Source: Naegleria gruberi
Taxonomy: Eukaryota
Assembly (NCBI GenBank): GCA_000004985.1
Contig: GG738928.1
Direction: 5' to 3' (one strand)
Length of the DNA stretch: 64,000 bases
Part shown: positions 1 through 64,000 of the stretch, piece by piece
How the letters are laid out: every line of letters begins with the position of its first letter
Numbering within the stretch: position 1 is the first letter of the stretch
The notes under the pieces: generated by a model
What the model was told of the DNA's origin: nothing
The model's input: the letters and a program-made list of their open reading frames with translations, nothing else
The model's database searches: none
Translations under genes and position numbers: made by a program

Positions 1-22
1 AATTCTGGAGTTTATAATTAAG
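1..22 (+). CDS. RasGEF-domain protein, end of an upstream exon (gene continues 5' off-window)
   Basis: Open frame ILEFIIK runs into a donor AG|GTAAGG at 23. A 48-nt AT-rich intron (23-70) ends TTTAAATAG and joins in frame to the exon starting at 71 (WIKFRIDDWNSA-MFDF...). Confidence 0.4.
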
Positions 23-70
23 GTAAGGCATTTAAAAATTCAAAACATCACCATCAATTTTATCTTTAAA

Positions 71-1192
71 TAGTGGATTAAATTCAGAATTGATGATTGG
101 AATTCAGCAATGTTTGATTTCCTTCATCATATAACAAAAGAATGTTTTGAATTGAAAGGATTCAAATCACTGACAGATTCTTGCATCTCACTTATTGATC
201 TTGCTCAACAATACCAAAAAGATAGCGAAACGGAATTTGAAATCAATAGGATTTTTGTGGAAATAATAGACTCTTTCAGATTGGAACAAGTTCAAAATGA
301 AAATGAAGAATATCACTCAGAGCTTAGAGACAAGAGATTGGAAACACCAGTTGACTTGATGAACGATCACAGGAAATTTGCTGCTCCAAAACCAATAATT
401 CCTATGAGCATATTCAACGACAATTTTAGTTGGTATGAATTAGATAAGATTGAAATTGCAAGGCAATTATCCCTCCGTGACTATGATTACTTTAAAGAAA
501 TTGATCCCAATGAATATTTTGAATGGATCAGACATGATAACAATCATAGTGGAAGAAGTGCTTGTAAAGCTATTATAGAAATGAAAATGATTGGCAGTTT
601 GACAATCTCCATGCTCGTGTTTTCAATTCTCAGTCAAGTAAATATCAAGGAGAGAAAAGAACTTCTTTGTAAGGTTATTGATTTGAGCTTGGAATTATTC
701 AATTTGAACAACTTTTTTGGAGTGGATTATGTGTTGCAAGCTCTACAGCATTCATCTGTGAAGAGATTGGAGCACACTTGGAAAGAAATTGATAGGAAAA
801 AGATTCAACAATATGAAAAGCTGTGCTATGATATGGAACACGATTATAGGAAAATTACAATACAGCTCGCAAGAAATAATGCAATCCTCATTCCAGTGTT
901 TATGGAACATTTCAAGGATATTCGATCTGTGGATGAAGCGTTCGAGAATGTCATTCAGGACGAGCAGGGAAATCAACTCATTCATTGGAAGAAAGTATCA
1001 TTCCTCTATTCAACCATTATTGAACCACTCTCATACAAATGTTATCCACCCTTACTCTTTCAAAAAGTTTTTCAAATCCAACAAATTCTTAAACGAGAAT
1101 ACATCCAAAACTTTAACTTTTCCTTTGAATTATTCATGAAAGATAGTTATGCAAGAGAAGGTTCTTCAACTCCAAGAAAGGATATTTTATAA
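71..1192 (+). CDS. Ras guanine-nucleotide exchange factor (Cdc25-homology catalytic domain), 3'-terminal exon
   Basis: Track ORF 110..1192 extended upstream to the acceptor at 70. Motif IEIARQLSLRDYDYFKEIDPNEYFEW matches the RasGEF/Cdc25 hallmark (IAxQLTLxDxxLFxxIxPxE). Stop TAA at 1190-1192. Confidence 0.75.
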
Positions 1193-1225
1193 AAGTCAAT
1201 CTATAACAATATGCCACTCAGCTCT

Positions 1226-2021
1226 TTACATGAAGGCCATCACCAACACTGTAGCACAAGTAACAACCAATAAGGAAATGATACTGTGGAGAGATTCATT
1301 ACCGTTAGCTCTAGCACTTGTGGCAGTGGTAGTATTCTTATTATTAATAGTACTGGTGGTTGGGGTGTTTCCTCCATTGTTGTTGTTATTACAGACATAG
1401 TTAGGAGTATAAATTAATTGAGTGGATTGACCATTGCATGAATCAGTGGCAGTTGTCCAATCCCTCATAATCTTTCCAGCTCTTCGAACCATTTCAAATG
1501 CAGTGCCTGGAACTTTCTTCAATTGATTCAAATCATCACTGTCCCATTTATCATTTGGTTCTCCAGTAATGAAATAACTGGATCCTTGATCAGCAAAAAT
1601 CATTCCATACTTTTTCAATGCTTTCAAAATGATCAATGATTGACCAGTGTAAGTTGATAAATCAAAAGAAGCTTTCAATCTGAATCTAGCTCCATAAGGA
1701 AGATAGGATGCATCTTTGGTTGAACCATAATGTTTGGCAGGTGGAATATAAGCTCTCTGAGCAGTTGGGAGTGTGAAACGAACTGCATGAGTGATATTAC
1801 CAGCAGCAACTTCAGAATATCTCACCAAACCAGGGAAAATTGGCAATCCAGCTGCATCAGCTGAAGTGATTGACAATTCATTTGGATAACGGAACATACT
1901 GGCATTTCTCATATTTAAATCAAATTTAGCATTGGATCCACATGTCCAAGAATCACTTCCTGCAACAGAGGCAAACATTTCATAGAGAATACAATTATCT
2001 GTATCAACTACAATAACATGT
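1226..2021 (-). CDS. Secreted GPI-anchor-like protein, exon 2 of 2
   Basis: Acceptor TATATAG at 2022-2028 gives a 50-nt intron (2022-2071) and restores the frame (…PTDS|HVIVVDTDNCILYEMFASVAG…). C-terminus has an Asn/Thr-rich linker, omega-like NGNES, then hydrophobic tail SLHSIISLLVVTCATVLVMAFM. Confidence 0.6.
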
Positions 2022-2071
2022 CTATATATTGAAATTCATTTAACATTTCAATAAATAGATATACTACTTAC

Positions 2072-2451
2072 GAATCTGTTGGGCCTTCAACCTTACTATT
2101 CAATGGAATTGGTGCTGATGTGAAATCTGATTCGTCTGGAGCACCATCAGCAGAGAATTTAATTGGAACCTTAGCAACAGAATTGCCCTTAACAATATTC
2201 CAAGGAATACCTGCACTAACTGTTTGTGTTCCATCAAAATATGGACCACTGAAATCTGCCTTCAAATTACCTGAATATTTGGCAATGTAACATGAACTCA
2301 TATAGTCGACTGGGTCATTGGAAATCTCACGATTCCATTCGTCATCTGGTGGAAAGATGTTGCAATTGCCAACCTTTGGTGGATTACATGCATGGGTAAC
2401 ACTAGTAGCCAGTGTGAGAACTAGCATCACACAAATTACTTGTTTAAACAT
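2072..2451 (-). CDS. Secreted, probably GPI-anchored, conserved hypothetical protein, exon 1 of 2
   Basis: First ATG at 2451 (the track start at 2469 is a TTG). N-terminal signal peptide MFKQVICVMLVLTLATSVTHA. The exon ends at TC|GTAAGT (donor 2071-2066, minus strand), phase 2. Confidence 0.65.
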
Positions 2452-2469
2452 TTTTTTCTTCTCTAACAA

Positions 2470-2536
2470 GATCTATTAATGAATGACAGATCTGGTTATT
2501 CATAAACTTGATCTATTAATGAATGACAGATCTGGT
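2470..2536. repeat. 27-bp direct repeat (two copies, 13-bp spacer), each copy bounded by AGATCT palindromes
   Basis: GATCTATTAATGAATGACAGATCTGGT at 2470-2496 and again at 2510-2536. It lies immediately 5' of the minus-strand gene start at 2451. Confidence 0.8.
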
Positions 2537-3392
2537 CAGATTATTTCCATGAACTTTGAAAGTTGAAAAGAGATCTCCCATAAAATTTAATGATATTGCT
2601 AGGTTATCAGATGAAGAATGTAAGAACTGTTTAGATGTTGTTTCAAAAGGCTACTAGATTAACAATACTACCAAATTGAGGAGAACAAGATCATAGTTAA
2701 TGCCCAACAGGAGTAATTTGCTACTGATAATATGATGTTTAAAAGATGATGAAAGGATTCCTTCGGATTGTCTAAAATACAACAAAATCGCCAGGCTGTT
2801 TGCATAACAATATTTTCTTCAACATGGTGCCGAGTAGATGTGTAGGCTATTTTTTTTCTTAATAATTAAGAAAAAAATTATTTCTGGTTGGTTTAAAATA
2901 TAAAAATGTAACGGTAAATTTTGGAGCGTTCAACACTACAAATCAATCATCTTACTAACTTGAACTTCAATCCATTCAAGGTTCATCAATATCAATCTCT
3001 TTGATTTTCCTCAATGAACAAGGAATATCAAATTTGCGCCAAGAAACAAAACCCTTTACTGTGTCTTTCCCTTCTTCTCTAGCGTTGAACCTGCAGAACT
3101 CGCGTCCAAAAATAGCGCCCTACGAAAAATCGAAGAACAACACGAAAAGAATCAAGTGCAATGAAACGTTGAGCGGCAAATGACGATAATCCATTTAATA
3201 GTAGAAAAAAAGAAAACAACATCAAAGCCTCTCTTTCCTCATCGTTACGTACACACAAACGTTTGCGCTCGCAGCGAAATCAAATTCTCTCTTCTCAATC
3301 ATTTTTTTTTTACAGTGCTACACAACCTTCTACAAGTTCTAGGCTTGTTCCAAACAATAATTTATTAAAACCTTCTTCCAACACACAACAAA

Positions 3393-4640
3393 ATGAATGA
3401 TAATCAAATCATGATGAATTTCCAAGTTGAAGAGTTTTCAAAGAGCTTGCAAACTTTCAATAATTGTCCTGATAATGAAGATTATTCTAATAGTTTCTTA
3501 TCAATATTTTTGGGAAGTGAAACAAGAGATCAAATTATTCAAGAAATTTTGAAACATGTCAGAGTGAAAGTTGAATGTTTACCAACTGGTTTTCAAGAAA
3601 ATCAATTCTTCTCACCAGCACAGACAAAATACTCTTGTTATGTGAACGATCAAATCAGAATATCAGTTAATTTTGATGACAAATATTTAGATTCTCTTTC
3701 ACAAGGACAAAATGTTTGCGATTCAAGTAATTCACCTAATTATTTCTGTTCCATGTTAATGGAAAAGTGTAATATTCAACTTGTTTCCTTCGTTGAAGGA
3801 ACAAACTTCGAGAATACAGTCACCGAGTTGACTACAGAACTATCCAAGCTGGGAATGAATAGTGATAGCAATCAAAGAGTTGTTACTTTCCATATTCCAA
3901 GACCTCTTCAGAAAAGAGGAAAGAAAAAGGAAAGAGCCAGTTCTGTTTCAAAAAAGATTGGGTTTATTCAAGTCATCCACTCTGATTCCAAGAAGATTGT
4001 CTGTAGATCTGATAATATTTGGATACGGTCAAAATCTAGAGAGGAAATGGAAACAAAGAAAAGAAGAGCTAACAATACCCTTTCTAAAAAGGTTAAAAAG
4101 AGAAAGATCAAATCAGATAATGATGAGAATCAAGATTCTAACAAACCAGACTCTACTAAACCAGATCTTTCCAAACCATCCCTCCAAGCACCTGCTCCAG
4201 CTCCAACAACCTCCAAACCAGCTCAAGAAATTCCAGATCTCAAACCTAAACTTGAATTCCCTTTCCTTCCAGTCATGCCAACTTACTTACCTAACTTTAT
4301 GAATCCTAACCTTCTTTCAATGATTCCAGTCAATCCATGTTGTAGTCTAATTCCTGTGCAGACATATTTTGATCCTTCCCTTTCCAATCAATTCTCCACC
4401 ACTGTAAATTATTTCTGCCAAGCTAATGCTGATATTCTTGAATTAACACAACCAAACACAGATGAATTTGATTTTGATTTCGATTTTGAAAAGGGTGAGG
4501 AGCTGAAAAGTCCTCTTTCTGATATTTCATCAAAGCAATGTGAAATCAATGATAATTTATGGGGAGAGGTTTCTCCTCTTTCAGATTCAATTTTTGGTGC
4601 TGAAGATGATGTCTTTGGAGCTAACATATTTGAATTTTAA
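3393..4640 (+). CDS. Hypothetical protein with basic NLS-like stretch and acidic C-terminus
   Basis: Single 415-aa ORF with ATG in A-rich context. Contains KKVKKRKIK, a PAPAP linker and FDFDFDF/acidic tail. No recognisable domain. Confidence 0.5.
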   Translation: MNDNQIMMNFQVEEFSKSLQTFNNCPDNEDYSNSFLSIFLGSETRDQIIQEILKHVRVKVECLPTGFQENQFFSPAQTKYSCYVNDQIRISVNFDDKYLDSLSQGQNVCDSSNSPNYFCSMLMEKCNIQLVSFVEGTNFENTVTELTTELSKLGMNSDSNQRVVTFHIPRPLQKRGKKKERASSVSKKIGFIQVIHSDSKKIVCRSDNIWIRSKSREEMETKKRRANNTLSKKVKKRKIKSDNDENQDSNKPDSTKPDLSKPSLQAPAPAPTTSKPAQEIPDLKPKLEFPFLPVMPTYLPNFMNPNLLSMIPVNPCCSLIPVQTYFDPSLSNQFSTTVNYFCQANADILELTQPNTDEFDFDFDFEKGEELKSPLSDISSKQCEINDNLWGEVSPLSDSIFGAEDDVFGANIFEF

Positions 4641-4969
4641 TATTTACAAATTATTTATTTTCAATATTACAAAAACTGATAATCAATATCTGCGTTTTGA
4701 GAATAAAAATTAGATAGGATGCTTCACGCAAACAGAAGTCAGTGAAAAATGAGAGAACGTGTTTTTTCAAGAGAATTGAATAATTTTTCAGTTTTATTTG
4801 AAAACTATTAAGATTGGAGAAATCAAAAAAAACAAGAAAACGCTCTCAAATATGATAACCACCAAGATTTCAAATCTTAAAGCCAAAAAAAATAGCAATT
4901 ATCAAGAAAATTCCTACAGAAATAAAAAAAATCATATTCTTCGTTCCAATCTTTGAGTAACCTGGTAAT

Positions 4970-7828
4970 TCAATCTTCATTAATTCCAAATTGAAAGTCT
5001 TTTGAGGAACTATCTTTTGGTAGTGTGTCGAANNNNNNNNNNNNNNNNNNNNNNNNNNNNNNNNNNNNNNNNNNNNNNNNNNTTGAATATCTGAATAGGT
5101 TTGATAAAAATGTAGTATCACATGGACAACCACTGAGATTCAACTCATCCAGTGTCTGGAAGTACATGTACATAATATTAGAAAAAATTTTAGGAAATTC
5201 AATATTTGAAAGATCCAATGTTTTCAAACATGCAAATTCCTGTAAAAATGTTCTAAACGAATCACTGTAAATTGGATTGATATCTGTACTCATATCACCT
5301 GTTATATTGTTCAATTTGACATTCTCAATGGAAGGGGAATAACTCAATGAATGAGCAATTGAAAAAAGAGCAGGTGGTGACTTGTTTCCAGTGAATTTGA
5401 ATGTCTTCAGATTCTTCTTAGCTAGTAAGCTATCTCCAATTCTTTGTGTCCCTCTTTCTCCAATATCACAATGAGAAAGATCTAAATAGGTTAGATTAGG
5501 GCAGTTTTTCAATTTTTTCAAAAAATCGGCAAGATATGAGACACCGTTATCCCCAATCTTGTTGTTGCTAAAGTCTAATATTTTCAATGATGGAAAGTTA
5601 ATATAGAATGAAGAGAGATCTGATCCTGTAATCTTTGAATCATGAAATATCAAGCTCTCTATTAATGCTCTTCTAGAATAATCACTCTTAATAGAATAAA
5701 AGAATGTCTCAAAGTCTGCTCCTTTATCCTTTTCCTGATACTCGATATTCCAATGTTTGAGAATTATTGTACTAATTGGAAGGGATGATAATATTTTCGT
5801 CAAAACATCTTGGCAACCATTGAACCAACAAGTCTCCAAACATTTGCATTTAGAATATCTGCTAATCATTCCAGAAAGGAGAATGAAATTATTTCTTTCA
5901 GCCATTTCACGAAGAGTTCTGCTCATCGACTTTTGTAAATATAATTGCATCCATGCGTCTTTCATCTCCTTTAAATAGTAAGGAAGTTTTGAAATTCTCC
6001 ATTTTGAATTGCAAGCAATTTTCCATTCTTGTTCTGATGTAAGTTTTGGCAAATCTTCTAGAACTATGTGTTTTCTAAAATTTGTTGGAGGTTTTCCATG
6101 GTAGCCTTTTTGTAAACTACTCTGAATGCAGGATTTGAGTAGTTCAATAACACTATCATGAGTTTCAAATACATGGAGAGATGACATTTCATTCAGTAAC
6201 TTGAAGAAGGTTTTAAAGTCATTCATCTTTTCAATTTGGTTCAATTTTTCTATGAACGAATCTATGGATTGATAAGGCAATATTCCACAATTTTCATTCA
6301 TAAATTTAGAAATACTTTCAATAGAGTTAAAATCGGAAAAGATCTGGATAAAGTAAATGTGTAATGTGAGTTCTTTCAACCTCTTTCTGATACTTTTGAA
6401 AGAATAGGACACTCTGTCGTCATCAGTTACTTCAGCACATTGAAAATCTGCAATTTCCTTGTAGCTCTTCAAAATATTCTTAACATATCTTGTCAAGAAT
6501 TCTCTAACATAGATATCATACAAATCTTTCCAATCAAATTTTGAAAATGGAATTAGCATTACAAAGTTTAACAAATCTCCAACTTTTTCTTTTGATCTTT
6601 CTTCACTTCTAATAAAGGAATCAATAGAGCTATTAATCAATTCACTAATCTCTGGAATTTCCTTAATCGCCTCGATCATCAATCTGAAAAATCTCAAGCA
6701 AGCCATAAATGCATTGGTGGTCTTTTCTCTCTGATCAACCATTTGAAGCAAACAATTAGACATCAATCGAGGAAGAATTTCAATAACTTGTTCTGGTGAA
6801 AAATCTATCTTTTTCGAATGGGAACTGGACAAATTAGCTAATGAAGATTTGGTAACGTGAAGAACCTTCTTGATATGAATTTCATCATTTGTTTCTGTAA
6901 GGATTGGTATCCAGTGTGTAAATGAAGTTTTCTCTCTTGACATTCCTCTCACATTATAATTCATGAACGCTCTCAATGAAAGAATATCCAGAGAGCAATA
7001 TATAGAACATATTTCCAATGATTTTGCGTTTCTCTTTTTACAGTTAATTCCATAGCCAACAAGATCACTTGTTTTGGTAAAGAAGCAAACTGAATCTGAG
7101 TTGGCTAACACTTTCTCAACTTTACAATTCATTCTTTTGAAACCATCATCTTCCTCTCTAGATACAAATGGAGGAGAAGGTAAATGATTAGAATGGCCAA
7201 CTTTTCTATTAACATATGCTTTGGCATGTGACATTGACCATTCCTGAGCTGACAAGTATTCTTCCTTTTTTTCCTCAAAAGTCTTTGGATCCTGAATATT
7301 TGACAATACTCTAGTCACATCTGCTCCATCATATAAAAACGTTTGCAACTGCATCAAGATTGAATGAACAGAATAAATTGGTTTCCACTCCTCAAGAAAA
7401 TCCAAACAAATCCTATCAGAATCGACCACATTAGGATGTTCCATCCTCGTACACAATCGAATAGTGGGCGCCTCCATTGGATAATTCTCACTAAACTTGA
7501 TCACTGCATGAAAAACCACACCATCATACATGGTATCTGAATTTCCTCGAATATTTACGTGCCACATCATGAAATCCCTCTCATCATCCACCTGAAAATT
7601 CATCTCCCGATAAATATTCATTATTTTCAAATTATCGAGAGCCTTCTTCTTCTTGATCGGAGCTGGACATGCACTCACATGACTCAGTGGATTTTCTTGA
7701 ATGTATTTAAATTCGGAATATAATCTTTTCAAGGCTAAAATTGGAGAAGTTTTACAATGTTTGTAACTATTCGGATCTGAATTTGCTTTCGAACGTGCAT
7801 TGGGCTTGATCTTTTGGTGTTGAGACAT
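4970..7828 (-). CDS. Ubiquitin-conjugating enzyme (UBC/E2) domain fused to a C-terminal RNI-type leucine-rich-repeat domain
   Basis: 952-aa single exon. N-terminal UBC fold with HPNVVDSDRICLDFLEEWKP (HPN motif, catalytic Cys) and SILMQLQTFL. C-terminal LRRs (LKILDFSNNKIGDNGVSYLADFLKKLKNCPNLTYLDLSHCDIGERG…). A 50-N gap (5033-5082) lies 16 codons from the stop, so the C-terminus is incomplete. Confidence 0.7.
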   Translation of the reverse strand: MSQHQKIKPNARSKANSDPNSYKHCKTSPILALKRLYSEFKYIQENPLSHVSACPAPIKKKKALDNLKIMNIYREMNFQVDDERDFMMWHVNIRGNSDTMYDGVVFHAVIKFSENYPMEAPTIRLCTRMEHPNVVDSDRICLDFLEEWKPIYSVHSILMQLQTFLYDGADVTRVLSNIQDPKTFEEKKEEYLSAQEWSMSHAKAYVNRKVGHSNHLPSPPFVSREEDDGFKRMNCKVEKVLANSDSVCFFTKTSDLVGYGINCKKRNAKSLEICSIYCSLDILSLRAFMNYNVRGMSREKTSFTHWIPILTETNDEIHIKKVLHVTKSSLANLSSSHSKKIDFSPEQVIEILPRLMSNCLLQMVDQREKTTNAFMACLRFFRLMIEAIKEIPEISELINSSIDSFIRSEERSKEKVGDLLNFVMLIPFSKFDWKDLYDIYVREFLTRYVKNILKSYKEIADFQCAEVTDDDRVSYSFKSIRKRLKELTLHIYFIQIFSDFNSIESISKFMNENCGILPYQSIDSFIEKLNQIEKMNDFKTFFKLLNEMSSLHVFETHDSVIELLKSCIQSSLQKGYHGKPPTNFRKHIVLEDLPKLTSEQEWKIACNSKWRISKLPYYLKEMKDAWMQLYLQKSMSRTLREMAERNNFILLSGMISRYSKCKCLETCWFNGCQDVLTKILSSLPISTIILKHWNIEYQEKDKGADFETFFYSIKSDYSRRALIESLIFHDSKITGSDLSSFYINFPSLKILDFSNNKIGDNGVSYLADFLKKLKNCPNLTYLDLSHCDIGERGTQRIGDSLLAKKNLKTFKFTGNKSPPALFSIAHSLSYSPSIENVKLNNITGDMSTDINPIYSDSFRTFLQEFACLKTLDLSNIEFPKIFSNIMYMYFQTLDELNLSGCPCDTTFLSNLFRYSXXXXXXXXXXXXXXXXXFDTLPKDSSSKDFQFGINED
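5033..5082. other. Assembly gap (50 N)
   Basis: Run of n. Confidence 0.99.
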
Positions 7829-8190
7829 TTTTTTGAATGTTTTTAGCGGAAATTAAGATTTTTGAAAATTTTATAAATTGAGTTGAACTTTGAAATATAA
7901 TTGAAATGATTTTAATGGAATTTCCATCTTTACAAAAAGACACGAAAATATTGAGACGTTGGAGAGTGTCACTGTGGGTCATGATCGATGAAATTTGAAA
8001 TGGAATCTTCAAATTGTAATGTTTAAAGAGAGATGGTTTCACTAGTGAATTTTGATTTACTCTTTTTTTTCAATCTTGTTTTTTAATATTTCTGAATTTT
8101 AGGTTAAAATGAGTTTTGGCGGGAAAATAAAGATTATTCACTTGAAACTTTGTAAAATAATTTAATGTACCTTGGAAATTATTTGAAACA

Positions 8191-8901
8191 TTATTTGGAA
8201 AGACCATCTTTGAGGAGTTTTTCCATCTTTTCGTCAAATTCTTTTTGAAGTTTATCCTTGTCTTGTTGTTCTTTTCTGGTAGAAACATATCCATTGACTC
8301 CTTCACGAATTATAACTTCAGTTTCTAATAGAATAGTTTCGTCTTGTTTCACAAATTTAGATTTGAATTGAATGGAGCTTCTGTTATTTTGCAAAACATT
8401 TTCTTCAATATTTTCAAAAATCAGAATTGATTCGAATAAAGCATTTCCATTTTCATTTCTAATAATCAACTTGACATTTTTACATTCAATATTCGAAATG
8501 ATAGATAAATCCGAACAAAAACTCTTTAAAAATTCTTCATTATTAACATTTTCATCAGAAATGTTAAAAATAATTTCACAATCCTGCACAGCATCCAATT
8601 GTAAAGTGTTAATTTTGTGTGAACAATTTGATTCCAGCAAAATTTTGCTAGATTTACATTTCATCACTTCTACAAATCCTGTTGTGATGGAATTTACATT
8701 AAAAGTAATAGTAGAATCATTATTAGAATCTAGAATAATCTTCATGCATCGGGTTCCAGTTAATTTAATATTGGAATTTGTGCTGTTGGAAACATAGAGA
8801 AGATCATTTGATTGGAAGGAAGTTTCTTCTACTGTTGTATTGTTGTGAGTGATAAATTGTTGAGTTCTTCTAGCAAATGGTGATTGAGGAATAAATGTCA
8901 T
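8191..8901 (-). CDS. Hypothetical protein, possibly beta-helix of the C-CAP/tubulin cofactor C-like type
   Basis: 236-aa ORF with ATG at 8901. Periodic I/L/V-x-N/C pattern (IIFNISDENV, LIIRNENGNALFESILIFENIEENV) suggests short beta-helix coils. Family assignment is tentative. Confidence 0.4.
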   Translation of the reverse strand: MTFIPQSPFARRTQQFITHNNTTVEETSFQSNDLLYVSNSTNSNIKLTGTRCMKIILDSNNDSTITFNVNSITTGFVEVMKCKSSKILLESNCSHKINTLQLDAVQDCEIIFNISDENVNNEEFLKSFCSDLSIISNIECKNVKLIIRNENGNALFESILIFENIEENVLQNNRSSIQFKSKFVKQDETILLETEVIIREGVNGYVSTRKEQQDKDKLQKEFDEKMEKLLKDGLSK

Positions 8902-9091
8902 TTTTTTTTAACTGCTCGAAAGTTGACAGCTTTAATGACAAGTTTATTTTCTATTTAAAATCAATTGATTTCCTCAAGTTAAATGAAGGATTTGTCACTA
9001 AATCATACTTTTCATTCAAAGGTAAAATGAACAAATAGATTTGCCGACTAATTTGGAAGTAATAGCGTCTTAGTTTTTACTCATAGTTGAC

Positions 9092-9164
9092 AAGCGCATA
9101 GCTCAGTCGGGAGAGCAGCAGACCCATAAGCTGCAGGTCAGAGGTTCAATTCCTCTTGTTGTTT
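9092..9164 (+). tRNA. tRNA-Met(CAU)-like, possible pseudogene
   Basis: D-arm TAGCTCAGTCGGGAGAGC. Anticodon stem GCAGA/GCTGC with loop CCCATAA (anticodon CAT). Variable loop AGGTC, T-arm AGAGG-TTCAATT-CCTCT. Acceptor 5' AAGCGCA vs 3' TGTTGTT pairs at only 5 of 7 positions (G3·G70 and C4·U69 mismatch). Confidence 0.45.
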
Positions 9165-9349
9165 GTCTTTTCTCAATCTAGTTCTTCGATCTTTCAATAA
9201 ACATAAAGGGAATTTTGCAACTAAAGATTAAACTCCAATTAAAGGAAAAACAACGCTGGTTTACTAATAATTCTAACAAAATGATTTATTTAACATTCCA
9301 ATATGTTAGGATTCAGAATCAATTTCATAATAACAATCCTTGTCTCTTC

Positions 9350-12300
9350 TTAAATCAATTTCGAATCATTCAACAAATTTTCTCTGGTTTTACCAGAATT
9401 TTCATAAAAAACAAACTCATCTGTTGTAGTAAATCTGGAAAAGGTATCATTCAAGTTGATAATAATCTGATCTTGTAGTGAGCTGATTGATTGTTGCAAT
9501 TTTTCATGGAATGCTTCTGGTATTTCCTTTTCATTCTTTGATTTCATTTCTTGATTGTTCTTGGCAGAGTTGACCAATTCACTAAGTGATTTTCTCATTT
9601 GTTTGAATTCGTTTCTAGTTTCGGATGGAATGTTAACTTCCTTAATGGAGCCACTTTCAATATAATTGGTAAATAATTCTTCAATCAATGAATTCACAGA
9701 GTCAATTCTGTCATTTGCTTTGATTAACTCTTGGAGTTGTTTCAGTTCCAAATATAAATGCAAGTTTTCTAATGAATATTCCTTTTTACAGAATGATTCG
9801 AATAGTTTCAGACCTTCTCTATTCGATAGTAATTGTTCCAATTCATCCTTTTCTTCATTACTCGATTGGTTTCTAAAATTCTTTTGTTTGATGAAATGAA
9901 CTAATCTCACAATAAGTGCAAATCCTCCAAATACCAACAAGTAACTAAACAAGTACAATATTTCAAATAGCAATGAAATTGAATCGTTCACTCTTGAATT
10001 TACATCACCTCTCTTGTAACTCAAACCTGACAATCCAATAATTTGTGAAATTACCAAAAATGTAAAGCAAACAATAAATAAAATCATTTCCACTCTAAAG
10101 TATAATGGAGTATCGAGTTGAATGAACCAATCATAAGCTCTCTTGATTGGAACTTTTGCCATTTTCTTGGCAGTTTCCTTATCAAACTTTTGTAAAGCTT
10201 CCTTGTTAAACGAAAGTGAACTATTTGATAAATTACTTGTTGATTTTTCATTACTATCCACAAGCATTTCAGATTCATTTCTAGAATTCAAAAGTGACAT
10301 GATCACATCTAACAAAATCAATGCACATATAAGAAATCCCAATGATAAAATCATAATTGTAAACGAAATTGAAACAATGTAAGAATATTCGATTCCTGTA
10401 ATGACACTCGTTCTCACAAGAATTACCCACAACGTCCAATACATTAGGTTCACGGTCATAAAGATTCCCATGATGGAAATCATTGCTCTTGTGGAGAGGA
10501 AAATTCTAATCACTCTCAAAATTTTGTCTCCCTTTTGGTACAATTGACTAGTTCTATCATTTTGGTTCAATGAGAATTTAATGGATAATCTATGATAGAA
10601 ATATTTGAGAATGTGAAATCTTGATGTCTGATACAAGTATGAAAACATTGCTGTCAAAGTCAAAGTGTTTACAATAATTGTAATAACATTCGAAACAATA
10701 TTCGATGCCAAATTACCATTTTCCAATTGAATCACCGTCGACTCTGTCAATCCCTCACTCTTCAATGATAATATCAACCCATTTCTAGTAGTATCCAACA
10801 AAATACTCCTCTGAACTATCAGAAATAGTCCACTTTCCACCACCAATGCAAACATTCCAATAAACGGAGTTACAAATCGACTCGCCAATGGTTGAGATTT
10901 TCGCATCACAATCAAGGCAACGAGAATTGAACTCGACAAGATGAAAAATAAAACACCAAATGAAATTTGTGCAATGTACAATTCGGATAATTGTTCGGCA
11001 GCCCTTAATGAATCAGTTGCGGTGTTATTAAGGGAGTTTTCGATAAAGGCAGCGAAGAGTGTGGTGTGCGTACATTTACAAATTAAATCTCCGTTTGATT
11101 GTAAAGTGGAAAGCGAGCAGCCGCTGGAATCCCATTGTAAAGTTGTTTCATTCCAGAATTTACAAGTGATTTGAGATGAATTGAGAGAATTGATTGTTTG
11201 ATTCAATATTGTAAAGTTAATTGAAATTGGTTGAGTCAATTCTGAAAGTGGTAATGTTTTACCTCCTAAATAAAGAGTGAAATCTTTAGAGTTGGTCAAT
11301 TGAGTTTGATTTGAAGTAAATAGAGGATTAGTATAGGTTATGAGTGATAATCCAACTTCCTTATTGTAGCCATCGTATTTTGTTAGAATGTAATCCGAAT
11401 CTAAACTAATGTCGGAGAATTTTTCTAATTTAGTGCTGTTAGAATTCTTAATAAATGTTGAAACTGTTACATTAATCAAATCTGATGAATAAACTGTGGA
11501 AATAATAGATTCGGATAATAATTTGACCGATTGCTGCAATAATAGAACAGATGTCAATTGAGTACAAGTATTCGAAACATTTGAGAAACCAAAAGAAAGT
11601 AAATTACTTGCACTTGTCAAGGTTGTTTGTAAATCAGAATCTGAAATTCTTTGCTTTGTAACGTAGCCAAGAGTTTCCTTTTCTTTTTTGTAAATTTCAT
11701 TAACTTGATTCAAATAATTTCCTAATTTGTCATTAATTGCTGTAGCAACCTCATTGGAAGAAGCTGATAAAGTAATTTGTTTCAGATTTTCCAAAGCAGT
11801 GGACGGATTGGAAATGTCAATTGTCATCTTATTGACAGACTCTACAAGTACTGAACTAGTTACTTCCTTTCTCAATTTTAAACTTGTATCATATGGAAAT
11901 ACAGTTGCAATACTACCCATTCTTGCTTTCAAAACTTCTGAAGAATCGTCCAAATTTGCACTAATCGAAACTGAACTAATCGATTGAGAATATTCAGTCC
12001 CCAACGCATCCAAACAAATTACAAACAATTCCAAACTTTGACTTGTAGCCAAACTTGTTTCATTCAAATAGGGAAGATACACAGAATCTCTTCCACTTGT
12101 CAAAAATTCTGAAATTCTAATCATTGAATTCTTAAATTTAAATCCAAAAGCAAATTTGAGAGGAGAAAGAAACAATCGACTCGCATTCGAATCTGTAAAA
12201 TTCCAAGCACCTACAACTTCCTCAATAATAAAACTTGTTTTCAGTGCAACACCTGACAATGGTTGAATATTAACAATTGCCATTGGATTTCGAATTGGTG

Positions 12301-13742
12301 GTGCGACGAGAATTACTTGTTGTGAAATGGCGATGATTTGATCCTTAATTGGCTTAATAAGGAGTGTGAAGGTGAGATTTCCAGAGGATTGGATGGTTGG
12401 TTGGATTTTGATGGAAATGATGGGATTGAAGGTCAATGTGAATAAGTTGGCGTTGTTTTTTGGTTTCGTCAAGATTCCAATAACATTTTCATCTGCTGAA
12501 ATAACTTCAGAACCAAACATGAATGAATATTTCAATGAAATGGTACAATTTGCAGTAGCACACTCATCCCTTGTTAATTTCAAATCTGAACTAGTTCTCA
12601 ATTCAACGCTCACAATATTGAAATCAACATTGTTTTTCACACCATTCACAAGTACTTGTGGAATTCCAATAGCATTCAGTGATCTTTCCACTAAAAGTGA
12701 ACAATCTATACCTAAATATCCTCCAGTACAAGTACAAAAGTCAGGTTGTAGACAATTGCCATTTCCAGAACAAACATTCGGTGAATTAGCCGAAACTCCA
12801 AAACAAATTGGAATGAAACAATTAGGTCCAGTATATCCAGGTGAACAAGTACAATTATTTGAAGAAGCACAAATACCATTTCCTGAACAAACTCTATTAT
12901 CATTTGCAGCAATTCCAAAACAACCAATCGAGCCACAATTATTTCCATAAAAACCTGGTTGACATTGACACTTGTTCATTTCAATGCATTCACCCCTTCC
13001 TGAGCAAACACTGCTACTGTTAGTACTCTCAATTCCAAAACACCAATTTGTAACACACATTGTTTTGAACTCATTCAAATAATAACCACTTTCACATGAT
13101 GGAGTTAGTGATCTAATTCTCTTTTTCAAAAATTCTGAAATATAAATTACACCACTTGTCTCATTAAATACTAAACCTCTTGCATCACTCACTGAACTAT
13201 CCAGAGCATCAGTGTTTTCATATGAAGTTGTGCTATTTCCAGCAATCATTGTAAGAGTTCCATTCTTGTCAATTCTGAAAATTCTTCCCTTATATGTTTC
13301 TGTTACAAAGACAGTTTCGTCCTTGGTAACGAATAAAGCACCACCTCCAATTGGGGAACCAGTGAATGCTAGTGTTGAAATATATCCAGTTTCGTTTATC
13401 ACTCTAACACCTTTCGTATCTGATAGGAAAATCTTTCCATTCCTAACAAAAATATCAAAAGGAGACTGAAGAATAGCACTAGTAGCTAGAACACCCTCTC
13501 CAGAATACGAAGAATCCAAATCACTTCCTGCTATTAATGAAATTATTCCATTCTTGACTAATCTAACTCTCGACTTGTCTATCAGGTAAAATTCATTCTC
13601 TGAAATTGCAAAGATTGAATTTGGACCTTTCAGAGCACTAAAAGCAGATCCATTTTCAGTGAAGGAAGACAAGGAGAAATCAGAATAGTTTCCAGCAACT
13701 GTGGAGACGAAACTATTCGGCCAATCACGAAGAGAAAGTTTT
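9350..13742 (-). CDS. Adhesion-GPCR-like 7TM-RGS protein, exon 2 of 2
   Basis: Acceptor TTGTCAG at 13743-13749 gives an 89-nt intron (13743-13831) and an in-frame join (…FYVDR|KLSLRDWPNSF…). The track ORF 9350..13672 starts at a TTG. Domain order: NHL-type repeats; about 4 EGF-like Cys modules (CSGRGECIEMNKCQCQPGFYGNNC…); long S/T-rich stalk; GPS-like motif CKFWNETTLQWDSSGCS…LICKCTHTTLFAAF; seven hydrophobic helices; C-terminal RGS domain (FESFCKKEYSLENLHLYLELKQLQEL…EELFTNYIESGSIKEVNIP). Confidence 0.75.
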
Positions 13743-13831
13743 CTGACAATTCTATGTATTCTAATGATTAAAGATAATGATGAAATTGTTATATTGTGAT
13801 ATTGTGTGAAAATGTCATGTTATTAGCTTAC

Positions 13832-14187
13832 CTGTCAACGTAAAAGAGGGTGTCATTGAAAATACTCGAGTCAGCCACAGTTGACATACAAATAGTGTTC
13901 TGATTACCATCAGGAGTGTATATTGAAGTGTTGTTTCCAATCTTGTTAGGAGAAAAACTTTCACTTTCCAATGAAAAGATTCGAATAGTACGGTTTAAAC
14001 CATCAGAAACGATTAGTTCGTTGTTGTATAAGGAAATTCCATACATTCCAATATCTGGTGTAGAAATTGGACCAATAGTCTTGATAATGTATTTAACACT
14101 AGCTTGTTTTTGTTCTTGTCCATCAACAGCCACAAACAGTAACAACACAATTGACAACAACAACCATGTATGACAGTTGACTTTCAT
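13832..14187 (-). CDS. Adhesion-GPCR-like 7TM-RGS protein, exon 1 of 2 (signal peptide + first NHL-like repeat)
   Basis: ATG at 14187, signal peptide MKVNCHTWLLLSIVLLLFVAVDG. Exon ends AG|GTAAGC (phase 2). Confidence 0.65.
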
Positions 14188-15035
14188 TTCAATATTTTTT
14201 TTGCAAAGTCTAGAGCTGTTGGATTTTCTTTGGTTATAAGCTGCGAGACTTTTCCTGCCAAGGGTGGAAAGGAACTAACAGGAACCTTTCGAATAGATTG
14301 CAACATATTATTTGATTCTTGGAAACAGAATACCTGACTGGTTTCCGTTCTAGGAAGATTATAACTGCAAGGTAATTTCCAGTTGCCCCCACACACGGGT
14401 CGACTAATAATTTCTGATTCATGTTTTAGAATGAATCCGTGTTTTCTCAAAGTATTAGAAATAGTTTTGTATGTAGGAGAACATTGTTTTCTTGCAAGAA
14501 GTGATGTGAAATTTTATTGGATTTTGAAAGTTTTGCAGATTGTTACTCCGTTCTTTTTAATTTACTCATCAAACACCACAACATGAAATTCATATATTAA
14601 TAACAATGTTATGCCAACACTTTAAATAGTTTGAAAGTTTGAAATATTCGAAACATCAAAAAAAGATGTTATCAAGATCAACTACTCCAATTACTAGAAG
14701 TATAATTAAAGCTTCTTCAACAGCTCCCATTGTCAACTTTATCAAGAGACTATCCTCAATGGACAAAAAGGAAAATGGACTAAACCAATTCCTCACAACC
14801 TTTCATTCACTAACACTAACAGTGGATCATCCACATTCAGATCCTATCACAATTATTCAATGCCAGATTATATGGTAAAGGAAATATCGAACTGAGACAA
14901 CAAAACAATGATGCTGCAAACTCTTTTGGTTTCTACTCTTTCAAAAACAATAATCAGCTTGCTCTATTTATACAGTTTAGTAGTGTTAGATACAAAGCAA
15001 CTATTTCCTGTAAGATTGAATTTAAGGCTAAAATT

Positions 15036-15108
15036 TGCCGACACCAGGGATCGAACCAGGGACCTTAAGATCTTCAGTCTTACGCTCTCCCAACTGAGCT
15101 ATGTCGGC
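15036..15108 (-). tRNA. tRNA-Phe (GAA)
   Basis: Minus strand reads GCCGACATAGCTCAGTTGGGAGAGCGTAAGACTGAAGATCTTAAGGTCCCTGGTTCGATCCCTGGTGTCGGCA, a canonical cloverleaf. Anticodon loop CTGAAGA (GAA), discriminator A, then a T-run terminator (AATTTT). Confidence 0.95.
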
Positions 15109-15359
15109 TTCTTATTAAGAAATAAACCTCGTCATAATTCCTTAACTTCACAACAAATAAAATCTACTGAATGTGTATTGAAAGTTCACTTTTCCTGATT
15201 TTATTTTGAAAGTGTGTGTTTGGTAGAGAAAGGTCGTCTCTTCTTCAAATTTTCGTTGAAGATACCTGTTTTTTTCCAAAGTACCAATCATGTCATATCA
15301 GTATGGATGTCCAAGGTCGTACAAGTCAAAAATTAGCCAAAGCCAAGGCGTCTCCGATC

Positions 15360-16463
15360 CTATTGCAAAGAACAATTCTGTTTTTTTGAGGCAAAACTAG
15401 TGTGAAATCTGAAAGCCATGGCAGATCTGTAAACTTCATCAAAGACTGATTTGAGCCCCTCTTGTGTTAAGCTTGAACAGTAACCTATTTTTACGAGATG
15501 TGGAAAGCTATGAAGTTTTCTTTCCAGAGTATGTTGTCCTACTAGTGAAAAGGTATCCAAATCCTTTCCTGTTATTATAATATGAATTGGAATAAGGGGA
15601 AAAGTCATGGCAAGTTTTCTCAAATTCTGAAGAATACGTTTCTCAAATAATTGTTCATCATTCACAAAATTATTCAGTTCTGTACATTTACAAGTAAAAG
15701 CCACAACATTGAAAGGTTGCTTGATAACTTCTTGAACAATCTTCTCATTTGATAGAGACATGCACTGCATTGTGCACATTATCATACATCCATCAATCAT
15801 AATATTTGCTTCAAACAATGACTCCTTTTCCATCATACCCTCTTCTGCGAAGAAATTAGTACAATAAGTACAGAGTAAACTTGATTTTCCACTTTTAGGA
15901 AGCCCTACAATTCCAATATTCAGCCGTAAAGGTGTTGATATTGAACTACCCGCTCGTCCCAAGACAACATAAGGTGATTTACCATCATATTTTGGTAGAG
16001 AACTTTCTAATAATTCTCTTTCAAAATTAATCATTTCTCTAAAGATGTGAAATATTGTCTTGACAGAGTTTAATCTCAGCCCTAACAATTCTAATTGGTA
16101 AATGATAAAAGTCTTGTTCTCTTCCAAACTATTCTCTTTCAATTCTTCAAATTTCGGTAAATTCCTATATAATTGCAATAACTTTCTGTATTGATTTACA
16201 TCTACAATCCAATTAGACTTTGATCCTTCCTCTAAAATCATTCCTTCAATACAATTTACTACTCTCCTATAAATTTCCATTCTGCTCTTCATCAATTCCA
16301 TTCCGAAACGATTTAAAATTTCATCAACTTGTTCTTCATCTCTCAGAGAAACTGAGAGAAAATAAAGTAAATAATACCGATCAGCATAGCCCAGAAATTT
16401 AATGATCTCATTGAAACAATCATGTTGCTCTGAATACAACTGAGCAAGGAGGCAACTCGACAT
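15360..16463 (-). CDS. P-loop GTPase-like protein (Ras-superfamily-like G domain, N-terminal helical region)
   Basis: 367-aa single exon with ATG at 16463. Walker A GLPKSGKSSLL, candidate G4 ITGKDLD. Subfamily not assignable by eye. Confidence 0.5.
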   Translation of the reverse strand: MSSCLLAQLYSEQHDCFNEIIKFLGYADRYYLLYFLSVSLRDEEQVDEILNRFGMELMKSRMEIYRRVVNCIEGMILEEGSKSNWIVDVNQYRKLLQLYRNLPKFEELKENSLEENKTFIIYQLELLGLRLNSVKTIFHIFREMINFERELLESSLPKYDGKSPYVVLGRAGSSISTPLRLNIGIVGLPKSGKSSLLCTYCTNFFAEEGMMEKESLFEANIMIDGCMIMCTMQCMSLSNEKIVQEVIKQPFNVVAFTCKCTELNNFVNDEQLFEKRILQNLRKLAMTFPLIPIHIIITGKDLDTFSLVGQHTLERKLHSFPHLVKIGYCSSLTQEGLKSVFDEVYRSAMAFRFHTSFASKKQNCSLQ

Positions 16464-16838
16464 TTTTTAAAAGGCTTGCATATTTATATTTATTTTATTA
16501 TTTTGTGGTTTTATAAATATCATCCACATGGTGTAAGAACTTTTGCCACCAATTACGTACTTGACTTTAGACATTTTAGGTTATTTTTGCCTGTTTTTCT
16601 GAAAAACAGATTTTGTAATGATGGCTGATTTCTGACGGTTCTGCCACTACAGATCTGCCATCCTTTTTTTCTTACAGAGCTTTCCACCAAATTCTTAATA
16701 AACTAACTTTTAGCCTTAAGCAAACTAATTTTCAAGAATAAACTCAATAAACAATAAAACCATCCACTACGGAGCCAACCTCCAATAGAATTAAATTAGA
16801 ATCTCGAGATATTTGGTAATAATCAAAATATTTGCGAT

Positions 16839-19284
16839 ATGGCAAATCCAGCCAAATTAAAAAAAATGCGAACTTTATTATCTTTCGTAATCTTGCTCTA
16901 TTTATTCACTATTGTGGTCACAGGTGAGGTGAAATCCATTCAGCAACAACAGCAACGAGAATCCTCATTCACTTTCTTCCTGGATTCTTATCAAGGAACG
17001 GAAACAAATGTTTCATGTCTTGATGAATCCATTCCATGTGTTTACATGTCTCAAGTTATAGACTCGGCACGATCAATATTACAGCTGGGAAACAATTCCT
17101 CAACATTATCTTTAGAGATGAATATTCTAGTAAGAGGAGAAGTAATTGACTGCGATATTCTAATTGACTTTACTAATTTTACATCAAATTTTAAATTGAA
17201 TATTGTTGGGTGGGATGATGACGACTATTTCCTATCATCATGTTATCCTTTTCTACATGTAAATAGTAAAATAGATGAGTTGACCATTGTAAAGGGGTAT
17301 TCAATTCGAATAATAATTGTATTTAATTATGAAATGAAGAATTTATCCATTTCTAAATGTAAAGGAAGTCTTACTATTCAAACTTCAATTGAAAATGCAA
17401 ACATCTTGGAAAGCGAATTTAATTCATTAGAAATTACAAGTCAGATTCAAAATCTTGTTATACTAAACGATTCGATTACTTACTTACAAGGAAATTTGAA
17501 AGCTAAACAAGTGAAAATGGAAACTATTAATATTTCCAATTTTAAATTAGTGGAAATTAAGAATTGTCATTGGAGTTCATTCTCAGGGACAAGTTTATTT
17601 CATGGCGGAGAGAAATTCTCAATTCTTTCAAGTATTATTACAGGCCCAATGATGTTTGAAGTTGTGAGTGTTTTGGAAATAATCAACGTCACTGTTAGCA
17701 GGGTTAATTTTGAGCCAGAGAATGGAAATTTTTTTGGAATAGCCACAGTTGACCAAGTGACAATTGAAAGATGTAATTTTGTGGATAATACTATTGGTGG
17801 AAGTATGATTTCAGTACAACGTTGTAAAAATTTACTTATTGTTAATTGTAAACATTCCAATAATTTATCCAAGTTTATTACAATCCTGTCATCTAGTAGG
17901 AATCGAATTACAATTCAAGATTCTGAATTTTTCAATAATCAGGCAAGTGATGCCTTAATTGTTTTTGATTCCAATTATGTTGTAGATAGCACTATATTAC
18001 TATTAGATAATTGTAATTTTGTGAATAATATTGGAGGATTGACTGGATCCGCTCTGAAAATAACTAAAGCTAATGTTCTCATTTCGAGTTGTAACTTTTC
18101 ATTTAATAAGGCAGGTTATGGAGGAGCTGTCTATATGATAAGTCAACTTTCTACTGTTATCGAATATTCAAATTTCACTAACAATGAAGCAACTCAATCA
18201 GGCGGTGCAATTTATGTGGGAGATGTTTCAAATCTACGACAATGGGAAACAGTAGAAACAATTTGTGATTCTAATAACGCATTGGAAGCTGGAGGATGTT
18301 TATATATGAAAGGTAAATCAAAGATTGATGTGGTGTATAATTTTGCTGGAATCAATAAGGCAATTTGTTATGGTAACAATATTGCTACAGAACTCACAAA
18401 AAAGAAGTTTGAATTTAGACTCAATGGATTCGAATATCAATTGATTACCAATCAGAGTATTCAAATTTATCCAGGAGAATCCCTGGATTTGAGAATTATA
18501 TTATCAGATAGATACAATCAGAAAAGTGTAATGCTTCCTGAAAATCAAATGTCTATGAAAATCAATTCTAATAATTTAGTTTTACAAACACAAGGTTTTA
18601 CAAGCGGAAATGATAGCATACTTTCGAATAATATTCAAATACTTCTTAAAGAATATCAATATGCCAACTTCCATGAAGAAACAACTTTTTCATTCATATT
18701 GAAAGATATCGAACATTCGATTAGAATGAAATTGGTTGATTGTCCACCAGGATATACCATTTCTAAAAATTATGGAAATGTCAAATGTGAATACATTCCA
18801 ATAGAAATCATTCTTCCAGCTGCTATTGTTGGTGCTATTTCCTTAATTATTATATTTGTGACTGTAATTTTGGTGGGAATTTATATTGTTAAAAAACTCA
18901 AAAAATTGAGAAGACAAGAAAGAGCAGAAAAGGAAATTCAAAAGAAATTTATTGATAATTCTTTTGTTTTCAATAATGGCAGCAATGGTTCAGATTTGAG
19001 TGTTCCACTGGTTGAAAAATCTTTCAACTCTGAGGATTCTATTCGATACACTATTCCAATTGCAGAAATTGATATATTATCTAAAATTGGAGAAGGATCT
19101 AACGGATTAGTATATAAAGCAAAGTGGAACAGGACAGATGTTGCCATAAAACAATTGAAAACTTTAGGAGAAGAGGATGATGAAGAGTTTGAAAGAGAAG
19201 CTCTTTTAATGAGCTCATTAAGACATCCGTCAGTTGTTAGTTGCTACGGAGTTTCAATAACCAACGACAGCAAGTATATGGTTG
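16839..19284 (+). CDS. Receptor-type protein kinase, exon 1 of 5 (signal peptide, beta-helix ectodomain, TM, kinase subdomains I-V)
   Basis: Signal peptide LLSFVILLYLFTIVVTG. Repeated PbH1-like units (GGSMISVQ, GGAVYMIS, SGGAIYVGD, AGGCLYMKG). TM helix ILPAAIVGAISLIIIFVTVILVGIYIV. Kinase start IGEGSNGLVYKAKW…VAIKQLK. Ends YMVV|GTAAGT. Confidence 0.8.
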
Positions 19285-19329
19285 TAAGTACTTACTTTTG
19301 AGAAATAATTTGAATTTATTGTATATTAG

Positions 19330-19487
19330 GTGGAATACTTGGAAAATGGAAGTCTTGAGAAGGCACTCTACAAGTCTAAAATTGGAAAAGAAAAATTGTC
19401 ATTCGAAACTAAATTGAATATTCTCTTGGATGTTGGAAAGGGTATGACCTATCTCCATTCGATAAGACCTAACAAGATTATTCATAG
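19330..19487 (+). CDS. Receptor-type protein kinase, exon 2 of 5
   Basis: Acceptor TATATTAG. Encodes EYLENGSLEKALYKSKIGKEKLSFETKLNILLDVGKGMTYLHSIRPNKIIH(R). Donor AG|GTAAGT, phase 2. Confidence 0.75.
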
Positions 19488-19541
19488 GTAAGTTTAGTTT
19501 CTATTTACTTTGGAGAGTTAACAATTTTCAGAGATTTGAAA

Positions 19542-19661
19542 CCGGGAAATATTTTGCTTACCAAAAATTTAAATGCCAAAGTGAGTGACTTTGGGCTCAG
19601 TAAGATGGTTTCGAATAATACAGCCACAATGACCACAAATGTTGGAACCTTATTATACATT
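19542..19661 (+). CDS. Receptor-type protein kinase, exon 3 of 5 (catalytic loop to activation loop)
   Basis: Acceptor TTTTCAG. Encodes (R)DLKPGNILLTKNLNAKVSDFGLSKMVSNNTATMTTNVGTLLYI (HRDLKPGN and DFG motifs). Donor T|GTAAGT. Confidence 0.75.
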
Positions 19662-19713
19662 GTAAGTTTTTCACAATATTCCATTTAACTAATTTAGCAA
19701 TTTCCATCTTTAG

Positions 19714-19719
19714 GCACCA
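19714..19719 (+). CDS. Receptor-type protein kinase, exon 4 of 5: 6-nt microexon GCACCA (Ala-Pro of the APE motif)
   Basis: Flanked by CTTTAG and GTAAGT. Omitting it deletes the invariant AP of Y-x-APE; including it gives GTLLYIAPELLSNYHKGQTTKLDVYSFG. Confidence 0.6.
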
Positions 19720-19768
19720 GTAAGTTTTAACAACAAATTAATCATTGATTTATTATTTAATATTTTAG

Positions 19769-20161
19769 GAATTATTATCTAATTATCACAAAGGACAAAC
19801 AACAAAATTGGATGTTTATTCATTTGGACTAATCATGTGGGAAGTTCTATTTGAAATGGTTCCATTTTCCAATGAACTATCTGATGCAACAACACCATTC
19901 TCTATTTTATTACAAGTAACCAATGGATTAAGACCTTCTCTTTCTGTTATGGGAGAACATTTCGAATATATTCAAGAATGGATTGAAGATCACTTTACAA
20001 TGAGAGAAATTCAAAAAATTGGAAAGCAAACCATTGAAAAATGTTTAAAAGATTATATTGAAGTGATGAAACTCTGTTGGTATAAGGAACCAAGCAATAG
20101 ACCAGAATTTATTGAAATTACAGAAAGTTTAGAATTAATTATTGAACAAATAAGGAAATGA
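19769..20161 (+). CDS. Receptor-type protein kinase, exon 5 of 5 (subdomains VIII-XI)
   Basis: Acceptor TATTTTAG. Encodes ELLSNYHKGQTTKLDVYSFGLIMWEVL…CWYKEPSNRPEF…IIEQIRK. Stop TGA at 20159-20161. Confidence 0.8.
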   Translation, partial: ELLSNYHKGQTTKLDVYSFGLIMWEVLFEMVPFSNELSDATTPFSILLQVTNGLRPSLSVMGEHFEYIQEWIEDHFTMREIQKIGKQTIEKCLKDYIEVMKLCWYKEPSNRPEFIEITESLELIIEQIRK

Positions 20162-20560
20162 TGATAATATTTTGACACTCATTCCAATTTTTCCAACATT
20201 CATTGATGGATTATTATCACCCAACTGAACAAGTATTTTAACATTTTCTTCAAGAATAATAAAATTTTGTAATCTTGCACCTTGTACAAGGTGCCTAATT
20301 AGCAACATGGATCAAAATCCAAAAATAAAAAATACAAAATAAAACACATTAAAAAAAACCAATAACAAATACCGTAGTAGCCGCATTATCTTTTTTTTTG
20401 CAAATACAACAACAACACTAGCTACGAATTAATCATCAACAATAACAACAACTACCCTAGCAATAATAATAACTACGCGTTAACAAAATCTATCTTTTTC
20501 GGATATGCCTCTCTTCTTGTAAAATATTAAAACTATAATAATTAAACCCTAGAATATATA

Positions 20561-21130
20561 ATGAACCGTATTTCTGAACCTAATCATACATTACATAATA
20601 CATGGACCTTATGGTATCACAGTCCTAGAAGTAAAATTAATGAACAAAATTATAAGGCTTTTTTCACCAAAGTTAAAGCTTTTACTACAATAGAGGATTT
20701 TTGGCGATTATTTAATAATGTTCGTTCACCATCATGTTTACCAATCGGAACAACATATTATTTAATGAAGGATGCTATTAAACCAGAGTGGGAAGATCCA
20801 AATTGTATCAATGGAGGAGAAATGGTTTTTAGTTTTGCTAAAAAATCAAGACAAGAAGCTGATCAATGGTGGTTGTTCTCTTGTATTATGTGTATCGGAG
20901 AAAACTTTATTGGATTGGGAGATCATATTTGTGGATGTACAGTTGCAAACAGAAAGAGTATGATTAGAATTAGTTTTTGGCTTGATACTGATGAGGATGA
21001 ATACGTCAAACGTTTGGAAGACCAATGCAAAGGTGCATTTGACATTCTCAGTGCTGGCTCAACCTTGTTCAAATTCGATTTTCGATCATTTAGAGCCAAT
21101 TTGTCCAAGATATCGAAAGCTGATGATTAA
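20561..21130 (+). CDS. eIF4E-family mRNA cap-binding protein (paralog 1)
   Basis: WTLWYH…EDFWRLFNNV…YYLMKDAIKPEWEDPNCINGGEMVF matches the eIF4E core (W-x-x-W, EDFW, G-I-x-P-x-WED, GG-x-W). Single exon. Confidence 0.85.
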   Translation: MNRISEPNHTLHNTWTLWYHSPRSKINEQNYKAFFTKVKAFTTIEDFWRLFNNVRSPSCLPIGTTYYLMKDAIKPEWEDPNCINGGEMVFSFAKKSRQEADQWWLFSCIMCIGENFIGLGDHICGCTVANRKSMIRISFWLDTDEDEYVKRLEDQCKGAFDILSAGSTLFKFDFRSFRANLSKISKADD

Positions 21131-21615
21131 TAAATATTGGCAAATCATCATGGACTATTAAGAATTCAATTTTTATTACTTTCAGAATATCTTACAAGGT
21201 TTTTATGTATTCAACAATATCTCACTTGACAATCACTGTTGTTGTAAGGTTGTGTGAACAATAAGAGACCTGTTTAAAGATTTTTAATAGACATGAGCAT
21301 GAGTAAATGAAGGAACCACCTAAAAGGGAATATTCAAATTAATAACAATACATCTCAATTCCAATTCCAATCACATCTTCTTAATTGTTTTGTAAAATTA
21401 TTTTTCAAAAACATCAAATGATGTAATAATTTTTATTAGGCTTGAAGACAAACTCGAAAATGTAAAATTAAAAATAATTATAAAAAAAAAATAAAAGAGT
21501 AGTAATCTAGACGTACCTCGCACTCTTTTACCTTCATCATCAAGCCTTGTTTTATTTAATAATAATAATACATTATCATCAAGCAACAACAATATTACTA
21601 GAATAGTACGATACT

Positions 21616-22071
21616 ATGAGCAGCGAAAAGAAGGTAATTGATCAAGAAGAAATTGAAAATGACACTGAAGCCGAAGTTAATGAAGAAGTAGCAGAAAGGC
21701 CTATTTTAGAAAATACTTGGACATTATGGTATCATAACCCTCAAGCTAAACTTAACGAGCAAAACTATTCTCACTTTTACAATGAAGTCTATACATTCTC
21801 GGATGTTGAAACATTTTGGAGTGTTTTTAATCACATTAGAGGACCTAGTGAAATATCGACCGGTACAACTTACTTTTTATTGAAGGAAGGTATAAAACCA
21901 GAATGGGAAGATCCAAAATGTATTGGTGGTGGTGAATGGGTTTATAGTTTCCCTAAAAAGCACGTTCCAGCTGATCAATACTGGTTAGATTTAGTGATGT
22001 TTTGTGTAGGAGAGTCATTTACTTATTCGGATAATTTGCTTGGATGTTGTGTTGCCAACAGAAAGAATCAA
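21616..22071 (+). CDS. eIF4E-family cap-binding protein (paralog 2), exon 1 of 2
   Basis: WTLWYHNPQAKLNEQNY…ETFWSVFNHI…FLLKEGIKPEWEDPKCIGGGEWVYSF. Donor CAA|GTATGT. Confidence 0.85.
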
Positions 22072-22115
22072 GTATGTAATATTTAAATAATTAATTTATA
22101 ATAACTTTAATATAG

Positions 22116-22286
22116 ATTCGTATCAATTTGTGGGTAGATACATTGGATGAAACAATAGCAAAGAGATTTGGAGAGCAATTCAAATTTGAAGCCTTAAAAA
22201 TAGGAGCAAATACAAATATCAAAATAGACTTTAAATCTTTCAAAGATCAATTGGACGGTAAAAAGACAGTTTTACAAGTAGTGTAA
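22116..22286 (+). CDS. eIF4E-family cap-binding protein (paralog 2), exon 2 of 2
   Basis: 44-nt intron (22072-22115) ending TATAG. Exon encodes IRINLWVDTLDETIAKRFGEQFKF…, parallel to MIRISFWLDTDEDEYVKRLEDQ in paralog 1. Stop TAA at 22284-22286. Confidence 0.75.
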   Translation: MRINLWVDTLDETIAKRFGEQFKFEALKIGANTNIKIDFKSFKDQLDGKKTVLQVV

Positions 22287-22414
22287 ATTCCTTTTTAAAA
22301 TGAATTTCAAAACGAACTCGACTGAAAAGGAGCTCATTATCGTTCGATTCAGAAAATCTTAAATAAATAACAAAAAAACAATATAAAATTTATCTAAATT
22401 TAGGTAAATAATAT

Positions 22415-23893
22415 TTATATAGCCTCAATTAAATGATAATTCTTCTTTCCTAATCTCAATACAGCAATTGATCCATTACCTGCCACAAGATCAGCTTCTG
22501 TCATGACATATTTTGGATCTATTTGTCTCTTGTAATTAATGTAAAAACCTCCACTCTTGATCAATTTACCCAATTCAGATTTGGATGGTCCAAGCTTGAG
22601 AGCTAAAGCAATATCTATAATTGGCTTAGATAAAAGATCTTCCTTTGGTACTTGTCCACCAACAGAATCCTTCATTAGTGATGTAATATCTTTCTTTGAT
22701 AAGGTCTTTAAAATTTCAATTGCTTCCTCACTGCTAGCTCCAAATAATAAATTTGTACATTTTTGTACCTTTTCCAATTGTTCCTTTCCGTGAATTTGTG
22801 TTGTTAATTCTTCAGCAAGTCTTTGTTGAGCAATTCTCTTTTCTGGTTGCTGATTGTGTTCTTGTAAGATTTGGTCAATATCTTCCAAGCTAACAAATGT
22901 TAACATTTTCAATAATTTCTCCACATCAGCATCTTGAACTCTGAGGAAATATTGATAAAAATCAAAGACAGAAGTCATTTCAGGATTGAGCCAGACAGCA
23001 TTACCCATAGATTTACCAAATTTAACTCCATCAGCAGTTGTGAGTAAAGGAATTGTCATACCACTGCATACTGATTGACAACTTTCTGGCATGGCTGTTT
23101 GCTTTTTCTTTATGAATTCCAATCCACTTGTAATATTTCCCCATTGATCAGATCCTCCAATTTGAAGTCTTACGTTATTTGAGTTCAATAAATGGAAAAA
23201 ATCATAACTTTGGAAAAGTGAGTAGGAAAATTCAGTAAAAGTCATACCACCATTATCAGCATCAGCATTTTCAACTCTAGATTTAACACTGTCCAATCTT
23301 AACATGTTAGCAATTTGGAAATATTTTCCAACATTTCTCAATAAATCAATCATTTTCATTTCTCCCAACCAATCAGCATTATTGACAACTGTGACATTGT
23401 TCTTAGAGGAGAAGAAAGAATTCATTTCTCTCTTCAATCCTTCAATATTATTATTAATTGTTGATTCATCCAAGAGAGGTCTCTCTGTTTTTCTGCCACT
23501 TGGATCACCAATTCTACCAGTTGCACCACCAACAAGACAATAAATATGAACATTCTTTGGATTAAAAGCCAATTGGAATCTCTTCAAAGTTTGAAGAACA
23601 AGCAAATTGCCAACATGAAGCCCCGAAGCTGTAGGATCAAAACCAGCATAAATACCAATAGACTTGGCCAATTCACTACCACTGTTCATTTCTTGCATTA
23701 AATTATCAAATCCCGAAGTAGCATCATTATAAATTCCTCTCTTTTTTAAATCGGAAATAAATTCATTATTATTTGATGATGAAGTTTGATTAAATCTCCT
23801 TTGAATATTGTTTCCTCCGATTAAATACTTTCTGTTCTTTAAAAAAAGGCCCGAGTCAACAAGGCTTGTTTGACGAAGAAGGCTTCGTTGCAT
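22415..23893 (-). CDS. Tyrosyl-tRNA synthetase, mitochondrial (bacterial-type class I TyrRS)
   Basis: N-terminal presequence-like MQRSLLRQTSLV. HIGH-type motif GLHVGNL, KMSKS-type KFGKS, C-terminal S4-like domain. 492-aa single exon. Confidence 0.85.
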   Translation of the reverse strand: MQRSLLRQTSLVDSGLFLKNRKYLIGGNNIQRRFNQTSSSNNNEFISDLKKRGIYNDATSGFDNLMQEMNSGSELAKSIGIYAGFDPTASGLHVGNLLVLQTLKRFQLAFNPKNVHIYCLVGGATGRIGDPSGRKTERPLLDESTINNNIEGLKREMNSFFSSKNNVTVVNNADWLGEMKMIDLLRNVGKYFQIANMLRLDSVKSRVENADADNGGMTFTEFSYSLFQSYDFFHLLNSNNVRLQIGGSDQWGNITSGLEFIKKKQTAMPESCQSVCSGMTIPLLTTADGVKFGKSMGNAVWLNPEMTSVFDFYQYFLRVQDADVEKLLKMLTFVSLEDIDQILQEHNQQPEKRIAQQRLAEELTTQIHGKEQLEKVQKCTNLLFGASSEEAIEILKTLSKKDITSLMKDSVGGQVPKEDLLSKPIIDIALALKLGPSKSELGKLIKSGGFYINYKRQIDPKYVMTEADLVAGNGSIAVLRLGKKNYHLIEAI

Positions 23894-24074
23894 TTTTTTT
23901 CAAAAATTCAATCAAAATTAATTATCCTAAATTGGATATTTTAAATAATTATTTTCATATGTTTTTAACTATTAAATATTAAGCTAATTTTATTAAATTA
24001 TGAGTATTGAATTAATTCTCGCAGTCAACTTGATATTTAATGTTGTAAAAAATATTTAAAAACATTTAAAAAAA

Positions 24075-24836
24075 ATGACTCGAGTAAAGATTGCAATTCT
24101 CGACGTTTCCGATCACGTCCAACTCTTTGAAGACGATCTATTCAAAAAGTACATGTTCACCGATGATATTTCCGAGTGCACTTCGTATCATGTTGCTAAA
24201 AATCAGTGGCCATCCGAAACTCTAAATTCTCATCAAATTGTTCAATTTATTGTACAAAATTATGATGCTGTATTAATTCCTGGTAGTGAGGATTGTTGTA
24301 TGGATGATTCTCTGTGCTACATTGAAGTTCTATGTAATGTTATTAGAGAATTAATTGATCGGGATTTTCCAATATTTGCTGTTTGCTTTGGTGCACAAGC
24401 AGTTTCGAGAGCCTTGAATGGAAATGATGGAGTTTCCAAGTTGAAGAATTTGAATGAGAAACCAGAGTTTGGAATTGTTTTAATTGATTTTGTGGATGAG
24501 GATGCAAGAGGGAATTTGCTGTTCAGAGGAATTGAGAAGGGTTTCTATTCATCCTCTTCACATTCAGATTGTTTCTTATTGAATGAAAAGTGTGAGCATT
24601 TACTCAAATCAAGACATTGGAAGAATCAAGCTTATCAAGTTAAGGATAAATTAACATTTGGCTTACAATTTCATCCAGAGATGGATCTTGTCACATCAGA
24701 AGAAATATTCAAGACTCTTAAAGATATTCCAGTTCTTTATGATGACAATGAAAAACAGGTAGATATGACTGTTGGTAAAATTATGGCTAAAAACTTTTGT
24801 GAAATGGTTATCAAGCACAAAGAAACAAAATTGTAG
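24075..24836 (+). CDS. Class-I glutamine amidotransferase-like protein
   Basis: Nucleophile elbow FAVCFGAQ (G-x-C-x-G), downstream FHPE. Confidence 0.65.
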   Translation: MTRVKIAILDVSDHVQLFEDDLFKKYMFTDDISECTSYHVAKNQWPSETLNSHQIVQFIVQNYDAVLIPGSEDCCMDDSLCYIEVLCNVIRELIDRDFPIFAVCFGAQAVSRALNGNDGVSKLKNLNEKPEFGIVLIDFVDEDARGNLLFRGIEKGFYSSSSHSDCFLLNEKCEHLLKSRHWKNQAYQVKDKLTFGLQFHPEMDLVTSEEIFKTLKDIPVLYDDNEKQVDMTVGKIMAKNFCEMVIKHKETKL

Positions 24837-24916
24837 AGAAATCCAACTGGTCAATTGTAATATTTCATTAATTATTAAAAATATCTTATAAAATTGAAGA
24901 TTTTCTCTATTTAATA

Positions 24917-26344
24917 TTAATAGCCAACATAGGATGGAGTGTGAACGGTGAATTTGGCATTATGGAAATCTCTCTTCAATAAGCTATCGCTACTGATGGA
25001 GTAAATAAAGTGAGTAAGGAATTGAGTAGTGGGATAGATTGCATTGGTTGAGAAGAGAATAATATCATCCTTTTCAGATTTGAAATTATTGGTGTAGTTT
25101 CCATAATATTGTCCAAGGAAATGAGAGTCAAATGATGGAGAGAATGCTTCTAATTCATAGTAGGTGTAATCATCATACCTCTCCCTGCTGGAATTGATGA
25201 ATATTCTAGTGTCTGCTGAGATACCTAATTTCAGTGAGTGGTTATGGAGTTTGACAACCTGAGATTCACTACCATCCAGTTGAGCAAGCGGAACAGTTGA
25301 GTTATCTTTGTAATCTTGATATACAACATATCCATCAATAGCATCAATTTTTGCTTCATTTAACTCAACTCGAATGTTTTCCATTTTGACAAAAAAGTAT
25401 AAAAACCCAGATTTTGGAATTTGATAATTAATCAATGAACCAAGTTCAGAGCAGTCAAGTTGACCAACAAATACATATCCTTTTCTCCAAATAGCTGATT
25501 TGTTTGTCGTATTTGGAGAACCTCCAATCTTTGTTTTAGAGCCATCATTTGGCTTATTGGAATCAAAATAATCTGGATACAAATTGTAGGATAAGGAAAC
25601 AGCATTATTTAAAATCTCCTCAGAACTATTATCTACAGATTCTGATTTCATAAAACTTGAAATAATTGATTTCTTTGAGTTTAAATGAGGAAATAAATCA
25701 GAAAAGAATTTAGTTTTCCATCCTTTTGATTCATCGTTTCTAATTTGTGAAAGTGTAGAACTGGTTGCATAGGTGAAGAATAATGGATCTTCAATCATTG
25801 TTAAATGATAACAGTATTTCCAAATTTCATCATTTTCAACAATTAAACAATTCCAATATTTGCAGACAATTCTCATCCTCAATAGTTCATTAAAATTTCC
25901 AATAAATTTCAAAATATTTGAGTGAACATCTGGTACCAGAGCTGATAGACTAGCTCCCTCTCTAATAGAGACTTGGGATGAGTCAGTATGTTGATTGAAC
26001 CAATTGTTCACAAGTACCAATGTAATGTTCGAAAAATAACTCGAAACCCCTGGAAGTGAGTTGTTCAACTCTTGATCATTCTTAATTGCACACTCAATTG
26101 CATATTGTCCAATTGAGGAACAGTGAAAAGTAAGTGTGTAATTCAAAGAAAGCTCAAGAATTTCTCCCAACACAAACTTGATAATTCTCTTCAAACAAAC
26201 AGCAAGCACCTTCTCTTGGTTTTCAATTTGATGCTTTAAACTTCCAAAATTGAGTGTAAAATACTTTCCAATAAATCTTTCAACACTCAAACTCTCTGCA
26301 GCATCATCCACCATCACATGTTCAATCTGAAGTAAATTCTTCAT
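24917..26344 (-). CDS. F-box protein (if an independent gene; first ATG at 26344)
   Basis: Track ORF 24917..26371 starts at a TTG; first ATG is at 26344. F-box LPDVHSNILKFIGNFNELLRMRIVCKYWNCLIVENDEIW. The ATG overlaps the stop of the upstream open frame (CAATGAAG); see findings. Confidence 0.55.
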   Translation of the reverse strand: MKNLLQIEHVMVDDAAESLSVERFIGKYFTLNFGSLKHQIENQEKVLAVCLKRIIKFVLGEILELSLNYTLTFHCSSIGQYAIECAIKNDQELNNSLPGVSSYFSNITLVLVNNWFNQHTDSSQVSIREGASLSALVPDVHSNILKFIGNFNELLRMRIVCKYWNCLIVENDEIWKYCYHLTMIEDPLFFTYATSSTLSQIRNDESKGWKTKFFSDLFPHLNSKKSIISSFMKSESVDNSSEEILNNAVSLSYNLYPDYFDSNKPNDGSKTKIGGSPNTTNKSAIWRKGYVFVGQLDCSELGSLINYQIPKSGFLYFFVKMENIRVELNEAKIDAIDGYVVYQDYKDNSTVPLAQLDGSESQVVKLHNHSLKLGISADTRIFINSSRERYDDYTYYELEAFSPSFDSHFLGQYYGNYTNNFKSEKDDIILFSTNAIYPTTQFLTHFIYSISSDSLLKRDFHNAKFTVHTPSYVGY

Positions 26345-26697
26345 TGGAAAGGCAGCCAATTGTCCTTCCAAATTCTTATACTGGTTTCCGAATGCTCTTT
26401 ACTATCCATCGAATTTTCATCCACAAAACCTTTCAACAATTCCTTGATTGGACCATCAACAGCACTCTTATATTCTTCTTTCATCAAGATATAGGGTTTC
26501 AAATCATCAATTAATTTCCAGAATAAAACCAAACCAATAGAAGCCAAACTTTTATAACCACAACTAGCAATAAAAATCTTCTTTTCCAATTTTGACGCCT
26601 TTTCCTCCAATTGGTCGGCATTGAAATCGATTGGAACAGTGAGAGGGAACCCATATCTATCTAGACGGTGGGCAGTACCCTGTATTCGTTGTTCCAA
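26341..26697 (-). CDS. Coding fragment without an ATG (internal exon or exons), either 5' part of the F-box gene or a separate gene
   Basis: The frame opens just after a TAA and has no ATG until MKEEYK. The sequence 5' of 26697 is AT-rich with a possible acceptor AATACAG|GGTACTGCC. It ends at TGA, overlapping the next ATG in the +1 frame. Confidence 0.35.
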   Translation of the reverse strand: MEQRIQGTAHRLDRYGFPLTVPIDFNADQLEEKASKLEKKIFIASCGYKSLASIGLVLFWKLIDDLKPYILMKEEYKSAVDGPIKELLKGFVDENSMDSKEHSETSIRIWKDNWLPFQ

Positions 26698-27168
26698 CCA
26701 AATTTTTTTAGAGTCGAGCCAATTTTATAAATATTTTAATATTATTTATTCTTCGGATGATATTTCGTCGCCACTTTATTCATCACTTCCACTTTGTGGA
26801 TTCTGATGCATCATCTTCCTCATATTCTGATCTGCTGGTAGTATCGTCTTGGTAAATTCTTGGAAAGCTTTTGGAGTTTATGGTTGATGGTTGGTATTTC
26901 ATCATCAACAGGATTTCCTCTTTTTGTTGCCAATTTCTTGGTTTCTTTGTTGTTGGAGATTTAGATGTAAGAAGAAGATTCCAGTCAAAGAAACTTCCTG
27001 ATGATGGGTTGTTGTATTAATTTTCTAGCCAACTGCCATGTTGTTCAGTTGCTTCCAAATACCAGCTTGTGATTGGACATTGTGGCCAGTAGACAAAATC
27101 TCTTAATTTTTTTAAATTTTAATTTAACGGTTTTTATCAACCAAATGTCAAAGCAACGGATCTTCTGT

Positions 27169-27339
27169 GGCTCGACTTTGAAATTTTTTTGTCTGACCCG
27201 GCTCGACTTGTAAAAATTTTTGTCTGACCCGGCTTGACTTGTAAATTTTTTAGCCTGACCCGGCTCGACTTCGAAATTTCGCAAGTTCTGCATAAAATGC
27301 CTCTGGCTCGACTTTGAAATTTTTACTCCCTGACCCGGC
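27169..27339. repeat. Minisatellite, 5 tandem copies of a ~31-bp unit (GGCTCGACTT-GAAATTTTTT-GTCTGACCC)
   Basis: Copies start at 27169, 27200, 27231, 27262 (divergent) and 27305. The GC-rich core CTGACCCGGCTCGAC alternates with an A/T spacer. Track ORF 27045..27341 (minus) is read through it and is rejected. Confidence 0.85.
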
Positions 27340-27685
27340 ATTTTACATCACTGACCACCGTCTATATCAGAGCATTATTTCTTTCCATTTTTTTGTGATT
27401 TTGTTATTGAGCGATTACAAAAACAGTAAAGCCACATGAGAGTGTCATCTAAAGGGTGTAATACACATTAAGAAATATCTACGGTAGAATGTTGTTGAAT
27501 TCTGAAACTGCATTCATTGAAAATCAATGATGTTCTTTAGGAAAGAGTATTACAATATTTATTATTTTGTTTTTTGTAATCCACTCTTCGGTATCTTCTT
27601 TCCATTTAACCATGAAGGAACTTTAAGTTCTTCAAAATTCCACAATTATTGGACGTCTTTATCCGCTCAACAATCACAAAAAAAA

Positions 27686-28904
27686 ATGGCTCAATACTAT
27701 TTACTTCGGGAGCTTGACGATTTGTCCCTAGAGGATTTGCACAAGTCTGTAAAGCCTACAAAAAAAGAGAAGACAAGCAAGGATGATAAACCAAGAAACA
27801 AAGATCAGCCAAGTAATGATGTAATACCACAAAAACTGGTGGTGTTGAACAAGTCTCACCAAATAAAACAACGCAAAGTCTATGAACGAACAAAGAAGGA
27901 GGAGACTCGTTTTATCAAACCTAAACGTAATATTGACCATTATAATGTTGCACCAACCTCACATTTTGAACAGTTGCCGACCGATTGTTTTCTTCATATT
28001 TTTGAATTTATGGAATTGACAGAAATTAAAAGGCTAGCCTACAGAATGAGTCCTTGTATTACTTTACAATTACTAGAGACGGAATCAAATCAGGGTTTTT
28101 ATAGATTATTGTGCCAAGAACAGATGAGAATGGATTTGAATTGTGCTATTGATTCCATAAATGAAAGAGGGAAAGTGAGAGGAAACTCAAGGATACGAAG
28201 ATACAATAGGCGTGTTGAAGATTCATCCAATCGAACAATATTGGGTCCGATTAAGGATTTGAGAGAGAATTTAAGAGTTTGTGTTCTGAAAGCAAAGAGT
28301 TTGTTTCCGTATTGGTTTAATGAGAATTCTGCATTGAATAAGTCAGTTTATGAAGCTGTTAAACATTCTTACTCAATTAATGAAACTCCTGTTTATCATA
28401 ATTTATCAGAACATCATCAGTCCATTTCTGATCAATATAAAGAGAAGGAAGAGAAGGAAGCAGTAGAGAAAACAAATTCATTCCTGGAAAAACTTGAGAA
28501 ACAAGTGGAAAAACAATCGAAAAGACCATCTAAATGGAAGCAAATATGGAATGGATGTTTTCTTCAAAATTTAGTGAACAGTACTATAAATGCAACAGTA
28601 GAATTTGAGAAACGAGCTCAGAAAGATTCACCACTAATTAGTGAATTAGCCAGTTACCTTAAAACAATGAGTGGCTTATTAACTTTGGAAAATACGCAAC
28701 TAAGAAGAAAGATAATGTTTGAAACTTTAACTAGAAGACGAGTACTCACACGTACTGTATTTTTTGCTAAATTAGTTGGAATTTTATACTCGTTTAGAGA
28801 TCAATATCTTCCTGAACAAATAGAACAACAATTTGAAAAATTATTAGATTTTTTCATAGAAGAATCGATTGCTCATGGTGTAGAAACTTGTCCTCTTGTT
28901 GATT
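27686..28904 (+). CDS. F-box protein, exon 1 of 2
   Basis: Likely start is ATG at 27686 (AAAAAAAAATGG; the track ORF starts at 27527 in AT-rich leader). F-box LPTDCFLHIFEFMELTEIKRLAYRMS. Donor GATT|GTAAGT, phase 1. Confidence 0.65.
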
Positions 28905-28939
28905 GTAAGTTTGTTATTGACTTAATCTAACTTTTTCAG

Positions 28940-29541
28940 GTTTCATTGAAAATAATTCGCCAATTCACATGATATTAAGATCTGGACATACTCCTTTGAG
29001 TGTCAATATCATCACCAAGCATTGGAAAATTATTAAGCGCACTTCCAGAGATTTCAGATTCTATTTATTTGTAAAATGCATTTGGCAGCTGGTTGACTTT
29101 AAAGTTATACACGCCCTCTTTAAGTTTGGTATTGTTGATTCCTCTATTTTGACACATAACTTTACTAATAGAGGATCTAGATCAGTAGATATTTATTTCA
29201 TGACAACCATCGATAAATGGAATATGAATGATAATCACATTACATACTTTGGAAACATCTTCAACTTGATGGTTACCACTTTGGATGAAAGAGGGACAGA
29301 ACATTACAAAAAGCGTGAAATTAGAAGCCATAGTAGTTTATTTTCATCATCTAATCCAAGTGTTATGCTATTCTTACATAGGATATCACAATACCGTCCA
29401 AGCACTAAAGGAAACGTTGCCGACTTTTTTGCAGAGGCAATTCAAAAGTTGAAGGACAAAGTGATAACCTCATCTTTGGCAGATGATAGACCAACTTTTG
29501 AATATGTGAATTTTGGAAAAAACAAATTTGCCACGCTGTAA
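28940..29541 (+). CDS. F-box protein, exon 2 of 2
   Basis: 35-nt intron (28905-28939) GTAAGTTTG…CTTTTTCAG. Restores the frame (…PLVD|CFIENNSPIHMILRSGHTPL…). Stop at 29539-29541. Confidence 0.6.
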
Positions 29542-29732
29542 AATAAATCAACTGTAGATGACAGCAAATCTCAACTGCGTGTATTCAAGGCCTCGCTCAT
29601 TTGTTAGTTCAAATGGTGCATTATCGTAGAATTTTAAAACTATATTAATACCATCGCATCTCCAAATATCTCAACACCTTTGTTTGGTCCCTTAATCATT
29701 GTGTCTGTTCCCCATTTGAAAAGAGATTAAAA

Positions 29733-31778
29733 ATGCCTTTAAATGCATCGAATGTATCCAACAGAAGTAAGGATGATGTGATCATCGAGGATGGGTATAC
29801 AGCATCTTCATCGTTATCGTCATCCTCATTATCGTTATTAAGGGCAGGTGATAGTAAAAGCTGCAGTAGCTGTTCAATAGAAGCAGCAACTCCATGGAAA
29901 CAAGATACATCCTCATCATCAACATCAGATGACTTCATAATTCCTATTCGGAATGGTAGGAGCAACTCTCGCCAATTCATAAAAACACCATCCTTTTCAT
30001 CCCTTTCAACAATAATAGATTCTTCACTTCCATCAACGCCTAAATCATTGCCTTCATCACCATCATCATTACAAAATCATCAAGAAGGAACAGAACCACC
30101 TCTTACTGATACTCTCCTAGTTAAATCGATGAGCGAATGTAAGAATGACATGGAGAGGGGCATGTTGAACATGTTGGCTGATAAGAAGAATCTTCAGAGA
30201 TTGGTCGGAATTCTCTTCATCTTTGCCACTCTACAAAGTGTTCAACAAATGACACTCTATGAAAATTTATTGAATATTGCCTTTTTCCTTGTTCAGTGCC
30301 TTAATAATTATTTAAGACAAACTAATAATGATACAGCTCTCACCTATGAGGAATCATTCAAACATTTGGATAAAAGAGAAATTATAAGAACTGTTTTTTC
30401 AATGGTCATGTACACTTTGAGAATGATGTATCTTCCCAAACACAAGATGATTTTCCTTCCAGTGCTTTTTATTTGGTTTGCAGGAGCTAACAAACTATAT
30501 ATCTACTCTACATTTTGGGGATTACTACCCACTTACTATGCTTCAGTGATGTATATATCGTTGGCTTGCTATTTTGGATTTTATGAATTGTTAGAGAATG
30601 GGTACACTGAGACATTTCTAAATTTAATGATGGATTACTTTATTTTGGTGGCTGTGGTGTGGATGTGGACATATTATCTGGTTAATGTAACTGGATTCTT
30701 GAAACACAAAGTGGACAAACTGAAGGAAACAAGGAAACGTTTGGAAAGTGCTTTGGAAGCACGAAGTAGATTCATTGCACATGTGAGTCATGAATTCCGT
30801 TGTCCAATCATGTCCAGCATTGGGTGTTTAGAATTGTTGAAAGAAACTCCTCTGAATGAGAAACAAAATGATCTCGTAGATACAATAGTTTCATCGAATA
30901 GTGTCATTCTTCTATTGATTGAAGACATTTTACAAATTGTTAAAATTGAACATGAAAGTAAGGGTGCAAAGAAGGAAGATACAAATATTCAACCTTTCAA
31001 TATTTTCGAATCATTGAAATCGCTGAAAGGAATAATTTCTGGTTATGCTTCGAATTTTAAGGTTAAGCTTAATTTGGAAATTGATGAAGGAATTAAGAAC
31101 TTGACAGTTTTATCAAATCCTTCAAAGATCCATCAAATACTTTCTAATTTGCTGACGAATGCAGTGAAAGCATCAAAGAAAGATGATGATGTTTGGCTTA
31201 AATGCAATATTTTGGAAAAGAAAGATGATGAAACTGTAAAGATTAGATTTACTTGTCAAGATTTTGGATGTGGAATTCCTCCTAATTTGTTGGAATCTAT
31301 ATTTGAACCCTTTGTACAATTGCAAAATAATTCACAATCAAAAGTACCTAGCTCTGGGCTAGGATTGACTACAGTATCTCATTTAATCAAGACATTGAAT
31401 GGAACTATTAACGTTGAATCACAGGTTGGAATAGGAAGCTCATTTACAGTTGACTTGGCTTTTAAAATTGTTCCAAACGAGGTAAAATATAAAGTTCAAG
31501 AAAATGTTGTTGTAGAAGAAAAGAGATCGAAACTACACTTGAACGTTCACAAGAATTACTTGAACCTGATGTCACATTTAGAAGAAGGTGAAAAGGAAAT
31601 GGAAGAAACTCCAAAATTCAATTCCAATGTTTTGATAGCTGAAGATAATCCAATCAATAGAAAAGTTATTGTAAAGATGATTAATAGTATGGGAAGTGAA
31701 ACTGATTTTGTTTGTGATGGAAAGGAATTGGTTGAAAAGTTTAATCCAAGCACTCACAAAGTTGTATTTACTGATATG
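29733..31778 (+). CDS. Hybrid histidine kinase, exon 1 of 2 (S/T-rich N-terminus, multi-TM sensor region, HisKA, HATPase_c, first half of receiver)
   Basis: H-box FIAHVSHEFRCPIMS. N-box LLTNAVKAS, G1 DFGCGI, G2 SGLGLT. Receiver start VLIAEDNPINRKV…VVFTDM. At least 5 hydrophobic helices lie between residues 200 and 330. Donor ATG|GTAGGT. Confidence 0.85.
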
Positions 31779-31824
31779 GTAGGTAGCTCAAATTTCGTTT
31801 TTTAAGGTCTAATAACAATAATAG

Positions 31825-32010
31825 AATATGCCAAATATGAACGGATTAGAAGCAGCCAAGAAATTAAGAGAAAAATTTGGAAATACTTTCAGGATTTATC
31901 TCTTGACAGGAAATGTCACAATTTCATTATCTGATGAAATTGGTGTGTTTGATGGAGTGTTAACTAAACCTTGTTCTAAACAGGATTTGAAAAAATGTTT
32001 GGAAAATTAG
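31825..32010 (+). CDS. Hybrid histidine kinase, exon 2 of 2 (rest of receiver domain)
   Basis: 46-nt intron (31779-31824) ending AATAATAG. Encodes NMPNMNGLEAAKKLRE…LLTGNV…LTKPCSKQDLKKCLEN. Stop TAG at 32008-32010. Confidence 0.8.
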   Translation, partial: NMPNMNGLEAAKKLREKFGNTFRIYLLTGNVTISLSDEIGVFDGVLTKPCSKQDLKKCLEN

Positions 32011-32730
32011 AAATTAGGATCCAACCTGTTGCTAAATAGTTTTAGATTTTCACAGTCTGTTTCATCCAATGCTGAACTGTACTACGTAGTCACAATTCGA
32101 CAGCCCTGATATTTCAAACTGATACTAAATGGATGTTTAACATCATGAGATAATTAATATAATAAATAATCCAAATAAAATTGAAATTGAAAAAGTGGAA
32201 TATAATAATAATAATTTAATACTTTATATTAATATTTGTATTGAAGTACACAACTTGTGGACATTATCGAAATCATAAGTAAATCTTCCACTTTCCAAAT
32301 TAAAAGTTGTCTGCTAACTTCTTGAAACCAATCTATTGATGTTAATAGTGACTATAATCAATTACCACAGAACTTTCGTTTACAATTTTCTATGGATTGT
32401 TGTTGATAACATGTTCTATTAATTGGTAAAAAGTTTTGTTGTATGTGATATTTGTAACATTTCAATTATTAATTTTGGACGGGAAGCCTGCCAGGAATAT
32501 GGCGACTATCCCGCTACTTTGACTGTATGAACAGTGAAGGCAAGAGTTCTGGACGAATCTTGTTGTGTTCAAATAACAGGTTGTTGAAGAATTAAACAGG
32601 TTTGATCACCCCCTATTTATTGAACATTCGACATGTTGAATTACTTGATGCAAATTTTGGTTTGATAATTTTAGATCAAATCGAAATTGAAACTTCTGAT
32701 TTTATTTACAATATTATATCGATTTGGTAT

Positions 32731-33165
32731 TTAACAACCTCCTCTCAGTCTCAACACTAAATGCACAGTTGAATCCTTTTGAAGATTGTAATCACTAACT
32801 GTTCTTCCATCTTCCAATTGTTTTCCTGCATAAATCAATCGTTGTTGATCTGATGGAATTCCCTCCTTATCAAATATCTTTTGTTTCAAATGTTCAACAG
32901 TATCATTCGATTCCATTTCAATTGTAATTGTCTTTCCAGTTAGGGTTTTTACAAAAAGTTGCATTCCTCCTCTCAATCTCAATACCAAATGAAGTGTTGA
33001 ATCTTTTTGAATGCTATAATCATTAATAGTTCTTCCATCTTCTAATTGTTTACCTGCAAAGATGAGTCTTTGTTGATCGGATGGAATTCCTTCCTTATCT
33101 TGAACTTTTCTCTTGACATTTTCAATTGAGTCATTATGGAATTTCCCTTGAAAATCTTCAACAAT
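32731..33165 (-). CDS. Divergent di-ubiquitin-like open frame (5'-truncated Ub-like unit, then a full Ub-like unit ending RLRGG-C); possible pseudogene or missing upstream exon
   Basis: Unit 2 is [77 protein letters not shown], about 75% identical to canonical ubiquitin. Unit 1 starts at [28 protein letters not shown]… directly after an in-frame TAA (33166-33168) and has no ATG. Confidence 0.55.
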
Positions 33166-34101
33166 TTAACTGAAACAATTCGAAGTATTTTTAGAAAAGT
33201 GTTCAAGTGTTGCTAACTTTTTTTAAGGACATGTTGAACAACTTTGTTTCACGACGCAAATTGTTGACTTGCTGTTCATTCATTGTAACTGCAACCAGCA
33301 AAAAGCATCAAGAATTATCCTCTATGAATTTTCTTGATAGAAAGTGTTGATTTTCCTTCAAGTTTACTCGAATTGTTCTTTTCAGCATGCATCGTGTGAT
33401 AAACAAGCTAGCACTTTTCGCTTGTGAAATCTATTTCCTGTTGTTCTTGTTCGAAATTAGTGATATTTTAAACTATTACAAACTAACCATACAACCTCAT
33501 TCCCATTTCATCATCAAGTAGTAAAGCGAGTGAAGTTTTTCTTGAATTCCACCATTAAGAACAAGGTAGGAAGGTAATCAATTCGAAGTACATGTTGTTT
33601 CAAATATTGGGGATTGGTTTAATCTGCATGTAAACTCGTATTCAAATCATATATGATGATTGTCCATGTGTACATGTCCACATGAAGTGGTAATTTTTTA
33701 GTCAGTTATCAATTTATTAATCACACAAGTTTCAATGAGTTCCCATTCAATGGATTGAAGCTGATGTGATCATGACGGTTAAAAGAGAATATTGTAAACT
33801 AAATATCCTCCCTATTACAATAATCCCACTTTTGCTGTATCCTATTCGATAGTAAGATGCATTGGAAGAAACTGAGGTGTTACCATTCCTCTTACTGACT
33901 TCTCAATAAGGTTGTTCCACAAATGTTCAACCAATTCAATTCTCAGAAAACCATTGAACTCTATTAAACTCCATTGTAACTGTTGTAATCTTATTCTTTA
34001 AAAATTGCTATAAATTCATATTACCATTCATTCAATCATTAAACAAATCAAAAAACAAATTCAACAGCTGAATAACTCAAAAACTATTAAAATCTTAAGA
34101 A

Positions 34102-34638
34102 ATGACTGAACAAACTCACGAAGAATTATTCAACCAAAACATGTGTGGAAGTGGTTTGGCATTCAAGAAGGTAGTTCGTGAATTATTCAACAATCGAATT
34201 GTTCCTGCTACTAAGAATCTTCAACAAGTCAATCCAAAGATGATCATCTTGTTGGATTGGGCTTCTCTTGCTGCATTGCCAACTGAAACCAAGTACAAGT
34301 ATGGTGATAGATTTGCTGAAGATACCTTGTTGAATAATTGTATCAAATTCTTAACCGAATGTCCAAGATTGAGCAATATGGGTGAAATTGGAAAGGTTTT
34401 CATCAAGGATCCTGATTGTAAGGATGCTTTCATGGGATTGGAAAAGTTGATTTTCAGAGTTGTTCACAATGCTGATAGTAAGGATTCTTCTGGTTTCCTT
34501 GGCTATTCTTACAAGGTTAATGGTTCTGATTTCGTTGTCACTTTGGAATGCAATTTGACTCTTGTTATGAAGGTTGCCAATGAAAGACAAAGTCCATCTG
34601 CTGATTCAGAAGCTAAAAAGTTGATTAATGCTTTCTAA
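34102..34638 (+). CDS. Hypothetical protein (178 aa)
   Basis: Clean single ORF with ATG in A-rich context. No recognisable motif. Confidence 0.5.
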   Translation: MTEQTHEELFNQNMCGSGLAFKKVVRELFNNRIVPATKNLQQVNPKMIILLDWASLAALPTETKYKYGDRFAEDTLLNNCIKFLTECPRLSNMGEIGKVFIKDPDCKDAFMGLEKLIFRVVHNADSKDSSGFLGYSYKVNGSDFVVTLECNLTLVMKVANERQSPSADSEAKKLINAF

Positions 34639-34732
34639 TGATTTTTTAAATGGCATTACTTAATGAATCAATATTGATATCAATAAAAACAAGCTTCTTT
34701 GTTGAATTTGTATTAAAGTGTAAAATCTGCAA

Positions 34733-34737
34733 CAAAA
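34733..34737 (-). terminator. Pol III T-run terminator downstream of the 5S gene
   Basis: TTTT(G)TT on the minus strand immediately 3' of …GTAGTC. Confidence 0.4.
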
Positions 34738-34855
34738 GACTACAGCACCACAGGTTCCCAAGTTGTCTCCAACCTCAGCACTGATGTGGCTCGACGATGC
34801 TTAACTTCTCAAATCGGACGGGATGAGGTGCATTCATCGTGATATGGCCGTAGCC
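34738..34855 (-). rRNA. 5S ribosomal RNA
   Basis: Minus strand reads GGCTACGGCCATATCACGATGAATGCACCTCATCCCGTCCGATTTGAGAAGTTAAGCATCGTCGAGCC…TTGGGAACCTGTGGTGCTGTAGTC (118 nt). Helix I is closed by GGCUACGG/CUGUAGUC. Conserved CCCGUC-GAU…GAAGUUAAGC and UGGGAA…GGUGCUGUAG blocks are present. Confidence 0.85.
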
Positions 34856-35648
34856 ATTCACATCCTTAATATTAAAGTTTATTAATATTGTAAAACGTAT
34901 AATTCTATAATTGGAAATTTCATTCATTTGACTATCAGAAATTATTAACTTCGACATATATTGAATTTGCAATATTATTATCCTAAAAAAGAAAAGAATG
35001 ATAGAAAGTTGTGTAATCTATTTTTAAAACTAGAGTGTTGAAGTCTTAATTTCCATATTGAAACTGTTGGTTAATTTAGAAACCAATAAAACCACAATAA
35101 CAAATACAATTTCTCTTTTCTCCTTTCCAAAACTATATTTTAGAGCTAATTATATTGAGTATTACAAATAGTTACCATTTAATGGAACAACAGACCACTA
35201 AGTCAGTGAATCTCCCTAAGTAACTGGAAGATCCACTTACTACTGGTAAAGTAGTTGGGAATCGAGAGAGAGGATTTCTTAAAAAAGAAGTCAGCTCTCA
35301 ACATATCCCGATAAGATGAACTGTATGTAATTCTTTTGCATATTTTGATAAGGAAATTAAAATTGTCTGACGTAATTTGTACGAAACCTGCAATTTTGAA
35401 ATTCTTCAATAAGATTCCAATTCAAGAGCTGCCACAAAATGAAAAACAACCTGTTGAAAATAAATTTCTCTTTTAAAATCAAATAAAAATTAAGAACTAT
35501 CATATTTTATTAACACAGCTTCTTATGATAAAGGTTGTGTTAATAAAATTAGCTTAAACTGCAATAGCTCATAATAAATTAGTAAAAGATTTAATTTGAA
35601 TTATCTTTATGAACTTTAGAGTATAAATTATAGTTTAATAAATTAATC

Positions 35649-36725
35649 TTAGTGTCTTGGACCGTAGTCTCTACTGTCTCTAGGACGAGATTCAAACTCA
35701 TTACGAGATGATCCTTGATTGTTGTTCTTATTTGAATCATTGGTTGTTCTTCCATATGAAGGTCTATCAGAATAATTTCCATAAGATTGATGTCTGTCAT
35801 AATATGCTCCTCCTCTATTGTTGTTGTTATTGTAAGAACGAGGTGGTGGAATTTCAATTTGATTTGAATTATCAGACACTCTACCATAAGAAGATGTTGG
35901 ACCATAATAGGATGAAGAATTATTTCTTGAATCAACTCTTCCATAGTGAGGTGAATTATTTTGTGGAGGAGGGTAAGGTTGATATCTATTATTATTATTG
36001 TTGGAATAGTGATAATCACGAGTTGATCGTGGATTTCTGTATGGTGATGATGGCCTAGAAGATGACGATCCATATCGATCTCGATCATCTCGGAATGGAG
36101 GAGAAGGTGGAGAATAATTATCAGAGTGACGATGATGATCTGATCCATTGTTTCCTCCACGATGATAGTCATTATTATAGGATGATGATCTGCTACTATC
36201 ACGATCATTATCATAAGATCTTCTACCAGACATTGAACCTCCTCCTCTTGGTTCTCTTCCACCTCTTGGTCCTCGTTTCTTTAGCATCTTTATATAATCA
36301 TCTCTCTTCATACCACCATCTTTTCCTCTTCCGTATTGTCTCCCTTCTACGAAACCTGTATCGATGGCAATTTTAAGAGCACGATTATTTAATTTACATC
36401 CTCTACAATATTTAACGCATTCCTCTGCATCGGATCTGTGATAGAACTCAACAAAACAAAATCCACAAGGTGTTAACGTATTTCTATTTAAACCCATTAC
36501 AACTCGCTTAACTTCTCCACATTTTTCAAACAATTCGTATATTTGCTCCTCCTTGGTATAAAAACTTAGATTTTCTACATAGATTGTTGAAGATTGAGAA
36601 AGTGCCCTCTCGAAATCCTCTTCATTTCCGCCCTCATTTACATAGTGTTTTAATAAATATTCATATTCTCTCTTGCTTCCGTGAAAAAATTTTAAAGGAT
36701 GATGAGCTTCGAGAAGATGAGCCAT
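35649..36725 (-). CDS. Nuclear cap-binding protein subunit 2 (CBP20/NCBP2) with long RG/RS/Tyr-rich C-terminal tail
   Basis: [61 protein letters not shown]…[20 protein letters not shown] is the CBP20 RRM almost motif for motif. The track start at 36788 is a GTG; the real start is ATG at 36725 (AAAAAAAATGGCT; MAHLLEA…). Confidence 0.85.
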
Positions 36726-37056
36726 TTTTTTTGTATCTAAATTTTTATTCTTCCCCTTCAACATTAATTCATCGAGCCTTCTTTGCACAAAGGAATATCA
36801 ACACCACAAACATAGCTTAGCATAGCAGACAAAGAGGCTTTGACAGAGTTGTGGATTCTTTGCCATCACCCTTGACTAGACATGGTACAAGAAAACATTT
36901 TGCACAACATTGGAATGCCCTTTGAAATGAATTATCATAACATACACACCATTAATACCTTACTGCCCTCTTATTGTGACAGGTCCATTTATCTATTGTT
37001 TATTGTCACAGCACAGTATGAGGACACAGTAATGAATTAACATCTTCTTTTAAAAA

Positions 37057-40000
37057 ATGCCTCAAGATAGAAGGGCCAACCTCTTGCTCTTGATTATCAC
37101 AGTTATTTTGTGTTTCGCAGCAACGGCCGACTTGTCTAAGGGAATTTTAACGGAGGCAGAATATCAAACCTACATCTCCAATTCATGCCCTTCTAAGCCT
37201 CTCTCCACTGATGCTTGGTACTCTGAGGAAAGTAACTTGATAAATATTATTCTTGCGGGTGATAATTCAAAGCTTCCTCTGATCTACCCTCAGGAGTATT
37301 CGACGAATAACACTATTGTAAGGGATGATATTCTCAATACAACTACAACAAGCAACTCTTCACCAGCAACAACAATATTACAATCAGGAAACAATACAAC
37401 AGTGAACAACTCCTCCTCAACAAGCAACACAACTATTACCATTATTCAAGGGTGGGATGATCTTCTCAAAGTTCTTAATGAGACTTTGAAACCCAACGCT
37501 ACCCTCGCTGATAACTCAACAAGTGGAAATAATAGTTCTCTAGGATCGAATGGTTCAATCATTTTTAATTCCACCAATTCACAAACAACTACTAATGGAA
37601 ATGTACCTCTGTTGAATACTACCCTTAACTCAACCACAAACTCTAGCCCTTCTGTTGGAACAAATACAACAAATACTCAGTTATCCTCCAATACAACCCC
37701 TAGTGTTATTTCGAATAGTACTGGTACAGCTTCGACAATCAATTCCACTAATGCTAACCTGAACACAGTGAATGGAACAAGCGGAAGTACAGAAATTGGT
37801 TCGACCTATGGATCCAACAGCACTTCTGGTCAAGGTAATAGCACAACCACGAACACGCCATTTGGTTCTAACTCTAATTCCATAGGATCAACAATAGTAA
37901 CTAACGGAACTGTTGCAGCCGGTGCAATTTCTAGTTCAACAGTAACCTCAAACGGTGGGTATGTTGGCTCCAATACCTCTGGTTCAATAAGCACAACTTC
38001 AACTGGATCTAATAGCCAAGGATTAGGATCTAGCTCCTCCACAAATGTCTCTGCTAATAATACTGCAACTGTTAGTGGACCTTCAAGTGGATTTAATTCT
38101 ACTTCTGGGGCAACTTCTGGGGCAAACAACGGTTCCGTTACAACAAGTACTGGAACAAATGGTCAATCAACTACTGGAACAAGCTTAGGATCGACCTCCT
38201 CTAATGGTTCAAACAGTGGTTCAACTAATGGAACAAATACAGGTTCCGTTTCCACAAGTACTGGAACAAGTGGTTCCTCTTCAAGTGTTTCAACAAACTC
38301 AGGATCAACAAGCTCTTCTAACTCTGGTTCAACTAATGGAGCAAACACCGGATCAATTGGCGTTTCTAACTCTGGATCTTCTATTGGAACAAATACTGGT
38401 TCTGGTTCAACAATCACTGGAACCAGTTCAGGTTCTTCAACTAGTTCTAACACCAATACAGGAAACAATAATGTCTCCAATTCTGGATTAAATGGTCAAG
38501 GAACAAATTCTACTTCAAGCTCCTCAGCTACTAACATTTCAGGTTCAAATAATACTGGATCAAGTAATCAAGGAAGTAATTCAGGATCCAGTTCTACTGG
38601 AACAAGTAGCACTTCAAGTACTGGATTAAATGGTAGCGTTTCTTCAGGTGGTTCTAACACTGGAACAAATGGAGTATCAAATAATGGATCAGCAACTGGC
38701 ATTGCTCCCAATGTCTCTGGAACAAGTGGTAGTTCCTCTTCAAGTGTTTCAAACACTGTCTCCTCAAACTCAGGTTCGAGTGCTAATAATACTTCAACTG
38801 TTAGTGGACCTTCAGCAGGATCTAATTCTACTTCTGGAACAACTTCTGGAGCAAACAGCGGTTCCGTTACAACAAGTACTGGAACAAACGGTCAATCAAA
38901 TTCTGGAGCTAGCTCAGGATCTACCTCCTCTGGCTCTTCAAGTGGTTCGAACAGTGGTCCTGGCTCTAATACTGGTACAAGTGATACTAATACAGGGTCA
39001 ACAAGCTCTTCTAACTCTGGTTCTTCGAGTGGAGCAAGTACTGGTTCAGGTTCTTCAACAAATTCTAACACTAATCCAGGAAACAACAATGTCTCCAATT
39101 CTGGATTAAATGGTCAAGGAACAAATTCTGCTTTAGGCTCCTCAGCTACTAACATTTCAGGAGCAAGTAATACTGGACAAGTTCTACATCTCAAGCTCTG
39201 GATTAAGTAATTCAGGATCCAGTTCTACTGGATCAAGTAGCACTTCAAGTACTGGATTAAATGGTGGCTCTTCTACAGGTGGTTCTAACACTGGAACAAA
39301 TGGAGTATCAAATAATGGATCAGCAACTGGCATTGCTCCCAATGTCTCTGGAACAAGTGGTAGTTCCTCTTCAAGTGTTTCAAACACTGTCTCCGCAAGC
39401 TCAGGTTCGAGTGCTAATACTTCAACTGTTAGTGGACCTTCAGCAGGATCTAATTCTACTTCTGGAACAACTTCTGGAGCAAACAGCGGTTCCGTTACAA
39501 CAAGTACTGGAACAAACGGTCAATCAAATTCTGGAGCTAGCTCAGGATCTACCTCCTTTGGCTCTTCAAGTGGTTCTACCAATGCTGGACCCAATTCTAG
39601 TAGTAATTCAACGGTCAGTGGTGGTTCTTCAAATGCATCTGGTTTTACAAGTACTGGACCGAATACTCAAGGTGGTTCATTATCTGACTCCTCAAATACT
39701 GGAACTGCTAGCACTCCAAGTGCTGGATTAAGTAGTGGATCTTCTTCAGGTGGTTCTAACACTGGGACAAATGGAGCATCAAATAATGTTTCTGGAACAA
39801 ATGGTGGTTCATCTTCTAGTGTAACAAACAGTGGTTCTGGTTCTAATACTGGTATTAATACTGGAACAATTGGCGTTTCTAACTCTGGATCTTCTATAGG
39901 AACTGGGGTAAATACTGGTGCTGGAGCAAGTTCAGGATCTTCAACAAATTCTAACATCAATACAGGAACCAATAGTGTCTCCAATTCTGGATTAAATGGT

Positions 40001-42713
40001 CAAGGAACAAATTCTACTTCAAGCTCCTCAGCTACTAACATTTCAGGTTCAAGTTATACTGGTACAGGAGGTACTACCTCTTCAAGTTCTGGATTAAGTG
40101 GTGGTTCTTCGTCAGGTAATGCTATTACTGGATCAACAACTGGCAACACTGCAAATGTCTATGGAGGAAATGGTGTTATCAATACAGGATCAACCAGCAC
40201 TGGAGCAAATACTGGTTTACCAAGCACAGGACCTTCAACTACTCAATCACTGGAACAATTGGTGTTATCAATTCAGGATCAACGAGCTCTTCTAACTCTG
40301 GATCTTCGCCTGGAGCAAATACTGGTTCTGGTACAACAATCACTGGAACTAGTTCAGGATCTTCAACAAATTCTAACACTAATACAGGAACCAATAGTGT
40401 ATCAGGTTCAAATACTAGTGGCTCTATCACAAGCCCATCCACTGTATCCACTAGCTCTTCTAACATTGGAACAAATACTGGTTCCGGTTCGAGTAATACT
40501 GGAACTTCTAGTAATGGATCAATTGTTTCAAATAGTGGCTCCACAAGTACTGAAACTACTAGCACCCCAAATACTGGATTAAATGGTGGTTTTTATTCAG
40601 GTGGTTCCAACACTGGAACAAATGGAGTATCAAATAATGAATCAACAACTGGTATCACTACAAATGTTTCTGGAACAATTGGGGGTTCATCTTCTAGTGT
40701 ATCAAATAGTGGTTCTGGTTCTAATACTGGTATTAATACTGGAACAATTGGCGCTTCTAACTCTGGATCTTCTATTGGAACAAATAATGGTTCTGGTTCA
40801 ACAATCACTGGAACCAGTTCAGGATCTTCAACTAGTTCTAACATCAATACAGGAAACAATAATGTCTCCAATTCTGGATTAAATGGTCAAGGAACAAATT
40901 CTACTTCAAGCTCTTCAGCTACTAACATTTCGGGTTCAAGTAATACTGGTACAGGAGGTACTACCTCTTCAAGTTCTGGATTAAGTGGTGGTTCTTCTTC
41001 TGGTGGTTCTAACACTGGAACAACTGAATCAACAATTGGCAACACTGCAAATGTCTATGGAGGAAATGGTGTTATCAATACAGGATCAACCATTTCTGGA
41101 ACAAACACTGGTTTACCAAGCACAGGAGCATCAACTACTTCAACAGGCAATCCTGGTTCTGGTTCAGCAAACACTGGAACCACTTCAAACGGTTCTACCA
41201 ATACAGGTACCACAATTAATAGTGGTTCAGGATCTACCAATACAGGTACCACAATTAATAGTGGTTCAGTATCTGGTTCTTCAACAGGTTTAAACAACTC
41301 TGGTTCTTCAACAAATAACAGTAGCTCAACAATTTCTACCACAACAAACCCAGCCACTTCCAGTGGTTCAGGATCTTCAACAAATTCTAACACTAATACA
41401 GGAAACAATAATGTCTCCAATTCTGGATCAAATGGTCAAGGAACAAATTCTGCTTCAAGCTCTTCAGCTACTAACATTTCAGGTTCAAATACTAGTGGTT
41501 CAAGCTCATCTTCTGGTTCTTCTAACACTGGAGCAAATACTGGATTAACAAGCACAGGACCATCCAATACTCCAACCAATAATGGGGGTTCCTCTAATTC
41601 TGGGTCAAGCTCTAGTGGAACTAGTGGTTCAACTTCAGTTATTTTTGGAGCAACAAGCTCCTCCAATCCTAACTCTGGCTCTAATACTGGTACAAGTGGT
41701 GATACCAATACAGGATCAACGAGCTCTTCTAACTCTGGATCTTCGACTGGGGCAAATACTGCTTCAAGCAATGCTGGATCAGGTACAAACAATGGAAACA
41801 ATGGATCAACAAGTTCAAATAGCAATTCAACAAGTTATAGTGCTCTTGATACTCTTCGTAAAGAAATAGAACGATTAGTTACAGATATTATTGGGCGACC
41901 TGATCCAAACCTGCCAACACCAGATCTTCAAAAAGGAATAGACACACTTAAAAATGACATTCTTGGTGTCAAACCTGCCTCACCGACTACTACTAGTCTA
42001 CCACCAACTCAACAAACTCTAACAGCTCAATTAACAACTCACCAACATCAAACAATAATGTTACAAAACCTTCTAACAATACAAACACAACCACAACCCT
42101 TAACGCCTCAAAAAGCACAACCCCAACAAGGAACTCAACCACTACTTCGACTAGTGTATCAACCACAACAACCGATAGTACTTCCAATGCTATTCAGTCA
42201 AGTAATAGAAACAACAATGCTGGAAGTCCAATCAGATGTAAACAGAAATGTCCTGTTAGGTATGAACAGAAAGTGTGTATAACCAAAAGAAAAACCAGTA
42301 GTTCTTCTTCTGTTGTTGCATCCAATATTGTTGCAGTCATGGCAGAGAACATTGCCACCATTAAGAATGGATCACCTGATGGGTTAATAATTGGTTTATC
42401 TGTTGCAGGAGGTGTGTTAGCAATTCTGTGTTGTACAGGATCGTCTATCATTGGATGTGTTCTGTACGCTAAGAGAAAGAGAAATAATTTCTGGAATCTT
42501 TATGAAGATAAAAATGTCAGAATGCTTATGGAGGGTCACATTGATGAAAGTGCATATGCAGATGTTGAATTAGAGGATGATGAAGAATTTGATCCACTAG
42601 AAGCAAAATCTTCTTACTCTGGCTCTAATGAAGATGATTTCAAGTTTGACGAAGAATCAGAAGAATCTTCAGAATCAGATAAACAAGAAGAAGAAATTGA
42701 ATTTGAATATTAA
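37057..42713 (+). CDS. Mucin-like type-I membrane glycoprotein (signal peptide, ~1700-aa Ser/Thr/Gly/Asn repeat region, TM helix, acidic cytoplasmic tail); reading frame broken at least 3 times
   Basis: Signal peptide MPQDRRANLLLLIITVILCFAATA. The S/T/G/N-rich frame runs 37057-39210, continues +1 from about 39190, shifts again near 40250 and again near 41995. The last segment encodes …CKQKCPVRYEQKVCITKRK, TM helix LIIGLSVAGGVLAILCCTGSSIIGCVLYA and an acidic tail ending EEEIEFEY with stop at 42711-42713. Each break looks like a 1-nt indel relative to neighbouring repeat copies. Confidence 0.6.
38040..41560 (+). repeat. Long imperfect tandem repeats (period about 640-730 bp, plus shorter internal periodicity) inside the mucin-like gene
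   Basis: The block …AATACTTCAACTGTTAGTGGACCTTCAGCAGGATCTAATTCTACTTCTGGAACAACTTCTGGAGCAAACAGCGGTTCCGTTACAACAAGTACTGGAACAAACGGTCAATCAAATTCTGGAGC recurs near 38050, 38780 and 39420. GTCTCCAATTCTGGATTAAATGGTCAAGGAACAAATTCT recurs near 38470, 39090, 39970, 40860 and 41410. Confidence 0.8.
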
Positions 42714-42836
42714 AAAACTAGTAATAAATTTAATATCAAATTATATGAGTTTTAATTCCTTAAATCGTTGGAGCGGGATTGAAAGCCATTGAAATAGAAA
42801 CACGAAAACTTCAGCTTGGAAACTAAAAATAAAAAA

Positions 42837-44150
42837 ATGTACAACAATAATAATAATTCATCCTTCTACTCTTCGGGTACAGGATTTGTACCACCAACTC
42901 AGGGTTATTCCTATCAACAACCTCCTCCTATCAATACACAACCTCCTATCAATAATATGAATTCATCTTTTTCCAATCTTCCAAAAACATCCTATTATTC
43001 AGGTACAACAACAACAACAACAGCAGATCAAGCACAAAGAATTAGACAATTACAAGCTGATTCTATAATTAAAAGATTTCATAATGCTAAAATTGTTTCT
43101 ACATTAGATAATAATGTACTTGATGTTCCTATTACATTAAAGAATGGACAACAAATTACTTTCCGTGTTTTAATGCAACAAGCCTTCCCACAACAACCAC
43201 CTCTAATTACTACTCTCTGTACAATTAAACATGCAAATGTTGATTTAAGTGGTTACGTTGTTCATCCACAATTAAGACAATGGACTCAACAATCAAGTCT
43301 TGGAGATGTTTTGACAATAGTTTTTAGAGATTTTATCAACACTCCTCCAAACTATATTTCTGATGAATTACCAAAGAATCATATCACAAAAACAACAGCA
43401 AATATTGGTATGATTACTCCTCCAATCGGATCTACTCCTCCTCCTGGTTTAAATCAAACATCTCCATTGATGTTTAATCAACCTCCAATTAATCAACCTC
43501 CAATGACAAGTTCAACTTATCCTCCAAATAATACAATTCCATCCATGACAAATCCAATGACTAATTCAATGACAAGTACTGTCCCAACAAATACTCAACC
43601 AACTTTCCAAGATTCCTCTTGTATGATTCCTTTACCAAATATTCCAACAAACTTTTCTGAAATTTCTTTACTTGAAGGAGTTGATGCCGTTCAAAAATTA
43701 CTTGATAGTGAAGAATTATTCAAGCAGTTTATTGAAAACTTATCATTTACAAGAGAAGCAAAGAATATTTATCAAGATTTGAGAAATGCCAATATGGATA
43801 TTGCCAAGAGAAGTGTAGAAAAAGATGAACAAATCAATAACACTCTCAAAGAACAAATTACTCAAAAAAAGGCAGAAGTTGACAGACTTTTGGATCAAGT
43901 TCAATTTTTACAAAATAAGCAACAACAACTTTCTCAAAGATATGCACCAACTCAATTATTAATTATGTTAAATGAAAAGATTGATGAAGTTGACAATGAA
44001 AGTGAACAAGTAGGAGATTTGTTCCTTGATAGTCCAACAGCTGAACCACATCAAGTGAAAGAATTTATTGACAAGTATTTGGAAAAGAGAACACTTTATT
44101 ACTTGAGAAGACAAAAACGTGATCGTTTCAAGGATACCTATATTAAATAA
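42837..44150 (+). CDS. VPS37-like ESCRT-I subunit (N-terminal UEV-like domain, C-terminal Mod(r) domain)
   Basis: Real ATG at 42837 (the track start is a TTG). UEV-like block VDLSGYVVHPQLRQWTQQSSLGDVLTIVFRDFINTPP. The C-terminal 150 aa form a coiled coil ending YLEKRTLYYLRRQKRD, typical of Mod(r). Q/P/N-rich linkers. Confidence 0.55.
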   Translation: MYNNNNNSSFYSSGTGFVPPTQGYSYQQPPPINTQPPINNMNSSFSNLPKTSYYSGTTTTTTADQAQRIRQLQADSIIKRFHNAKIVSTLDNNVLDVPITLKNGQQITFRVLMQQAFPQQPPLITTLCTIKHANVDLSGYVVHPQLRQWTQQSSLGDVLTIVFRDFINTPPNYISDELPKNHITKTTANIGMITPPIGSTPPPGLNQTSPLMFNQPPINQPPMTSSTYPPNNTIPSMTNPMTNSMTSTVPTNTQPTFQDSSCMIPLPNIPTNFSEISLLEGVDAVQKLLDSEELFKQFIENLSFTREAKNIYQDLRNANMDIAKRSVEKDEQINNTLKEQITQKKAEVDRLLDQVQFLQNKQQQLSQRYAPTQLLIMLNEKIDEVDNESEQVGDLFLDSPTAEPHQVKEFIDKYLEKRTLYYLRRQKRDRFKDTYIK

Positions 44151-44337
44151 ATTCTAATTTGTATTATTAAATTATTTCAATATTTAAATTTTAAATATTT
44201 TCACAATTTTGATTTTTAACACATCAAATTTGACAGGTGTTGGTTGGCTTTAAATAATACAGGACTAATAATTTATTAATAGGAGGGAAGATAGATTATC
44301 TTTTACAATTGTACAAGATGGAGATTGGGAAATTAAA

Positions 44338-45489
44338 TTAAAGAGTGAATCCAAGATTCTTTTGAATGTCAGCAACATTCCAGAACAAAACTTTGCCGTC
44401 CAAACCAGCGGTAACAAACTTGCTAACCTTACCACCTTCAACCTTGAAAGCTTCAATACAGTTAATAACATTGTGGTGACGAGTTTGTGGAGCATCGCTC
44501 TTTTCAGCATTTTGAGAACCAACAGTTGAAGTAGCTTGGAATTTTAAGAAAGCACTTCTGACACCAACACCTTGAGCCGCACCAGTCTTCTTCATTTCAT
44601 CACAAGATCCCTTCAAAACCCACTTGTTTCCTTCCAAAGCAAAAGCATATGGAGCAAAATCATAACCAGCAGCAACAAAGACCTTGTCGGAAAGGAACAA
44701 ACCACAATAGAATGGTAACTTTTCATGACGAACAACTTGAGATTCAATTGGTTGAGCATCAGCAACAGATTGATCTTGTGAAGCATAATCAACAAATTGA
44801 ACAGTAGAATCGTGTCCAATGAAAGCTAACCATTTACCATTTGGTGAGAATTGAACAGAGTGAACCCATCCCTTTGATGTATATTCAACAAAGACATCAC
44901 CAAACTTTAACTTGTTATCGGCACTTCTCTTACCGTCCACTTCCTTGAGGTATGTATTAAAAGTACGAGCTTTCATGTCACTACTACCAGTAGCTAATGT
45001 GTTAATAGTTGGATGCCAAGCAACAGATTTGATGGTTGATTTGTGTTTCTTAATCATCTTTGAAATGTACCACTTGTTTTCAGCTTCATAGAAACAAACA
45101 GCAATCATCTTGGAAGCACTACCAACAGCAAACTTTTCTTCGTTTGGAGACCACTTACAACAAGTAGCTGCTTTAGTAAGACGAAGTAAAACAAGTGTTG
45201 GATTCCATTTCTTTTCCTTTTCATTATATTCCCATACGTAGGCATTACGATCTTGAGCACAAGATAAAATCTTGTTAGATTTTGGTGCCCAATCAATACC
45301 AGTTACATAGTGGTCATGATCAGTCAATGTATGTTCTCTTTCCCACTTTTCGAAATCTTCACTACCATTAGTCTTATAGATGTGAATTTCACTGTTTCCT
45401 GGCGAGACAGCAACTCTTGATTTATCACCATTCCAAGCCATACAGCTGATAGCTTGAGCGAGGACTTTTTGGGTGTTGAGCAAGGACAT
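44338..45489 (-). CDS. Arp2/3 complex subunit 1 (ARPC1/p41-Arc), WD40 protein
   Basis: [15 protein letters not shown]…[25 protein letters not shown]…[30 protein letters not shown]…WHPT is colinear with ARPC1 (ISCHAWNKDRTQIAI…[25 protein letters not shown]…). 383-aa single exon. Confidence 0.9.
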   Translation of the reverse strand: [383 protein letters not shown]

Positions 45490-45730
45490 TTTTTTTTTTT
45501 AATAAATTATTAAATTATTTAAATTTTTAATCGATGTGATGATGGCTTGATTTTTTCAAAGGCTTTAAAGTTTTGCAAAGAAGGCTTGTGTGATGACGCT
45601 CTGCTTTGCCGATCTAATCAGTGAAATCAATGATTGGAATTTTTTTTGAAAAGTGAATCGTGACGACTTGTTGATTGCTGATGGTAGTAGGATTGATATT
45701 AACAAAATAATGATTCAAATCAGTTTTTTA

Positions 45731-46196
45731 CAGGGTTCTCCACATTCATTTACATTGTGAATGTCAAACAAGAATAGATACGACAATCGACAAACATGAA
45801 AATAATAAATGTGAAACGACTAACCGTTACGAATAAAATTTAAAAAAAACATCATGATGATGTTTATTGTTTGCAACATAACAACACCCTTCCACATTAT
45901 TTTCACATAAACAACCATTAAACCTGATAATGTTTCAAACAATAACATTACAACCTCAAGCTTCCGAAGATATTCAGTATTGGCTGCCAAGACTTACGCT
46001 TGTTTCTATTTGATATCCAAAGCGCAGGTGACAATGTAAACCGATGTGAAAACACACCAATTTAATTAACACTACCGAAACTAATAAATTTAACCCAAAT
46101 TAAGAGTGACAATATGAATGAATCTTTTCTATGTCAATGATGAAAAAAGAAGTTTATTTTATTTCCATTTTCGAATTTCACGTGGAGAACCNCTGG
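45731..46196. repeat. Inverted-repeat pair (about 16 bp) flanking ~430 bp of non-coding DNA; candidate MITE-like element
   Basis: Left arm CAGGGTTCTCCACATTC (45731-45747). Right arm GTGGAGAACCnCTGG (46182-46196) is its reverse complement. A further local hairpin ACATTCA…TGAATGT lies at 45742-45765. Confidence 0.35.
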
Positions 46197-46512
46197 TTTT
46201 TTAAAAGATGGGGATACAATACAGATGGATCGGTGGCGGTTCTGATTATCAGATCTTAATATTTGTTGTTAACTATTTAGAAACTTTCATCAAATTCTGG
46301 TTAGAATTATAAAGTTCCATGTTCCGAAAACTATTTCTAAGGATTAATTCATCAAACAAGAGTTTCCGATACTTTTATCATTGATTCCAATTATTATGGA
46401 CAAAAGTTTATTCATCTCTTTCATTGAATGTCGATGGACGAAACTAAGGTCAATTCTTGTCTCTACAACCTTTCCAAAAAACAATAGTTATGGAAATATA
46501 GAATTTTCAAAG

Positions 46513-48711
46513 ATGCAAAAAATGCTCACACCTTCTCATTCACTATCACTTCTCCATTTGATGCTCACTAGTTGGTTTCTAACAATCTTGTTATTCTATA
46601 CGAAACCTATCGTCTCATTATCCTCCTCTTCTTCTTCATCTTTTATTCAATACATTTCCAGCAACAAAATTAATGAATTAAATTCCTCTACCATTATTAT
46701 CGGAGCAAATAATTTCATCAATTTATATCTATGGAAAGATTTAGAAATTTATTCGATAGGTCAATTACTTAATTCCACTAATTCTCAGAAAGAATTAAAC
46801 TTTTTTTCATATGACACGAATGGAATTTCAGAAAATGATATGATTAGAATGATTCGAATACTTCAATCTAATAATTTTGCACTCATTCCATCCAAATGGA
46901 AGTTTAAACAAGTTGTCATGCAGAAAAACACCGAATGTCTCTATGGAAGTTTATTCGAAAGGTTTGATATTCTAATTGGGACTGCTGATGAGTTTGCTGA
47001 GAGAGTGAGATTGAGTAGAGGTCATCAACAGAGGAGAAAGAAATCTTTCGAATATTTAAATCCTAATGATTTTTATATCATTCCACTTTTTCCTAGAAAT
47101 TTCTATATTGTTACAATGGAAAATTACAATCATTTGAATTTATTCGAAAGTGAATTTTACAATTATTTCATTTCGAATAGTAGATACAATCAAACAAATT
47201 GTCTAGAAAGTATCAAACATGATTCGTCCATTATCGAACATTTACATGGAATTCTCTATTTCACATCTTTACAAATTGACTGGAGTTTACAATATTTCAA
47301 TATTTCACACATTCCTTACAATAATTCAATAATTTCCAACTTTATATTTTCAAATCTCTTTGAAAGTAATGACTATATTTGGAATTATTCCAAAGTTTCA
47401 CAACACTTGTGGGAATCCACTTGTTATCATTGCACAACCACTTCATGTGTGGCTGAGAATTGGACATGGGGTGATTCATTGGATTTGACAGTTGTGTGTA
47501 GCGGAGTTTTATTCTATGCAATTCTATTAATTTCTGGAGCTTTTAAATCTCCGGTTGTGTATAGAAAATATGGAATTATATTTTTGTCACCATTTCTAAA
47601 TATGGGATTATTTACAGCCTTGTTGAATGCATTTAATAATTCATGTATTTCTCTGGGAACTATATTTTCAAATTATGCTGCTTGTTTGATGAATATTATT
47701 TATATTTGTACTGTTTTGAGATATTTCTATTTAAGGAATTTATATAATTTTGTTAAGAGTTCAAAATATCCATCTTTGTACAAATATTTGGCTGGTGAAA
47801 TGTTTGGATTCTTCTTTACAATTATCATTCCAATGATTTTTACTTTAATATTTCCAATTACTATAATTGTACTTGTTGGCGATTACAATGCTGATTTATT
47901 TAATTTGGCAAATAATTTAATAATTGCAATTTTGGCAGCTGTTTCATGCATTGCTGGATTTTCAACTTTAATTTTTGATGCTATTAAGAATAGAAAGATA
48001 ATTTCCAAATTTGGATTTTCAAGATTTTTCATATTTGAAGATCCTTACTTTTTTAGAATTGACTTGTTATCACTTCCAATAATTTTCTTATTACTTGTTT
48101 TATTGGCAATTATTTTCATGATTGCACCAATTTATGTTCTAATTGTCAGATTCCTAATTGGGATGACATTATATCTCTTATTTGGAACAAGTTTAGTAAT
48201 GTTAATTGTTGAACAGTTGAAATTTAAAACATTTAGAATTAAATCAGCAAATGATGAAGTTATTGACAAGAATCAACAAGAAGATATTACTAAGGAATAT
48301 ATTGAAATGATTAAGGAAAATAAGAATGAAGATTTGTGTCAACTTTTTAAATTATACTGTCAAAAGTCATTGGCATTGGAAAATTTAATGTTGATGGATG
48401 TATTGATTGAAAAAAAGAGAAAATCAACAAGTATTTCAGTAGAGGATATGAAACATATTAAGGAAGAATTTTTAATTTCCTATTCTGCGTATGAAGTTAA
48501 CATTTCCTCACAAGTGAGACAAAATTTCGAACAAAACTTGCAAGATGCTTTATCGAAGAATGAAGCAAAGGTCAACAATGAAATTCTCACAGATTTAATG
48601 GTGGAAATTGAGACAAATATCAAGTCAACATTTATGCGTTTTGCCAAGACAAGTGAATTTTTGGAATGGCAAGAAATTTACTCTTTACAAAAAGAAAGAG
48701 CAGTTTTGTAA
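46513..48711 (+). CDS. 7TM protein with C-terminal RGS domain (second 7TM-RGS gene in the window)
   Basis: Track ORF starts at a TTG (46381). Candidate real starts are ATG 46396 (MDKSLF) or ATG 46513 (MQKMLTPSHSLSLLHLMLTSWFLTILLFY, signal-anchor-like). ~300-aa Cys-containing ectodomain, seven hydrophobic helices (GVLFYAILLISGAF … LLFGTSLVMLIV), then an RGS domain LCQLFKLYCQKSLALENLMLMDVLIEKKRKS…FMRFAKTSEFLEW. Confidence 0.7.
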   Translation: MQKMLTPSHSLSLLHLMLTSWFLTILLFYTKPIVSLSSSSSSSFIQYISSNKINELNSSTIIIGANNFINLYLWKDLEIYSIGQLLNSTNSQKELNFFSYDTNGISENDMIRMIRILQSNNFALIPSKWKFKQVVMQKNTECLYGSLFERFDILIGTADEFAERVRLSRGHQQRRKKSFEYLNPNDFYIIPLFPRNFYIVTMENYNHLNLFESEFYNYFISNSRYNQTNCLESIKHDSSIIEHLHGILYFTSLQIDWSLQYFNISHIPYNNSIISNFIFSNLFESNDYIWNYSKVSQHLWESTCYHCTTTSCVAENWTWGDSLDLTVVCSGVLFYAILLISGAFKSPVVYRKYGIIFLSPFLNMGLFTALLNAFNNSCISLGTIFSNYAACLMNIIYICTVLRYFYLRNLYNFVKSSKYPSLYKYLAGEMFGFFFTIIIPMIFTLIFPITIIVLVGDYNADLFNLANNLIIAILAAVSCIAGFSTLIFDAIKNRKIISKFGFSRFFIFEDPYFFRIDLLSLPIIFLLLVLLAIIFMIAPIYVLIVRFLIGMTLYLLFGTSLVMLIVEQLKFKTFRIKSANDEVIDKNQQEDITKEYIEMIKENKNEDLCQLFKLYCQKSLALENLMLMDVLIEKKRKSTSISVEDMKHIKEEFLISYSAYEVNISSQVRQNFEQNLQDALSKNEAKVNNEILTDLMVEIETNIKSTFMRFAKTSEFLEWQEIYSLQKERAVL

Positions 48712-48787
48712 ATTTCCATTTCAATTTCCATCAAATTCTTTCACTAGCTTACAATAAATTTCCATTTCAAGTTCATCATAGATTTTA

Positions 48788-49551
48788 TTAGCAAGTAAAA
48801 TAGGAAAAGTTTGGAACTTCCCACAATCCAATAAAATTCTCTTCAAATACTTCTGCTTCCTCTTCATCATCGCTTGAATCATCATCATCACTCATTGCAT
48901 CATTTGAGTACATTCTCTTGTACTTTCGTTCTCCAGTGGAAAATGCAATATAAGGAAGATAGGGATGAAGATTAACAGAATTCACCACCAATTGATTCAT
49001 TGAGGAAGTAGCAGCGAGTTCTACAACTTCTGAACCACTTTTCACCATGTCAAATACTTTAATTTTACCGTCACATGTACCAGCACATGTGAATTGTGTG
49101 AAAATGTCAGTGTCAAAATTAATTTTCTGATTCGTGTTGAAATTCCTTGAAAAATCAAAAATTTTGATTGGTTCGAATAAATTTCTCAAATCCCAACAAA
49201 CAATTTTATCACTCTTTCTAGACGAAACTAGTAAATAATTTCCATCTGATGAAAATTTAACACAATTCACACCAGTTCCATATTCACATTCAATCACATG
49301 TTGAACTGAATCAAGATTTTGATCATAAACTCCAATTGTGTTATTGTAACATCCAGCAACATATATATTTTCCTCAATTGGATTAAAATCAAAACAGGAA
49401 ATAAAACCAGTTTGTCCAAATCTTTTTGTTTTCTTTTTTGATCCACTTCCACGAATTGACTGTTTTTCCATGGTGTGAATTTCTGAATATTCTGATGAAC
49501 TACCAACTTGTGCATCAAATACACAAATTCTCTGATCCAATCCACAATATA
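48788..49551 (-). CDS. TCAB1/WRAP53-like, exon 3 of 3
   Basis: 100-nt intron (49552-49651) ending AATAATTAG. Encodes IYCGLDQRICVF…KRFGQTGFISCFDFNP…IVCWDLRN…TNQKINFDTD… (WRAP53: FCGFNRTVRVF…KKQGQSGIISCIAFSP…LLCWDLRQ…TNQRIYFDLD). Acidic SDDDDSSDDEEE tail. Confidence 0.75.
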
Positions 49552-49651
49552 TTCTAATTATTATTATTATCATTAAAATTCATTAAATTCATTGAATTTT
49601 CAAATAATTTTCCTTAATATTCATCATTCAAAATATTGAAATAAAACTTAC

Positions 49652-49951
49652 TTGTTACCTTGTGATAATTTTCCATTAAAAGAAACTGATATAATATTAT
49701 CAGTTTCTCCCATTTTATCTCTAACCATGAATGAATTTAATAAATTTCCATTAAAAGCATCCCACATATGAACAGGTTGTTTTGAACTCACTGTCAGAAA
49801 ATTACAAAAACTCAAAGAAGAGGAAGACATTAATGGATTCCAACAAAAATCATTAATACATCCACCTTCTTTCACTGATAGACATGGACTCCATTCAATA
49901 TGTGAAAAATTGGCATTTTCACTGAAATTTCTTCCAAGAATTTCTTGTGGT
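49652..49951 (-). CDS. TCAB1/WRAP53-like, exon 2 of 3
   Basis: 38-nt intron (49952-49989) ending TTGAAAG. Encodes …INDFCWNPLMSSSS…QPVHMWDAFNGNLLNSF… (WRAP53: DYCWYSLMSS…IHIWDAFTGEL). Donor AA|GTAAGT. Confidence 0.7.
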
Positions 49952-49989
49952 CTTTCAATGATTAATTTCACACATTCGAGTTGACTTAC

Positions 49990-50435
49990 AATTCAAATAA
50001 TCTTACAATATTATCATTACTATTACTTAATAGACATAATCCATCAGGTGACCATTTAATTCCTTTCGTATAAATTGGAATTTCATCTTTGGAAAATCCA
50101 AATTCTCCCTTTTTAGATTTTAACACAACATTTCCTTGATTTTCCAAAGATTTATCAAAATTTAATTTTAAATATGAAATTAATGATGAATTTGTTACTA
50201 CTTCTTCTTTGAGAATTACTTGTTCATTGTCATCATGATGCTGATGATTAATTATTGCTTGTTCAATTTGTTCTTCTTCTTCATGATGATCGGAAGTAAT
50301 ATTCATCATCATCATTATTGGTTGTTGTTGATTTAATTCTTCCGAAATTTTCGAATCTTTTGAATCTTTTTCTGTGGCTTGCATTTCTGCAGTGATGGTG
50401 TTGATAGTTGTGGTTGTGGTTGTATCTTCCATCAT
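49990..50435 (-). CDS. Telomerase Cajal-body protein 1 (TCAB1/WRAP53)-like WD40 protein, exon 1 of 3
   Basis: Start at MMEDTTT (ATG 50435; the upstream part of the track ORF is AT-rich leader). Ends IKWSPDGLCLLSNSNDNIVRLFEL | GTAAGT, phase 2. Compare WRAP53 [22 protein letters not shown]. Confidence 0.7.
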
Positions 50436-50684
50436 AAAGTCAAAATGCAATCTTTCAATATATTGTACGTTGAAGAGACAATTTTTTTTTAAATTCAAAC
50501 AATTTTTGACCTTTTTCAATTATTATAAAAAATCAATTGAATAAGTGACTTGCTAAATTTGGGTTAAAATTACAATTTATACACTTTAAAATTCATCACC
50601 ATCATTAAGGTACTAAAATAATATTCAAAAATTTAATTCTTCTTCAATCAATTCGAAATATCAAAAAAGCCTAAAACAAAAAAA

Positions 50685-51396
50685 ATGTTCAAAGGTACAC
50701 CTTCAACAAAGGAACAACAACAACAATTGGAAGAATCAGCTGCCAACAAACGTAAACGGTCATCCTTTGATGATGATTCCGATTCTGATTCATCATCTTC
50801 GGATGAAGAAACTTTTGCATCATCATCATTAGCCTTTAATAATCATAATAATTTAATGAATGATGAACAAGTTAATGAACAATCAAAAGCCTCCTCTTCA
50901 TCAATTATTGATAATGATCAGAAAGAAGATGAAGAGAATACAATGAAATTATCGGAATTTAAAAAGACACTTCTCTCTAAATTATCTAAACAATATACAA
51001 CAATTATTACACAGAATGAATTGGATATTCTTGAACAACAACTTCTTTCTAATCCATTTGCATTTTCATCATCAGAATGGGATGAATTAATTGGTCAATA
51101 TCAATATAGATCCTACATTGGACAATTTAATCATCAAATTGATAAAAGAAATACTGATTTACCATCACAATATTCAGTTTTATTAAATAATCAATATATT
51201 AATGTGAATGCATTGGAAAAAACAAGACATTTGAGATGGAAACGATCAGAATTTTTGAAATTAGGAGAAGAATCATGGTTAGATTGGATTAGAGAGGAGG
51301 AATTACATTTTATGGAAGGAAAATACTCAGATCATCAACAACGAGATGTTATTAAATGTATATATGAAAGAGCACTTTTATGGGAAAATTATTCTT
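50685..51396 (+). CDS. SART3/Prp24-like U4/U6 snRNP recycling factor (HAT repeats + RRM), exon 1 of 2
   Basis: ATG in A-rich context. Acidic/Ser-rich N-terminus. Ends …ALLWENYS|GTAAGT, phase 1. Confidence 0.65.
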
Positions 51397-51467
51397 GTAA
51401 GTTGTTATATAGTAATTAATTGTTTGATATTTATTCCATTGTTGATTATTCATGTTCTATTAAATAG

Positions 51468-53956
51468 ACAAGACATTAAGAGCTAATTATTGTAAATTCA
51501 TGTTAAAATATTATGAAAGTAATAGTAGTATTATTGATGATAGTTTCAATCTGGTATTTAATTTAGTGGGATATGATGAGGAAATTTGTAATTTATATTT
51601 GAAATATTTAAAGCAATATGAAAAAAATCATTCCAAAATTAGAAATATCTATGCAAACTTGTTAAAACATCCAAATCATCAATCTGTTTTCACAATTTGG
51701 AAGGAATATAATCAATGGGAAAAGAATCCATCAGATGATGAAATGAAAGCCAGATATATTCACGCACTCAAACAAGTTGAAGAGAGAATTTCACTTCAAA
51801 AACAAACACAAGATGAATCTTCATATTTGGAACAAATTAATTTTGAAATGAAAAAGTACAATAATTGTAAAGAATTACTAAAATCAAAGGAATTTAATGA
51901 AATGTCTTTGGAGGATTTGAATGAAATTGGTTCTATTTTAAAGGAGAGAATTACATTACTTTTAAAGAAAGTAGCAAGTGAGAGTAATAATTCTGAAACT
52001 CTATGGAATATGCTATTGAACTTTTTAATAAGTGAAAAGGATGAATTTATTTCAACTAATAATGAAACATTGTCCTCTTCAAATGGAATATTCAATACTA
52101 TTAAGACTTTACATGAAATAATCAAGACAAATTTCAAGTACTTGGATAATAGTCATCTTTCAATTTACTTGCAAAATATTGAACAAGTGGATGATAATTT
52201 ATTGAACGCTCTTCATCTTCACATGACTTGTTGGGTTGCCTTTAAGAATCTTTCATGGAATTCTGAAATGCACAAGTACTTGATACTAAGTTTGGAGATT
52301 TTACATGAATTATCTTCCAGCAAGTTGGAATATTCTTCAAGTTATTTGAAACTTATCAATGATATCATGTTTAACAAATCAATGCATGCTCTCAATTCAT
52401 TTGCCAATGATTTGACATTTAATGATTACTATCAAGTATTCTCAACCTTCTGTTCATGTCTTACTAGACTCAATAGAAAGCTATACTTCAATATCAGTAC
52501 CAGATCGGAACCAAATGAAAATTTAAATTCTGCACTGGTAGAAGTATCACAAGCAGCTGATCAATCATTCCAAACATTCTCCGATTACTTGGATCAATAC
52601 TTTAAAATGGACACATCTCGTGTGCATTATTTTGAACTTCAATATGCTGAATTTTTATTGGAGAATGGACAATCTCAGAGAGCTTTAGAATTCTTTGAAA
52701 ATGTTCTAATGAATAATGAAATATTCAAGAAGGAACTTAGAGCATGGCAAGATTTTATTCAATTCATGGAGAAAATTAATTGGTTTGAAATTAATAATGA
52801 AAATCCACTCGAAACTAAACATGAGAAGATATCAGCTACCTACGATCTTGGAATTCGTTCAATGGATAATCCAAGCACTAAACAAATTCTTGCCAAATTG
52901 TGGTTGTACTATGAAAAGGTCAATTCCAATTCTGTACATTCCATTATTAAGGCTGAAAATATTTTGAAACAATTTAAAGATTCACAAAAGAAAAAGATGA
53001 AGGAAAAATCCAACACTAAGGAAAAGTCAAATATTAAGGAAAAATCCATCATCAAGGAAAAATCAAATGATGATAAGGGAAAGACTGAAAAGAAACCAAA
53101 GGAAGAAAAGAAAACAAAGGTAAAAGAAGATAGACCAAAGAAGAAGGTTAAATTCGCTACTACTGAAGAAGAATTAGTGGAACAAGTACCAAGTGAAAAT
53201 ACCAACATTATCAGCAGTGAAATCTCAAATGTTGAACAACAATTGGATCATGATGTTGAAATGAAAGAATTGGAAAATATCAAATCATCAACAGAAAAAA
53301 CAATGGAAACAAAATCAACAAGTAATGAAACAAATCAACCACAAACAGAACCACCAAAGAAAATCAAGAAGGAATCATCTGATGAAAAGCCTTGTTTAAA
53401 TGTTGTTGTTTGGAATTTACCATTCAGTATGAAAGAACAAGATATACGTGAGCTATTCCAACAACATTCAATTCAAGCAAAGAGAATAACTCTCATCACT
53501 CGTGAGAATGGATCCTCTAAGGGAATGGCATTTGTTGAATTGGAAAGTCATGAAATTATTCAACAAGCCATTGAAAAACTTAATAATTATGGAATTGATA
53601 AAGAAGGAAATTTACTTAAAGTAGCTCAAGCAGAAACAGCCAAAATGAAAAAATTATTGAAAAAGCAAAAAGATATTACTAATAAGAAGTTTGTACACAA
53701 TTCAACTCCTAAATTACATATTAAGGAATCAGATACAAGACAAAAGAAGCCAAACATGTTTAAACCAAGATCAGTTCCAAAGAGAAATGAAACAATTTCA
53801 TCATCATCATCATCAAGTGGTAATAATAATCAACAAACAGCAAGTGGCAGTGGCAGTGATTCAGTAGTTACTAATAACACTGAAAATCAATCACAACCAT
53901 CAGCTGCTGCAGTGGGTGGTTTGAGTAATGATGATTTTAAAAAGTTTTTAAGATAA
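51468..53956 (+). CDS. SART3/Prp24-like, exon 2 of 2
   Basis: 71-nt intron (51397-51467) ending TTAAATAG. HAT-type W-x-x-Y/W repeats (IWKEYNQWEKNPSD, LWLYYEKV). Lys-rich linker. C-terminal RRM LNVVVWNLPFSMKEQDIRELF…KGMAFVELESHE. Confidence 0.65.
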
Positions 53957-54179
53957 ACAAGTACTCATTCTTGATCAGTCTATTCTTTAAGCAAATGTTG
54001 TTGTACTTAAATACGAATATTTCCGTAGCCTCGGAAACATTACAAAAAAAAAATAGTCGCACATCATACCCACATTTACTGTACATCATGATGTACATCA
54101 TGAATACACACTTATAATAGTTTCAAGAAGAATAAATGTTGAATGACATTATGAAGGTGATGTTGATCATACTAAAAAA

Positions 54180-55502
54180 ATGGACAAACGACAAAGACAA
54201 GATTTTGAAAATCCTCAATTAATTAATTCGGAAGAGAAAGCAAAAAAGGTTGCAAAAGTCCAACAAGATGTATTTTCAGATGATATTTGTTTTGAAATAA
54301 TTTCAATGCTTGATGATTCGTGGTTTATTTTAAATACTTGTTCATTAATTTCAAAACAATTCTTTAAGGTGATCAAGGAACGTTCAAAACTTGCTATTCA
54401 ATTTCAAAAGAAATTTACAGAGAAACGAGTTAAATTATTCATGAAAAGTCAATTTATGAATAGTATTGTTAAAGTTAAATTTTCTAGTCGGTTGCTTCAA
54501 GCCATAGAAACCCCCAAATTGATAAGTGCAATGAAACAATTAACATCACTTAATATTTATGACAATGGAATTGGTGATGAAGAAATCAAATACATCAGTG
54601 AAATGAAACAATTAACATCACTTAATATTGGTTACAATAGAGTTGGGGATGAAGGAGCCAAATATTTAAGTGAAATGAAACAATTAACATCGCTTAATAT
54701 TGGTTACAATAGAGTTGGTATAGAAGGAGCCAAATATTTAAGTGAAATGGAACAATTAACATCACTTAATATTGGTTACAGTAGAATTGGTATAGAAGGA
54801 GTCAAATACATCAGTGAAATGAAACAATTAACGTCACTTAATATTTCTAAAAATGAAGTTAGCAATGAAGGAGCCAAATATTTAAGTGAAATGAAACAAT
54901 TGAGATTACTTAATATTTATCACAATGAAATTGGTGATGAAGGAGTCAAATATTTAAGTGAAATGAAACAATTAACATCACTTCATATTGGTTACAATAG
55001 AATTGGTCTAGAAGGAGTCAAATTGATAAGTGAAATGGAACAATTGACATCACTTGATATTTCTGAAAATGAAATTAGTGATGAAGGAGCAAAATATTTA
55101 AGTGAAATGGAACAATTAACATCACTTAATATTGATTACAGTAGAATTGGTCTAGAAGGGGTCAAATACATCAGTGAAATGAAGCAATTAACATCACTTA
55201 CTATTGCTTACAATAGAATTGGTATAAAAGGAGCTAAATTGATAAGTGAAATGAAACAATTGAGATTACTTGATATTTCTAACAATGAAATTAGTGATGA
55301 AGGAGCCAAATATCTAAGTGAAATGAAACAATTGATATCACTTTATATTTCTGAAATTGGAATTGGTATAAAAGGAGTCAAATACATCAGTGAAATGAAA
55401 CAATTGAGATTACTTGATATTACTCGCAATAGAATTGGAAAAGAAGGAGCTAAATTGTTAAGTGAAATGAAACAATTGACACCACTCTGTTTGGAATTGT
55501 AA
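54180..55502 (+). CDS. F-box-like / leucine-rich-repeat protein with ~14 near-identical 28-aa RNI-type LRRs
   Basis: N-terminal F-box-like DICFEIISMLDDSWFILNTCSLISKQFFKV. Then repeats MKQLTSLNIGYNRVGDEGAKYLSE iterated with few substitutions. Confidence 0.75.
   Translation: MDKRQRQDFENPQLINSEEKAKKVAKVQQDVFSDDICFEIISMLDDSWFILNTCSLISKQFFKVIKERSKLAIQFQKKFTEKRVKLFMKSQFMNSIVKVKFSSRLLQAIETPKLISAMKQLTSLNIYDNGIGDEEIKYISEMKQLTSLNIGYNRVGDEGAKYLSEMKQLTSLNIGYNRVGIEGAKYLSEMEQLTSLNIGYSRIGIEGVKYISEMKQLTSLNISKNEVSNEGAKYLSEMKQLRLLNIYHNEIGDEGVKYLSEMKQLTSLHIGYNRIGLEGVKLISEMEQLTSLDISENEISDEGAKYLSEMEQLTSLNIDYSRIGLEGVKYISEMKQLTSLTIAYNRIGIKGAKLISEMKQLRLLDISNNEISDEGAKYLSEMKQLISLYISEIGIGIKGVKYISEMKQLRLLDITRNRIGKEGAKLLSEMKQLTPLCLEL
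54520..55480 (+). repeat. Tandem 84-bp coding repeats (LRR units), highly homogenised
   Basis: AGTGAAATGAAACAATTAACATCACTTAATATTGGTTACAATAGAGTTGG…GAAGGAGCCAAATATTTA recurs with >90% identity about 11 times. Confidence 0.85.
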
Positions 55503-55901
55503 AACAAATAAAACACAAATAAAAGCTTACTGATATTCTTCATCTAAAATTATGAGATAGCAACGATGCTTAGAAATCTTGAATGAACTAGAAAACTCCA
55601 AAGAAGAAACAACAAAATGAGTCTGGTAATACTTGTTTTTCTTTTCTATCGTTCTTTTGATTCAAGTTTGAGTTGAAATCTTCTATTGTTGTATGTGTTT
55701 GGATCAATTTTTGAAAGTGGCAATTCCTAAAAATATAAATAGATGAAGAATTTTGAATGGAATGAAATTGTCTCTTGGTCAATTAAAAAAAAAGAAACCT
55801 ACTGCAATAAATCCTATGATCGTCATGTACATTGATTTATTGAGCCCTCTTGTCTTTTGATAGTTATACAACATTGGCAAGAGGGCATTTGTTACAAAGT
55901 C

Positions 55902-55951
55902 NNNNNNNNNNNNNNNNNNNNNNNNNNNNNNNNNNNNNNNNNNNNNNNNNN
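55902..55951. other. Assembly gap (50 N) plus isolated n at 55974
   Basis: Run of n. Confidence 0.99.
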
Positions 55952-56799
55952 CACCTAAATGGATTAGTAGTTTNTGATATGTTCAATAAAAATCAAACTT
56001 TCTACATTTTTCTTACAATATTAGACTTAATATATGGAATTTGTTAAAAGAAATAATGACTGTTTCAAATAATTGCATTCAATATTAAAATTACAATTGA
56101 AGAAATGTAAAATCACAATAAGACATTCACAATTCAAGCTCACCAACAAGTAACATTGTGAAAGTCAAAGAGAGTTGAGTTACTAATTTCCCTATTTATA
56201 AAGGTGGAAAACAAGGTTTTTAATTGATACTTAGTATCAATTTTGATATAATTTCTCACAAGTTGGAAAATTACAGTTCTATTCATCTATTTTTCTATTT
56301 ATGATACTAATATCCGGGAATGATGTATTTAAATTGTTGTACTGAAATTGGCACATAGGGTAGCTTACAATCGCTTGTAAAACATTCCACTCACTCGCAA
56401 GCAATTAAAACCAAATGAATCACTTCACAACTTTTTCAAAGAAATCAATTCAAATAAGCTCCATAATTTAAAAAACATCTTTCCTATGTGAAATTCTCCT
56501 ACTCCTAGCTCTCATAGGATGAGTTCCAATATTTGGTCAAGTGGTTGTTGTCCTTAGTGAGAAGAAGGTTATTACTAATTTAGTTTATTGGTTATTGAAA
56601 TTGTAATTTAACAATATTAAATATAAATATTATGATCTACTAAATCCACTACAAATACCAATTTTAGAATATAATTTCATTGCTCTAACCAATTATATCC
56701 ACAACCCTTACATATTGAAATAACAAATATAAACACATTTACACACATGTTAAAATAGTTCAATAATAATTTCATCATGAAAAACAATTATAGAACAAA

Positions 56800-57294
56800 T
56801 TATTTATTTTTTTTAAATAATTCTAAAATATTTTTAAAATAATAAAAAATTATTAAAATTAAATTTGGTAATAAAGATAATTTTACAAATATATTATTAT
56901 TATAAACAGTTAAAAATAATAAATTATAAACATATAAATAACTAATTAAAGTAAATAAACCAATAAATAAATTTAAAATAAATTTCTTATTAAAATAAAA
57001 AATATAAAATAATAAAATTAAAATTGAAATTATAAAATAAATAAAACTTTCAAGATGAAATTGTCTAACAAGTATTTTATCCAAACTTGGTAATAATTTT
57101 AAATTCATTGGTAATGGTTTTGTAAAATAAATTCCCAAAGTAAAAAATAAACTTGTAAAAAAGTGTAAAATCATGAATAAATATTCTTTCATTAATATTT
57201 TTGTATTTCCTATTAAAAGATATAAAAATAATGTTAAATATATTAAAATAAATGATGAAAATGTAAATATTGAAAGACTTGTTATGGAAAACAT
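56800..57294 (-). CDS. Putative small multi-pass membrane protein (164 aa, extremely Phe/Leu/Ile/Tyr-rich)
   Basis: 495-nt open frame inside a ~90% AT region, where random stop-free runs of this length are very unlikely. ATG in AAAATG context. Four or five hydrophobic helices. No family recognised. Confidence 0.35.
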   Translation of the reverse strand: MFSITSLSIFTFSSFILIYLTLFLYLLIGNTKILMKEYLFMILHFFTSLFFTLGIYFTKPLPMNLKLLPSLDKILVRQFHLESFIYFIISILILLFYIFYFNKKFILNLFIGLFTLISYLYVYNLLFLTVYNNNIFVKLSLLPNLILIIFYYFKNILELFKKNK

Positions 57295-57707
57295 TTTAAA
57301 AGATTATGATAATTATATATTATTAATGATGATGATGGTAATGATGGTATGAATGATATGATAACGATGGTGATGATTGTATTTTAATACTATAATAATT
57401 TAATCAGTGATGAAGTATGATGATTGTATAAATTATCTTTAGAGTCAAAGATGATATGATGTTCCGAATTTTTTTTAATATTATTTTCATCAACAATCAA
57501 ATTTTTCCATTTCATACAACAAACTTGAACCTTAATAATACTACAACAACAACTAGTGGCACAACAATCAAACATTCAATTTGTAATTCATTCATATTCT
57601 ATCGATTGATTGATTAATTAATTCATACTATTTTATTATCATTTTACAAATATATACTACTACTACTATATATATATTAACTTGTTTACCATATATTTCC
57701 ATTATAA

Positions 57708-58733
57708 TTAAAGATATTCTTGTAAAATAGATGGTTTAAAACGTATAACAATAACCGAAATATTATCAGTACTACCCTTATCATAGGCTAATTCACGTAA
57801 AGTAATAGAGGCTTGAACAGGATCATTTTCATATCTGACACTTGTTACAACTTCCTCCTCACTAACATAATCCCATAAACCATCACAAGCTACAACAATA
57901 AATTCATCTCTATCAAACATAAAATCCATAACCATTGTACTTGCATCTGATATAATATAGGGATGAAGTGATTTATCACCAATTGCTCTCGTAATTGCTA
58001 AACATGCATTAACACGATTACCATATATAGTACCACCTGCATCTTTAACTCTTCTACGTTCATCAATTTCACTTGGTCTATGATCAACTGTTAATCTAAT
58101 AGGTTCACCACTTCTACATAATACAATTCTAGAATCACCTACATTACCAATATAGGCTATTTTTTCATCTATATATGGTATATATATAATTGAGGCTGTA
58201 CTTCCATCTCTATCATTTCCTTTACATACATTTTCATTAATTTCTAAAAATGTTTCACGTATTAAAAGTGGAATTACTTCACGTTTTGAAAGTGAATGTA
58301 AACAAATTTCATCAATTGATTCTTCTGTTGTTTTTTGTTCTCTTTCTTTATATTTTAAATGTTCTCTCAATTTACATAATAATAAATTACTCTTTTCAAT
58401 AGCTAATTCAATCAATTCTGAATATCTCATTGTATATATTTCTTCTCTTTCTTTTTCATTTAATAATCCATAATAACTTTCTATATTTATATTATTTAAT
58501 ATTGAACTTAAATCATATGAATCATTATATCCATTCTTATGAGAATTATTAGAATTATACATATTATGAGAATGATTCATATTAGAATTATTCATATTAA
58601 CATCTAAATCTTGTAATAATTTCTTAATATCTAAAAATTGTTCATAAATATTTAATTTTTCCTTAAATAAAACATGTAAATGTTCAGAAACATATTTAGA
58701 AGTATTTGAACCAACATGTCCATCACTTGTTAT
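57708..58733 (-). CDS. PP2C-family phosphatase, exon 2 of 2
   Basis: Proposed 43-nt intron (58734-58776) GTATGT…CAATTAG joins to ITSDGHVGSNTSKYVSEHL (motif 2, DGHGG-like). Then GNVGDSR, VNACLAITRAIGD, ACDGLWD, GSTDNISV. Alternative reading is a +1 frameshift at 58723-58726 instead of an intron. Confidence 0.6.
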   Translation of the reverse strand: MTSDGHVGSNTSKYVSEHLHVLFKEKLNIYEQFLDIKKLLQDLDVNMNNSNMNHSHNMYNSNNSHKNGYNDSYDLSSILNNINIESYYGLLNEKEREEIYTMRYSELIELAIEKSNLLLCKLREHLKYKEREQKTTEESIDEICLHSLSKREVIPLLIRETFLEINENVCKGNDRDGSTASIIYIPYIDEKIAYIGNVGDSRIVLCRSGEPIRLTVDHRPSEIDERRRVKDAGGTIYGNRVNACLAITRAIGDKSLHPYIISDASTMVMDFMFDRDEFIVVACDGLWDYVSEEEVVTSVRYENDPVQASITLRELAYDKGSTDNISVIVIRFKPSILQEYL

Positions 58734-58776
58734 CTAATTGAGCATAATCATGTTGTCTAAATGTTAATTCACATAC

Positions 58777-59445
58777 AAGTGCATCTTCCATTGTTGATCT
58801 TCTTCCTTGTTTTTCAGCATAACCTGATAATAACCAATCATTTTCTAATAATTCAGATTGAATAGGTTCAACACGTTGTTGATTACCTTTGTTTTTTTGT
58901 GCACGTCTATCAGCCTTTCTTTGATTCCTTTGTGAAGCCATTCTTTCTATAGCTTCATAGGTTTGACTACTTGGTGATGATGATTGTAATGTTGTATTAT
59001 TACTACTAATCACTGTTATTGTTTGTGAATGTGTTGTTGTTGTTGGTGATGATGAAGAGGATGAAGAGGATGAAGAGGATGATGAAGTAGATGAAGATGA
59101 TGAGGCTACTGATGATAATGATAGATTTATATTTTTAGGCTTTGTTTTAGGTGAATCATCGGAAATTGTTGGTGAATCAATGAGTGGTGAATCACTATCC
59201 ATTAATGATGATGATGAAGAAGAAGATGAATTAGTATCAATAGTTGTAACTGATGGAGAATCATCAGTAATAATAACATTATTTGGTGATTGATCAAATA
59301 TTTCCTCATTATTATTCTTGTTATTAACTCCTTCCATTATATTAATAATGAGTGGTGATTTTGCATCGGCAGAATCTTCTATCAGTTGATTAAAATTTAA
59401 ATTAATATTATCATTGTTGGGTCCTTTCTTTTTGCTTTCATTCAT
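58777..59445 (-). CDS. PP2C-family Ser/Thr phosphatase, exon 1 of 2 (Ser-rich N-terminus and motif 1)
   Basis: ATG at 59445. Long poly-Ser tract. Ends …GYAEKQGRRSTMEDAL | GTATGT (PP2C motif 1, R-x-x-MED). Confidence 0.6.
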
Positions 59446-59564
59446 TTTTTTATTTTGAATTTAATTTTTATATTTGATTTATCTCGTTAACACAATTCGA
59501 ACAATTCTAAGTACGACGATGAGCAAATAAGAAAATCATTTTAATAAACAAAAATTGTAAAAAT

Positions 59565-60699
59565 TTACAAAGATTCATAGGCACTACCAGTAGTACTACT
59601 TGTTGGATCGACTGTAGATAATTGGAAGTACTTTCTTGCCAATTGATACCACAAAGCAATGAACATGACAAGATATGAAATCAAGTCAATTGAAAGAGAT
59701 AAACCTTCAATCCATTTAGCTCTATGTGAAACTGGAATAGCAAATGAAATTGAAACAATGAGTGGTAAACTAATGAACCATAAACTATATAATAAACCAA
59801 TAACCTTATAGAATACCTTCTTCAATTTGTTAGTTTCTTCTTGATGAGTCTTGAATAAAACAAAGATAAAGAAAGCCATAGCAGGAATTCTCATAACACT
59901 AATAATAATACCTGGAATAGTATCATAAATATAATCTTCAGTATTAACAACAAATATTAATTCAATTTGAGCCCAAGCATATAAAGCAATATAGAAAACA
60001 CCAAAGAAAATCCAAACACCAACAGTTTGTTTAAAGTAACGAATATATGAAGTAGTAATAGTCCAACCAGAAGCAAGTAAATATAACAAGACTAACATTA
60101 AAAAGTCACCTAATAATTTAAGACCAACTGCCAAATCATCAAAGAATGGAATACCAACACCATCAGCTCCATAAACAAACAAGTGAATCATTTCAACAAC
60201 TCTACCCAACCAATAAACAACTAAACTTGAATAAAAAACTCTAATAATTAAATGGAATGATTTGTGTCTAATCAATTGAACAATTGAAATAATATAAGCA
60301 AATACCATAATTGTATAAAATGGAACAAAAGCAATATGAACTTCAAGAATACCTTGTCTATCCTTAGAGAATTGCTTAGTAAAGAAACCACCTGGATTAG
60401 TCCATTTGAAATCCAATTCAATATATTCTGGACCAGAATCTGTAACTTCTCTTTCACAAGCATCCAAAGCCATATACCATGTGTGAATACTAGCTGATTC
60501 ATCAATCAAAATACTAAATTCAGGATAAGTATCAAGTGGGAATGTTTGTTTAGCAAACTTTCTCAGATGTGTGCAATTAACCTTTCCATTGTTTGAATTA
60601 ATATAATTTTGCAAGGCTGGCCAATAACCAGATTCATCATCATATAACGAAACATAGAGATTTTTAAGAGCAGTTGGATCTTGTTTCTTAATATTATTT
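59565..60699 (-). CDS. GPR180/TMEM145-like 7TM protein, exon 2 of 2
   Basis: 231-nt intron (60700-60930) ending TTGAATAG. ~110-aa luminal domain then seven hydrophobic helices (FYTIMVFAYIISIV … LISYLVMFIALWY). Family call by overall architecture only. Confidence 0.5.
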
Positions 60700-60930
60700 C
60701 TATTCAATTGTTATTATTATTATTGTTATGGTGATGATAGTAAAAAGAATTATGGTCGGTGGTAAGTGTTTGATCAAAAGGAATTAGATTTTTTGATGAA
60801 CCGAGATTTATAATCGGATGATGATGATGACGATAATAATTAACATATAAATTCGAATACAGCAGAGCGGAAGGTTAAATGATGAAATAATATTAATAGT
60901 AAACATATTTGTGAGTTTAAATATACTTAC

Positions 60931-61124
60931 AATTGCCAAGTAATATAACCTGGTTCCTTCATACCCATGTTATCAAAAACAAATGAATCCAACCAAATCC
61001 ATTGATGATTCAATGATTGTTTTTCAAAAGTAAAAGTGGTGAGTTTACCTTCAACAACACTATAAATTTGCAACAAAACCACAAGCGCTAAAAACACGCC
61101 AATAATCTTTGAGGCTGGTTTCAT
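60931..61124 (-). CDS. GPR180/TMEM145-like 7TM protein, exon 1 of 2 (signal peptide)
   Basis: ATG 61124, signal peptide MKPASKIIGVFLALVVLLQIYSVVEG. Ends …YITWQL | GTAAGT, phase 2. Confidence 0.55.
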
Positions 61125-61902
61125 TTTTTTTCTAATTCACAAAGGAGGTCACACAGCAACAACTCCTCACAACAGCGCTGAAACTCACAAGTAAGCGAGA
61201 AATGGAAAGCTTATTTGTTGTTATCATTTCAAACATCAACAATATGACCTTCCGTTTACAAGATCATTTAGGAACAATATCAATGGTACATGCAATATCT
61301 TTCCTAAATGATGATAATAACAAAAGGTGTGAAAATTAAAGAATCTTTTTATCAACCATACGATAGTCGTTGATGGAATATTACAAAAATTTTTGATAAG
61401 GGGCGATATCTTGCATGTTTTGATTCCATTAAGGATACATGGAATGTTCCACATTGTTATTAAAAACAATAATTAACCAAACTTCTCAAAATATTTATAT
61501 TAACCTATATTCCTTGTAGTGTTAACAGATTTTCATTGTAGAAATCAAATAGAAATTGAATGGGGCAAAGATTCTCTCTGTTATAATAATAACTATCAAC
61601 ATCAATAGAGTACAAAACTTCATGAAATCAAATCTCCTCATGTATTCATGTAAAAATTATATATTCTCATCTCTCATAATAGTAATCATAAAGAAATCAT
61701 CTCCTCAATTCAATCATAGTCTACACTCCTCTTAAAGATAAACTTTCCCGCCAAAATCTTGTGTAGGAGTTTGATTAAAAAAAAATCTAAACATCACCTG
61801 CTCTGTTACACGTGACAGTTTTTTAATTACTACCATATCCATGTATGTGTTTTTTAAAGATATCCTATTATTTATACAATCAATATGAATAGATAACACA
61901 AA

Positions 61903-63135
61903 ATGGCTAAAAAGAAGAATAATAATAAGAATAAGAATTCAGCCTCTTCGGCAACAACACCAGTTTCACCAGTGAGTGAAGTCAGTGAGGATAATAGTAT
62001 TGAAGAAACTGTTACATCATCAACAACAATGGAAGAGGAACAAACAGTATCAACAACAACTCAAGAATCTACAATTGATGAAGCCTCCACAATAACTTCT
62101 ACCACTGAACAACAAGAAGAAGAAGAAGCCTCTGATAAAATTCAACAACCTGAAGAAGTAAATTCATCATCTACAACAACAGCCATTGTTACTGAAGGAA
62201 TACCAACAACTAACACTGTTGAAACATCTGATTCTATTACTACTACTAATACTAATACTACTACTATTGATAATAACATTCCAACAAGTAGTACAACAAC
62301 AACAACAATTGAAGAAGAAGAAGAAAAAACAAATCAAAAAAGTGAAGAAGAAATTATAACAGAAGAAATTGAAAAATTAAAAGAAGATTTAACTGATCGT
62401 GTTAAAGTAGTAAGAGAAGAATTAGAATTACAATATGAAATTGAAATTAAAAAATTACAAATTGATCATCAAGAATCTTTAAAAAAACAATTAGATTTAT
62501 ATGAAAATAAGATTAATTCACTTGTTGAAACTCATAAATATGAAATTGAACAATTAAATGCTCAATTAAAACAAAAAGATGAAGAAAATTTAAATGAATT
62601 GGAAAATATTAAATTATTAGAAATTAAATTACAAGATCAATTAAATGAAAATAATTCTAAAGATTTAATAATTAATAATTTAAATAATAATATTGAAAAT
62701 TTAAATAATAATATTAATAATTTAAAAAATGAAATTGAAATTAAAAAATCTGAATTAAAAGAAAAAAATGAAAATTCAAATGAATTAAATGAAACTATTA
62801 AAAAACATTTAGAAAAAATTCAAAATTTAGAAAGAGAAGAATTAAATTCATTACAAAAAATTAATCATTTAAATCAACAATTAAAAACAACAAGTGAAAA
62901 GAATTCTGAATATGAAAATAGAATTTTACAATTAGAAGAAGAATTAAAATCACAAAAAGAAAATGAAACAATTATTTTACATAAATATTATCATCATGCT
63001 TTATTAGCTGTAAAATTAACTTTATCAAATATTAATTTTTCAGTTCCAGATTTGTTAGATGATTGTATTAAAGAACAAGTTAAAGAAGAAGATTTAGATT
63101 CTTGGATTACAAAGAAATTAGAATTACAAAATTAA
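61903..63135 (+). CDS. Coiled-coil protein (acidic/Thr-rich N-terminus, ~250-aa heptad region)
   Basis: Single 410-aa ORF with ATG at 61903. EEIEKLKEDLTDRVKVVREELELQYEIEIKKLQ… continuous heptads. No enzymatic motif. Confidence 0.55.
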   Translation: MAKKKNNNKNKNSASSATTPVSPVSEVSEDNSIEETVTSSTTMEEEQTVSTTTQESTIDEASTITSTTEQQEEEEASDKIQQPEEVNSSSTTTAIVTEGIPTTNTVETSDSITTTNTNTTTIDNNIPTSSTTTTTIEEEEEKTNQKSEEEIITEEIEKLKEDLTDRVKVVREELELQYEIEIKKLQIDHQESLKKQLDLYENKINSLVETHKYEIEQLNAQLKQKDEENLNELENIKLLEIKLQDQLNENNSKDLIINNLNNNIENLNNNINNLKNEIEIKKSELKEKNENSNELNETIKKHLEKIQNLEREELNSLQKINHLNQQLKTTSEKNSEYENRILQLEEELKSQKENETIILHKYYHHALLAVKLTLSNINFSVPDLLDDCIKEQVKEEDLDSWITKKLELQN

Positions 63136-63269
63136 ATATTTTAATATTTATAATTATAAATAAAAAAAAACAATTTAAATTATTAAATCATAATGTGTTT
63201 TAAATTGTTGTTGATGAAGAAGAATATTTCAAAAGTTTAAATTATTATTAAATAAATTATTAATCAATT

Positions 63270-64000
63270 TTATCGTTCATTTATTTGATCATCAGATTCA
63301 TAACCAGATAATTGATTTAATTGATTATTATTATTTGGAAGTATAATTTCATTTAAAATTGTATTTAATTGATATTTTAATTCATCTTTAAATTGTTGTT
63401 GATTTATAATATTTGAATTATTATTTAAATTATTATTTAAATTATTTAATTTAAATTCAATTAAATGATTTAAAATATTTTTTAAAAAAGCATGATCATT
63501 TCCATGTAAAGAAATAAATAAATTATTAAATAATTCTAATAAATTATTATTTAAATCAATATTACTATATATATTAATTAAAGTACGTAACCATAAATCT
63601 AATTCATCTTGAGATGAACAACTCCATTCACTAATTTCACCATTTATAGTTTTAATTTCAAATCTAAATTTTAAATCATTATTTTCATTTTGTAATCTTT
63701 TTATACTTGTTATACTATTTATATCTATTATATTATATTTGGAATTTGAATCATTTCTATAATATAATTTACTTCTTTTAATTTTAACTTTGGTTTTTTG
63801 ATATCCAATTCCATTTTTACGTTTTTTAAATAAATTCCTTTTAAATCATATTTAATTATATTTTCATTTTTTTTAAAATTATTAAAATTATTATTATTTA
63901 AATTATTACTATTTATATTATTATTATTTATATTAATAATTGTATTTCTTGTTTGTTGTAAATTATTATCACTAATAGTTTGTCTATGAGTATTAAATTC
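63270..64000 (-). CDS. PH-domain protein, 3' part (gene continues 5' beyond window end); absent from the ORF track; apparent 1-nt frameshift at an A6/T6 homopolymer near 63825-63830
   Basis: Minus-strand frame from about 63846 to stop 63270-63272 reads …FKKRKNGIGYQKTKVKIKRSKLYYRNDSN…EISEWSCSSQDELDLWLRTL… (PH-domain pattern with C-terminal helix Trp). It has no ATG, TTG or GTG, so it is not in the track. A different frame is open from 64000 down to 63745 (…NENIIKYDLKGIYLKN…). Adding one A in the run gives a continuous GIYLKKRKNGIGYQ…. Confidence 0.5.

Follow-up and report, generated by a model that had tools for sequence, protein, structure and literature searches.

Locus, reading frame and assembly gap

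The window, i.e. the entire stretch of 64,000 nucleotides from Naegleria gruberi that was analyzed (GenBank assembly GCA_000004985.1, contig GG738928.1), encodes the first ~915 residues of an N. gruberi protein that belongs to a family conserved among protists (Table 1). N. gruberi is a member of the Heterolobosea and not an amoebozoan; an earlier note on this DNA had suggested the Amoebozoa for an orthologue search. In the program-made list of open reading frames, the gene appears as a minus-strand frame of 952 codons (4970..7828), 17 of which are X. The assembly gap that it crosses consists of exactly 50 N. As 50 is not a multiple of 3, the frame past the gap, the stop at 4970 and the length of 952 amino acids are artefacts of reading through the gap, and the real part of the protein is residues 1-915 only. 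The uninterrupted 952-residue exon described in the earlier note therefore holds as to its single frame and exon, since tblastn with the relatives P0003, P0004 and P0153 returns one collinear high-scoring segment pair each over 7735..5132, but not as to its length. Likewise, the distance between gap and stop is 20 codons instead of the 16 first counted, and the stop itself is arbitrary.

Table 1. Features of the locus and their positions in the window
Feature	Coordinates	Strand	Description
Readable gene part	5084..7828	-	Residues 1-915, one exon, ends at the gap; open reading frame list, tblastn segment pairs, alignment A1
UBC (E2) domain	7217..7747	-	Residues 28-204; nearest solved E2s are RAD6/UBE2A-B
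Lys-rich 24-residue insertion PIKKKKALDNLKIMNIYREMNFQV	7589..7660	-	Lies in the UBC fold, between beta1 and beta2
Active-site stretch HPNVVDSDRIC	7406..7438	-	His131-Pro132-Asn133 and catalytic Cys141 (codon 7406..7408)
Linker	7088..7216	-	Residues 205-247; degenerate remnant YVNRKVGHS...PSPP of a CxxCxH...PxP motif
Beta-rich N-terminal subdomain of middle domain	6824..7087	-	Residues 248-335; begins at invariant Cys248 of 'CFxTK'; hemiRING-like by predicted fold
All-helical bundle of middle domain	6095..6823	-	Residues 336-578; UZI-like by predicted fold; ends in invariant S..KGYH
Helical connector and LRR N-cap	5849..6094	-	Residues 579-660; invariant Trp626
RNI-type LRRs	5084..5848	-	Residues 661-915; about nine repeats, interrupted by the gap; Pfam LRR_6 and LRR_4
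50-N assembly gap	5033..5082	.	Sequence; probably conceals ~1.2 kb or more (further LRRs and RRM)
Post-gap sequence	4870..5032	-	Membership in the gene unproven; frame of the earlier note stops at 4970

An incomplete C-terminus had been noted before, and the gap is indeed there, but the loss is likely to amount to ~400 residues and not to 16 codons' worth. Collinear relatives of 1320-1420 amino acids, found in Willaertia, Acrasis, Percolomonas, Anaeramoeba and many metagenomes, run on past the gap point with more leucine-rich repeats (LRRs) and a C-terminal RRM, and on the strength of this sequence comparison ~400 residues of the same composition are probably hidden by the gap, so that the assembly would lack the C-terminal third of the protein. 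The post-gap sequence shows no similarity to the family C-terminus (last 405 profile positions) in any of its three frames, and tblastn with relatives found the missing part nowhere else in the window, where it gave no more than weak, generic matches to LRRs at 54.6-55.5 kb. The RRM, too, is present neither after the gap nor elsewhere in the window. An alternative post-gap frame extends to 4870 and has a hydrophobic tail at its end. Exact-product look-ups of four neighbouring open reading frames did not match any annotated gene model.

At very long odds, the gene might be non-functional as it stands, being a truncated or decaying copy or the result of a mis-join at the scaffold gap. Such an explanation would accommodate a frame that ends in the gap, a post-gap sequence unlike the family C-terminus, the mere 330-390 bp left between the gap and the convergent neighbour gene, the unusual insertion in the UBC domain and the fact that protein searches returned no N. 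gruberi protein for this locus, even though N. gruberi proteins are in the database. However, a gap entered at a nominal size commonly stands for kilobases of sequence, the absence from the search output may reflect index construction, and a stop-free run of 915 codons at 32% G+C, with all family-invariant residues retained (alignment A1), speaks against decay.

UBC domain, linker and LRR arm

The combination of a UBC domain and RNI-type LRRs in one open frame, as read in the earlier note, was borne out by Pfam, by phmmer searches against the PDB and by the structure model. Pfam UQ_con (PF00179) matches residues 78-191 with an E value of 4.5e-25 (88.3 bits versus a cut-off of 27). The best PDB matches are RAD6/UBC2/UBE2A-B structures (E 1e-19 to 1e-16, with 2aak/RAD6 first at 1e-19), and a Foldseek search with the full model retrieved Rad6 and UbcH5 at target-normalised TM scores of 0.67-0.78. 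As a single sequence, the domain scores 73 bits against RAD6 and 57 bits against UBE2D. When the family profile A5 is used, RAD6/UBC2/UBE2A-B structures take the first 14 places among the PDB matches (113-109 bits) and UBE2D reaches at most 107 bits, a margin of only a few bits. The catalytic Cys context is intact: in the phmmer alignment, the HPN motif and Cys141 are in register with HPN...C88 of UBE2A/B.

The 24-residue insertion is missing from all 15 aligned relatives (A1), and confidence of the model is low in its region, at residues 61-64 and 78-82. GTGAGT at 7678 and TTTTCAG ending at 7592 could delimit an in-frame intron of 87 nt. This intron was rejected, because splicing would remove VSACP, the aligned counterpart of a conserved beta1 motif that reads GVSGAP in RAD6. 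There is no GT within the insertion itself, which we judged to be coding sequence. Directly after the UBC domain, 80 of the 128 family members have a CxxCxH motif that the window protein has lost (A1). The linker shows low pLDDT over residues 225-253.

At the other end of the readable part, Pfam LRR_6 was detected with an E value of 3.3e-10 (39.7 bits versus a cut-off of 23.4), and the LRR region matches ribonuclease inhibitor (E 5e-13), followed by LRRC34 and NLRP proteins. In the model, the stretch from residue 663 to residue 897 contains nine beta strands, spaced 24 to 38 residues and mostly 25-30 residues apart, preceded by connector helices at 599-610, 625-645 and 651-657. The repeats presumably act as a substrate receptor, as proposed in the earlier note. 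The Pfam scan of the window protein revealed neither an F-box nor, at E values up to 1, any UBR box family.

A conserved protein family in protists

A word-indexed search with the protein, and later with A1, returned only the relatives P0001 and P0002 and generic LRR proteins; the family emerged with an exhaustive HMMER search. The domain combination, which the earlier note did not recognize, is not unique to this locus but characterizes a collinear family in several protist lineages. One full-length relative is KAL9641706 from Willaertia. The closest alignment, with P0003, covers query residues 81-899 (E 2e-106). Invariant residues kept in the window protein (A1) include W89, H107, Y116, P117, Q162, H212, P219, C248, G258, G260, E443, R447, Y576, H577 and W626. 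Complete, transcript-derived open reading frames from Percolomonas (MMETSP) and Anaeramoeba (EukProt) have the same architecture in a single product, which argues against a split of the locus into two genes, the alternative that the earlier note had left for transcript evidence to decide. No relatives turned up when viral contigs were scanned with P0061, a member of the family, or metagenome contigs with the window protein.

Across the family, the core of UBC and middle domain is combined with different arms, namely LRR plus RRM, F-box, SPRY, WD40, S1 or CCCH domains. An F-box occurs in 26 of 50 other proteins with UBC and middle domain, and many paralogous members have it just before the middle domain.

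A middle domain with the predicted fold of the UBR4 E3 module

The ~500 residues between UBC domain and LRRs were initially left unassigned. They contain a conserved domain of ~330 amino acids without a Pfam match, the model of which matches the hemiRING-UZI E3 module of UBR4. A 336-position profile of this domain has 142 matches in the collected proteins, 129 of which also carry a UBC domain, including minimal proteins of 540-660 amino acids that consist of UBC and middle domain, e.g. Thecamonas XP_013757273. Within the helical bundle, F405, E443, R447, S571, Y576 and H577 are invariant (alignment A4).

The domain was modelled from a 71-sequence alignment without templates (pLDDT 91.4, pTM 0.88). 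Foldseek matched the model over its whole length to 8b5w and 8btl_A with a probability of 1.00 and TM scores of 0.56-0.59, every other match having a probability of 0.14 or less. The model shows both subdomains of the UBR4-type fold, a RING-like beta subdomain and, packed against it, a bundle of 11 helices. Barnsby-Greer et al. (2024, PMC10873205) showed that the UBR4 hemiRING-UZI module (PDB 8B5W, 8BTL) binds UBE2A/B and activates it, and the middle domain may dock an E2 in a similar manner.

Sequence comparisons do not reveal any link to UBR4. Pfam gave no match for 17 middle domains at E values up to 10, nor did the middle-domain family profile match anything in the PDB. UBR4 residues 4828-4849 and 4872-4953 were rebuilt from the mutagenesis primers in the supplement of the same paper (PMC10873205); HMMER found no match to these fragments and hhalign probabilities were 0.1-0.2%, which is at noise level. 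A likeness to UBR4 motifs noticed by eye (LxC..[CT][RK]..[YF]; LPVW...LAR...CTG) was statistically unsupported and was dropped. The beta subdomain has Cys248 ('ELxCFxTK') as its sole invariant Cys/His and no CxxC or HxxC pair; judged by this motif content rather than by residue-level mapping, the C2HC zinc site of UBR4 (C4838, C4841, H4887, C4890) is not conserved. On the E2 side, Arg7, Arg8, Arg11, Arg95 and Ser97 of UBE2A are determinants of UBR4 recognition (PMC10873205). These contact residues correspond to K34, R35, S38, E147 and K149 in the window protein, so that only Arg8 is retained.

The earlier note had proposed an E2 with a built-in substrate receptor. The UBC and LRR domains are both present, but according to the model an E3-like module lies in between, so that the protein would be more than an E2 plus receptor. 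The narrower proposal, in which the LRRs pick the targets, the E3 is separate or dispensable and the middle domain is a spacer or scaffold, is in keeping with the confirmed UBC and LRR domains and with the divergence from UBR4 in sequence, zinc ligands and E2-contact residues. We nevertheless consider it improbable. Proteins that lack LRRs, the minimal forms included, still combine the middle domain with the UBC domain, the middle domain is more conserved across the family than the LRRs, and a mere spacer would not be expected to keep a specific fold of 330 residues whose only match is an E2-docking module.

The fused UBC domain might also serve a different purpose. In about eleven family members the catalytic Cys has been lost, in most cases along with HPN, but the middle domain is retained, indicating that the role of this domain does not wholly depend on an active fused E2. 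These are mostly of the LRR-RRM type (P0006, P0009, P0011, P0018 and P0017 from Anaeramoeba). They would fit a model in which the middle domain recruits a free RAD6-type E2 in trans and the fused UBC domain either is a second E2, priming and chain extension being divided between the two, or contributes to affinity or regulation. A region beside the UBR4 hemiRING raises E2 affinity (PMC10873205), which is in line with such a role; the fused UBC domain can be likened to this N-terminal region of the UBR4 module, and would be a catalytically dead pseudo-E2 in some relatives. This model appears unlikely to us, given that ~90% of the members, the window protein among them, keep the Cys and that obligate coupling is most simply explained by both domains working together.

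A candidate single-chain E2-E3 enzyme

Since the UBR4 module binds and activates UBE2A/B, and RAD6/UBE2A-B are the best-scoring matches of the fused UBC domain, the protein would join two partners of a type already known to work as a pair. Our preferred reading, to which we assign a probability of roughly 55%, is that of a single-chain E2-E3 enzyme composed of a RAD6-like UBC domain, a linker, a UBR4-like E3 module and an LRR(-RRM) target-binding arm. The domain order would be UBC, short linker, the ~330-residue module and RNI-type LRRs, continued in full-length relatives by LRRs and RRM. In the putative mechanism, E1 would load ubiquitin onto Cys141, and the tethered E3-like module would dock the charged E2, either that of its own chain (in cis) or that of another chain in an oligomer (in trans), and favour discharge. 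The domain arrangement itself is not confidently predicted (pTM of the full-length model 0.44, disordered linker). Meanwhile, the LRR(-RRM) arm would hold the target, plausibly an RNA-associated protein. The window protein would then have ligase activity and may be a self-contained ubiquitin ligase that unites E2, E3 and receptor.

More tentatively, and at somewhat less than even odds, the family may constitute an undescribed and widespread class in free-living protists, in which a RAD6-like E2 and a zinc-poor relative of the UBR4 hemiRING-UZI module are permanently joined and this core bears interchangeable target-binding arms. The range named for this class comprises Heterolobosea, Anaeramoeba, Amoebozoa, apusomonads and many uncultured eukaryotes.

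If correct, the UBR-type E3 module would be an ancient autonomous unit rather than a peculiarity of giant N-degron ligases, and its origin would move further back in eukaryote evolution. The fusion of this fold to its kind of E2 in well over 100 divergent protist proteins would serve as a "Rosetta stone" that lends independent support to the E2-E3 pairing, and a compact natural E2-E3 unit of ~600 residues would be available for mechanistic work, UBR4 being a protein of 574 kDa. The LRR-RRM branch, including the window gene, would direct ubiquitin to RNA-bound targets. More generally, the recurrence of RNA-binding domains on the core suggests that ubiquitination and RNA biology are connected in these organisms, and we found no description of such a connection in the literature.

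Comparison with known systems

A literature search for fusions of E2, F-box, LRR, RRM and hemiRING elements retrieved no description of such a fusion. UBE2O and BIRC6 are large single-chain E2/E3 hybrids that combine a UBC domain with target-binding regions and need no separate E3. Their UBC domain sits towards the C-terminal end and falls in a different E2 clade, whereas the best E2 matches here are RAD6 and UBE2D, and to our knowledge they have no RING-like or UBR-type module. Families typical of UBE2O and BIRC6 were not detected in the Pfam scan of the window protein. With the F-box/LRR (FBXL) receptors of SCF ligases, the protein shares an LRR solenoid as presumed target-binding arm; FBXL proteins, however, typically have LRRs of a type other than RNI/NLR, which is the type matched here, and the window protein is devoid of the F-box.

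A covalent tether between an E2 and an E3 docking domain is also found in the engineered fusions UbcH5B-MIB1 RING3 (8V0D) and RING1B-UBE2D3 (4R8P), both among the PDB matches of the UBC domain. Those constructs are artificial; the family described here would be their natural, evolutionarily conserved counterpart. The RING and cap-helical domain of yeast Ubr1 with Ubc2/Rad6 (PDB 7MEX, 7MEY) is a much weaker fold match. Ubr1 has a two-zinc RING, and a separate Ubr1 helix binds the E2 backside, in contrast to the covalent E2 tether in the window protein.

A close parallel is the UBR4 module, which was recognized only in 2024 and for which the describing paper found counterparts only in UBR1-3 (PMC10873205). 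The UBR4 module works with UBE2A/UBE2B, and the middle domain accompanies a UBC domain whose best matches, by a small margin with the family profile, are of the RAD6 type. Here, however, E2 and module form one polypeptide that has neither a UBR box nor a giant scaffold, sequence similarity is not detectable, and the C2HC ligands and the E2-side Arg7, Arg11, Arg95 and Ser97 contacts are not conserved.

Family and domain architecture

Among 1.84 billion representative proteins searched exhaustively with HMMER, 43 matched the window protein at E 1e-30 or better. The best relatives (1320-1420 amino acids) are collinear with it over the UBC domain, the LRRs and everything between; in Pfam terms they consist of UQ_con, a long stretch without a match, numerous LRR_6 repeats and an RRM at the C-terminus. 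Relatives include Willaertia magna KAL9641706 (E 2e-106; query residues 81-899 aligned) and the collinear proteins of Acrasis kona (KAL0483244), Percolomonas (a complete ORF from a transcriptome), Anaeramoeba ignava (KAJ5071803; genome and transcriptome) and many metagenomes. Named sources of the family are Heterolobosea, Metamonada (Anaeramoeba), Amoebozoa (Pyxidicula, Soliformovum) and one apusomonad, and its members are labelled in databases as "ubiquitin conjugating enzyme E2", "leucine rich repeat family protein" or "ubiquitin-protein ligase/RanGAP...". The combination of UBC and LRRs, which the earlier note did not recognise, thus belongs to a conserved family. The window, identified as N. 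gruberi by its tyrosyl-tRNA synthetase gene, comes from a heterolobosean, not from an amoebozoan.

P0001 and P0002, the first relatives found, align both to the UBC domain and to query residues 240-580. The sequence between UBC domain and LRRs (approximately residues 248-578), previously left unassigned, is a conserved domain coupled to the E2: a 336-position HMM detects it in 142 collected proteins, and 129 of these also have the family UBC domain. Minimal proteins of 540-660 amino acids, such as Thecamonas trahens XP_013757273, consist of these two domains only. Searches with 17 members gave no Pfam match to the middle domain, even at E 10, and PDB searches with a single sequence and a profile gave no sequence relative.

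Among 50 UBC plus middle-domain proteins drawn from those without an LRR arm, the added domains were F-box or F-box-like (26/50), TerD (9/50), S1 (4/50), SPRY, VWA and CCCH (2/50 each), and WD40 and RRM (1/50 each). In most non-LRR members (the relatives P0001, P0034, P0061, P0118 and others) an F-box or F-box-like segment lies directly before the middle domain, whose start is marked by "CFxTK", an arrangement that would place the E2 and the E3-like module on Skp1. In 80 of 128 family members a CxxCxH....PxP motif that looks like a small zinc knuckle follows closely on the UBC domain, regardless of the distance to the middle domain; both its cysteines are lost in the window protein (YVNRKVGHS, within residues 205-220) and in heterolobosean relatives.

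The E2 domain and the LRRs

The UBC signature reported for the N-terminal part is borne out by Pfam (UQ_con, E 4.5e-25, residues 78-191) and by alignment to RAD6/UBE2A-B, in which HPN and the catalytic Cys141 are in register. The active-site Cys, whose absence the earlier note named as refuting its reading, is present. In a single-sequence PDB search RAD6 orthologues came out on top (73-60 bits, versus 57 bits for UBE2D); with a profile built on 20 diverse UBC domains of the family, RAD6/UBC2/UBE2A-B took all of the first 14 places (113-109 bits, versus at most 107 bits for UBE2D). By a small margin, the fused E2 appears to be of the RAD6-like kind. The RNI-type LRRs claimed for the C-terminus are likewise confirmed, by matches to LRR_6 (E 3.3e-10) and to ribonuclease inhibitor (E 5e-13).

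The catalytic cysteine is present in about 116 of the 129 members with UBC and middle domains, strict HPN in only 61. Eleven members without the cysteine, mostly of the LRR-RRM branch (Anaeramoeba and others), keep the middle domain. In the full-length alignment, five relatives (P0006, P0009, P0011, P0017 and P0018) have lost the cysteine, in most cases along with the HPN asparagine (HPC..S/T/K, HPF..S), and retain the middle domain and the LRRs and, as a rule, the RRM. Going by their sequences, the Cys-less LRR-RRM members are putative pseudo-E2 proteins with the family's domain architecture.

In the window protein, strands beta1 and beta2 of the UBC domain are separated by a Lys-rich insertion of 24 residues, PIKKKKALDNLKIMNIYREMNFQV (residues 57-80), that is missing from all 15 aligned relatives; its KKKK run might act as a nuclear localisation signal. 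GTGAGT (7678) and TTTTCAG (ending 7592) flank an in-frame, intron-like stretch of 87 nt. An intron at 7678..7592 was rejected, as splicing would delete the conserved VSACP strand.

Assembly gap and C-terminus

The ORF comprises 952 codons, 17 of which are X. Because the N run within it numbers exactly 50, not a multiple of three, the post-gap frame, the stop at 4970 and the length of 952 amino acids are without meaning. The earlier note rightly placed a gap near the C-terminus, but at 16 codons from the stop instead of 20. Aligned with 15 relatives, the window protein ends at the gap, and the relatives run on for about 400 residues more. A less likely explanation is that the N. gruberi copy of the gene is truncated. 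As the additional residues are absent from all three frames after the gap and were not found elsewhere within the 64-kb window, the gap most likely hides at least 1.2 kb. The 440-residue LRR protein encoded elsewhere in the window gave weak tblastn matches (E 1e-5) to the family's C-terminal LRRs and was rejected as the missing part.

After the gap, a frame other than that of the earlier note runs open to a hydrophobic, tail-anchor-like end (…NMIFFISVGIFLIIAIFFGFKI, stop). This frame is not similar to the C-terminal part of the family; it may belong to another gene, one that starts inside the gap and ends here.

Features of the window protein gene and of the rest of the window
Coordinates	Strand	Feature	Remarks
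4970-7828	-	Window protein ORF	
7589-7660	-	Lys-rich insertion	
7406-7438	-	HPNVVDSDRIC	Contains catalytic residue
5084-7828	-	Readable, trustworthy part	Residues 1-915
5033-5082		N run	
4870-5032	-	Post-gap open frame	
9350-13672	-	Large neighbouring ORF	NHL/teneurin-like EGF repeats, GPS motif, C-terminal RGS domain; by eye, long hydrophobic stretches between GPS and RGS suggest a multi-pass membrane region; suggests an adhesion-GPCR-like receptor with built-in RGS
22415-23893	-	Tyrosyl-tRNA synthetase, class I Tyr/Trp-type	100% identical to N. gruberi protein, 75% to N. lovaniensis and N. fowleri, 64% to Willaertia; among its remoter matches are enzymes of bacteria and fungal proteins labelled mitochondrial
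29733-31805	+	Bacterial-type histidine kinase	HisKA, HATPase_c
42816-44150	+	UEV-type UBC-like domain and Mod(r)	Architecture of ESCRT-I Vps23/TSG101; second UBC-fold gene, unrelated to window protein gene
51500-53956	+	RRM protein, 818 aa	Adjoins LRR gene
54180-55502	+	LRR protein, 440 aa	Nearly all RNI-type LRRs (LRR_6, E 1.6e-53)
36001-42000		G+C 0.38-0.42	About 0.30-0.35 elsewhere
62001-64000		G+C down to 0.18	Last 2 kb

Predicted fold of the middle domain

Structure prediction for residues 240-600, using a 71-sequence family alignment and no templates, gave a model (pLDDT 91.4, pTM 0.88) in which a beta-rich subdomain (approximately residues 248-335) precedes a helical bundle, with about a dozen helices, that extends to around residue 577. 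With Foldseek, only the UBR4 E3 module, alone (8B5W) or as chain A of 8BTL, matched at probability 1.00 (TM 0.56-0.59, whole length), the next match reaching at most 0.14. The alignment covers 289 residues and the UZI part has only 235, so the beta subdomain must contribute at least about 50 residues to the match. The AlphaFold2 weights are older than the 2023 structures of the UBR4 module, and the resemblance is therefore not template recall. In UBR4, a single-zinc "hemiRING" (residues 4835-4948) packs on an 11-helix "UZI" bundle (to 5183); the hemiRING binds UBE2A/UBE2B and the module modestly activates E2~Ub (Barnsby-Greer et al. 2024, PMC10873205).

Pfam at E 10, the PDB profile search and comparison with UBR4 fragments gave no sequence-level link to UBR4. 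Nor is the hemiRING's C2HC zinc site conserved: the sole invariant cysteine of the beta subdomain is Cys248 in "ELxCFxTK". The UBE2A residues contacting UBR4 (R7, R8, R11, R95, S97) align to K34, R35, S38, E147 and K149. The full-length model has a pTM of 0.44, too low for the domain arrangement to be read from it. For these reasons, and given the Cys-less members, we describe the middle domain as UBR4-module-like in fold instead of classing it as a hemiRING. If it docks an E2 here, it would do so more like a zinc-free U-box.

Proposed mechanism

We consider it slightly better than an even chance (roughly 0.55) that the window protein represents a naturally occurring E2-E3 ligase in one chain, with an LRR(-RRM) arm, from a sizeable undescribed protist family. 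This reading rests on the high-confidence predicted structure and the family-wide domain coupling. The earlier proposal, an E2 with a built-in LRR substrate receptor, is supported in part, by the intact active site and the LRR arm, and extended substantially by the predicted E3-like module between them.

From the domain composition and the fold match, we infer that E1 would charge Cys141 and that the tethered E3-like module would dock the charged E2, promoting transfer of its ubiquitin to a target that the LRR(-RRM) arm holds. The surfaces through which an E2 contacts E1 and RING-type E3s overlap, so the E2 would need to undock for recharging; being tethered, it would stay at a high local concentration. 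Residues 205-247, the linker, are largely disordered in the full-length model. Because RNA-binding domains (RRM, S1, CCCH) recur on the UBC plus middle-domain core, RNA-associated targets are a reasonable guess, and only a guess. The 11 Cys-less members with a middle domain fit a role of the module that does not wholly depend on the fused E2.

Comparison with known systems

UBR1 and UBR4 are both RAD6-dependent ligases, which would make a RAD6-like E2 and a UBR-type module a coherent pair. No description of an E2 fused to such a module was found in the literature searched, from which most subscription journals were absent. The nearest system is the UBR4 module with UBE2A/UBE2B, from which the family differs in that its E2 is covalently fused; moreover, the window protein has neither the UBR box, the giant scaffold nor the zinc site of UBR4. 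UBE2O and BIRC6 are single-chain E2/E3 hybrids of another E2 clade and are not known to have a RING-like module. Having no F-box, the window protein is also unlike an FBXL-type receptor. Among the PDB matches, the artificial E2-RING fusions 8V0D and 4R8P, made for crystallography, are working assemblies obtained by tethering.

Follow-up and report, generated by a model that had tools for sequence, protein, structure and literature searches.

The locus studied here raises the question of whether a single gene of Naegleria gruberi joins adhesion-type extracellular modules, a GPS motif, a seven-transmembrane (7TM) domain and an RGS box in one polypeptide and, if so, how such a protein would act on G proteins. 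The window is a stretch of 64,000 nucleotides from contig GG738928.1 (assembly GCA_000004985.1), and all coordinates refer to it. The gene was delimited as follows.

14187..9350, minus strand: gene, two exons
13832..14187, minus strand: exon 1, ATG at 14187 and 3' end ...GAC AG, coding for the signal peptide and the first NHL-like repeats
13761..13831, minus strand: intron of 71 nt (GTAAGC...ATTAG), GT donor at 13831/13830
9350..13760, minus strand: exon 2, remainder of the 1588-aa protein, stop codon at 9350..9352

A minus-strand ORF of 4.4 kb (9350..13672 in the ORF list, in frame further upstream) is preceded by an ATG ORF of 119 codons (13828..14187) which stops just past the GT donor, the unspliced frame of exon 1 running into a TAA directly after it. 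Three in-frame AG acceptors are available, with which exon 2 could start at 13760, 13751 or 13742. The first is the first AG following an AG-free stretch and the other two lie 9 and 18 nt downstream of it (13752/13753 and 13743/13744). The preliminary description of this DNA had used the last one, giving an intron of 89 nt at the cost of six residues (IHRIVR) of the second NHL-like repeat. Choosing the first acceptor instead, the intron is 71 nt long and the product of 1588 aa is found by exact look-up to be letter-for-letter XP_002669365.1 of RefSeq (UniProt D2W2W7). The gene, NAEGRDRAFT_75738 of N. gruberi, belongs to the heterolobosean '7TM RGS' family; amoebozoan proteomes, in which orthologues were to be sought according to the preliminary description, are thus the wrong clade. 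A locus without any database entry, with a best full-length match of 43% identity, was also considered and ruled out by the look-up: the full-length search had overlooked XP_002669365.1 because the 90% cluster holding it is represented by a 119-aa fragment of exon 1. The closest other database protein shares at most 43% identity. Elsewhere in the window, a TyrRS and four other ORFs are identical to N. gruberi proteins. In a six-frame scan of the window, the 7TM, RGS and GPS modules were each found only once, and no G-protein-pathway domains were detected by Pfam on the 10 window ORFs scanned.

From N- to C-terminus, the protein is made of a signal peptide, six NHL-like blades, three EGF modules, a REJ-like/GAIN region with a GPS, the 7TM domain and the RGS box.

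14119..14187, minus strand: signal peptide, aa 1-23 (MKVNCHTWLLLSIVLLLFVAVDG), hydropathy peak of 2.22 at aa 3-21
13088..14100, minus strand: six NHL-like repeats, aa ~30-343, counted by eye, coding region split by the intron
12677..13084, minus strand: cysteine-rich linker and three teneurin-type EGF modules, aa 345-480 (Pfam)
11960..12664, minus strand: two predicted beta-sandwich domains, aa 485-719 (AF2 strands, model residues 4-235)
11519..11941, minus strand: predicted GAIN subdomain A, helical bundle, aa 726-866 (AF2 helices, model residues 242-382)
11036..11503, minus strand: predicted GAIN subdomain B, 14-strand beta-sandwich containing the GPS, aa 872-1027 (AF2)
11051..11167, minus strand: GPS motif, aa 984-1022 (Pfam)
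11060..11068, minus strand: H1017-T1018-T1019 triad, in the turn joining the last two strands (AF2)
9884..10981, minus strand: 7TM domain, aa 1046-1411, with long intracellular loops 2 and 3
9365..9841, minus strand: RGS box, aa 1426-1584, with an insert of ~45 aa ahead of the last helices

It is a type-I-like surface protein, with a single N-terminal signal-like segment as judged by hydropathy, an ectodomain of ~1020 aa bearing 26 N-glycosylation sequons, and seven TM segments implying an N-out/C-in topology. AF2 models of the ectodomain and of the 7TM-RGS part were built on shallow alignments of 14-18 sequences and reached a pLDDT of 73-77. The six NHL-like repeats probably form a six-bladed beta-propeller. 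The NHL reading of the preliminary description holds by eye and in the paralogue P0001, which matches PF01436 and PF25021 in Pfam, but is borderline on this copy, where TEN_NHL scores 26.5 bits, just below its cut-off of 27.1. EGF_2 (51.8 bits) and EGF_Teneurin (48.8 bits), each over 3 stretches, indicate three clear EGF modules, not the four or so initially counted.

AF2 predicts a fold (pLDDT 77) for the region at aa 485-1027, first taken for a long S/T stalk: a pair of beta-sandwiches, then a helical bundle, then a beta-sandwich of 14 strands. The beta-sandwich pair appears to correspond by homology to the C-terminal half of REJ in relatives, since jackhmmer aligns it to P0028 1228-1455, inside the Pfam REJ match 1019-1437, and to the start of the match on P0015 (longer alignment 1366-1857), where Pfam REJ covers 1152-1544. 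Of 18 relatives, 7 matched Pfam REJ, at E-values down to 4.5e-35, and this copy gave no match at E<=0.01. In the model, about 7 helices then 14 strands follow, and the last beta-turn holds the H-T-T triad. The layout was compared with that of a GAIN domain (helical subdomain A, then a subdomain B of 13-14 strands), whose definition was adopted from PMC11697300. The GPS proposed in the preliminary description is confirmed by its full consensus (C-x2-W-x6-W-x4-C-x12-C-x-C-x-H-T-T-x-F) and by Pfam PF01825 (35.4 bits against a cut-off of 22.5), and its C, W, C, C, H, T and F residues are invariant or nearly so in alignment A2. The best PDB match of the ectodomain model is the BAI3 (ADGRB3) GAIN/HormR structure 4dlo_B (E=8.1e-6), and the GAIN structures of CD97 (ADGRE5) and GPR126 (ADGRG6) are specific matches as well; global TM-scores against the PDB are low because the model comprises several domains. 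Pfam and AF2 together place a GAIN domain with GPS immediately N-terminal to TM1, as in adhesion GPCRs, and the last GAIN strand, LFAAFIEN, occupies the tethered-agonist position. The triad keeps His(-2) and Thr(+1), with Thr instead of Leu at -1, and is H-T-T in 71 and H-A-T in 3 of the 78 family representatives.

A REJ-type beta-sandwich region followed by a GAIN/GPS beside the membrane is the arrangement of polycystin-1 and PKDREJ, which the predicted REJ-like region here resembles, and the protein could be a receptor of this kind, working with a channel partner instead of G proteins. The REJ homology of the juxtamembrane ectodomain and the canonical H-L-T triad of more distant relatives are consistent with this reading, which we nevertheless hold to be highly improbable: there are seven TM helices instead of eleven, neither PLAT nor PKD_channel is matched by Pfam on the protein, which has no channel-like C-terminal part, this copy lacks the REJ match of its relatives, and a conserved, G-protein-directed RGS box stands in the place of the polycystin-1 tail.

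Exactly seven hydrophobic segments were found by hydropathy within aa 1046-1411, with none between these and the N-terminal segment, as the preliminary description had it, and the AF2 model displays a seven-helix bundle with a GPCR fold, plus an RGS fold. The assignment of this bundle to adhesion GPCRs could not be upheld. Neither 7tm_2 (PF00002, the secretin/adhesion type) nor Dicty_CAR was matched on the protein at E<=1, no Pfam GPCR family matched the 7TM of 13 family members even at E<=10, and a profile of the family 7TM compared with all PDB chain sequences returned nothing but noise, though many structures of adhesion GPCRs and secretin receptors have been solved. As modelled, the 7TM is a GPCR fold outside every Pfam GPCR family. 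Its relatives were collected by phmmer with the 7TM region, which retrieved P0001 (394 bits), P0088 of N. lovaniensis (260 bits) and P0002 of N. fowleri (232 bits), the last one matching the whole protein at E=0. Searches with the C-terminal 592 aa or with the 7TM alignment yielded only 3 and 2 proteins respectively because hydrophobic words saturate the candidate list; hence an exhaustive HMMER profile search was carried out over 1.84 billion representatives, with 134 matches, 89 representatives being at E<=1e-30. The 31 weakest matches examined carry RGS (18 of 31) or hydrolase domains and never 7tm_2; among the weak matches, the profile reached short 7TM-RGS proteins without GPS, which are metagenomic or environmental sequences.

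These results bear on whether the protein is a true adhesion GPCR, homologous to class B2, in which a tethered agonist would activate a G protein that the receptor's own RGS box would then switch off. The GAIN domain with its full GPS next to TM1, the likeness of T-L-F-A-A-F-I to the tethered agonist T-x-F-A-V-L-M of these receptors and the GPCR fold of the 7TM argue for it, and the presence in N. fowleri of slow-exchange besides self-activating G-alpha subunits (PMC9283941) leaves room for a GEF-type receptor. With 7tm_2 missing from the protein, from the 13 family members compared and from the weakest matches examined, and with the PDB search empty, we regard class B2 homology as unlikely. 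The preliminary description had spoken of a self-deactivating receptor-GAP, a reading that presupposes activation of a G protein by the 7TM and is unsupported.

The RGS box begins a few residues past the end of TM7 (AF2 helix 359-400, then helix 404-416). Pfam RGS (PF00615) scores 40.3 bits at aa 1426-1519 against a cut-off of 23.9, the alignment spanning only positions 2-83 of the 117 of the model, and GPS and RGS, two of the domains for which the preliminary description wanted a Pfam check of the conceptual protein, both exceed their curated cut-offs. The AF2 model completes the RGS fold, with TM-scores of 0.72-0.76 on RGS1, RGS8, RGS16 and RGS4 (Foldseek, target-normalised, ~143-160 alignment columns), and phmmer against the PDB found RGS3, 16, 10, 2 and 4 at E-values of 1e-7 to 2e-5. 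In alignment A4 of 14 diverse members, residues E1446, S1448, E1450, N1451, N1495, N1554, D1557, T1558 and R1561 are invariant. Five of these, E1450/N1451 (SLEN), N1495 (EVNIP) and D1557/R1561 (NDTFSRF), align with motifs of RGS16 and RGS3 (EEN and EVN[IL]D) and correspond to the G-alpha contact positions of the RGS4-G-alpha-i1 complex. The predicted nine-helix fold and the conserved, predicted G-alpha-binding residues are those of an R4-like RGS domain.

As with the RGS-homology domains of GRK and axin, the box might serve for non-catalytic binding of G-alpha or of other partners, in which case the protein would be an adhesion or scaffold protein and not a GAP. The long insert, the restriction of the Pfam alignment to two thirds of the box and the adhesion-type modules of the ectodomain agree with such a role. 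It is nonetheless very unlikely in view of the invariant G-alpha contact residues and of the nearest matches, in both sequence and structure, being catalytic R4-type RGS domains with axin far lower; moreover, active GAPs are known among the RGS boxes of its relatives (PMC9283941).

The fusion itself is a property of the family. All 78 full-length 7TM representatives have the RGS tail and 75 of them have C-x-C-x-H-[T/A]-T-x-F just upstream of the 7TM, and in the present gene GPS/GAIN, 7TM and RGS are encoded by a single continuous exon, so that their union on one polypeptide, claimed at the outset, stands. GAIN-7TM-RGS is the rule in about 80 sequence clusters. It could still be asked whether the annotation has fused a secreted adhesion gene with an adjacent 7TM-RGS gene, as N-terminally short 7TM-RGS database entries (P0089 with 523 aa and P0155 with 490 aa) and the prediction of intron use from sequence might suggest. 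We consider this scarcely credible: an unbroken 4.4-kb reading frame links NHL blade 2 with the stop codon after the RGS box, its first in-frame ATG, 141 codons past the TTG start (13672), falls at about residue 290 of 1588, inside the NHL repeats, a GPS motif would be pointless without a membrane anchor after it, and the same 75 relatives have an identical junction.

The preliminary description left it open whether such a combination had been reported. It has: GPS-7TM-RGS was described in 2022 in the sister species N. fowleri (Bosch et al., J Biol Chem 298:102167; PMC9283941). According to that paper, N. fowleri has 28 7TM RGS proteins, Nf 7TM RGS1-4 and 24 others, and EGF, lectin and GPS elements occur in several of them. 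GAP activity was shown biochemically for the RGS boxes of Nf 7TM RGS2-4, which act on Nf G-alpha 2, 3, 5 and 7, self-activating subunits included. The present protein shares with this family 7TM homology, the C-terminal RGS box and the order EGF ectodomain, GPS, 7TM, RGS, whereas the N. gruberi paralogue differs in its NHL propeller and in having no more than three EGF modules. A cytoplasmic RGS box after seven TM helices is also the plan of AtRGS1-type proteins of plants and Trichomonas, which are thought to keep self-activating G-alpha off until a signal removes the GAP (PMC9283941; de Mendoza et al. 2014). AtRGS1, however, with its short N-terminus, has neither the large ectodomain nor the GAIN/GPS, and the likeness is one of architecture. 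Adhesion GPCRs share the adhesion-type modules and a GAIN domain that adjoins the 7TM and carries the GPS in the last of its beta-turns; they differ in having H-L-T/S instead of H-T-T, in having an HRM domain, and in lacking the C-terminal RGS box. The class C orphan receptors GPR158 and GPR179, with RGS7-G-beta-5, are counted among the closest known systems as well.

On this analysis, the protein is probably a receptor-type GTPase-activating protein for Naegleria G-alpha, regulated by ligand or force. Its RGS box would bind GTP-bound G-alpha at the membrane, speed up hydrolysis and hold G-alpha off. A ligand bound to the ectodomain, or force pulling on the GAIN domain, would alter the conformation of the 7TM/TM7 or the localisation of the protein, possibly with exposure of the T-L-F-A-A-F-I peptide after cleavage between the two threonines of the triad, and this change would in turn alter the access of the GAP to G-alpha. 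An active GAP, GPS cleavage and regulation of the GAP by the ectodomain are all three what we infer for this copy. The non-canonical H-T-T triad (H-L-T/S being canonical) and the ~45-aa insert of the RGS box are points against this model, which leans on the analogy with AtRGS1 and presumes that the ectodomain can signal to the RGS box.

According to a survey of 2025 (PMC12716839), the GAIN-7TM module arose in stem holozoans, and the heterolobosean junction would therefore be either independent or overlooked. Tentatively, and with considerable doubt, it may be a second, non-holozoan tethered-peptide module on a 7TM that is not of class B2, or only distantly related to it. The GAIN domain would then still be autoproteolytic, as the family-wide retention of His(-2) and Thr(+1) in the triad would indicate, and shedding of the N-terminal fragment would gate a GAP and not a GEF, the inverse of the logic of animal adhesion GPCRs. 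If so, a first origin of GAIN-7TM in stem holozoans would need revision. The Naegleria family bears on the timing of the first joining of GAIN and 7TM, and Naegleria offers a tractable system for studying possible control of a GAP by a GAIN/tethered-peptide module.

The protein is already in RefSeq and UniProt, and proteins of its kind are described in the literature with biochemical evidence. Searches of the literature for '7TM-RGS' combined with 'GAIN domain', or for the accession numbers, found nothing. In the parts consulted, the N. fowleri study reports GPS motifs and is silent on the H-T-T variant of the triad, on homology to REJ, on a GAIN fold and on the 7TM class. The complete GAIN fold around the GPS with a REJ-like region before it, the H-T-T triad of the family, the GPCR-fold 7TM outside the Pfam GPCR families and GAIN-7TM-RGS as a rule are likewise absent from the literature searched. 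The domain reading of the preliminary description, made from raw sequence alone, proved accurate and is essentially correct, its errors being the intron length, the unfolded S/T stalk and the amoebozoan clade.

The receptor gene, a two-exon gene of the minus strand (14187..9350), was read from the following elements:

13828..14187, minus strand: exon-1 open reading frame with an ATG start and 119 codons, its stop lying directly past the GT donor at 13831/13830
To 9350, minus strand: downstream open frame of 4.4 kb, from the reading-frame scan
13743..13762, minus strand: three in-frame AG acceptors 9 nt apart, with exon 2 starting at 13760, 13751 or 13742

The corresponding products are 1588, 1585 or 1582 aa long, respectively. 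The acceptor for an exon 2 start at 13760 is the first AG beyond an AG-free stretch, and the resulting 71-nt intron restores Y-V-D-R-I-H-R-I-V-R-K-L in the second NHL-like repeat. An exact-sequence look-up matched the 1588-aa product, without any difference, to N. gruberi XP_002669365.1 (EFC36621.1, UniProt D2W2W7, NAEGRDRAFT_75738), an entry entitled 'predicted protein' whose gene lies on a 160,583-bp contig and whose reference annotation uses the first of the three acceptors. With the 89-nt intron proposed in the preliminary description, the product is six residues shorter than the reference model XP_002669365.1, which has the 71-nt intron; alternative acceptor choice would insert or drop IHR/IVR in the second NHL-like repeat. 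Among cluster representatives, the best homology-search match to the full-length protein had 43% identity, and the RefSeq entry, seen by exact look-up only, was missed by the first homology search because a 119-aa exon-1 fragment stands as representative for its 90% cluster. This representative (P0230) has the same length as the exon-1 ORF and comes from Logan/ENA contigs. No mention of the receptor protein by name was found in the literature searched.

Pfam searches with the receptor protein gave these matches:

aa 984-1022: GPS (PF01825), 35.4 bits, cut-off 22.5
aa 1426-1519: RGS (PF00615), 40.3 bits, cut-off 23.9
Three stretches: EGF_2, 51.8 bits
EGF_Teneurin, 48.8 bits
TEN_NHL, 26.5 bits, slightly below the cut-off of 27.1

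Hydropathy displays a signal-like hydrophobic segment at aa 1-25, none between it and aa 1046, and exactly seven segments within aa 1046-1411, so that the co-occurrence of GPS, seven TM helices and RGS on one protein, as first proposed, is upheld by Pfam scores exceeding both cut-offs and by the segment count. This domain order is real and lies far above chance expectation. EGF-like modules are present as proposed, in three stretches and not about four, and six NHL-like repeats are readable in the sequence, the Pfam call for the propeller being borderline on this copy while PF01436 is present in the closest paralogue. The ectodomain carries 26 N-glycosylation sequons. Its GPS region reads C-KF-W-NETTLQ-W-DSSG-C-x12-C-K-C-T-H-T-T-L-F; the consensus Cys residues (all four), both Trp, the His and the Thr are present, and position -1 has Thr in place of the usual Leu. 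Overall, the preliminary reading erred on intron, 'stalk' and clade but is otherwise correct; N. gruberi is a heterolobosean and not an amoebozoan as had been assumed.

Family members as a rule have the GPS-7TM-RGS architecture. All 78 representatives matching over the whole 7TM profile had an RGS-like tail, ~50-270 residues long (50 in the relative P0140, ~130-270 in all others), and a GPS was placed just upstream of the 7TM by jackhmmer or by motif in 75, two of the three exceptions starting at the 7TM and looking truncated. The triad is H-T-T in 71 of them and H-A-T in three, while the canonical H-L-T is found in more distant REJ-GPS relatives without this 7TM (P0028, P0012 and P0037). One of these, the environmental protein P0028 (Logan, 2530 aa), combines EGF, PKD and REJ domains (REJ 195.9 bits) and a GPS of canonical form, C-x-C-x-H-L-T, with a C-terminal RhoGAP domain (aa 2021-2135) where the family has RGS, suggesting that GAIN-linked membrane GAPs for Rho GTPases may also exist. 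N. gruberi, N. fowleri and N. lovaniensis account for all named family members, and the remainder are metagenomic.

The segment preceding the 7TM, at first described as a long S/T stalk, is instead predicted to be folded, as a REJ-like region followed by a GAIN domain. In the alignment of receptor aa 485-1045 with 17 relatives, Pfam GPS matched all 18 sequences and REJ matched seven (best E=4.5e-35), the window copy itself giving no Pfam REJ match, unlike these seven companions. The REJ matches cover residues 1019-1437 of P0028 and 1152-1544 of another relative, P0015, and the portions of both aligned to the receptor match segment residues ~40-270, where two beta-sandwiches of the AlphaFold2 model fall (pLDDT 77.4, pTM 0.65). 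Beyond these, the model has ~7 helices (segment residues 242-382) and a 14-strand beta-sandwich (388-543), with H-T-T in the turn joining the last two strands and LFAAFIEN as the final strand. A GAIN domain is defined by a subdomain A of 2-6 helices and a subdomain B of 13-14 strands, with the triad and then the tethered agonist (PMC11697300); the modelled helices, 14-strand sandwich and H-T-T turn have this layout. Foldseek against PDB gave the BAI3 GAIN/HormR structure as top match (4dlo_B, E=8.1e-6), with CD97 (8ikj) and the Gpr126 ectodomain (6v55) also matching at E<=2e-4 and tandem Ig-like sandwiches making up the rest; global TM-scores were low because the model is multi-domain.

In the 7TM domain, the 7tm_2 feature that defines adhesion GPCRs was looked for and not found. 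A profile built from 13 sequences of this region returned only noise against PDB chain sequences at E<=10, and none of the 13 sequences matched a Pfam GPCR family at E<=10. An exhaustive search of 1.84 billion cluster representatives with this profile retrieved 134 proteins at E<=1e-3 (89 at E<=1e-30), and among the 31 weakest matches examined 18 had an RGS domain, five a hydrolase domain and none 7tm_2. Adhesion GPCRs were also absent from the best 60 of the 7TM comparison list, from which the modelled seven-helix bundle is assigned a GPCR fold and no finer class, given small margins between classes and a shallow alignment:

Class C: GABA-B2 (18.7), GABA-B1, GPR156 and mGlu2 (17-18)
Class B1: PTH2R (16.5)
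Class F: FZD4 (16.4)
Class A: many receptors (15.2-16.8)

In a phmmer search of PDB sequences, the first two thirds of the RGS box aligned with RGS3, RGS16, RGS10, RGS2 and RGS4 (E 1e-7 to 2e-5), matching the motifs F-x-x-x-E-[FY]-S-x-E-N-L and K-E-V-N-[IL]; N-L-N-D-T-F-S-R-F comes after a ~45-residue insert. Structural superposition of the whole modelled region gave target-normalised TM-scores up to 0.72-0.76 for RGS1, RGS8, RGS16 and RGS4, over ~143-160 columns. E1446, S1448, E1450, N1451, N1495, N1554, D1557, T1558 and R1561 are invariant in all 14 family members compared, and the E-N, EVN asparagine and D..R positions are those that contact G-alpha in the RGS4-G-alpha-i1 complex. Only ~3 residues separate the TM7 helix from the first RGS helix in the model, which suggests that the GAP module lies directly at the bundle's cytoplasmic face, in a domain orientation that is uncertain in the model.

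The best-supported reading of NAEGRDRAFT_75738 is a receptor-type GAP, whose RGS box would switch off G-alpha-GTP at the membrane. By analogy with AtRGS1, the ectodomain/GAIN/7TM part would tune the GAP on contact, ligand or force. Residue conservation and biochemistry on relatives support the putative GAP step; regulation of the GAP by the ectodomain and cleavage at H-T|T are both steps that we infer, with TLFAAFIENSLNN as the candidate tethered peptide. The 'self-deactivating receptor' proposed earlier, in which activator and its own GAP share one polypeptide, is improbable, as it would require exchange-factor activity of the 7TM.

The combination of domains has a published counterpart. Bosch et al. 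2022 (PMC9283941) describe 28 proteins of N. fowleri in which seven TM helices are joined to an RGS box at the C-terminus, the RGS boxes of Nf 7TM RGS2-4 being GAPs on several G-alpha subunits, self-activating ones included, and de Mendoza et al. 2014 (PMC3971589) report 7TM-RGS architectures in many bikonts. Since the receptor belongs by sequence to this N. fowleri family, the combination is already published, which answers in the affirmative the initial question of prior description; both the annotation of this protein and the description of its kind predate the present analysis. The Naegleria family has its GAIN-7TM junction outside Holozoa and a 7TM that is not detectably adhesion-type. 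Some interest attaches to a possible gating of a GAP by the GAIN module and to the independent or early origin of GAIN-7TM.

Within the 64-kb window the receptor gene is single-copy, its neighbours encode a UBC-LRR protein, a protein kinase, tyrosyl-tRNA synthetase, a RasGEF and tRNA-Phe, and no G-protein-pathway domain was found in the window ORFs scanned with Pfam. The tRNA-Phe (GAA) gene (15036..15108, minus strand) is intergenic, between the receptor start at 14187 and the next ORF at 15360..16463. An ORF at 4970..7828 (minus strand, 952 aa) joins a ubiquitin-conjugating (UQ_con) domain with leucine-rich repeats, an unusual pair, and another at 29733..31805 (plus strand, 690 aa) is identical to N. 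gruberi XP_002669337.1, with the UniRef name histidine kinase. The tyrosyl-tRNA synthetase ORF (22418..23893) and three further window ORFs are identical to N. gruberi proteins, which together with the receptor assigns the window to this species. A metagenome contig (L001, 1..3495; ENA ERZ929261, PRJEB11402, contig k127_258943), which also bears two IF4E-family genes, encodes a tyrosyl-tRNA synthetase identical to that of the window over 492 aa, and N. gruberi-like DNA is therefore present in that sample.

Follow-up and report, generated by a model that had tools for sequence, protein, structure and literature searches.

The activation segment of a protein kinase ends in the APE motif, whose Glu is anchored to the C-lobe, and the locus considered here raises the question of how the first two residues of that motif come to be encoded. 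NAEGRDRAFT_75740 (EFC36588.1 / XP_002669332.1) specifies a TKL-type, membrane-spanning, receptor-like kinase of Naegleria gruberi, and a preliminary description of the 64-kb stretch of DNA under study (hereafter the window) assigned the Ala-Pro of its APE motif to an exon of only six nucleotides, proposing in addition that skipping of this exon would act as a splicing switch for kinase activity. Reading of the window sequence leads us to regard the hexamer GCACCA at positions 19714–19719 as very probably a genuine 6-nt coding exon, the fourth of five, which would supply the APE Ala-Pro between two short canonical introns. The proposed switch for kinase activity, on the other hand, finds no support and looks unlikely.

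We built the gene model by hand from the list of open reading frames and the splice signals, arriving at five exons and four introns (Table 1). The details of the preliminary description held up exactly against the window sequence: the position and identity of GCACCA, the flanking CTTTAG (19708–19713) and GTAAGT (19720–19725), the 52- and 49-nt introns and the exon numbering are all as claimed, and so, by sequence, are the end of exon 3 (...GTLLYI, 19661) and the start of exon 5 (ELLSNYHKG, 19769). All four introns (46, 44, 52 and 49 nt) begin with GTAAGT and end with TAG or CAG. The spliced product of 1043 amino acids comprises a signal peptide, a large repeat-rich ectodomain, one transmembrane (TM) helix and a complete kinase domain, with the Pfam kinase domains beginning at residue 745 and matched over their full length (PF07714, 179.7 bits; PF00069, 173.6 bits); exon 1 aligns end to end with the model of a paralogue. 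The catalytic motifs GEGSNG (GxGxxG), VAIK, HRDLKPGN, DFG and APE are all found in the spliced model, which is the motif complement predicted for a catalytically competent TKL-like kinase. An ATG at 16839 lies nine codons 5' of the annotated start at 16866 (MANPAKLKKM-RTLL...).

Table 1. Predicted exons and introns of the hand-built NAEGRDRAFT_75740 model, with the corresponding intron of the deposited model and the tandem microexons of the paralogue contig L008 (window coordinates, except for L008, where they are those of the contig).
Feature	Coordinates	Strand	Description
Exon 1	16839..19283	+	Signal peptide, beta-helix/PMP-like ectodomain, TM helix, juxtamembrane, N-lobe to ...SKYMV; continuous ORF, GTAAGT donor at end
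Intron 1	19284..19329	+	46 nt, GTAAGT...TAG, phase 0; position common to L008
Exon 2	19330..19487	+	VEYLENG...NKIIH-R; translation agrees with homologues
Intron 2	19488..19531	+	44 nt, GTAAGT...CAG, within HRD Arg codon; splicing restores HRDLKPGN
Exon 3	19532..19661	+	Catalytic loop, DFG, activation loop to GTLLYI
Intron 3	19662-19713	+	52 nt, phase 0, GTAAGTTTT...TTTAACTAAT...CCATCTTTAG; 5' flank of microexon; same position in N. lovaniensis L004 (FYM/APE)
Exon 4, microexon GCACCA	19714-19719	+	6 nt, predicted to encode APE Ala-Pro; GCACCT in strain contigs L001/L002 and paralogue L008
Intron 4	19720-19768	+	49 nt, phase 0, GTAAGTTTT...ATATTTTAG; 3' flank of microexon; same position in L003 (YIAP/EIL) and L008 (49 nt)
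Exon 5	19769..20161	+	APE Glu, C-lobe, stop TGA
Single intron implied by EFC36588.1	19662..19768	+	Introns 3 and 4 plus microexon, 107–108 nt; ends inferred from protein sequence
Tandem microexons of L008	ATATT 3275-3279, GCACCT 3320-3325		5 nt + 6 nt, 40-nt intron between, giving GTLL-YI-AP-ELLSNHH

The hexamer has AG directly on its 5' side and GT directly on its 3' side (CTTTAG/GCACCA/GTAAGT, 19708–19725). The donors of introns 3 and 4 both read GTAAGTTTT, and the acceptor of intron 3 is formed by a CCATCTTT tract and TAG; within the two introns, branch-like TTTAAC/CTAAT and TTTAAT motifs are legible alongside T-rich tracts, giving each intron a YTRAY-like element whose use as branch site we infer. 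The splice sites of the microexon are thus full consensus and of the same strength as the neighboring ones (GTAAGTTTT donors, pyrimidine-rich acceptors), and inspection of the sequence revealed no suboptimal splice sites around it. We enumerated every GT..AG solution that joins exon 3 to the same exon 5 through a single intron or a pair, each no shorter than 25 nt, while remaining in frame and free of stops. Four solutions exist, and GT..Y.APE arises from the proposed microexon splicing alone, which bears out the claim that no other route leads to Y-x-APE. With the microexon, the junction reads GTLLYIAPELL, and without it GTLLYIELL; with a 6-nt exon and a merged intron of ~108 nt, skipping preserves the frame and deletes Ala-Pro, just as the preliminary description had it. 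An acceptor at 19697, which would create a 22-nt exon, was rejected together with other GT/AG combinations, these either breaking the frame or losing conserved residues.

Public annotation tells a different story. The deposited model EFC36588.1 (962 aa) reads ...NVGTLLYIELLSNYHKG... across the activation segment and has no Ala-Pro because introns 3 and 4 and the microexon are merged into one ~108-nt intron; were this model right, GCACCA and its signals would be a coincidence or a decayed relic. The model is at least in frame and passes Pfam kinase thresholds, yet several lines of evidence make this reading very improbable. The minimal pattern AGGCNCCNGT (AG-GCNCCN-GT) occurs once in the 64-kb window, both strands counted, where shuffled sequences lead one to expect 0.20 occurrences; this corresponds to a chance expectation of ~2e-4 per 108-nt stretch on one strand, lower still with the full GTAAGT, and the fuller pattern TAGGCNCCNGTAAGT had 0 occurrences in 100 shuffles. 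Restoring Ala-Pro to the kinase domain raises its score from 174.1 to 184.8 bits against PF07714 (+10.7) and from 160.7 to 177.7 bits against PF00069 (+17.0). The spacing of the motif speaks the same way: among 408 activation segments in 377 retrieved homologues, the deposited EFC36588.1 model is the sole instance of Y-x-E, whereas Y-x-x-x-E is present in 350. The hexamer is, moreover, kept as Ala-Pro codons in a second strain and in a diverged paralogue while the introns around it diverge (described below), and the same deposited model carries a further, doubtful in-frame intron in exon 1. We therefore read the merged intron, which swallows exon 4, as an annotation error and not as an isoform. 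A pair of ~50-nt introns is also more in keeping with the gene than a single ~108-nt intron because its other introns are 46 and 44 nt long and share the same GTAAGT donor.

The doubtful intron of exon 1 is a 210-nt, in-frame and stop-free segment (window 17130–17339, plus strand, GTAAGA...GAAG, 70 aa) that EFC36588.1 removes; it is probably spurious, since the residues taken out have aligned counterparts in the paralogue's coding sequence (NILVRGEVIDCD... versus KIMMKGSYECGQ...). EFC36588.1 (XP_002669332.1) hence misstates the activation segment of the kinase, and probably exon 1 too, and the practical outcome of the analysis is a corrected gene model for NAEGRDRAFT_75740. A division of Naegleria kinases into active enzymes and pseudokinases that relied on the deposited model would be misleading.

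The same count of activation segments qualifies the earlier description of Ala-Pro as invariant. That the Y-x-x-x-E spacing is nearly universal stands, but the dipeptide itself is AP in 266 of those 350 segments and is sometimes AN, SN, PN or SP in this amoeboid kinase family. Several of its kinases have ANE, SNE, PNE, GNE or ARE in place of APE, the family model P0296 reads FYMAELIG, one residue short, and several gene calls end directly after GTLxY[IM]; on account of these variants, the short P0296 and the early-ending calls, more unannotated or mis-spliced tiny exons may exist in this segment family-wide.

Comparison with related sequences drew on paralogues and homologues, the set containing no ortholog. 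A second strain is represented by an ENA contig and a Logan contig (L001/L002), two assemblies of the metagenome run ERR1078381, which are 98.8% and 98.0% identical to the window, respectively; both read GCACCT, a synonymous change in the Pro codon. Across the aligned exon 3–exon 5 stretch, all differences within exons are synonymous, and the others fall within introns. In a homologue from N. lovaniensis (L004), an intron sits exactly at FYM/APE and none follows AP, and in a metagenomic homologue (L003), an intron sits exactly at YIAP/EIL and none precedes AP; each of the two intron positions that flank the microexon therefore exists singly in relatives, the upstream one in the former and the downstream one in the latter.

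The most informative comparison is with the paralogue NAEGRDRAFT_75112, whose exon structure we took from its counterpart on L008, a 98%-identical metagenomic strain contig (ENA ERZ929261 contig k127_300871) from the same sample. Positions 3230–3374 of L008 read ...ACT CTA TTA T / gtaagt, 45 nt / ATATT / gtaagt, 40 nt / GCACCT / gtaagt, 49 nt / GAG TTA CTT..., so that two microexons stand in tandem. The 5-nt exon is needed for the frame because the donor before it splits the Tyr codon, and the consensus is obtained solely from the version with both microexons. Exons of the window and of L008 align well, and their introns cannot be aligned beyond the splice signals. Like NAEGRDRAFT_75740, the paralogue has an ectodomain, a TM helix and a TKL kinase, the two models being 40% identical over their full length and 82% identical over the kinase fragment, and both have a 6-nt Ala-Pro exon and, after it, an intron of 49 nt in the same place; NAEGRDRAFT_75112 differs in having an additional 45-nt intron within the Tyr codon, which gives rise to the second microexon ATATT, and in lacking the intron in the HRD codon. 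Its deposited protein, EFC37179.1, is 98% identical without gaps to the 5-exon L008 model and reads GTLLYIAPELL. One and the same annotation project thus took up the microexons in 75112 and missed the one in 75740; gene finders evidently treat such tiny exons inconsistently, even between paralogues.

At least one diverged paralogue thus retains the microexon, as a second probably does, and the arrangement with a 6-nt Ala-Pro exon is, as judged from these alignments, a family trait. A third paralogue, EFC43316.1 (NAEGRDRAFT_68759, P0377), is annotated as YIKKAPELL (...GTLLYIKKAPELL...). This reading points to an exon of 12 nt or, alternatively, to an acceptor placed 6 nt upstream of the true one, with AAAAAG read as Lys-Lys, and the way in which the C-terminus of the model runs into hydrophobic junk suggests a missed downstream intron. 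A metagenome scan with the 20-mer ATGACCACAAATGTTGGAAC returned only four unrelated matches, three of them bacterial-looking and one an unrelated kinase with an uninterrupted APE.

With so many related kinases in the genome, one might suspect a decaying pseudogene copy of a large family, in which neither splicing pattern would matter. Beyond the size of the family, what could be said for this is that neither N. lovaniensis nor a second relative has a syntenic counterpart of the locus beside eIF4E. In the window, the neighboring eIF4E ORF (20561–21127) matches N. gruberi EFC36589.1 exactly, and it forms part of a trio of genes that also lie side by side in L005, L006 and L007, contigs from N. 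lovaniensis and the other relative, though with one eIF4E inverted; a syntenic kinase ortholog beside eIF4E is absent from both relatives, and the kinase gene is on that ground not syntenic. The pseudogene reading nonetheless strains belief: the 1043-codon frame is intact with all catalytic motifs present, the strain differences in the aligned stretch are synonymous within exons, and all four introns carry consensus signals. The three genes in question occupy window positions 20561–23900, where two eIF4E paralogues in tandem are followed by a tyrosyl-tRNA synthetase.

How, then, might an exon of six nucleotides be spliced? Splice sites 6 nt apart cannot both be engaged at once, and for this reason introns 3 and 4 are most likely removed consecutively under intron definition. 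Each would behave as a short U2-type intron with its own GTAAGT donor, branch-like motif, pyrimidine tract and YAG acceptor, and either order of removal would leave a normal substrate. The mature mRNA would then read GTLLY-I-AP-E-LL, so closing the activation segment in a kinase domain that is complete in all other respects. Loss of Ala-Pro would, given the anchoring of the APE Glu to the C-lobe, displace the P+1 loop with respect to this fixed point.

The switch proposal starts from such a loss. As a regulated cassette, the microexon would give an active kinase when included and, when skipped, an in-frame but catalytically impaired receptor without Ala-Pro, and such a switch might act in the amoeba-to-flagellate transition or under stress. 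Skipping would indeed preserve the frame, the outer donor and acceptor are also of consensus type, making excision of ~108 nt chemically possible, and transcriptome data from N. gruberi do include cases of exon skipping (PMC6142364). We nevertheless hold regulated inclusion to be distinctly improbable. The microexon's own sites match the outer ones in strength (donors GTAAGTTTT, acceptor CCATCTTTAG), whereas the regulated microexons of animals are typically weaker-sited (PMC8831610), and a diverged paralogue has conserved the exon. Of the 65 species in a published survey, all except one showed more intron retention than exon skipping (PMC6142364). The only "skipped" sequence on record, finally, comes from computational gene prediction and not from RNA. 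Inclusion of the microexon is probably constitutive, a view for which we draw on splice-site strength, conservation and work in plants (PMC8831610). Skipping at a low, noise-like level is possible because it would preserve the frame, and regulation of such skipping is speculation. The further thought that skipping yields a signaling-dead receptor, and hence an on/off switch for a kinase in a unicellular excavate that evolved independently of animal neuronal microexon programs, likewise has little to commend it.

The splicing outcomes predict distinct junction sequences: CCTTATTATACATTGCACCAGAATTATTATCTAATT for inclusion (core ACATTGCACCAGAATTA; inclusion-specific ACATTGCACCAGAATT), CCTTATTATACATTGAATTATTATCTAATT for skipping (halves CCTTATTATACATT and GAATTATTATCTAATT), and ACATTGCACCAGTAAGT and CTTTAGGCACCAGAATT for the half-spliced intermediates. 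Searches of protein collections with the kinase domain, the ectodomain and a 121-aa piece centered on the microexon returned no spliced transcript-derived fragments of this gene, and exact look-ups of both full-length models, with and without the microexon, gave no match. RNA-seq reads from N. gruberi are public under PRJEB23822 (PMC6142364).

Misannotated ultra-short coding microexons are a class already documented in plants (PMC8831610), here encountered in a heterolobosean. Microexons of fewer than 8 nt are described as little studied in many organisms (PMC8042270), and a literature search for Naegleria microexons found nothing relevant. Like the Naegleria exon, the misannotated plant microexons (≤15 nt; PMC8831610) are internal exons of a few nucleotides between canonical introns that encode part of a conserved domain motif, are conserved among homologues and were missed by automatic annotation; their flanking introns are reported to be removed consecutively, the upstream one tending to lag, and in Chlamydomonas, Pkinase and PK_Tyr_Ser-Thr are the top microexon-encoded domains (Yu et al, 2022, PMC8831610). 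The Naegleria exon differs from those of plants in belonging to a heterolobosean amoeboflagellate, in its very short flanking introns (49–52 nt) and in that one paralogue carries adjacent 5- and 6-nt microexons.

The switch idea is modeled on the alternative neuronal microexons of animals (SRRM4- or PRP-40-dependent), which resemble the Naegleria exon in being tiny and in-frame and in contributing few residues at functional protein surfaces. The animal exons, however, are regulated and have long introns and dedicated enhancers, whereas the Naegleria introns are ~50 nt and their sites consensus, and the animal exons act through exon skipping, which was not found for the Naegleria exon. The survey of 65 species, to which new RNA-seq from N. 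gruberi contributed, found skipping at its highest level in animals, then in plants and a few scattered eukaryotes (PMC6142364).

N. gruberi thus appears to use exons of 5 and 6 nt between introns of ~45–50 nt, the tandem 5-nt and 6-nt exons of the 75112 paralogue being the most unusual detail. Naegleria could serve to study an intron-defining spliceosome at splice sites only 5–6 nt apart, and more tiny exons could come to light in a systematic screen of its kinases for motif residues that the models lack.

Other features of the locus and its surroundings merit brief mention. For the ectodomain (16839–18900), all homologues found, except the gene's own deposited model, carry Chlam_PMP and/or Beta_helix Pfam domains, and those few with a name come from archaea or bacteria; from the domains and origin of these homologues, the protein would seem to join a prokaryotic-type beta-helix ectodomain to a eukaryotic TKL kinase. 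A tRNA-Phe (GAA) gene lies at window positions 15036–15108 on the minus strand, between the upstream neighbor of the kinase and an AT-rich spacer. GC content averages ~31% over the window, rises to 38–41% at 36001–42000 and falls to 18% at 62001–64000.

What the first reader, a model, noticed from the sequence alone, without database searches (positions are those of the whole stretch)
32731..33165. Highly divergent, 5'-truncated di-ubiquitin-like gene
Ubiquitin is normally almost invariant. Here the full-length unit is only about 75% identical to canonical Ub ([76 protein letters not shown] + Cys); K48, K63 and the di-Gly are retained. The upstream unit lacks its first ~15 residues, begins right after an in-frame TAA, and has no ATG. 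No upstream exon could be fitted in frame. It is either a decaying polyubiquitin pseudogene or a genuine Ub-like modifier gene with an undetected 5' exon.
Basis: seen in the sequence. Interest (0 to 1): 0.55.

Follow-up and report, generated by a model that had tools for sequence, protein, structure and literature searches.

The report
Truncated copy of Naegleria variant di-ubiquitin
This is a 5'-shortened third copy of a Naegleria gruberi gene family that encodes two joined, unusually divergent ubiquitin units; its intact second unit is already annotated as a 77-residue protein, so the finding is real but fairly ordinary.

Summary
An in-frame TAA is followed by 10 unrelated codons, then ubiquitin residues 20-76 (unit A). 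A complete unit B follows (79% identical to human ubiquitin), then Cys and TAA.

The window is Naegleria gruberi. Unit B is exactly the annotated protein XP_002669369.1 (NAEGRDRAFT_44874). Its 90%-identity cluster holds two intact N. gruberi di-ubiquitin paralogues, XP_002678392.1 and XP_002681079.1, with the same unit order. Three-unit relatives exist in N. lovaniensis and N. fowleri. N. fowleri also has a canonical polyubiquitin.

The divergence is therefore a conserved family trait, not decay. Synonymous sites are saturated and dN/dS is 0.04-0.2. All seven lysines, the hydrophobic patch and LRLRGG are kept.

The truncation is specific to this copy. Codons 1-19 and the ATG of unit 1 are missing, and no ubiquitin-like N-terminal exon lies within 2.8 kb upstream.

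Best reading: a partial duplicate in which unit A is an untranslated relic. Unit B is still an intact ORF that could yield a conjugatable ubiquitin variant. Whether it is expressed could not be tested. I rate it a new member of a known kind, of low to moderate interest.

The parts
32731..32733 (-). TAA stop codon of the gene
32734..32736 (-). Extra C-terminal Cys codon (TGT) capping the last unit. The intact paralogue P0146 also ends in GGC, and human UBB does too (own knowledge).
32737..32964 (-). Unit B, a complete 76-codon ubiquitin-variant unit with its own ATG. Together with the Cys codon and the stop it is the annotated CDS of XP_002669369.1 / NAEGRDRAFT_44874.
   Evidence: Exact match. 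Pfam ubiquitin positions 1-72/72. 79% identical to human ubiquitin. 96% to P0146 unit 2 and 95% to P0145 unit 2.
32965..33135 (-). Unit A remnant: codons 20-76 of the first (u1-type) unit, open and in frame with unit B, but with no start codon.
   Evidence: tblastn residues 20-76. Pfam profile positions 18-72/72 only. 93% identical to P0145 unit 1. The direct repeat with unit B ends at 33135.
33136..33165 (-). Ten in-frame sense codons ([10 protein letters not shown]) with no significant similarity to ubiquitin codons 1-19. They are either junction sequence or a heavily decayed 5' end.
   Evidence: similarity not above chance, p about 0.15-0.25; weak MAFFT alignment.
33166..33168 (-). In-frame TAA that closes the reading frame upstream of unit A.

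Best explanation
The locus is a 5'-truncated third paralogue of a Naegleria-specific variant polyubiquitin family.

Intact members in N. gruberi (XP_002678392.1 and XP_002681079.1) encode two different ubiquitin-variant units joined head to tail: a u1-type unit followed by a u2-type unit. Each unit is about 80-87% identical to canonical ubiquitin. This copy has lost codons 1-19 and the ATG of unit 1.

Shown:
- The remaining 57 codons of unit A have no start codon.
- No upstream ubiquitin-like exon exists.
- Unit B keeps its own ATG, all seven lysines, L8/I44/V70, R72, the LRLRGG tail and a one-residue Cys cap.

Inferred:
- Unit A is now an untranslated relic or leader.
- If the locus is transcribed, translation from the unit B ATG would give a 77-aa precursor.
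- A deubiquitinase would remove the Cys to expose Gly76. The ubiquitin E1 would then activate the variant, because R72 is kept, and it would be conjugated like ubiquitin.
- The copy would therefore supply only the u2-type variant.

Whether it is still expressed is undetermined; I put that at about even odds.
For: - Organism: the neighbouring histidine-kinase ORF is 100% identical to an N. gruberi protein.
- The unit B ORF is an exact match to XP_002669369.1. It shares a 90% cluster with the two intact di-ubiquitin paralogues.
- Unit A is 93% identical to P0145 unit 1. Unit B is 96% identical to P0146 unit 2. Unit order and the GGC end are the same.
- Family signature against canonical ubiquitin: L3, N20 and D64 in every unit of all three species that covers those positions, except Nl unit 3, which has I3 (unit A lacks residue 3).
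- Relatives P0004 (N. lovaniensis) and P0016 (N. fowleri) were found.
- Among units, pS is 0.5-0.8 and pN is 0.06-0.18. The divergence is therefore old and constrained.
- N. fowleri also has a canonical polyubiquitin, 96% identical to human (PDB 5VIX; PMC7990177).
- No ubiquitin N-terminal coding piece lies within 2.8 kb upstream or anywhere else in the window.
- The window units show no excess of unique substitutions: none in unit A, and H25 and L26 in unit B.
Against: - There are no expression data. The gene identifiers appear in no searchable paper.
- DNA of the two paralogues could not be obtained. Branch-specific dN/dS and the exact breakpoint are therefore unknown.
- With only 2-4 amino-acid differences from the paralogues, the intact ORFs of units A and B may simply reflect a recent event.
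- A transcript starting upstream of unit A would carry out-of-frame upstream ATGs (33134, 33119) before the unit B ATG.
- In N. fowleri the corresponding last unit is itself broken, so this unit type can be dispensable.
- Two intact paralogues make this copy redundant.
Confidence: 0.55

Rival explanations
1. The whole locus is a recently formed, silent pseudogene. A partial duplication removed the promoter-proximal part and the start codon. Both units look intact only because too little time has passed for disabling mutations to accumulate.
For: - The truncation removes the ancestral start codon.
- There are only 2-4 amino-acid differences from the paralogues.
- Two intact paralogues make the copy redundant.
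- The family visibly decays elsewhere: N. fowleri unit 3 carries a duplication, a stop codon and, in a second assembly, a deletion.
- The flanks show no synteny with the N. lovaniensis and N. fowleri loci.
Against: - Unit B keeps its ATG, a full ORF, the cap residue and every functional residue.
- Neither unit has a stop or frameshift in 134 codons.
- There is no excess of unique substitutions compared with the intact paralogues.
- These points are weak if the event is recent.
Confidence: 0.35
2. It is a genuine spliced gene. A short, novel, non-ubiquitin 5' exon joins an AG acceptor at 33156/33155 or 33147/33146. The product would be a leader, then a partial ubiquitin (residues about 20-76), then a full unit B.
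For: - Unit A is open for 57 codons and stays in frame with unit B.
- Thirty formal ATG...GT/AG combinations reach the frame. One example is ATG 33283 with donor GTGAAA at 33252 and a 97-106 nt intron.
- N. gruberi does have short introns. A 46-nt intron was verified in the neighbouring histidine-kinase gene.
Against: - No candidate exon encodes the beta1-beta2 hairpin, so unit A could not form a ubiquitin fold. A deubiquitinase would probably not release unit B.
- The candidate donors (GTGAAA, GTAAAC, GTTAGT) do not resemble the verified GTAGGT donor.
- That many GT/AG combinations are expected by chance in 900 nt of AT-rich DNA.
- The intact paralogues need no intron.
- The public annotation calls only unit B.
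Confidence: 0.07
3. The truncation is an assembly artefact. Three paralogues more than 90% identical were joined or collapsed wrongly in the Sanger draft, and the real locus has a complete unit 1.
For: Three near-identical paralogues exist. Repeats of this kind are typical sites of misassembly.
Against: - There are no Ns or gaps at the junction.
- Units A and B each carry copy-specific substitutions: R28, S38 and S60 in unit A, and H25, L26 and V56 in unit B. The sequence is therefore not a mosaic of the other two copies.
- The upstream flank is unique sequence running into the next ORF.
Confidence: 0.03

Closest known systems
N. gruberi 'polyubiquitin' XP_002678392.1 (152 aa) and XP_002681079.1 (153 aa)
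   Same: They sit in the same 90% cluster. They have the same u1-type then u2-type unit order, the same L3/N20/D64 signature, and (for XP_002681079.1) the same GGC end. Identity is 93% for unit A and 95-96% for unit B.
   Different: Both have a complete first unit starting with MQLF. The window copy lacks codons 1-19 and the start codon.
Three-unit variant ubiquitin genes of N. lovaniensis (XP_044546439.1) and N. fowleri (XP_044564088.1)
   Same: They are head-to-tail fusions of non-identical ubiquitin-variant units. Their last unit shares Y45, V56 and L61 with unit B. Non-synonymous divergence is low and synonymous sites are saturated.
   Different: They have three units rather than two. Their flanks are not syntenic with the window. 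In N. fowleri it is the last unit that is broken, not the first.
Canonical polyubiquitin genes (for example human UBB/UBC, yeast UBI4, N. fowleri 5VIX)
   Same: Spacer-free head-to-tail units, an LRLRGG junction, and a one-residue C-terminal cap. The cap is Cys, as in human UBB (own knowledge).
   Different: Canonical units are identical in protein sequence within a gene and about 96-100% conserved across eukaryotes. Here the units are 77% identical to each other and 79-84% identical to human ubiquitin.
Ubiquitin variants encoded by ubiquitin 'pseudogenes' (human UBBP4 / UbKEKS; PMC7066184), and the Arabidopsis polyubiquitin-like genes UBQ8/UBQ9 (Callis et al. 1995, own knowledge)
   Same: They are divergent ubiquitin repeats coexisting with canonical ubiquitin. 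They keep the di-Gly tail, and in the human case are shown to be conjugated.
   Different: UBBP4 variants differ from ubiquitin at only a few residues and are recent. The Naegleria family differs at 10-17 of 76 residues and is conserved between species. No conjugation data exist for it.
NEDD8/RUB1, including plant ubiquitin-RUB1 fusion genes
   Same: Y45 ('LIYAGKQL') and fusion downstream of a ubiquitin-like unit.
   Different: Unit B has R72, not the A72 that determines NEDD8 specificity. It is 79% identical to ubiquitin, whereas NEDD8 is about 58% identical (own knowledge). It is not a NEDD8.

Membership tests
Ubiquitin family (Pfam PF00240, beta-grasp) | Full-length match to the ubiquitin domain profile | tested here: met
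   Unit B matches profile positions 1-72/72. The two units together score E 2.7e-53. PDB ubiquitin chains score E about 1e-37. Unit A alone matches only profile positions 18-72.
Ubiquitin proper (conjugatable modifier) | C-terminal LRLRGG with R72, exposed by removing a short extension | tested here: met
   Both units end in LVLRLRGG. Unit B is followed by one Cys and then the stop.
Ubiquitin proper (conjugatable modifier) | K6, K11, K27, K29, K33, K48 and K63, plus the L8/I44/H68/V70 patch | tested here: met
   All are present in unit B (alignment, table). Unit A lacks K6, L8 and K11 because of the truncation.
Ubiquitin proper (conjugatable modifier) | Near-invariant sequence (about 96% or more identical to other eukaryotes) | tested here: not met
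   Unit B is 79% and unit A 84% identical to human ubiquitin. N. fowleri's canonical polyubiquitin is 96% identical (PMC7990177).
Ubiquitin proper (conjugatable modifier) | Activation by E1 and conjugation to substrates | not testable with these tools
   This needs biochemistry or di-Gly remnant proteomics.
Canonical polyubiquitin gene | Spacer-free head-to-tail repeats with a C-terminal cap residue | tested here: met
   The RGG|MQLF junction, 228-nt spacing and the Cys cap.
Canonical polyubiquitin gene | Units identical in protein sequence (concerted evolution) | tested here: not met
   Units A and B are 77% identical, with pN 0.12 and pS 0.66.
Canonical polyubiquitin gene | ORF starts at Met1 of the first unit | tested here: not met
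   Unit A begins at residue 20, behind an in-frame TAA.
Naegleria variant di-/tri-ubiquitin family | L3/N20/D64 signature and u1-type unit followed by u2-type unit (I15, M17, F31, Y45, L61, V67) | tested here: met
   Membership of the same 90% cluster as P0145 and P0146 is shown.
Naegleria variant di-/tri-ubiquitin family | Complete first unit with a start codon | tested here: not met
NEDD8/RUB1 | A72 and NEDD8-type surface residues | tested here: not met
   R72 is retained in both units. Only Y45 is shared with NEDD8.
Processed (retrotransposed) pseudogene | 3' poly(A) tract and target-site duplications | tested here: not met
   There is no A-run after the stop codon and no flanking direct repeats of note.

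The most novel reading that the evidence does not exclude
Beside canonical ubiquitin, Naegleria keeps a second family of conjugation-competent ubiquitin isoforms. They are encoded as heterotypic polyproteins with distinct u1- and u2-type units and a shared L3/N20/D64 signature. The family has been under purifying selection since before N. gruberi, N. lovaniensis and N. fowleri diverged. The truncated copy in this window would be a live single-unit gene that supplies only the u2-type variant and so changes the ratio of the isoforms.
Probability: 0.3. Interest if true: 0.45.

Novelty: new member of a known kind. Interest (0 to 1): 0.25.

Why it matters
The truncated copy on its own matters little. 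It is a partial duplicate in a small gene family, and its intact half is already annotated.

The family behind it is more interesting. Ubiquitin is among the most conserved proteins known. Naegleria nevertheless keeps genes whose joined units differ from canonical ubiquitin at 10-17 of 76 positions, and differ from each other, while retaining every lysine, the recognition patches and the activation tail.

If these variants are conjugated, they would add a layer to the ubiquitin code in a deeply branching eukaryote. This would parallel the recently recognised human UBBP4 variants.

The finding also gives a practical annotation lesson. Strong divergence in a ubiquitin-like ORF does not by itself indicate a pseudogene.

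Tried and rejected
- **Upstream exon.** I scanned 2.8 kb of the minus strand in three frames for [19 protein letters not shown]-like peptides. Nothing exceeded the control distribution. An earlier slow version of the scan timed out.
- **Decayed rather than deleted 5' end.** MAFFT aligns 33148-33170 to codons 1-10 of the N. lovaniensis and N. fowleri units, followed by a 22-nt gap. That gap is consistent with the frame shift. However, the local alignment score is reached by 15-25% of control or shuffled 50-mers. This remains an untested hint.
- **Gene positions and DNA of N. gruberi genes.** Six look-ups found nothing on record. Paralogue DNA, branch-specific dN/dS and the breakpoint were therefore out of reach.
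- **Metagenome scan for close relatives of the intact paralogue.** The best hit was 86% identical, and the hits were ordinary polyubiquitins of other eukaryotes.
- **Homologue search with the 144-aa translation.** The listed top 120 hits were mostly three-unit (about 230 aa) polyubiquitin-type proteins, and the two-unit N. gruberi paralogues did not appear among them. They surfaced only through the exact-sequence cluster look-up.
- **Synteny with the N. lovaniensis and N. fowleri loci.** None was found. The 178-aa neighbour is unrelated to the N. fowleri 178-aa gene.
- **Conserved upstream motif.** The motif shared by N. lovaniensis and N. fowleri is absent from the window.
- **Literature.** No paper mentions this gene's identifiers.
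- **Ciliate-type genetic code (TAA = Gln).** Rejected, because the long neighbouring ORFs contain no internal TAA or TAG.
- **NEDD8 identity.** Rejected because R72 is retained.
- **Retrocopy.** Rejected because there is no poly(A) tract.

Full report
**What is in the sequence**

The feature lies on the minus strand. Reading 33168 to 32731 gives, in order:
- an in-frame TAA (33168-33166);
- ten codons, [10 protein letters not shown] (33165-33136);
- 57 codons that align to ubiquitin residues 20-76 (unit A, 33135-32965);
- with no spacer, a full 76-codon unit starting with ATG (unit B, 32964-32737);
- one Cys codon, then TAA (32733-32731).

tblastn with canonical ubiquitin finds these two segments and nothing else in the 64-kb window. 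The scores are E 1e-39 for residues 1-76 and E 1e-30 for residues 20-76. Pfam PF00240 scores E 2.7e-53 with two stretches.

The two units form a direct repeat with 228-nt spacing. They are 77% identical over 170 nt, and the repeat ends exactly at codon 20.

Unit B differs from human ubiquitin at 16 of 76 positions, which is 79% identity. It keeps K6, K11, K27, K29, K33, K48, K63, L8, I44, H68, V70, R72 and LRLRGG. The observation therefore stands, with small corrections: 79% rather than 75% identity, and 19 rather than about 15 missing residues.

**Organism and annotation**

The neighbouring 690-aa histidine-kinase ORF is 100% identical to a Naegleria gruberi predicted protein. The unit B ORF of 77 aa is an exact match to XP_002669369.1 / EFC36625.1 / NAEGRDRAFT_44874, annotated as 'predicted protein', on a contig of the same length, 160,583 bp. 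The intact half of the finding is thus already an annotated gene. No searchable paper mentions its identifiers.

**The family**

The same 90%-identity cluster contains two other N. gruberi proteins annotated as polyubiquitin: XP_002678392.1 (152 aa) and XP_002681079.1 (153 aa, ending in GGC). Both are complete two-unit proteins.

Each has a u1-type first unit and a u2-type second unit. The u1-type reads ...[14 protein letters not shown]... and the u2-type reads ...[20 protein letters not shown]...LIYAGK...[18 protein letters not shown].

- The window's unit A is 93% identical to the first unit of XP_002678392.1.
- Unit B is 96% and 95% identical to the second units of the two paralogues.

Related three-unit genes exist in N. 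lovaniensis (P0004) and N. fowleri (P0016). All Naegleria variant units that cover those positions share L3, N20 and D64 against canonical ubiquitin, apart from I3 in Nl unit 3. The last units share Y45, V56 and L61 with unit B.

N. fowleri also has a canonical polyubiquitin that is 96% identical to human (PDB 5VIX; PMC7990177). This is therefore a separate variant family, not Naegleria's ordinary ubiquitin. That N. gruberi also has canonical ubiquitin is inferred, not shown here.

**Selection**

Nei-Gojobori comparisons among the window units and the N. lovaniensis and N. fowleri units give pS of 0.5-0.8, which is saturated, and pN of 0.06-0.18. That puts dN/dS at roughly 0.04-0.2. Unit A against unit B within the window gives pN 0.12 and pS 0.66.

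The divergence from canonical ubiquitin, and between the units, is therefore old and was accumulated under purifying selection. It is not pseudogene decay.

At the protein level the window copy shows no excess of private changes. Unit A has none. Unit B has H25 and L26. The intact paralogue units have zero or one each.

**The truncation**

The paralogues show that the ancestral state was a complete first unit beginning with MQLF. In the window, codons 1-19 and the ATG are missing.

A three-frame scan of 2.8 kb upstream on the same strand finds nothing resembling the N-terminal hairpin above chance.

MAFFT does line up 33148-33170 with codons 1-10 of the other species' units, followed by a 22-nt gap. 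That would fit an internal 3n+1 deletion plus loss of the ATG. However, the score is reached by 15-25% of control 50-mers. I cannot tell a duplication breakpoint from local decay. The DNA of the two paralogues would settle it, but it could not be retrieved.

Formally, 30 ATG...GT/AG combinations can splice into the frame at two AG sites, 33156/33155 and 33147/33146. None supplies a ubiquitin-like N-terminus. Their donor sites also do not resemble the one intron I could verify nearby (GTAGGT...AATAG, 46 nt, in the histidine-kinase gene).

There is no poly(A) tract after the stop codon, so a retrocopy is unlikely.

**Most likely mechanism**

The locus is a partial duplicate. Unit A is a relic that cannot be translated from its own start codon. 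Unit B is still an intact ORF with its own ATG.

If the locus is transcribed, the 77-aa product would be a ubiquitin-variant precursor. A deubiquitinase would remove the Cys cap. R72 and the LRLRGG tail would allow activation by the ubiquitin E1. All lysines and recognition patches are present for chain building and recognition. These steps follow from established knowledge of ubiquitin processing and were not tested here.

Several points argue against a live gene:
- the copy is redundant with two intact paralogues;
- a long leader would carry out-of-frame upstream ATGs;
- the event may be too recent for decay to show;
- in N. fowleri the equivalent last unit is itself disrupted. It carries a 26-nt duplication and a CAA to TAA change, plus a further 33-nt deletion in a second, low-coverage assembly.

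My estimates are about 0.55 for 'relic plus a still-coding unit B', 0.35 for 'entirely dead', 0.07 for a spliced gene and 0.03 for an assembly artefact.

**Comparison with known systems**

The locus works like, and derives from, a polyubiquitin gene. It has head-to-tail units, an RGG|M junction and a one-residue cap. It fails two defining features of canonical polyubiquitin: identical units and near-invariant sequence.

It is not NEDD8, because R72 is kept.

The closest analogues are ubiquitin variants encoded by ubiquitin 'pseudogenes' in humans (UBBP4/UbKEKS, PMC7066184) and the Arabidopsis polyubiquitin-like genes (own knowledge). The truncated copy is a new member of that known kind.

**Verdict**

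The divergence is a conserved family trait, the truncation is copy-specific, and the intact half is already annotated. Interest is low to moderate. The conserved Naegleria ubiquitin-variant family is the part worth following up.

Noticed in passing
window 29733-32010 (+), intron 31779-31824: The public 690-aa model of the hybrid histidine kinase reads into a 46-nt intron (GTAGGT...AATAG) and stops there. Joining ...FTDM|NMPNMNG... restores a complete receiver domain: Pfam Response_reg positions 1-110/111 at 70.5 bits, against 23.5 bits unspliced. The true CDS then ends at 32010.
   Followed up: yes
L002 10457-10740 and L003 about 2656-2920 (N. fowleri): The third unit of the N. fowleri variant tri-ubiquitin gene is disrupted by a 26-nt tandem duplication (a frameshift) and a CAA to TAA change at Q49. 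A second, low-coverage assembly has an additional 33-nt deletion. The annotated 202-aa protein therefore ends in a junk tail.
   Followed up: partly
L001 3929-4171 and 696-2233 (N. lovaniensis): The third unit of the N. lovaniensis gene begins with Arg instead of Met and ends with a four-residue cap, YYLL. A DDE_Tnp_4 transposase gene lies about 1.2 kb upstream of the gene, near the contig end.
   Followed up: no
window 33042-33134 (-): An out-of-frame ATG-initiated ORF ([30 protein letters not shown]) overlaps unit A. It would act as an upstream ORF for unit B on any transcript that starts upstream of 33134.
   Followed up: no
window 36001-42000 and 62001-64000: Base composition is uneven. 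GC rises to 0.38-0.415 at 36-42 kb and drops to 0.18 at 62-64 kb, against about 0.31 elsewhere.
   Followed up: no
window 34102-34638 (+): The 178-aa ORF that is divergent from the ubiquitin-like gene has no Pfam match. It is unrelated to the 178-aa gene near the N. fowleri locus, and its exact product is not on record.
   Followed up: partly

Follow-up and report, generated by a model that had tools for sequence, protein, structure and literature searches.

The window analysed here, a 64,000-nt stretch of Naegleria gruberi DNA, carries on its minus strand a genuine, full-length 5S rRNA gene (34737..34855) that stands alone between two Pol II genes. The gene belongs to the dispersed 5S family already published for N. 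gruberi, and its arrangement is already known. It is probably an ordinary working member of that nuclear family and, as such, presumably expressed.

An Rfam scan with cmscan at gathering threshold returned a single match to RF00001 (5S_rRNA) in the whole 64 kb, with a score of 100.8 bits (E = 7.3e-21) against a gathering score of 38. The match spans model positions 1-120 of 120 and is untruncated. A first-pass annotation of this DNA had described a complete 118-nt 5S rRNA on the minus strand at 34738..34855 and had proposed the RF00001 scan as a check; the score lies well over the threshold, and the two sets of coordinates differ just by the final U, which the shorter one omits. When the Rfam structure was transferred to the 119 nt of the window copy, 34/34 pairs were standard. 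Helix I, whose closure had been called canonical, is a helix of 9 pairs running from G1-C118 to C9-G110, 2 of them G-U.

An alignment of 11 5S sequences, comprising the window copy and 10 relatives, supports the same fold. In this alignment 98.4% of cells are paired on the Rfam structure, and compensatory changes on both sides occur at 16 pairs. None of 500 shuffles equalled the observed pairing and covariation values, and in a control in which the partners were slid by 1-3 columns pairing dropped to 29-43%. Pairing and covariation together recover the three-arm structure (helices I-V) by which 5S rRNA is recognized. The positions of the gene, its putative control elements and its neighbours are collected in Table 1.

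Table 1. Features of the 5S rRNA locus in window coordinates; the T runs were read from the sequence, and gene positions (+/-) count from the 5S start.
Feature	Position	Strand	Remark
5S rRNA gene	34737..34855	(-)	119 nt by Rfam match; 118-nt RNA if the last U belongs to the terminator
A/T-only run AATATTAATAAA, candidate TATA-like element	34878..34889	(-)	-34..-23 of the gene
Box A-like internal control element GTTAAGC	34799..34805	(-)	gene +51..+57; putative function
G77, loop E AGUA reads AGUG	34779..34779	(-)	Rfam consensus upper-case A; cmscan match line blank there
Box C-like internal control element GGTTGGAGACAACTTG	34759..34774	(-)	gene +82..+97; putative function
First T4 run, putative Pol III terminator	34734..34737	(-)
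Second T4 run, possible backup terminator	34722..34725	(-)	within the ~28-nt 3' trailer
178-aa Pol II gene	34102..34638	(+)	convergent with 5S; stop 98 nt from the 5S 3' end
CBP20/NCBP2 homologue, Pol II gene	35649..36788	(-)	same orientation as 5S; its stop precedes the 5S start by 793 nt

The family to which the gene belongs was described by Feng et al. 2012 (PLoS One, PMC3369914), who reported 279 putative 5S genes in the nuclear genome of N. gruberi, apart from the rDNA units. We recomputed its statistics from the coordinates of the 279 hits in their Table S1. At least 110 nt are covered by 264/279 hits. The hits are spread over 117 scaffolds, 57 of which carry exactly one, and neighbours on the same scaffold are separated by a median gap of 33.9 kb. 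Gaps below 5 kb are found in 32/162 cases and a gap below 1 kb in 1/162. Given a median spacing of 34 kb and a single gap under 1 kb, to stand alone between Pol II genes is the normal condition of an N. gruberi 5S gene. The clearance visible around the window 5S is 29 kb, and 154/279 copies are without a listed neighbour within that distance. The genome of N. gruberi is roughly 41 Mb; taken at about that size, it holds about one copy per 150 kb, and one 5S gene in a 64-kb window is therefore expected.

The window copy fits this pattern. It is single, non-tandem and unlinked to 18S, 5.8S and 28S genes, and it agrees with the published family in organism, in length (117-120-nt hits in Table S1), in the lack of a link to rDNA and in its internal control region, TATA-like element and T-runs (PMC3369914). 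BLAST of the 5S sequence against the 64 kb found no second copy or fragment, Rfam found no other rRNA there, its remaining matches being two tRNAs, and a more permissive scan of 32500..37200 added no further Rfam match. The earlier observation that no other rRNA lies nearby is thus confirmed by both methods. The gene is almost certainly one of the rows of Table S1, and probably scaffold_87:125774-125890, an assignment that we infer from scaffold size rank: the length of its contig, 160,583 bp, compared with at least 163,722 bp for scaffold_85, gives a rank of about 86-87, where scaffold_87 is the sole Table S1 entry, scaffolds 93 and 97 being further possibilities.

The 18S, 5.8S and 28S genes of Naegleria are located only on a circular extrachromosomal element (CERE) of ~14 kb, present in thousands of copies per cell, and 5S is not among the genes listed for it (PMC5805870). 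PMC10586121 also places the large rRNA genes of Naegleria on a plasmid. The first-pass annotation had suggested counting 5S copies genome-wide and examining their linkage to rDNA, and had named hundreds of identical copies in rDNA arrays, with this one clearly degenerate, as a case that would speak against it. The published count answers both points, with 279 putative genes on 117 scaffolds that are not with the rDNA (PMC3369914 Table S1): hundreds of copies exist, outside rDNA arrays, and the adverse case does not apply. The same annotation had offered a choice in which a dispersed chromosomal copy would either mark a different lineage or be an orphan or pseudogene copy. The first alternative was right. 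Orphan is wrong, as the gene is one of 279 family genes on 117 scaffolds, and pseudogene is mostly unsupported by a full-length gene with intact helices and a high Rfam score, the exception being G77, to which we return below.

That the host is N. gruberi, a member of Heterolobosea within Discoba, is established by the proteins encoded in the window. Ten window ORFs were compared by exact sequence with a protein collection, and three of them are residue-identical to N. gruberi NEG-M proteins EFC36587.1, EFC36623.1 and EFC36627.1, all on one contig, and the 178-aa neighbour of the 5S gene also matches N. gruberi. The dictyostelid origin implied by the first-pass annotation was mistaken; the GC content of ~32% is the likely source of that guess. 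Histidine kinases may also have contributed to it: at 29733..32010 (+) the window encodes a hybrid histidine kinase that has HisKA and HATPase_c domains and the first part of a response-regulator receiver. This receiver domain apparently continues in the ORF 31828..32010, past a gap of 22 nt that resembles a frameshift or a short intron.

These observations leave next to no room for the reading that the 5S sequence is an artefact, whether from contamination, from an organelle or from mis-assembly of the rDNA plasmid, and nothing was found in its favour. The gene sits inside 64 kb of contiguous DNA of ~32% GC, flanked on either side by genes for exact N. gruberi nuclear proteins, and the genes listed for the CERE are 18S, 5.8S and 28S, not 5S (PMC5805870). 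The 5S genes nearest to it are of eukaryotic type and lie on contigs that are AT-rich in like degree.

Several other features of the window were recorded. Positions 19080..23909 are 98.8% identical to a 4.8-kb contig of a public metagenome assembly, L016 (ENA ERZ929261, k127_258943; run ERR1078381, PRJEB11402), which encodes an identical tyrosyl-tRNA synthetase; this level of identity indicates a second N. gruberi strain or haplotype in the ERR1078381 sample. A tRNA-like sequence with a CAU anticodon at 9092..9164 (+) scores 45.8 bits against an Rfam threshold of 29 and was missed by ARAGORN. Its acceptor stem has 2 non-standard pairs, and its folding energy is no better than that of shuffles (z = 0.06). 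A pseudogene of tRNA-Met or an atypical tRNA is the probable reading. Within the ORF 54180..55502, which may be the gene of a repeat-containing protein, 13.5 tandem copies of a unit of 72 nt (24 aa) occupy 54514..55486, with a higher-order period of 216 nt. At the end of the window (62001..64000) the GC content is 14-21%, against ~32% elsewhere, and short AT-only tandem repeats occur at 62677..62740 and 63878..63935.

The spacer that holds the 5S gene measures 1010 nt from the stop of ORF 34102..34638 (+) to the stop of ORF 35649..36788 (-). The earlier description of an intergenic region of about 1 kb between a hypothetical gene and CBP20 holds for both of its neighbours. ORF 35649..36788 contains an RRM_1 domain (Pfam, E 1.9e-16) and matches nuclear cap-binding protein subunit 2 chains in the PDB with E = 3.7e-39 (phmmer). 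On the other side, the 178-aa protein has no Pfam family, and its matches are N. gruberi proteins at 60-96% identity together with two ENA metagenome proteins. The 178-aa family is multi-copy, with at least six N. gruberi paralogues on separate scaffolds at 60-96% identity. The exact 178-aa product is missing from the protein collection in which the three other window ORFs are present; the reference may lack an annotation for this copy or have a different gene model for it.

We considered whether the 5S gene might be a fixed partner of the 178-aa family and rejected the idea: on the contig L001, no 5S lies in the 324 nt downstream of a paralogue of the 178-aa gene. L001 comes from the same assembly as L016, and its first 30 nt match the tandem repeat at 54514..55486. 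Between the 5S gene and CBP20, 320-465 nt upstream of the 5S, lies a hairpin-rich and slightly GC-richer island of 145 nt (35176..35320). Its predicted folding energy is far below that of shuffles for either strand (plus, z = -3.8; minus, z = -4.2; 0/200 shuffles equally stable). The island has no Rfam match at E <= 1, and the ORFs of at least 25 aa that cover it are short TTG-start frames, the longest of 68 aa. The island may represent a small RNA that has escaped annotation, or it may mean nothing.

Related 5S loci were collected in two ways. A 24-nt pattern from the most conserved region of the 5S sequence led to 14 metagenome contigs, each of which holds a single 5S by Rfam. No protein candidates came from a 40-aa query that closed with the peptide of the sense frame across the 5S, and a chimeric query made from the other five reading frames led to one protein (P0015) and through it to the contig L017. 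This contig of 6.4 kb and 39% GC carries one 5S at its end, 109/115 identical to that of the window, and its called genes include a linker histone and a polyprenyl synthase. Its helix IV differs from the window copy by paired compensatory changes, GCCACA/TGTGGT becoming GCTGCA/TGCAGT. L017 is Naegleria-like in its 5S. The closest relative is on L006, which is close to Naegleria and where the 5S is 117/119 identical to the window copy, scores 106.3 bits with RF00001, compared with 100.8 for the window copy, and lies 165 nt upstream of a divergent 361-aa ORF. At most of the other loci among the 14 the 5S is just about 75% identical to that of the window, and these loci therefore come from other organisms. 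Exact searches gave no match for a 35-mer from the 5S in bacterial and archaeal genome contigs, for a 24-mer in viral contigs, or for a 31-mer spanning G77 among metagenome contigs, and a text search of the literature with the 5S sequence itself yielded no papers.

Eleven of these contigs (L002-L005, L007-L011, L013 and L014, with VFQM/VFQO prefixes and from 1-2 metagenomes) carry a second 5S type, ~75% identical to the window copy where full length. The base just 5' of the gene is a pyrimidine on those that include the flank, and a TTTTACT(T/C)TT trailer is common to several. Each has one 5S and its own upstream flank, and the AT-rich eukaryote behind the VFQM/VFQO contigs seems also to have scattered 5S genes.

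At the 3' end of the window gene, the T-run that had been reported as a terminator is present as a T4 run at 34734..34737, immediately at the gene end, and may act in that role. The first T of the run is the final base of the Rfam match, the gene end reading ...GTAGTCTTTTG. In 10/12 related loci 3-4 T follow directly after the gene, the gene's own final T being counted where present; at the remaining two, L015 and L012, a 6-T run begins 7 and 5 nt farther on, respectively. The flanks of the 14 metagenome contigs and one ENA contig do not match the window flanks beyond the gene, with the exception of a ~28-nt 3' trailer on L006. BLAST aligns L006 with window positions 34709..34857 at 92% identity, that is, the gene plus 28 nt of 3' flank and at most 2 nt of 5' flank. 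The shared trailer suggests either that the terminator region is conserved or that the gene duplicates within a unit extending a little beyond it.

The second of these possibilities bears on a reading in which the locus is a 5S-derived mobile element, a SINE or retroposed copy of the Cassandra or SINE3 type, in place of a ribosomal RNA gene. The dispersal of the family and the ~28-nt trailer common to L006 at an unrelated locus look as if copies had spread in a unit slightly over gene length. The match, however, extends over the full 5S model and no further, and the locus is without a 3' tail domain, poly-A, LTR or flanking repeats. No repeats of note occur in 33000..37000, and the window contains no second copy of the 5S flanks. 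The sole repeat in the flanks is a 9-mer, ACTTTAATA, read by eye; it lies partly inside the conserved 3' trailer and so is unlike a target-site duplication. Intact full-gene copies that covary are what real 5S genes look like, and we regard a mobile element as very improbable. A search for a transposon or target-site duplication around the 5S was likewise negative, with no flanking repeats or poly-A, and that candidate was rejected.

For the 5S genes of N. gruberi, PMC3369914 reports an internal control region, terminators formed by T-runs and a TATA box upstream of the gene. The box A-like GTTAAGC of the window copy agrees exactly with the core of the box A consensus given there, a degenerate one, and is the sole such match in the gene. 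Its box C-like element has 2 mismatches to the box C consensus of the same study, T85 and A92; the pair that they form is U-A in the window copy and G-C in most relatives. The intermediate-element consensus matches at 12 places within the gene and is too degenerate to inform. Upstream, the A/T-only run would fit the TATA box of PMC3369914, a tentative correspondence given that the entire flank is AT-rich in a genome of ~32% GC.

Compared with the type-1 Pol III promoter of Xenopus and yeast, in which box A, an intermediate element and box C are bound by TFIIIA, the window gene is alike in having putative box A-like and box C-like elements at the expected positions and a T-run. It differs in the two mismatches of its box C and in its host. 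Because no recognisable TFIIIA homologue was found in N. gruberi (PMC3369914), the classical type-1 mechanism cannot simply be assumed. We therefore speak of a putative type-1-like promoter and stop short of calling it type-1.

For an ordinary working gene, these elements suggest the following course of expression. Pol III would be recruited through the box A-like and box C-like internal control elements, and the A/T-rich TATA-like element near -30 may assist. Transcription would start at or beside G34855 and terminate in the first T4 run, with the second T4, 12 nt farther on, as a backup. The resulting RNA of ~118-119 nt would fold into the standard three-arm 5S structure and enter the large ribosomal subunit.

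A feature that sits less well with such a course is G77. The conserved loop E motif consists of AGUA opposite GAA, from which the window copy departs by this single base, the GAA strand (G99, A100, A101) being intact. In eukaryotic loop E the A at this position participates in the non-Watson-Crick core of the motif. Column 77 is A in 10/10 aligned relatives, including L006 and L017; these relatives come from metagenome or ENA contigs. The second difference from L006, T24, concerns a weakly conserved position of loop B, and L017 has the same base there.

G77 lowers confidence in the full function of the window copy, not in its identity as 5S. It could mark a variant or decaying copy, a young pseudogene of a large dispersed family in which A77G breaks loop E (AGUA/GAA) and the RNA is unmade or is not stably held in ribosomes. 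No other sequence in the alignment of 11 has this substitution, the Rfam consensus at this position is an upper-case A, and the closest relatives both keep the A, with L006 scoring higher than the window copy. The family is, furthermore, heterogeneous: in Table S1, 161 copies share the commonest similarity value, 40 are one step lower and 27 two steps lower, and the row that probably represents the window copy, scaffold_87:125774-125890, lies one step under the class common to 161 copies. Against decay, there is one substitution only: every helix is intact, as are the terminator and the elements resembling box A and box C, and the Rfam score greatly exceeds the threshold. G77 might also occur in all N. 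gruberi copies. On balance we consider a decaying copy unlikely, although it is the most serious of the alternatives weighed here.

A further view takes G77 not to be a dead-copy mutation at all: the window copy would be either an expressed and used variant, giving two kinds of 5S in ribosomes, or an example of a base common to most N. gruberi copies. We hold this to be rather improbable. If G77 were present in most copies, it would represent a lineage-specific remodelling of a loop E motif that is conserved in all aligned relatives.

As an ordinary member of the dispersed family, the window gene can be set beside 5S genes of other organisms. The first-pass annotation had stated that in Dictyostelium discoideum 5S is carried on the extrachromosomal rDNA element, and this is borne out by PMC5391098 and PMC1635290. 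Like Naegleria, D. discoideum has its large rRNA genes on a multicopy extrachromosomal element. The D. discoideum element, however, also carries 5S (PMC5391098, PMC1635290), whereas the Naegleria plasmid carries only 18S, 5.8S and 28S (PMC5805870) and the 5S genes are chromosomal. Since the large rRNA genes of Naegleria are not chromosomal, 5S is its only chromosomal rRNA gene.

Scattered single 5S genes are a rare arrangement, found in Neurospora crassa, Schizosaccharomyces pombe and Acanthamoeba castellanii (PMC1635290). Like N. gruberi, these organisms have single 5S genes along their chromosomes amid Pol II genes, with no tandem arrays. In contrast to the two fungi and to A. castellanii of the Amoebozoa, Naegleria belongs to Heterolobosea, and its large rRNA genes are non-chromosomal. 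Table 1 of PMC3369914 scores 'tandem arrangement' of the N. gruberi 5S genes as present. The Table S1 coordinates of the same study fit scattered single genes with loose clusters at 1-5 kb better than that label.

A solitary 5S gene is surprising only against the organism that had been assumed for this DNA, and the assumed organism was wrong. The window copy and the other ~280 5S loci merit annotation as non-coding RNA genes, the public gene set covering proteins. Two corrections to the literature follow: the label 'tandem' for N. gruberi 5S in PMC3369914 should read 'scattered', and a statement in PMC5805870 holds for 18S, 5.8S and 28S, not for 5S. If 'scattered' replaces 'tandem', Naegleria joins the rare class formed by Neurospora, S. 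pombe and Acanthamoeba, and is alone in that class in having 5S as its sole chromosomal rRNA gene.
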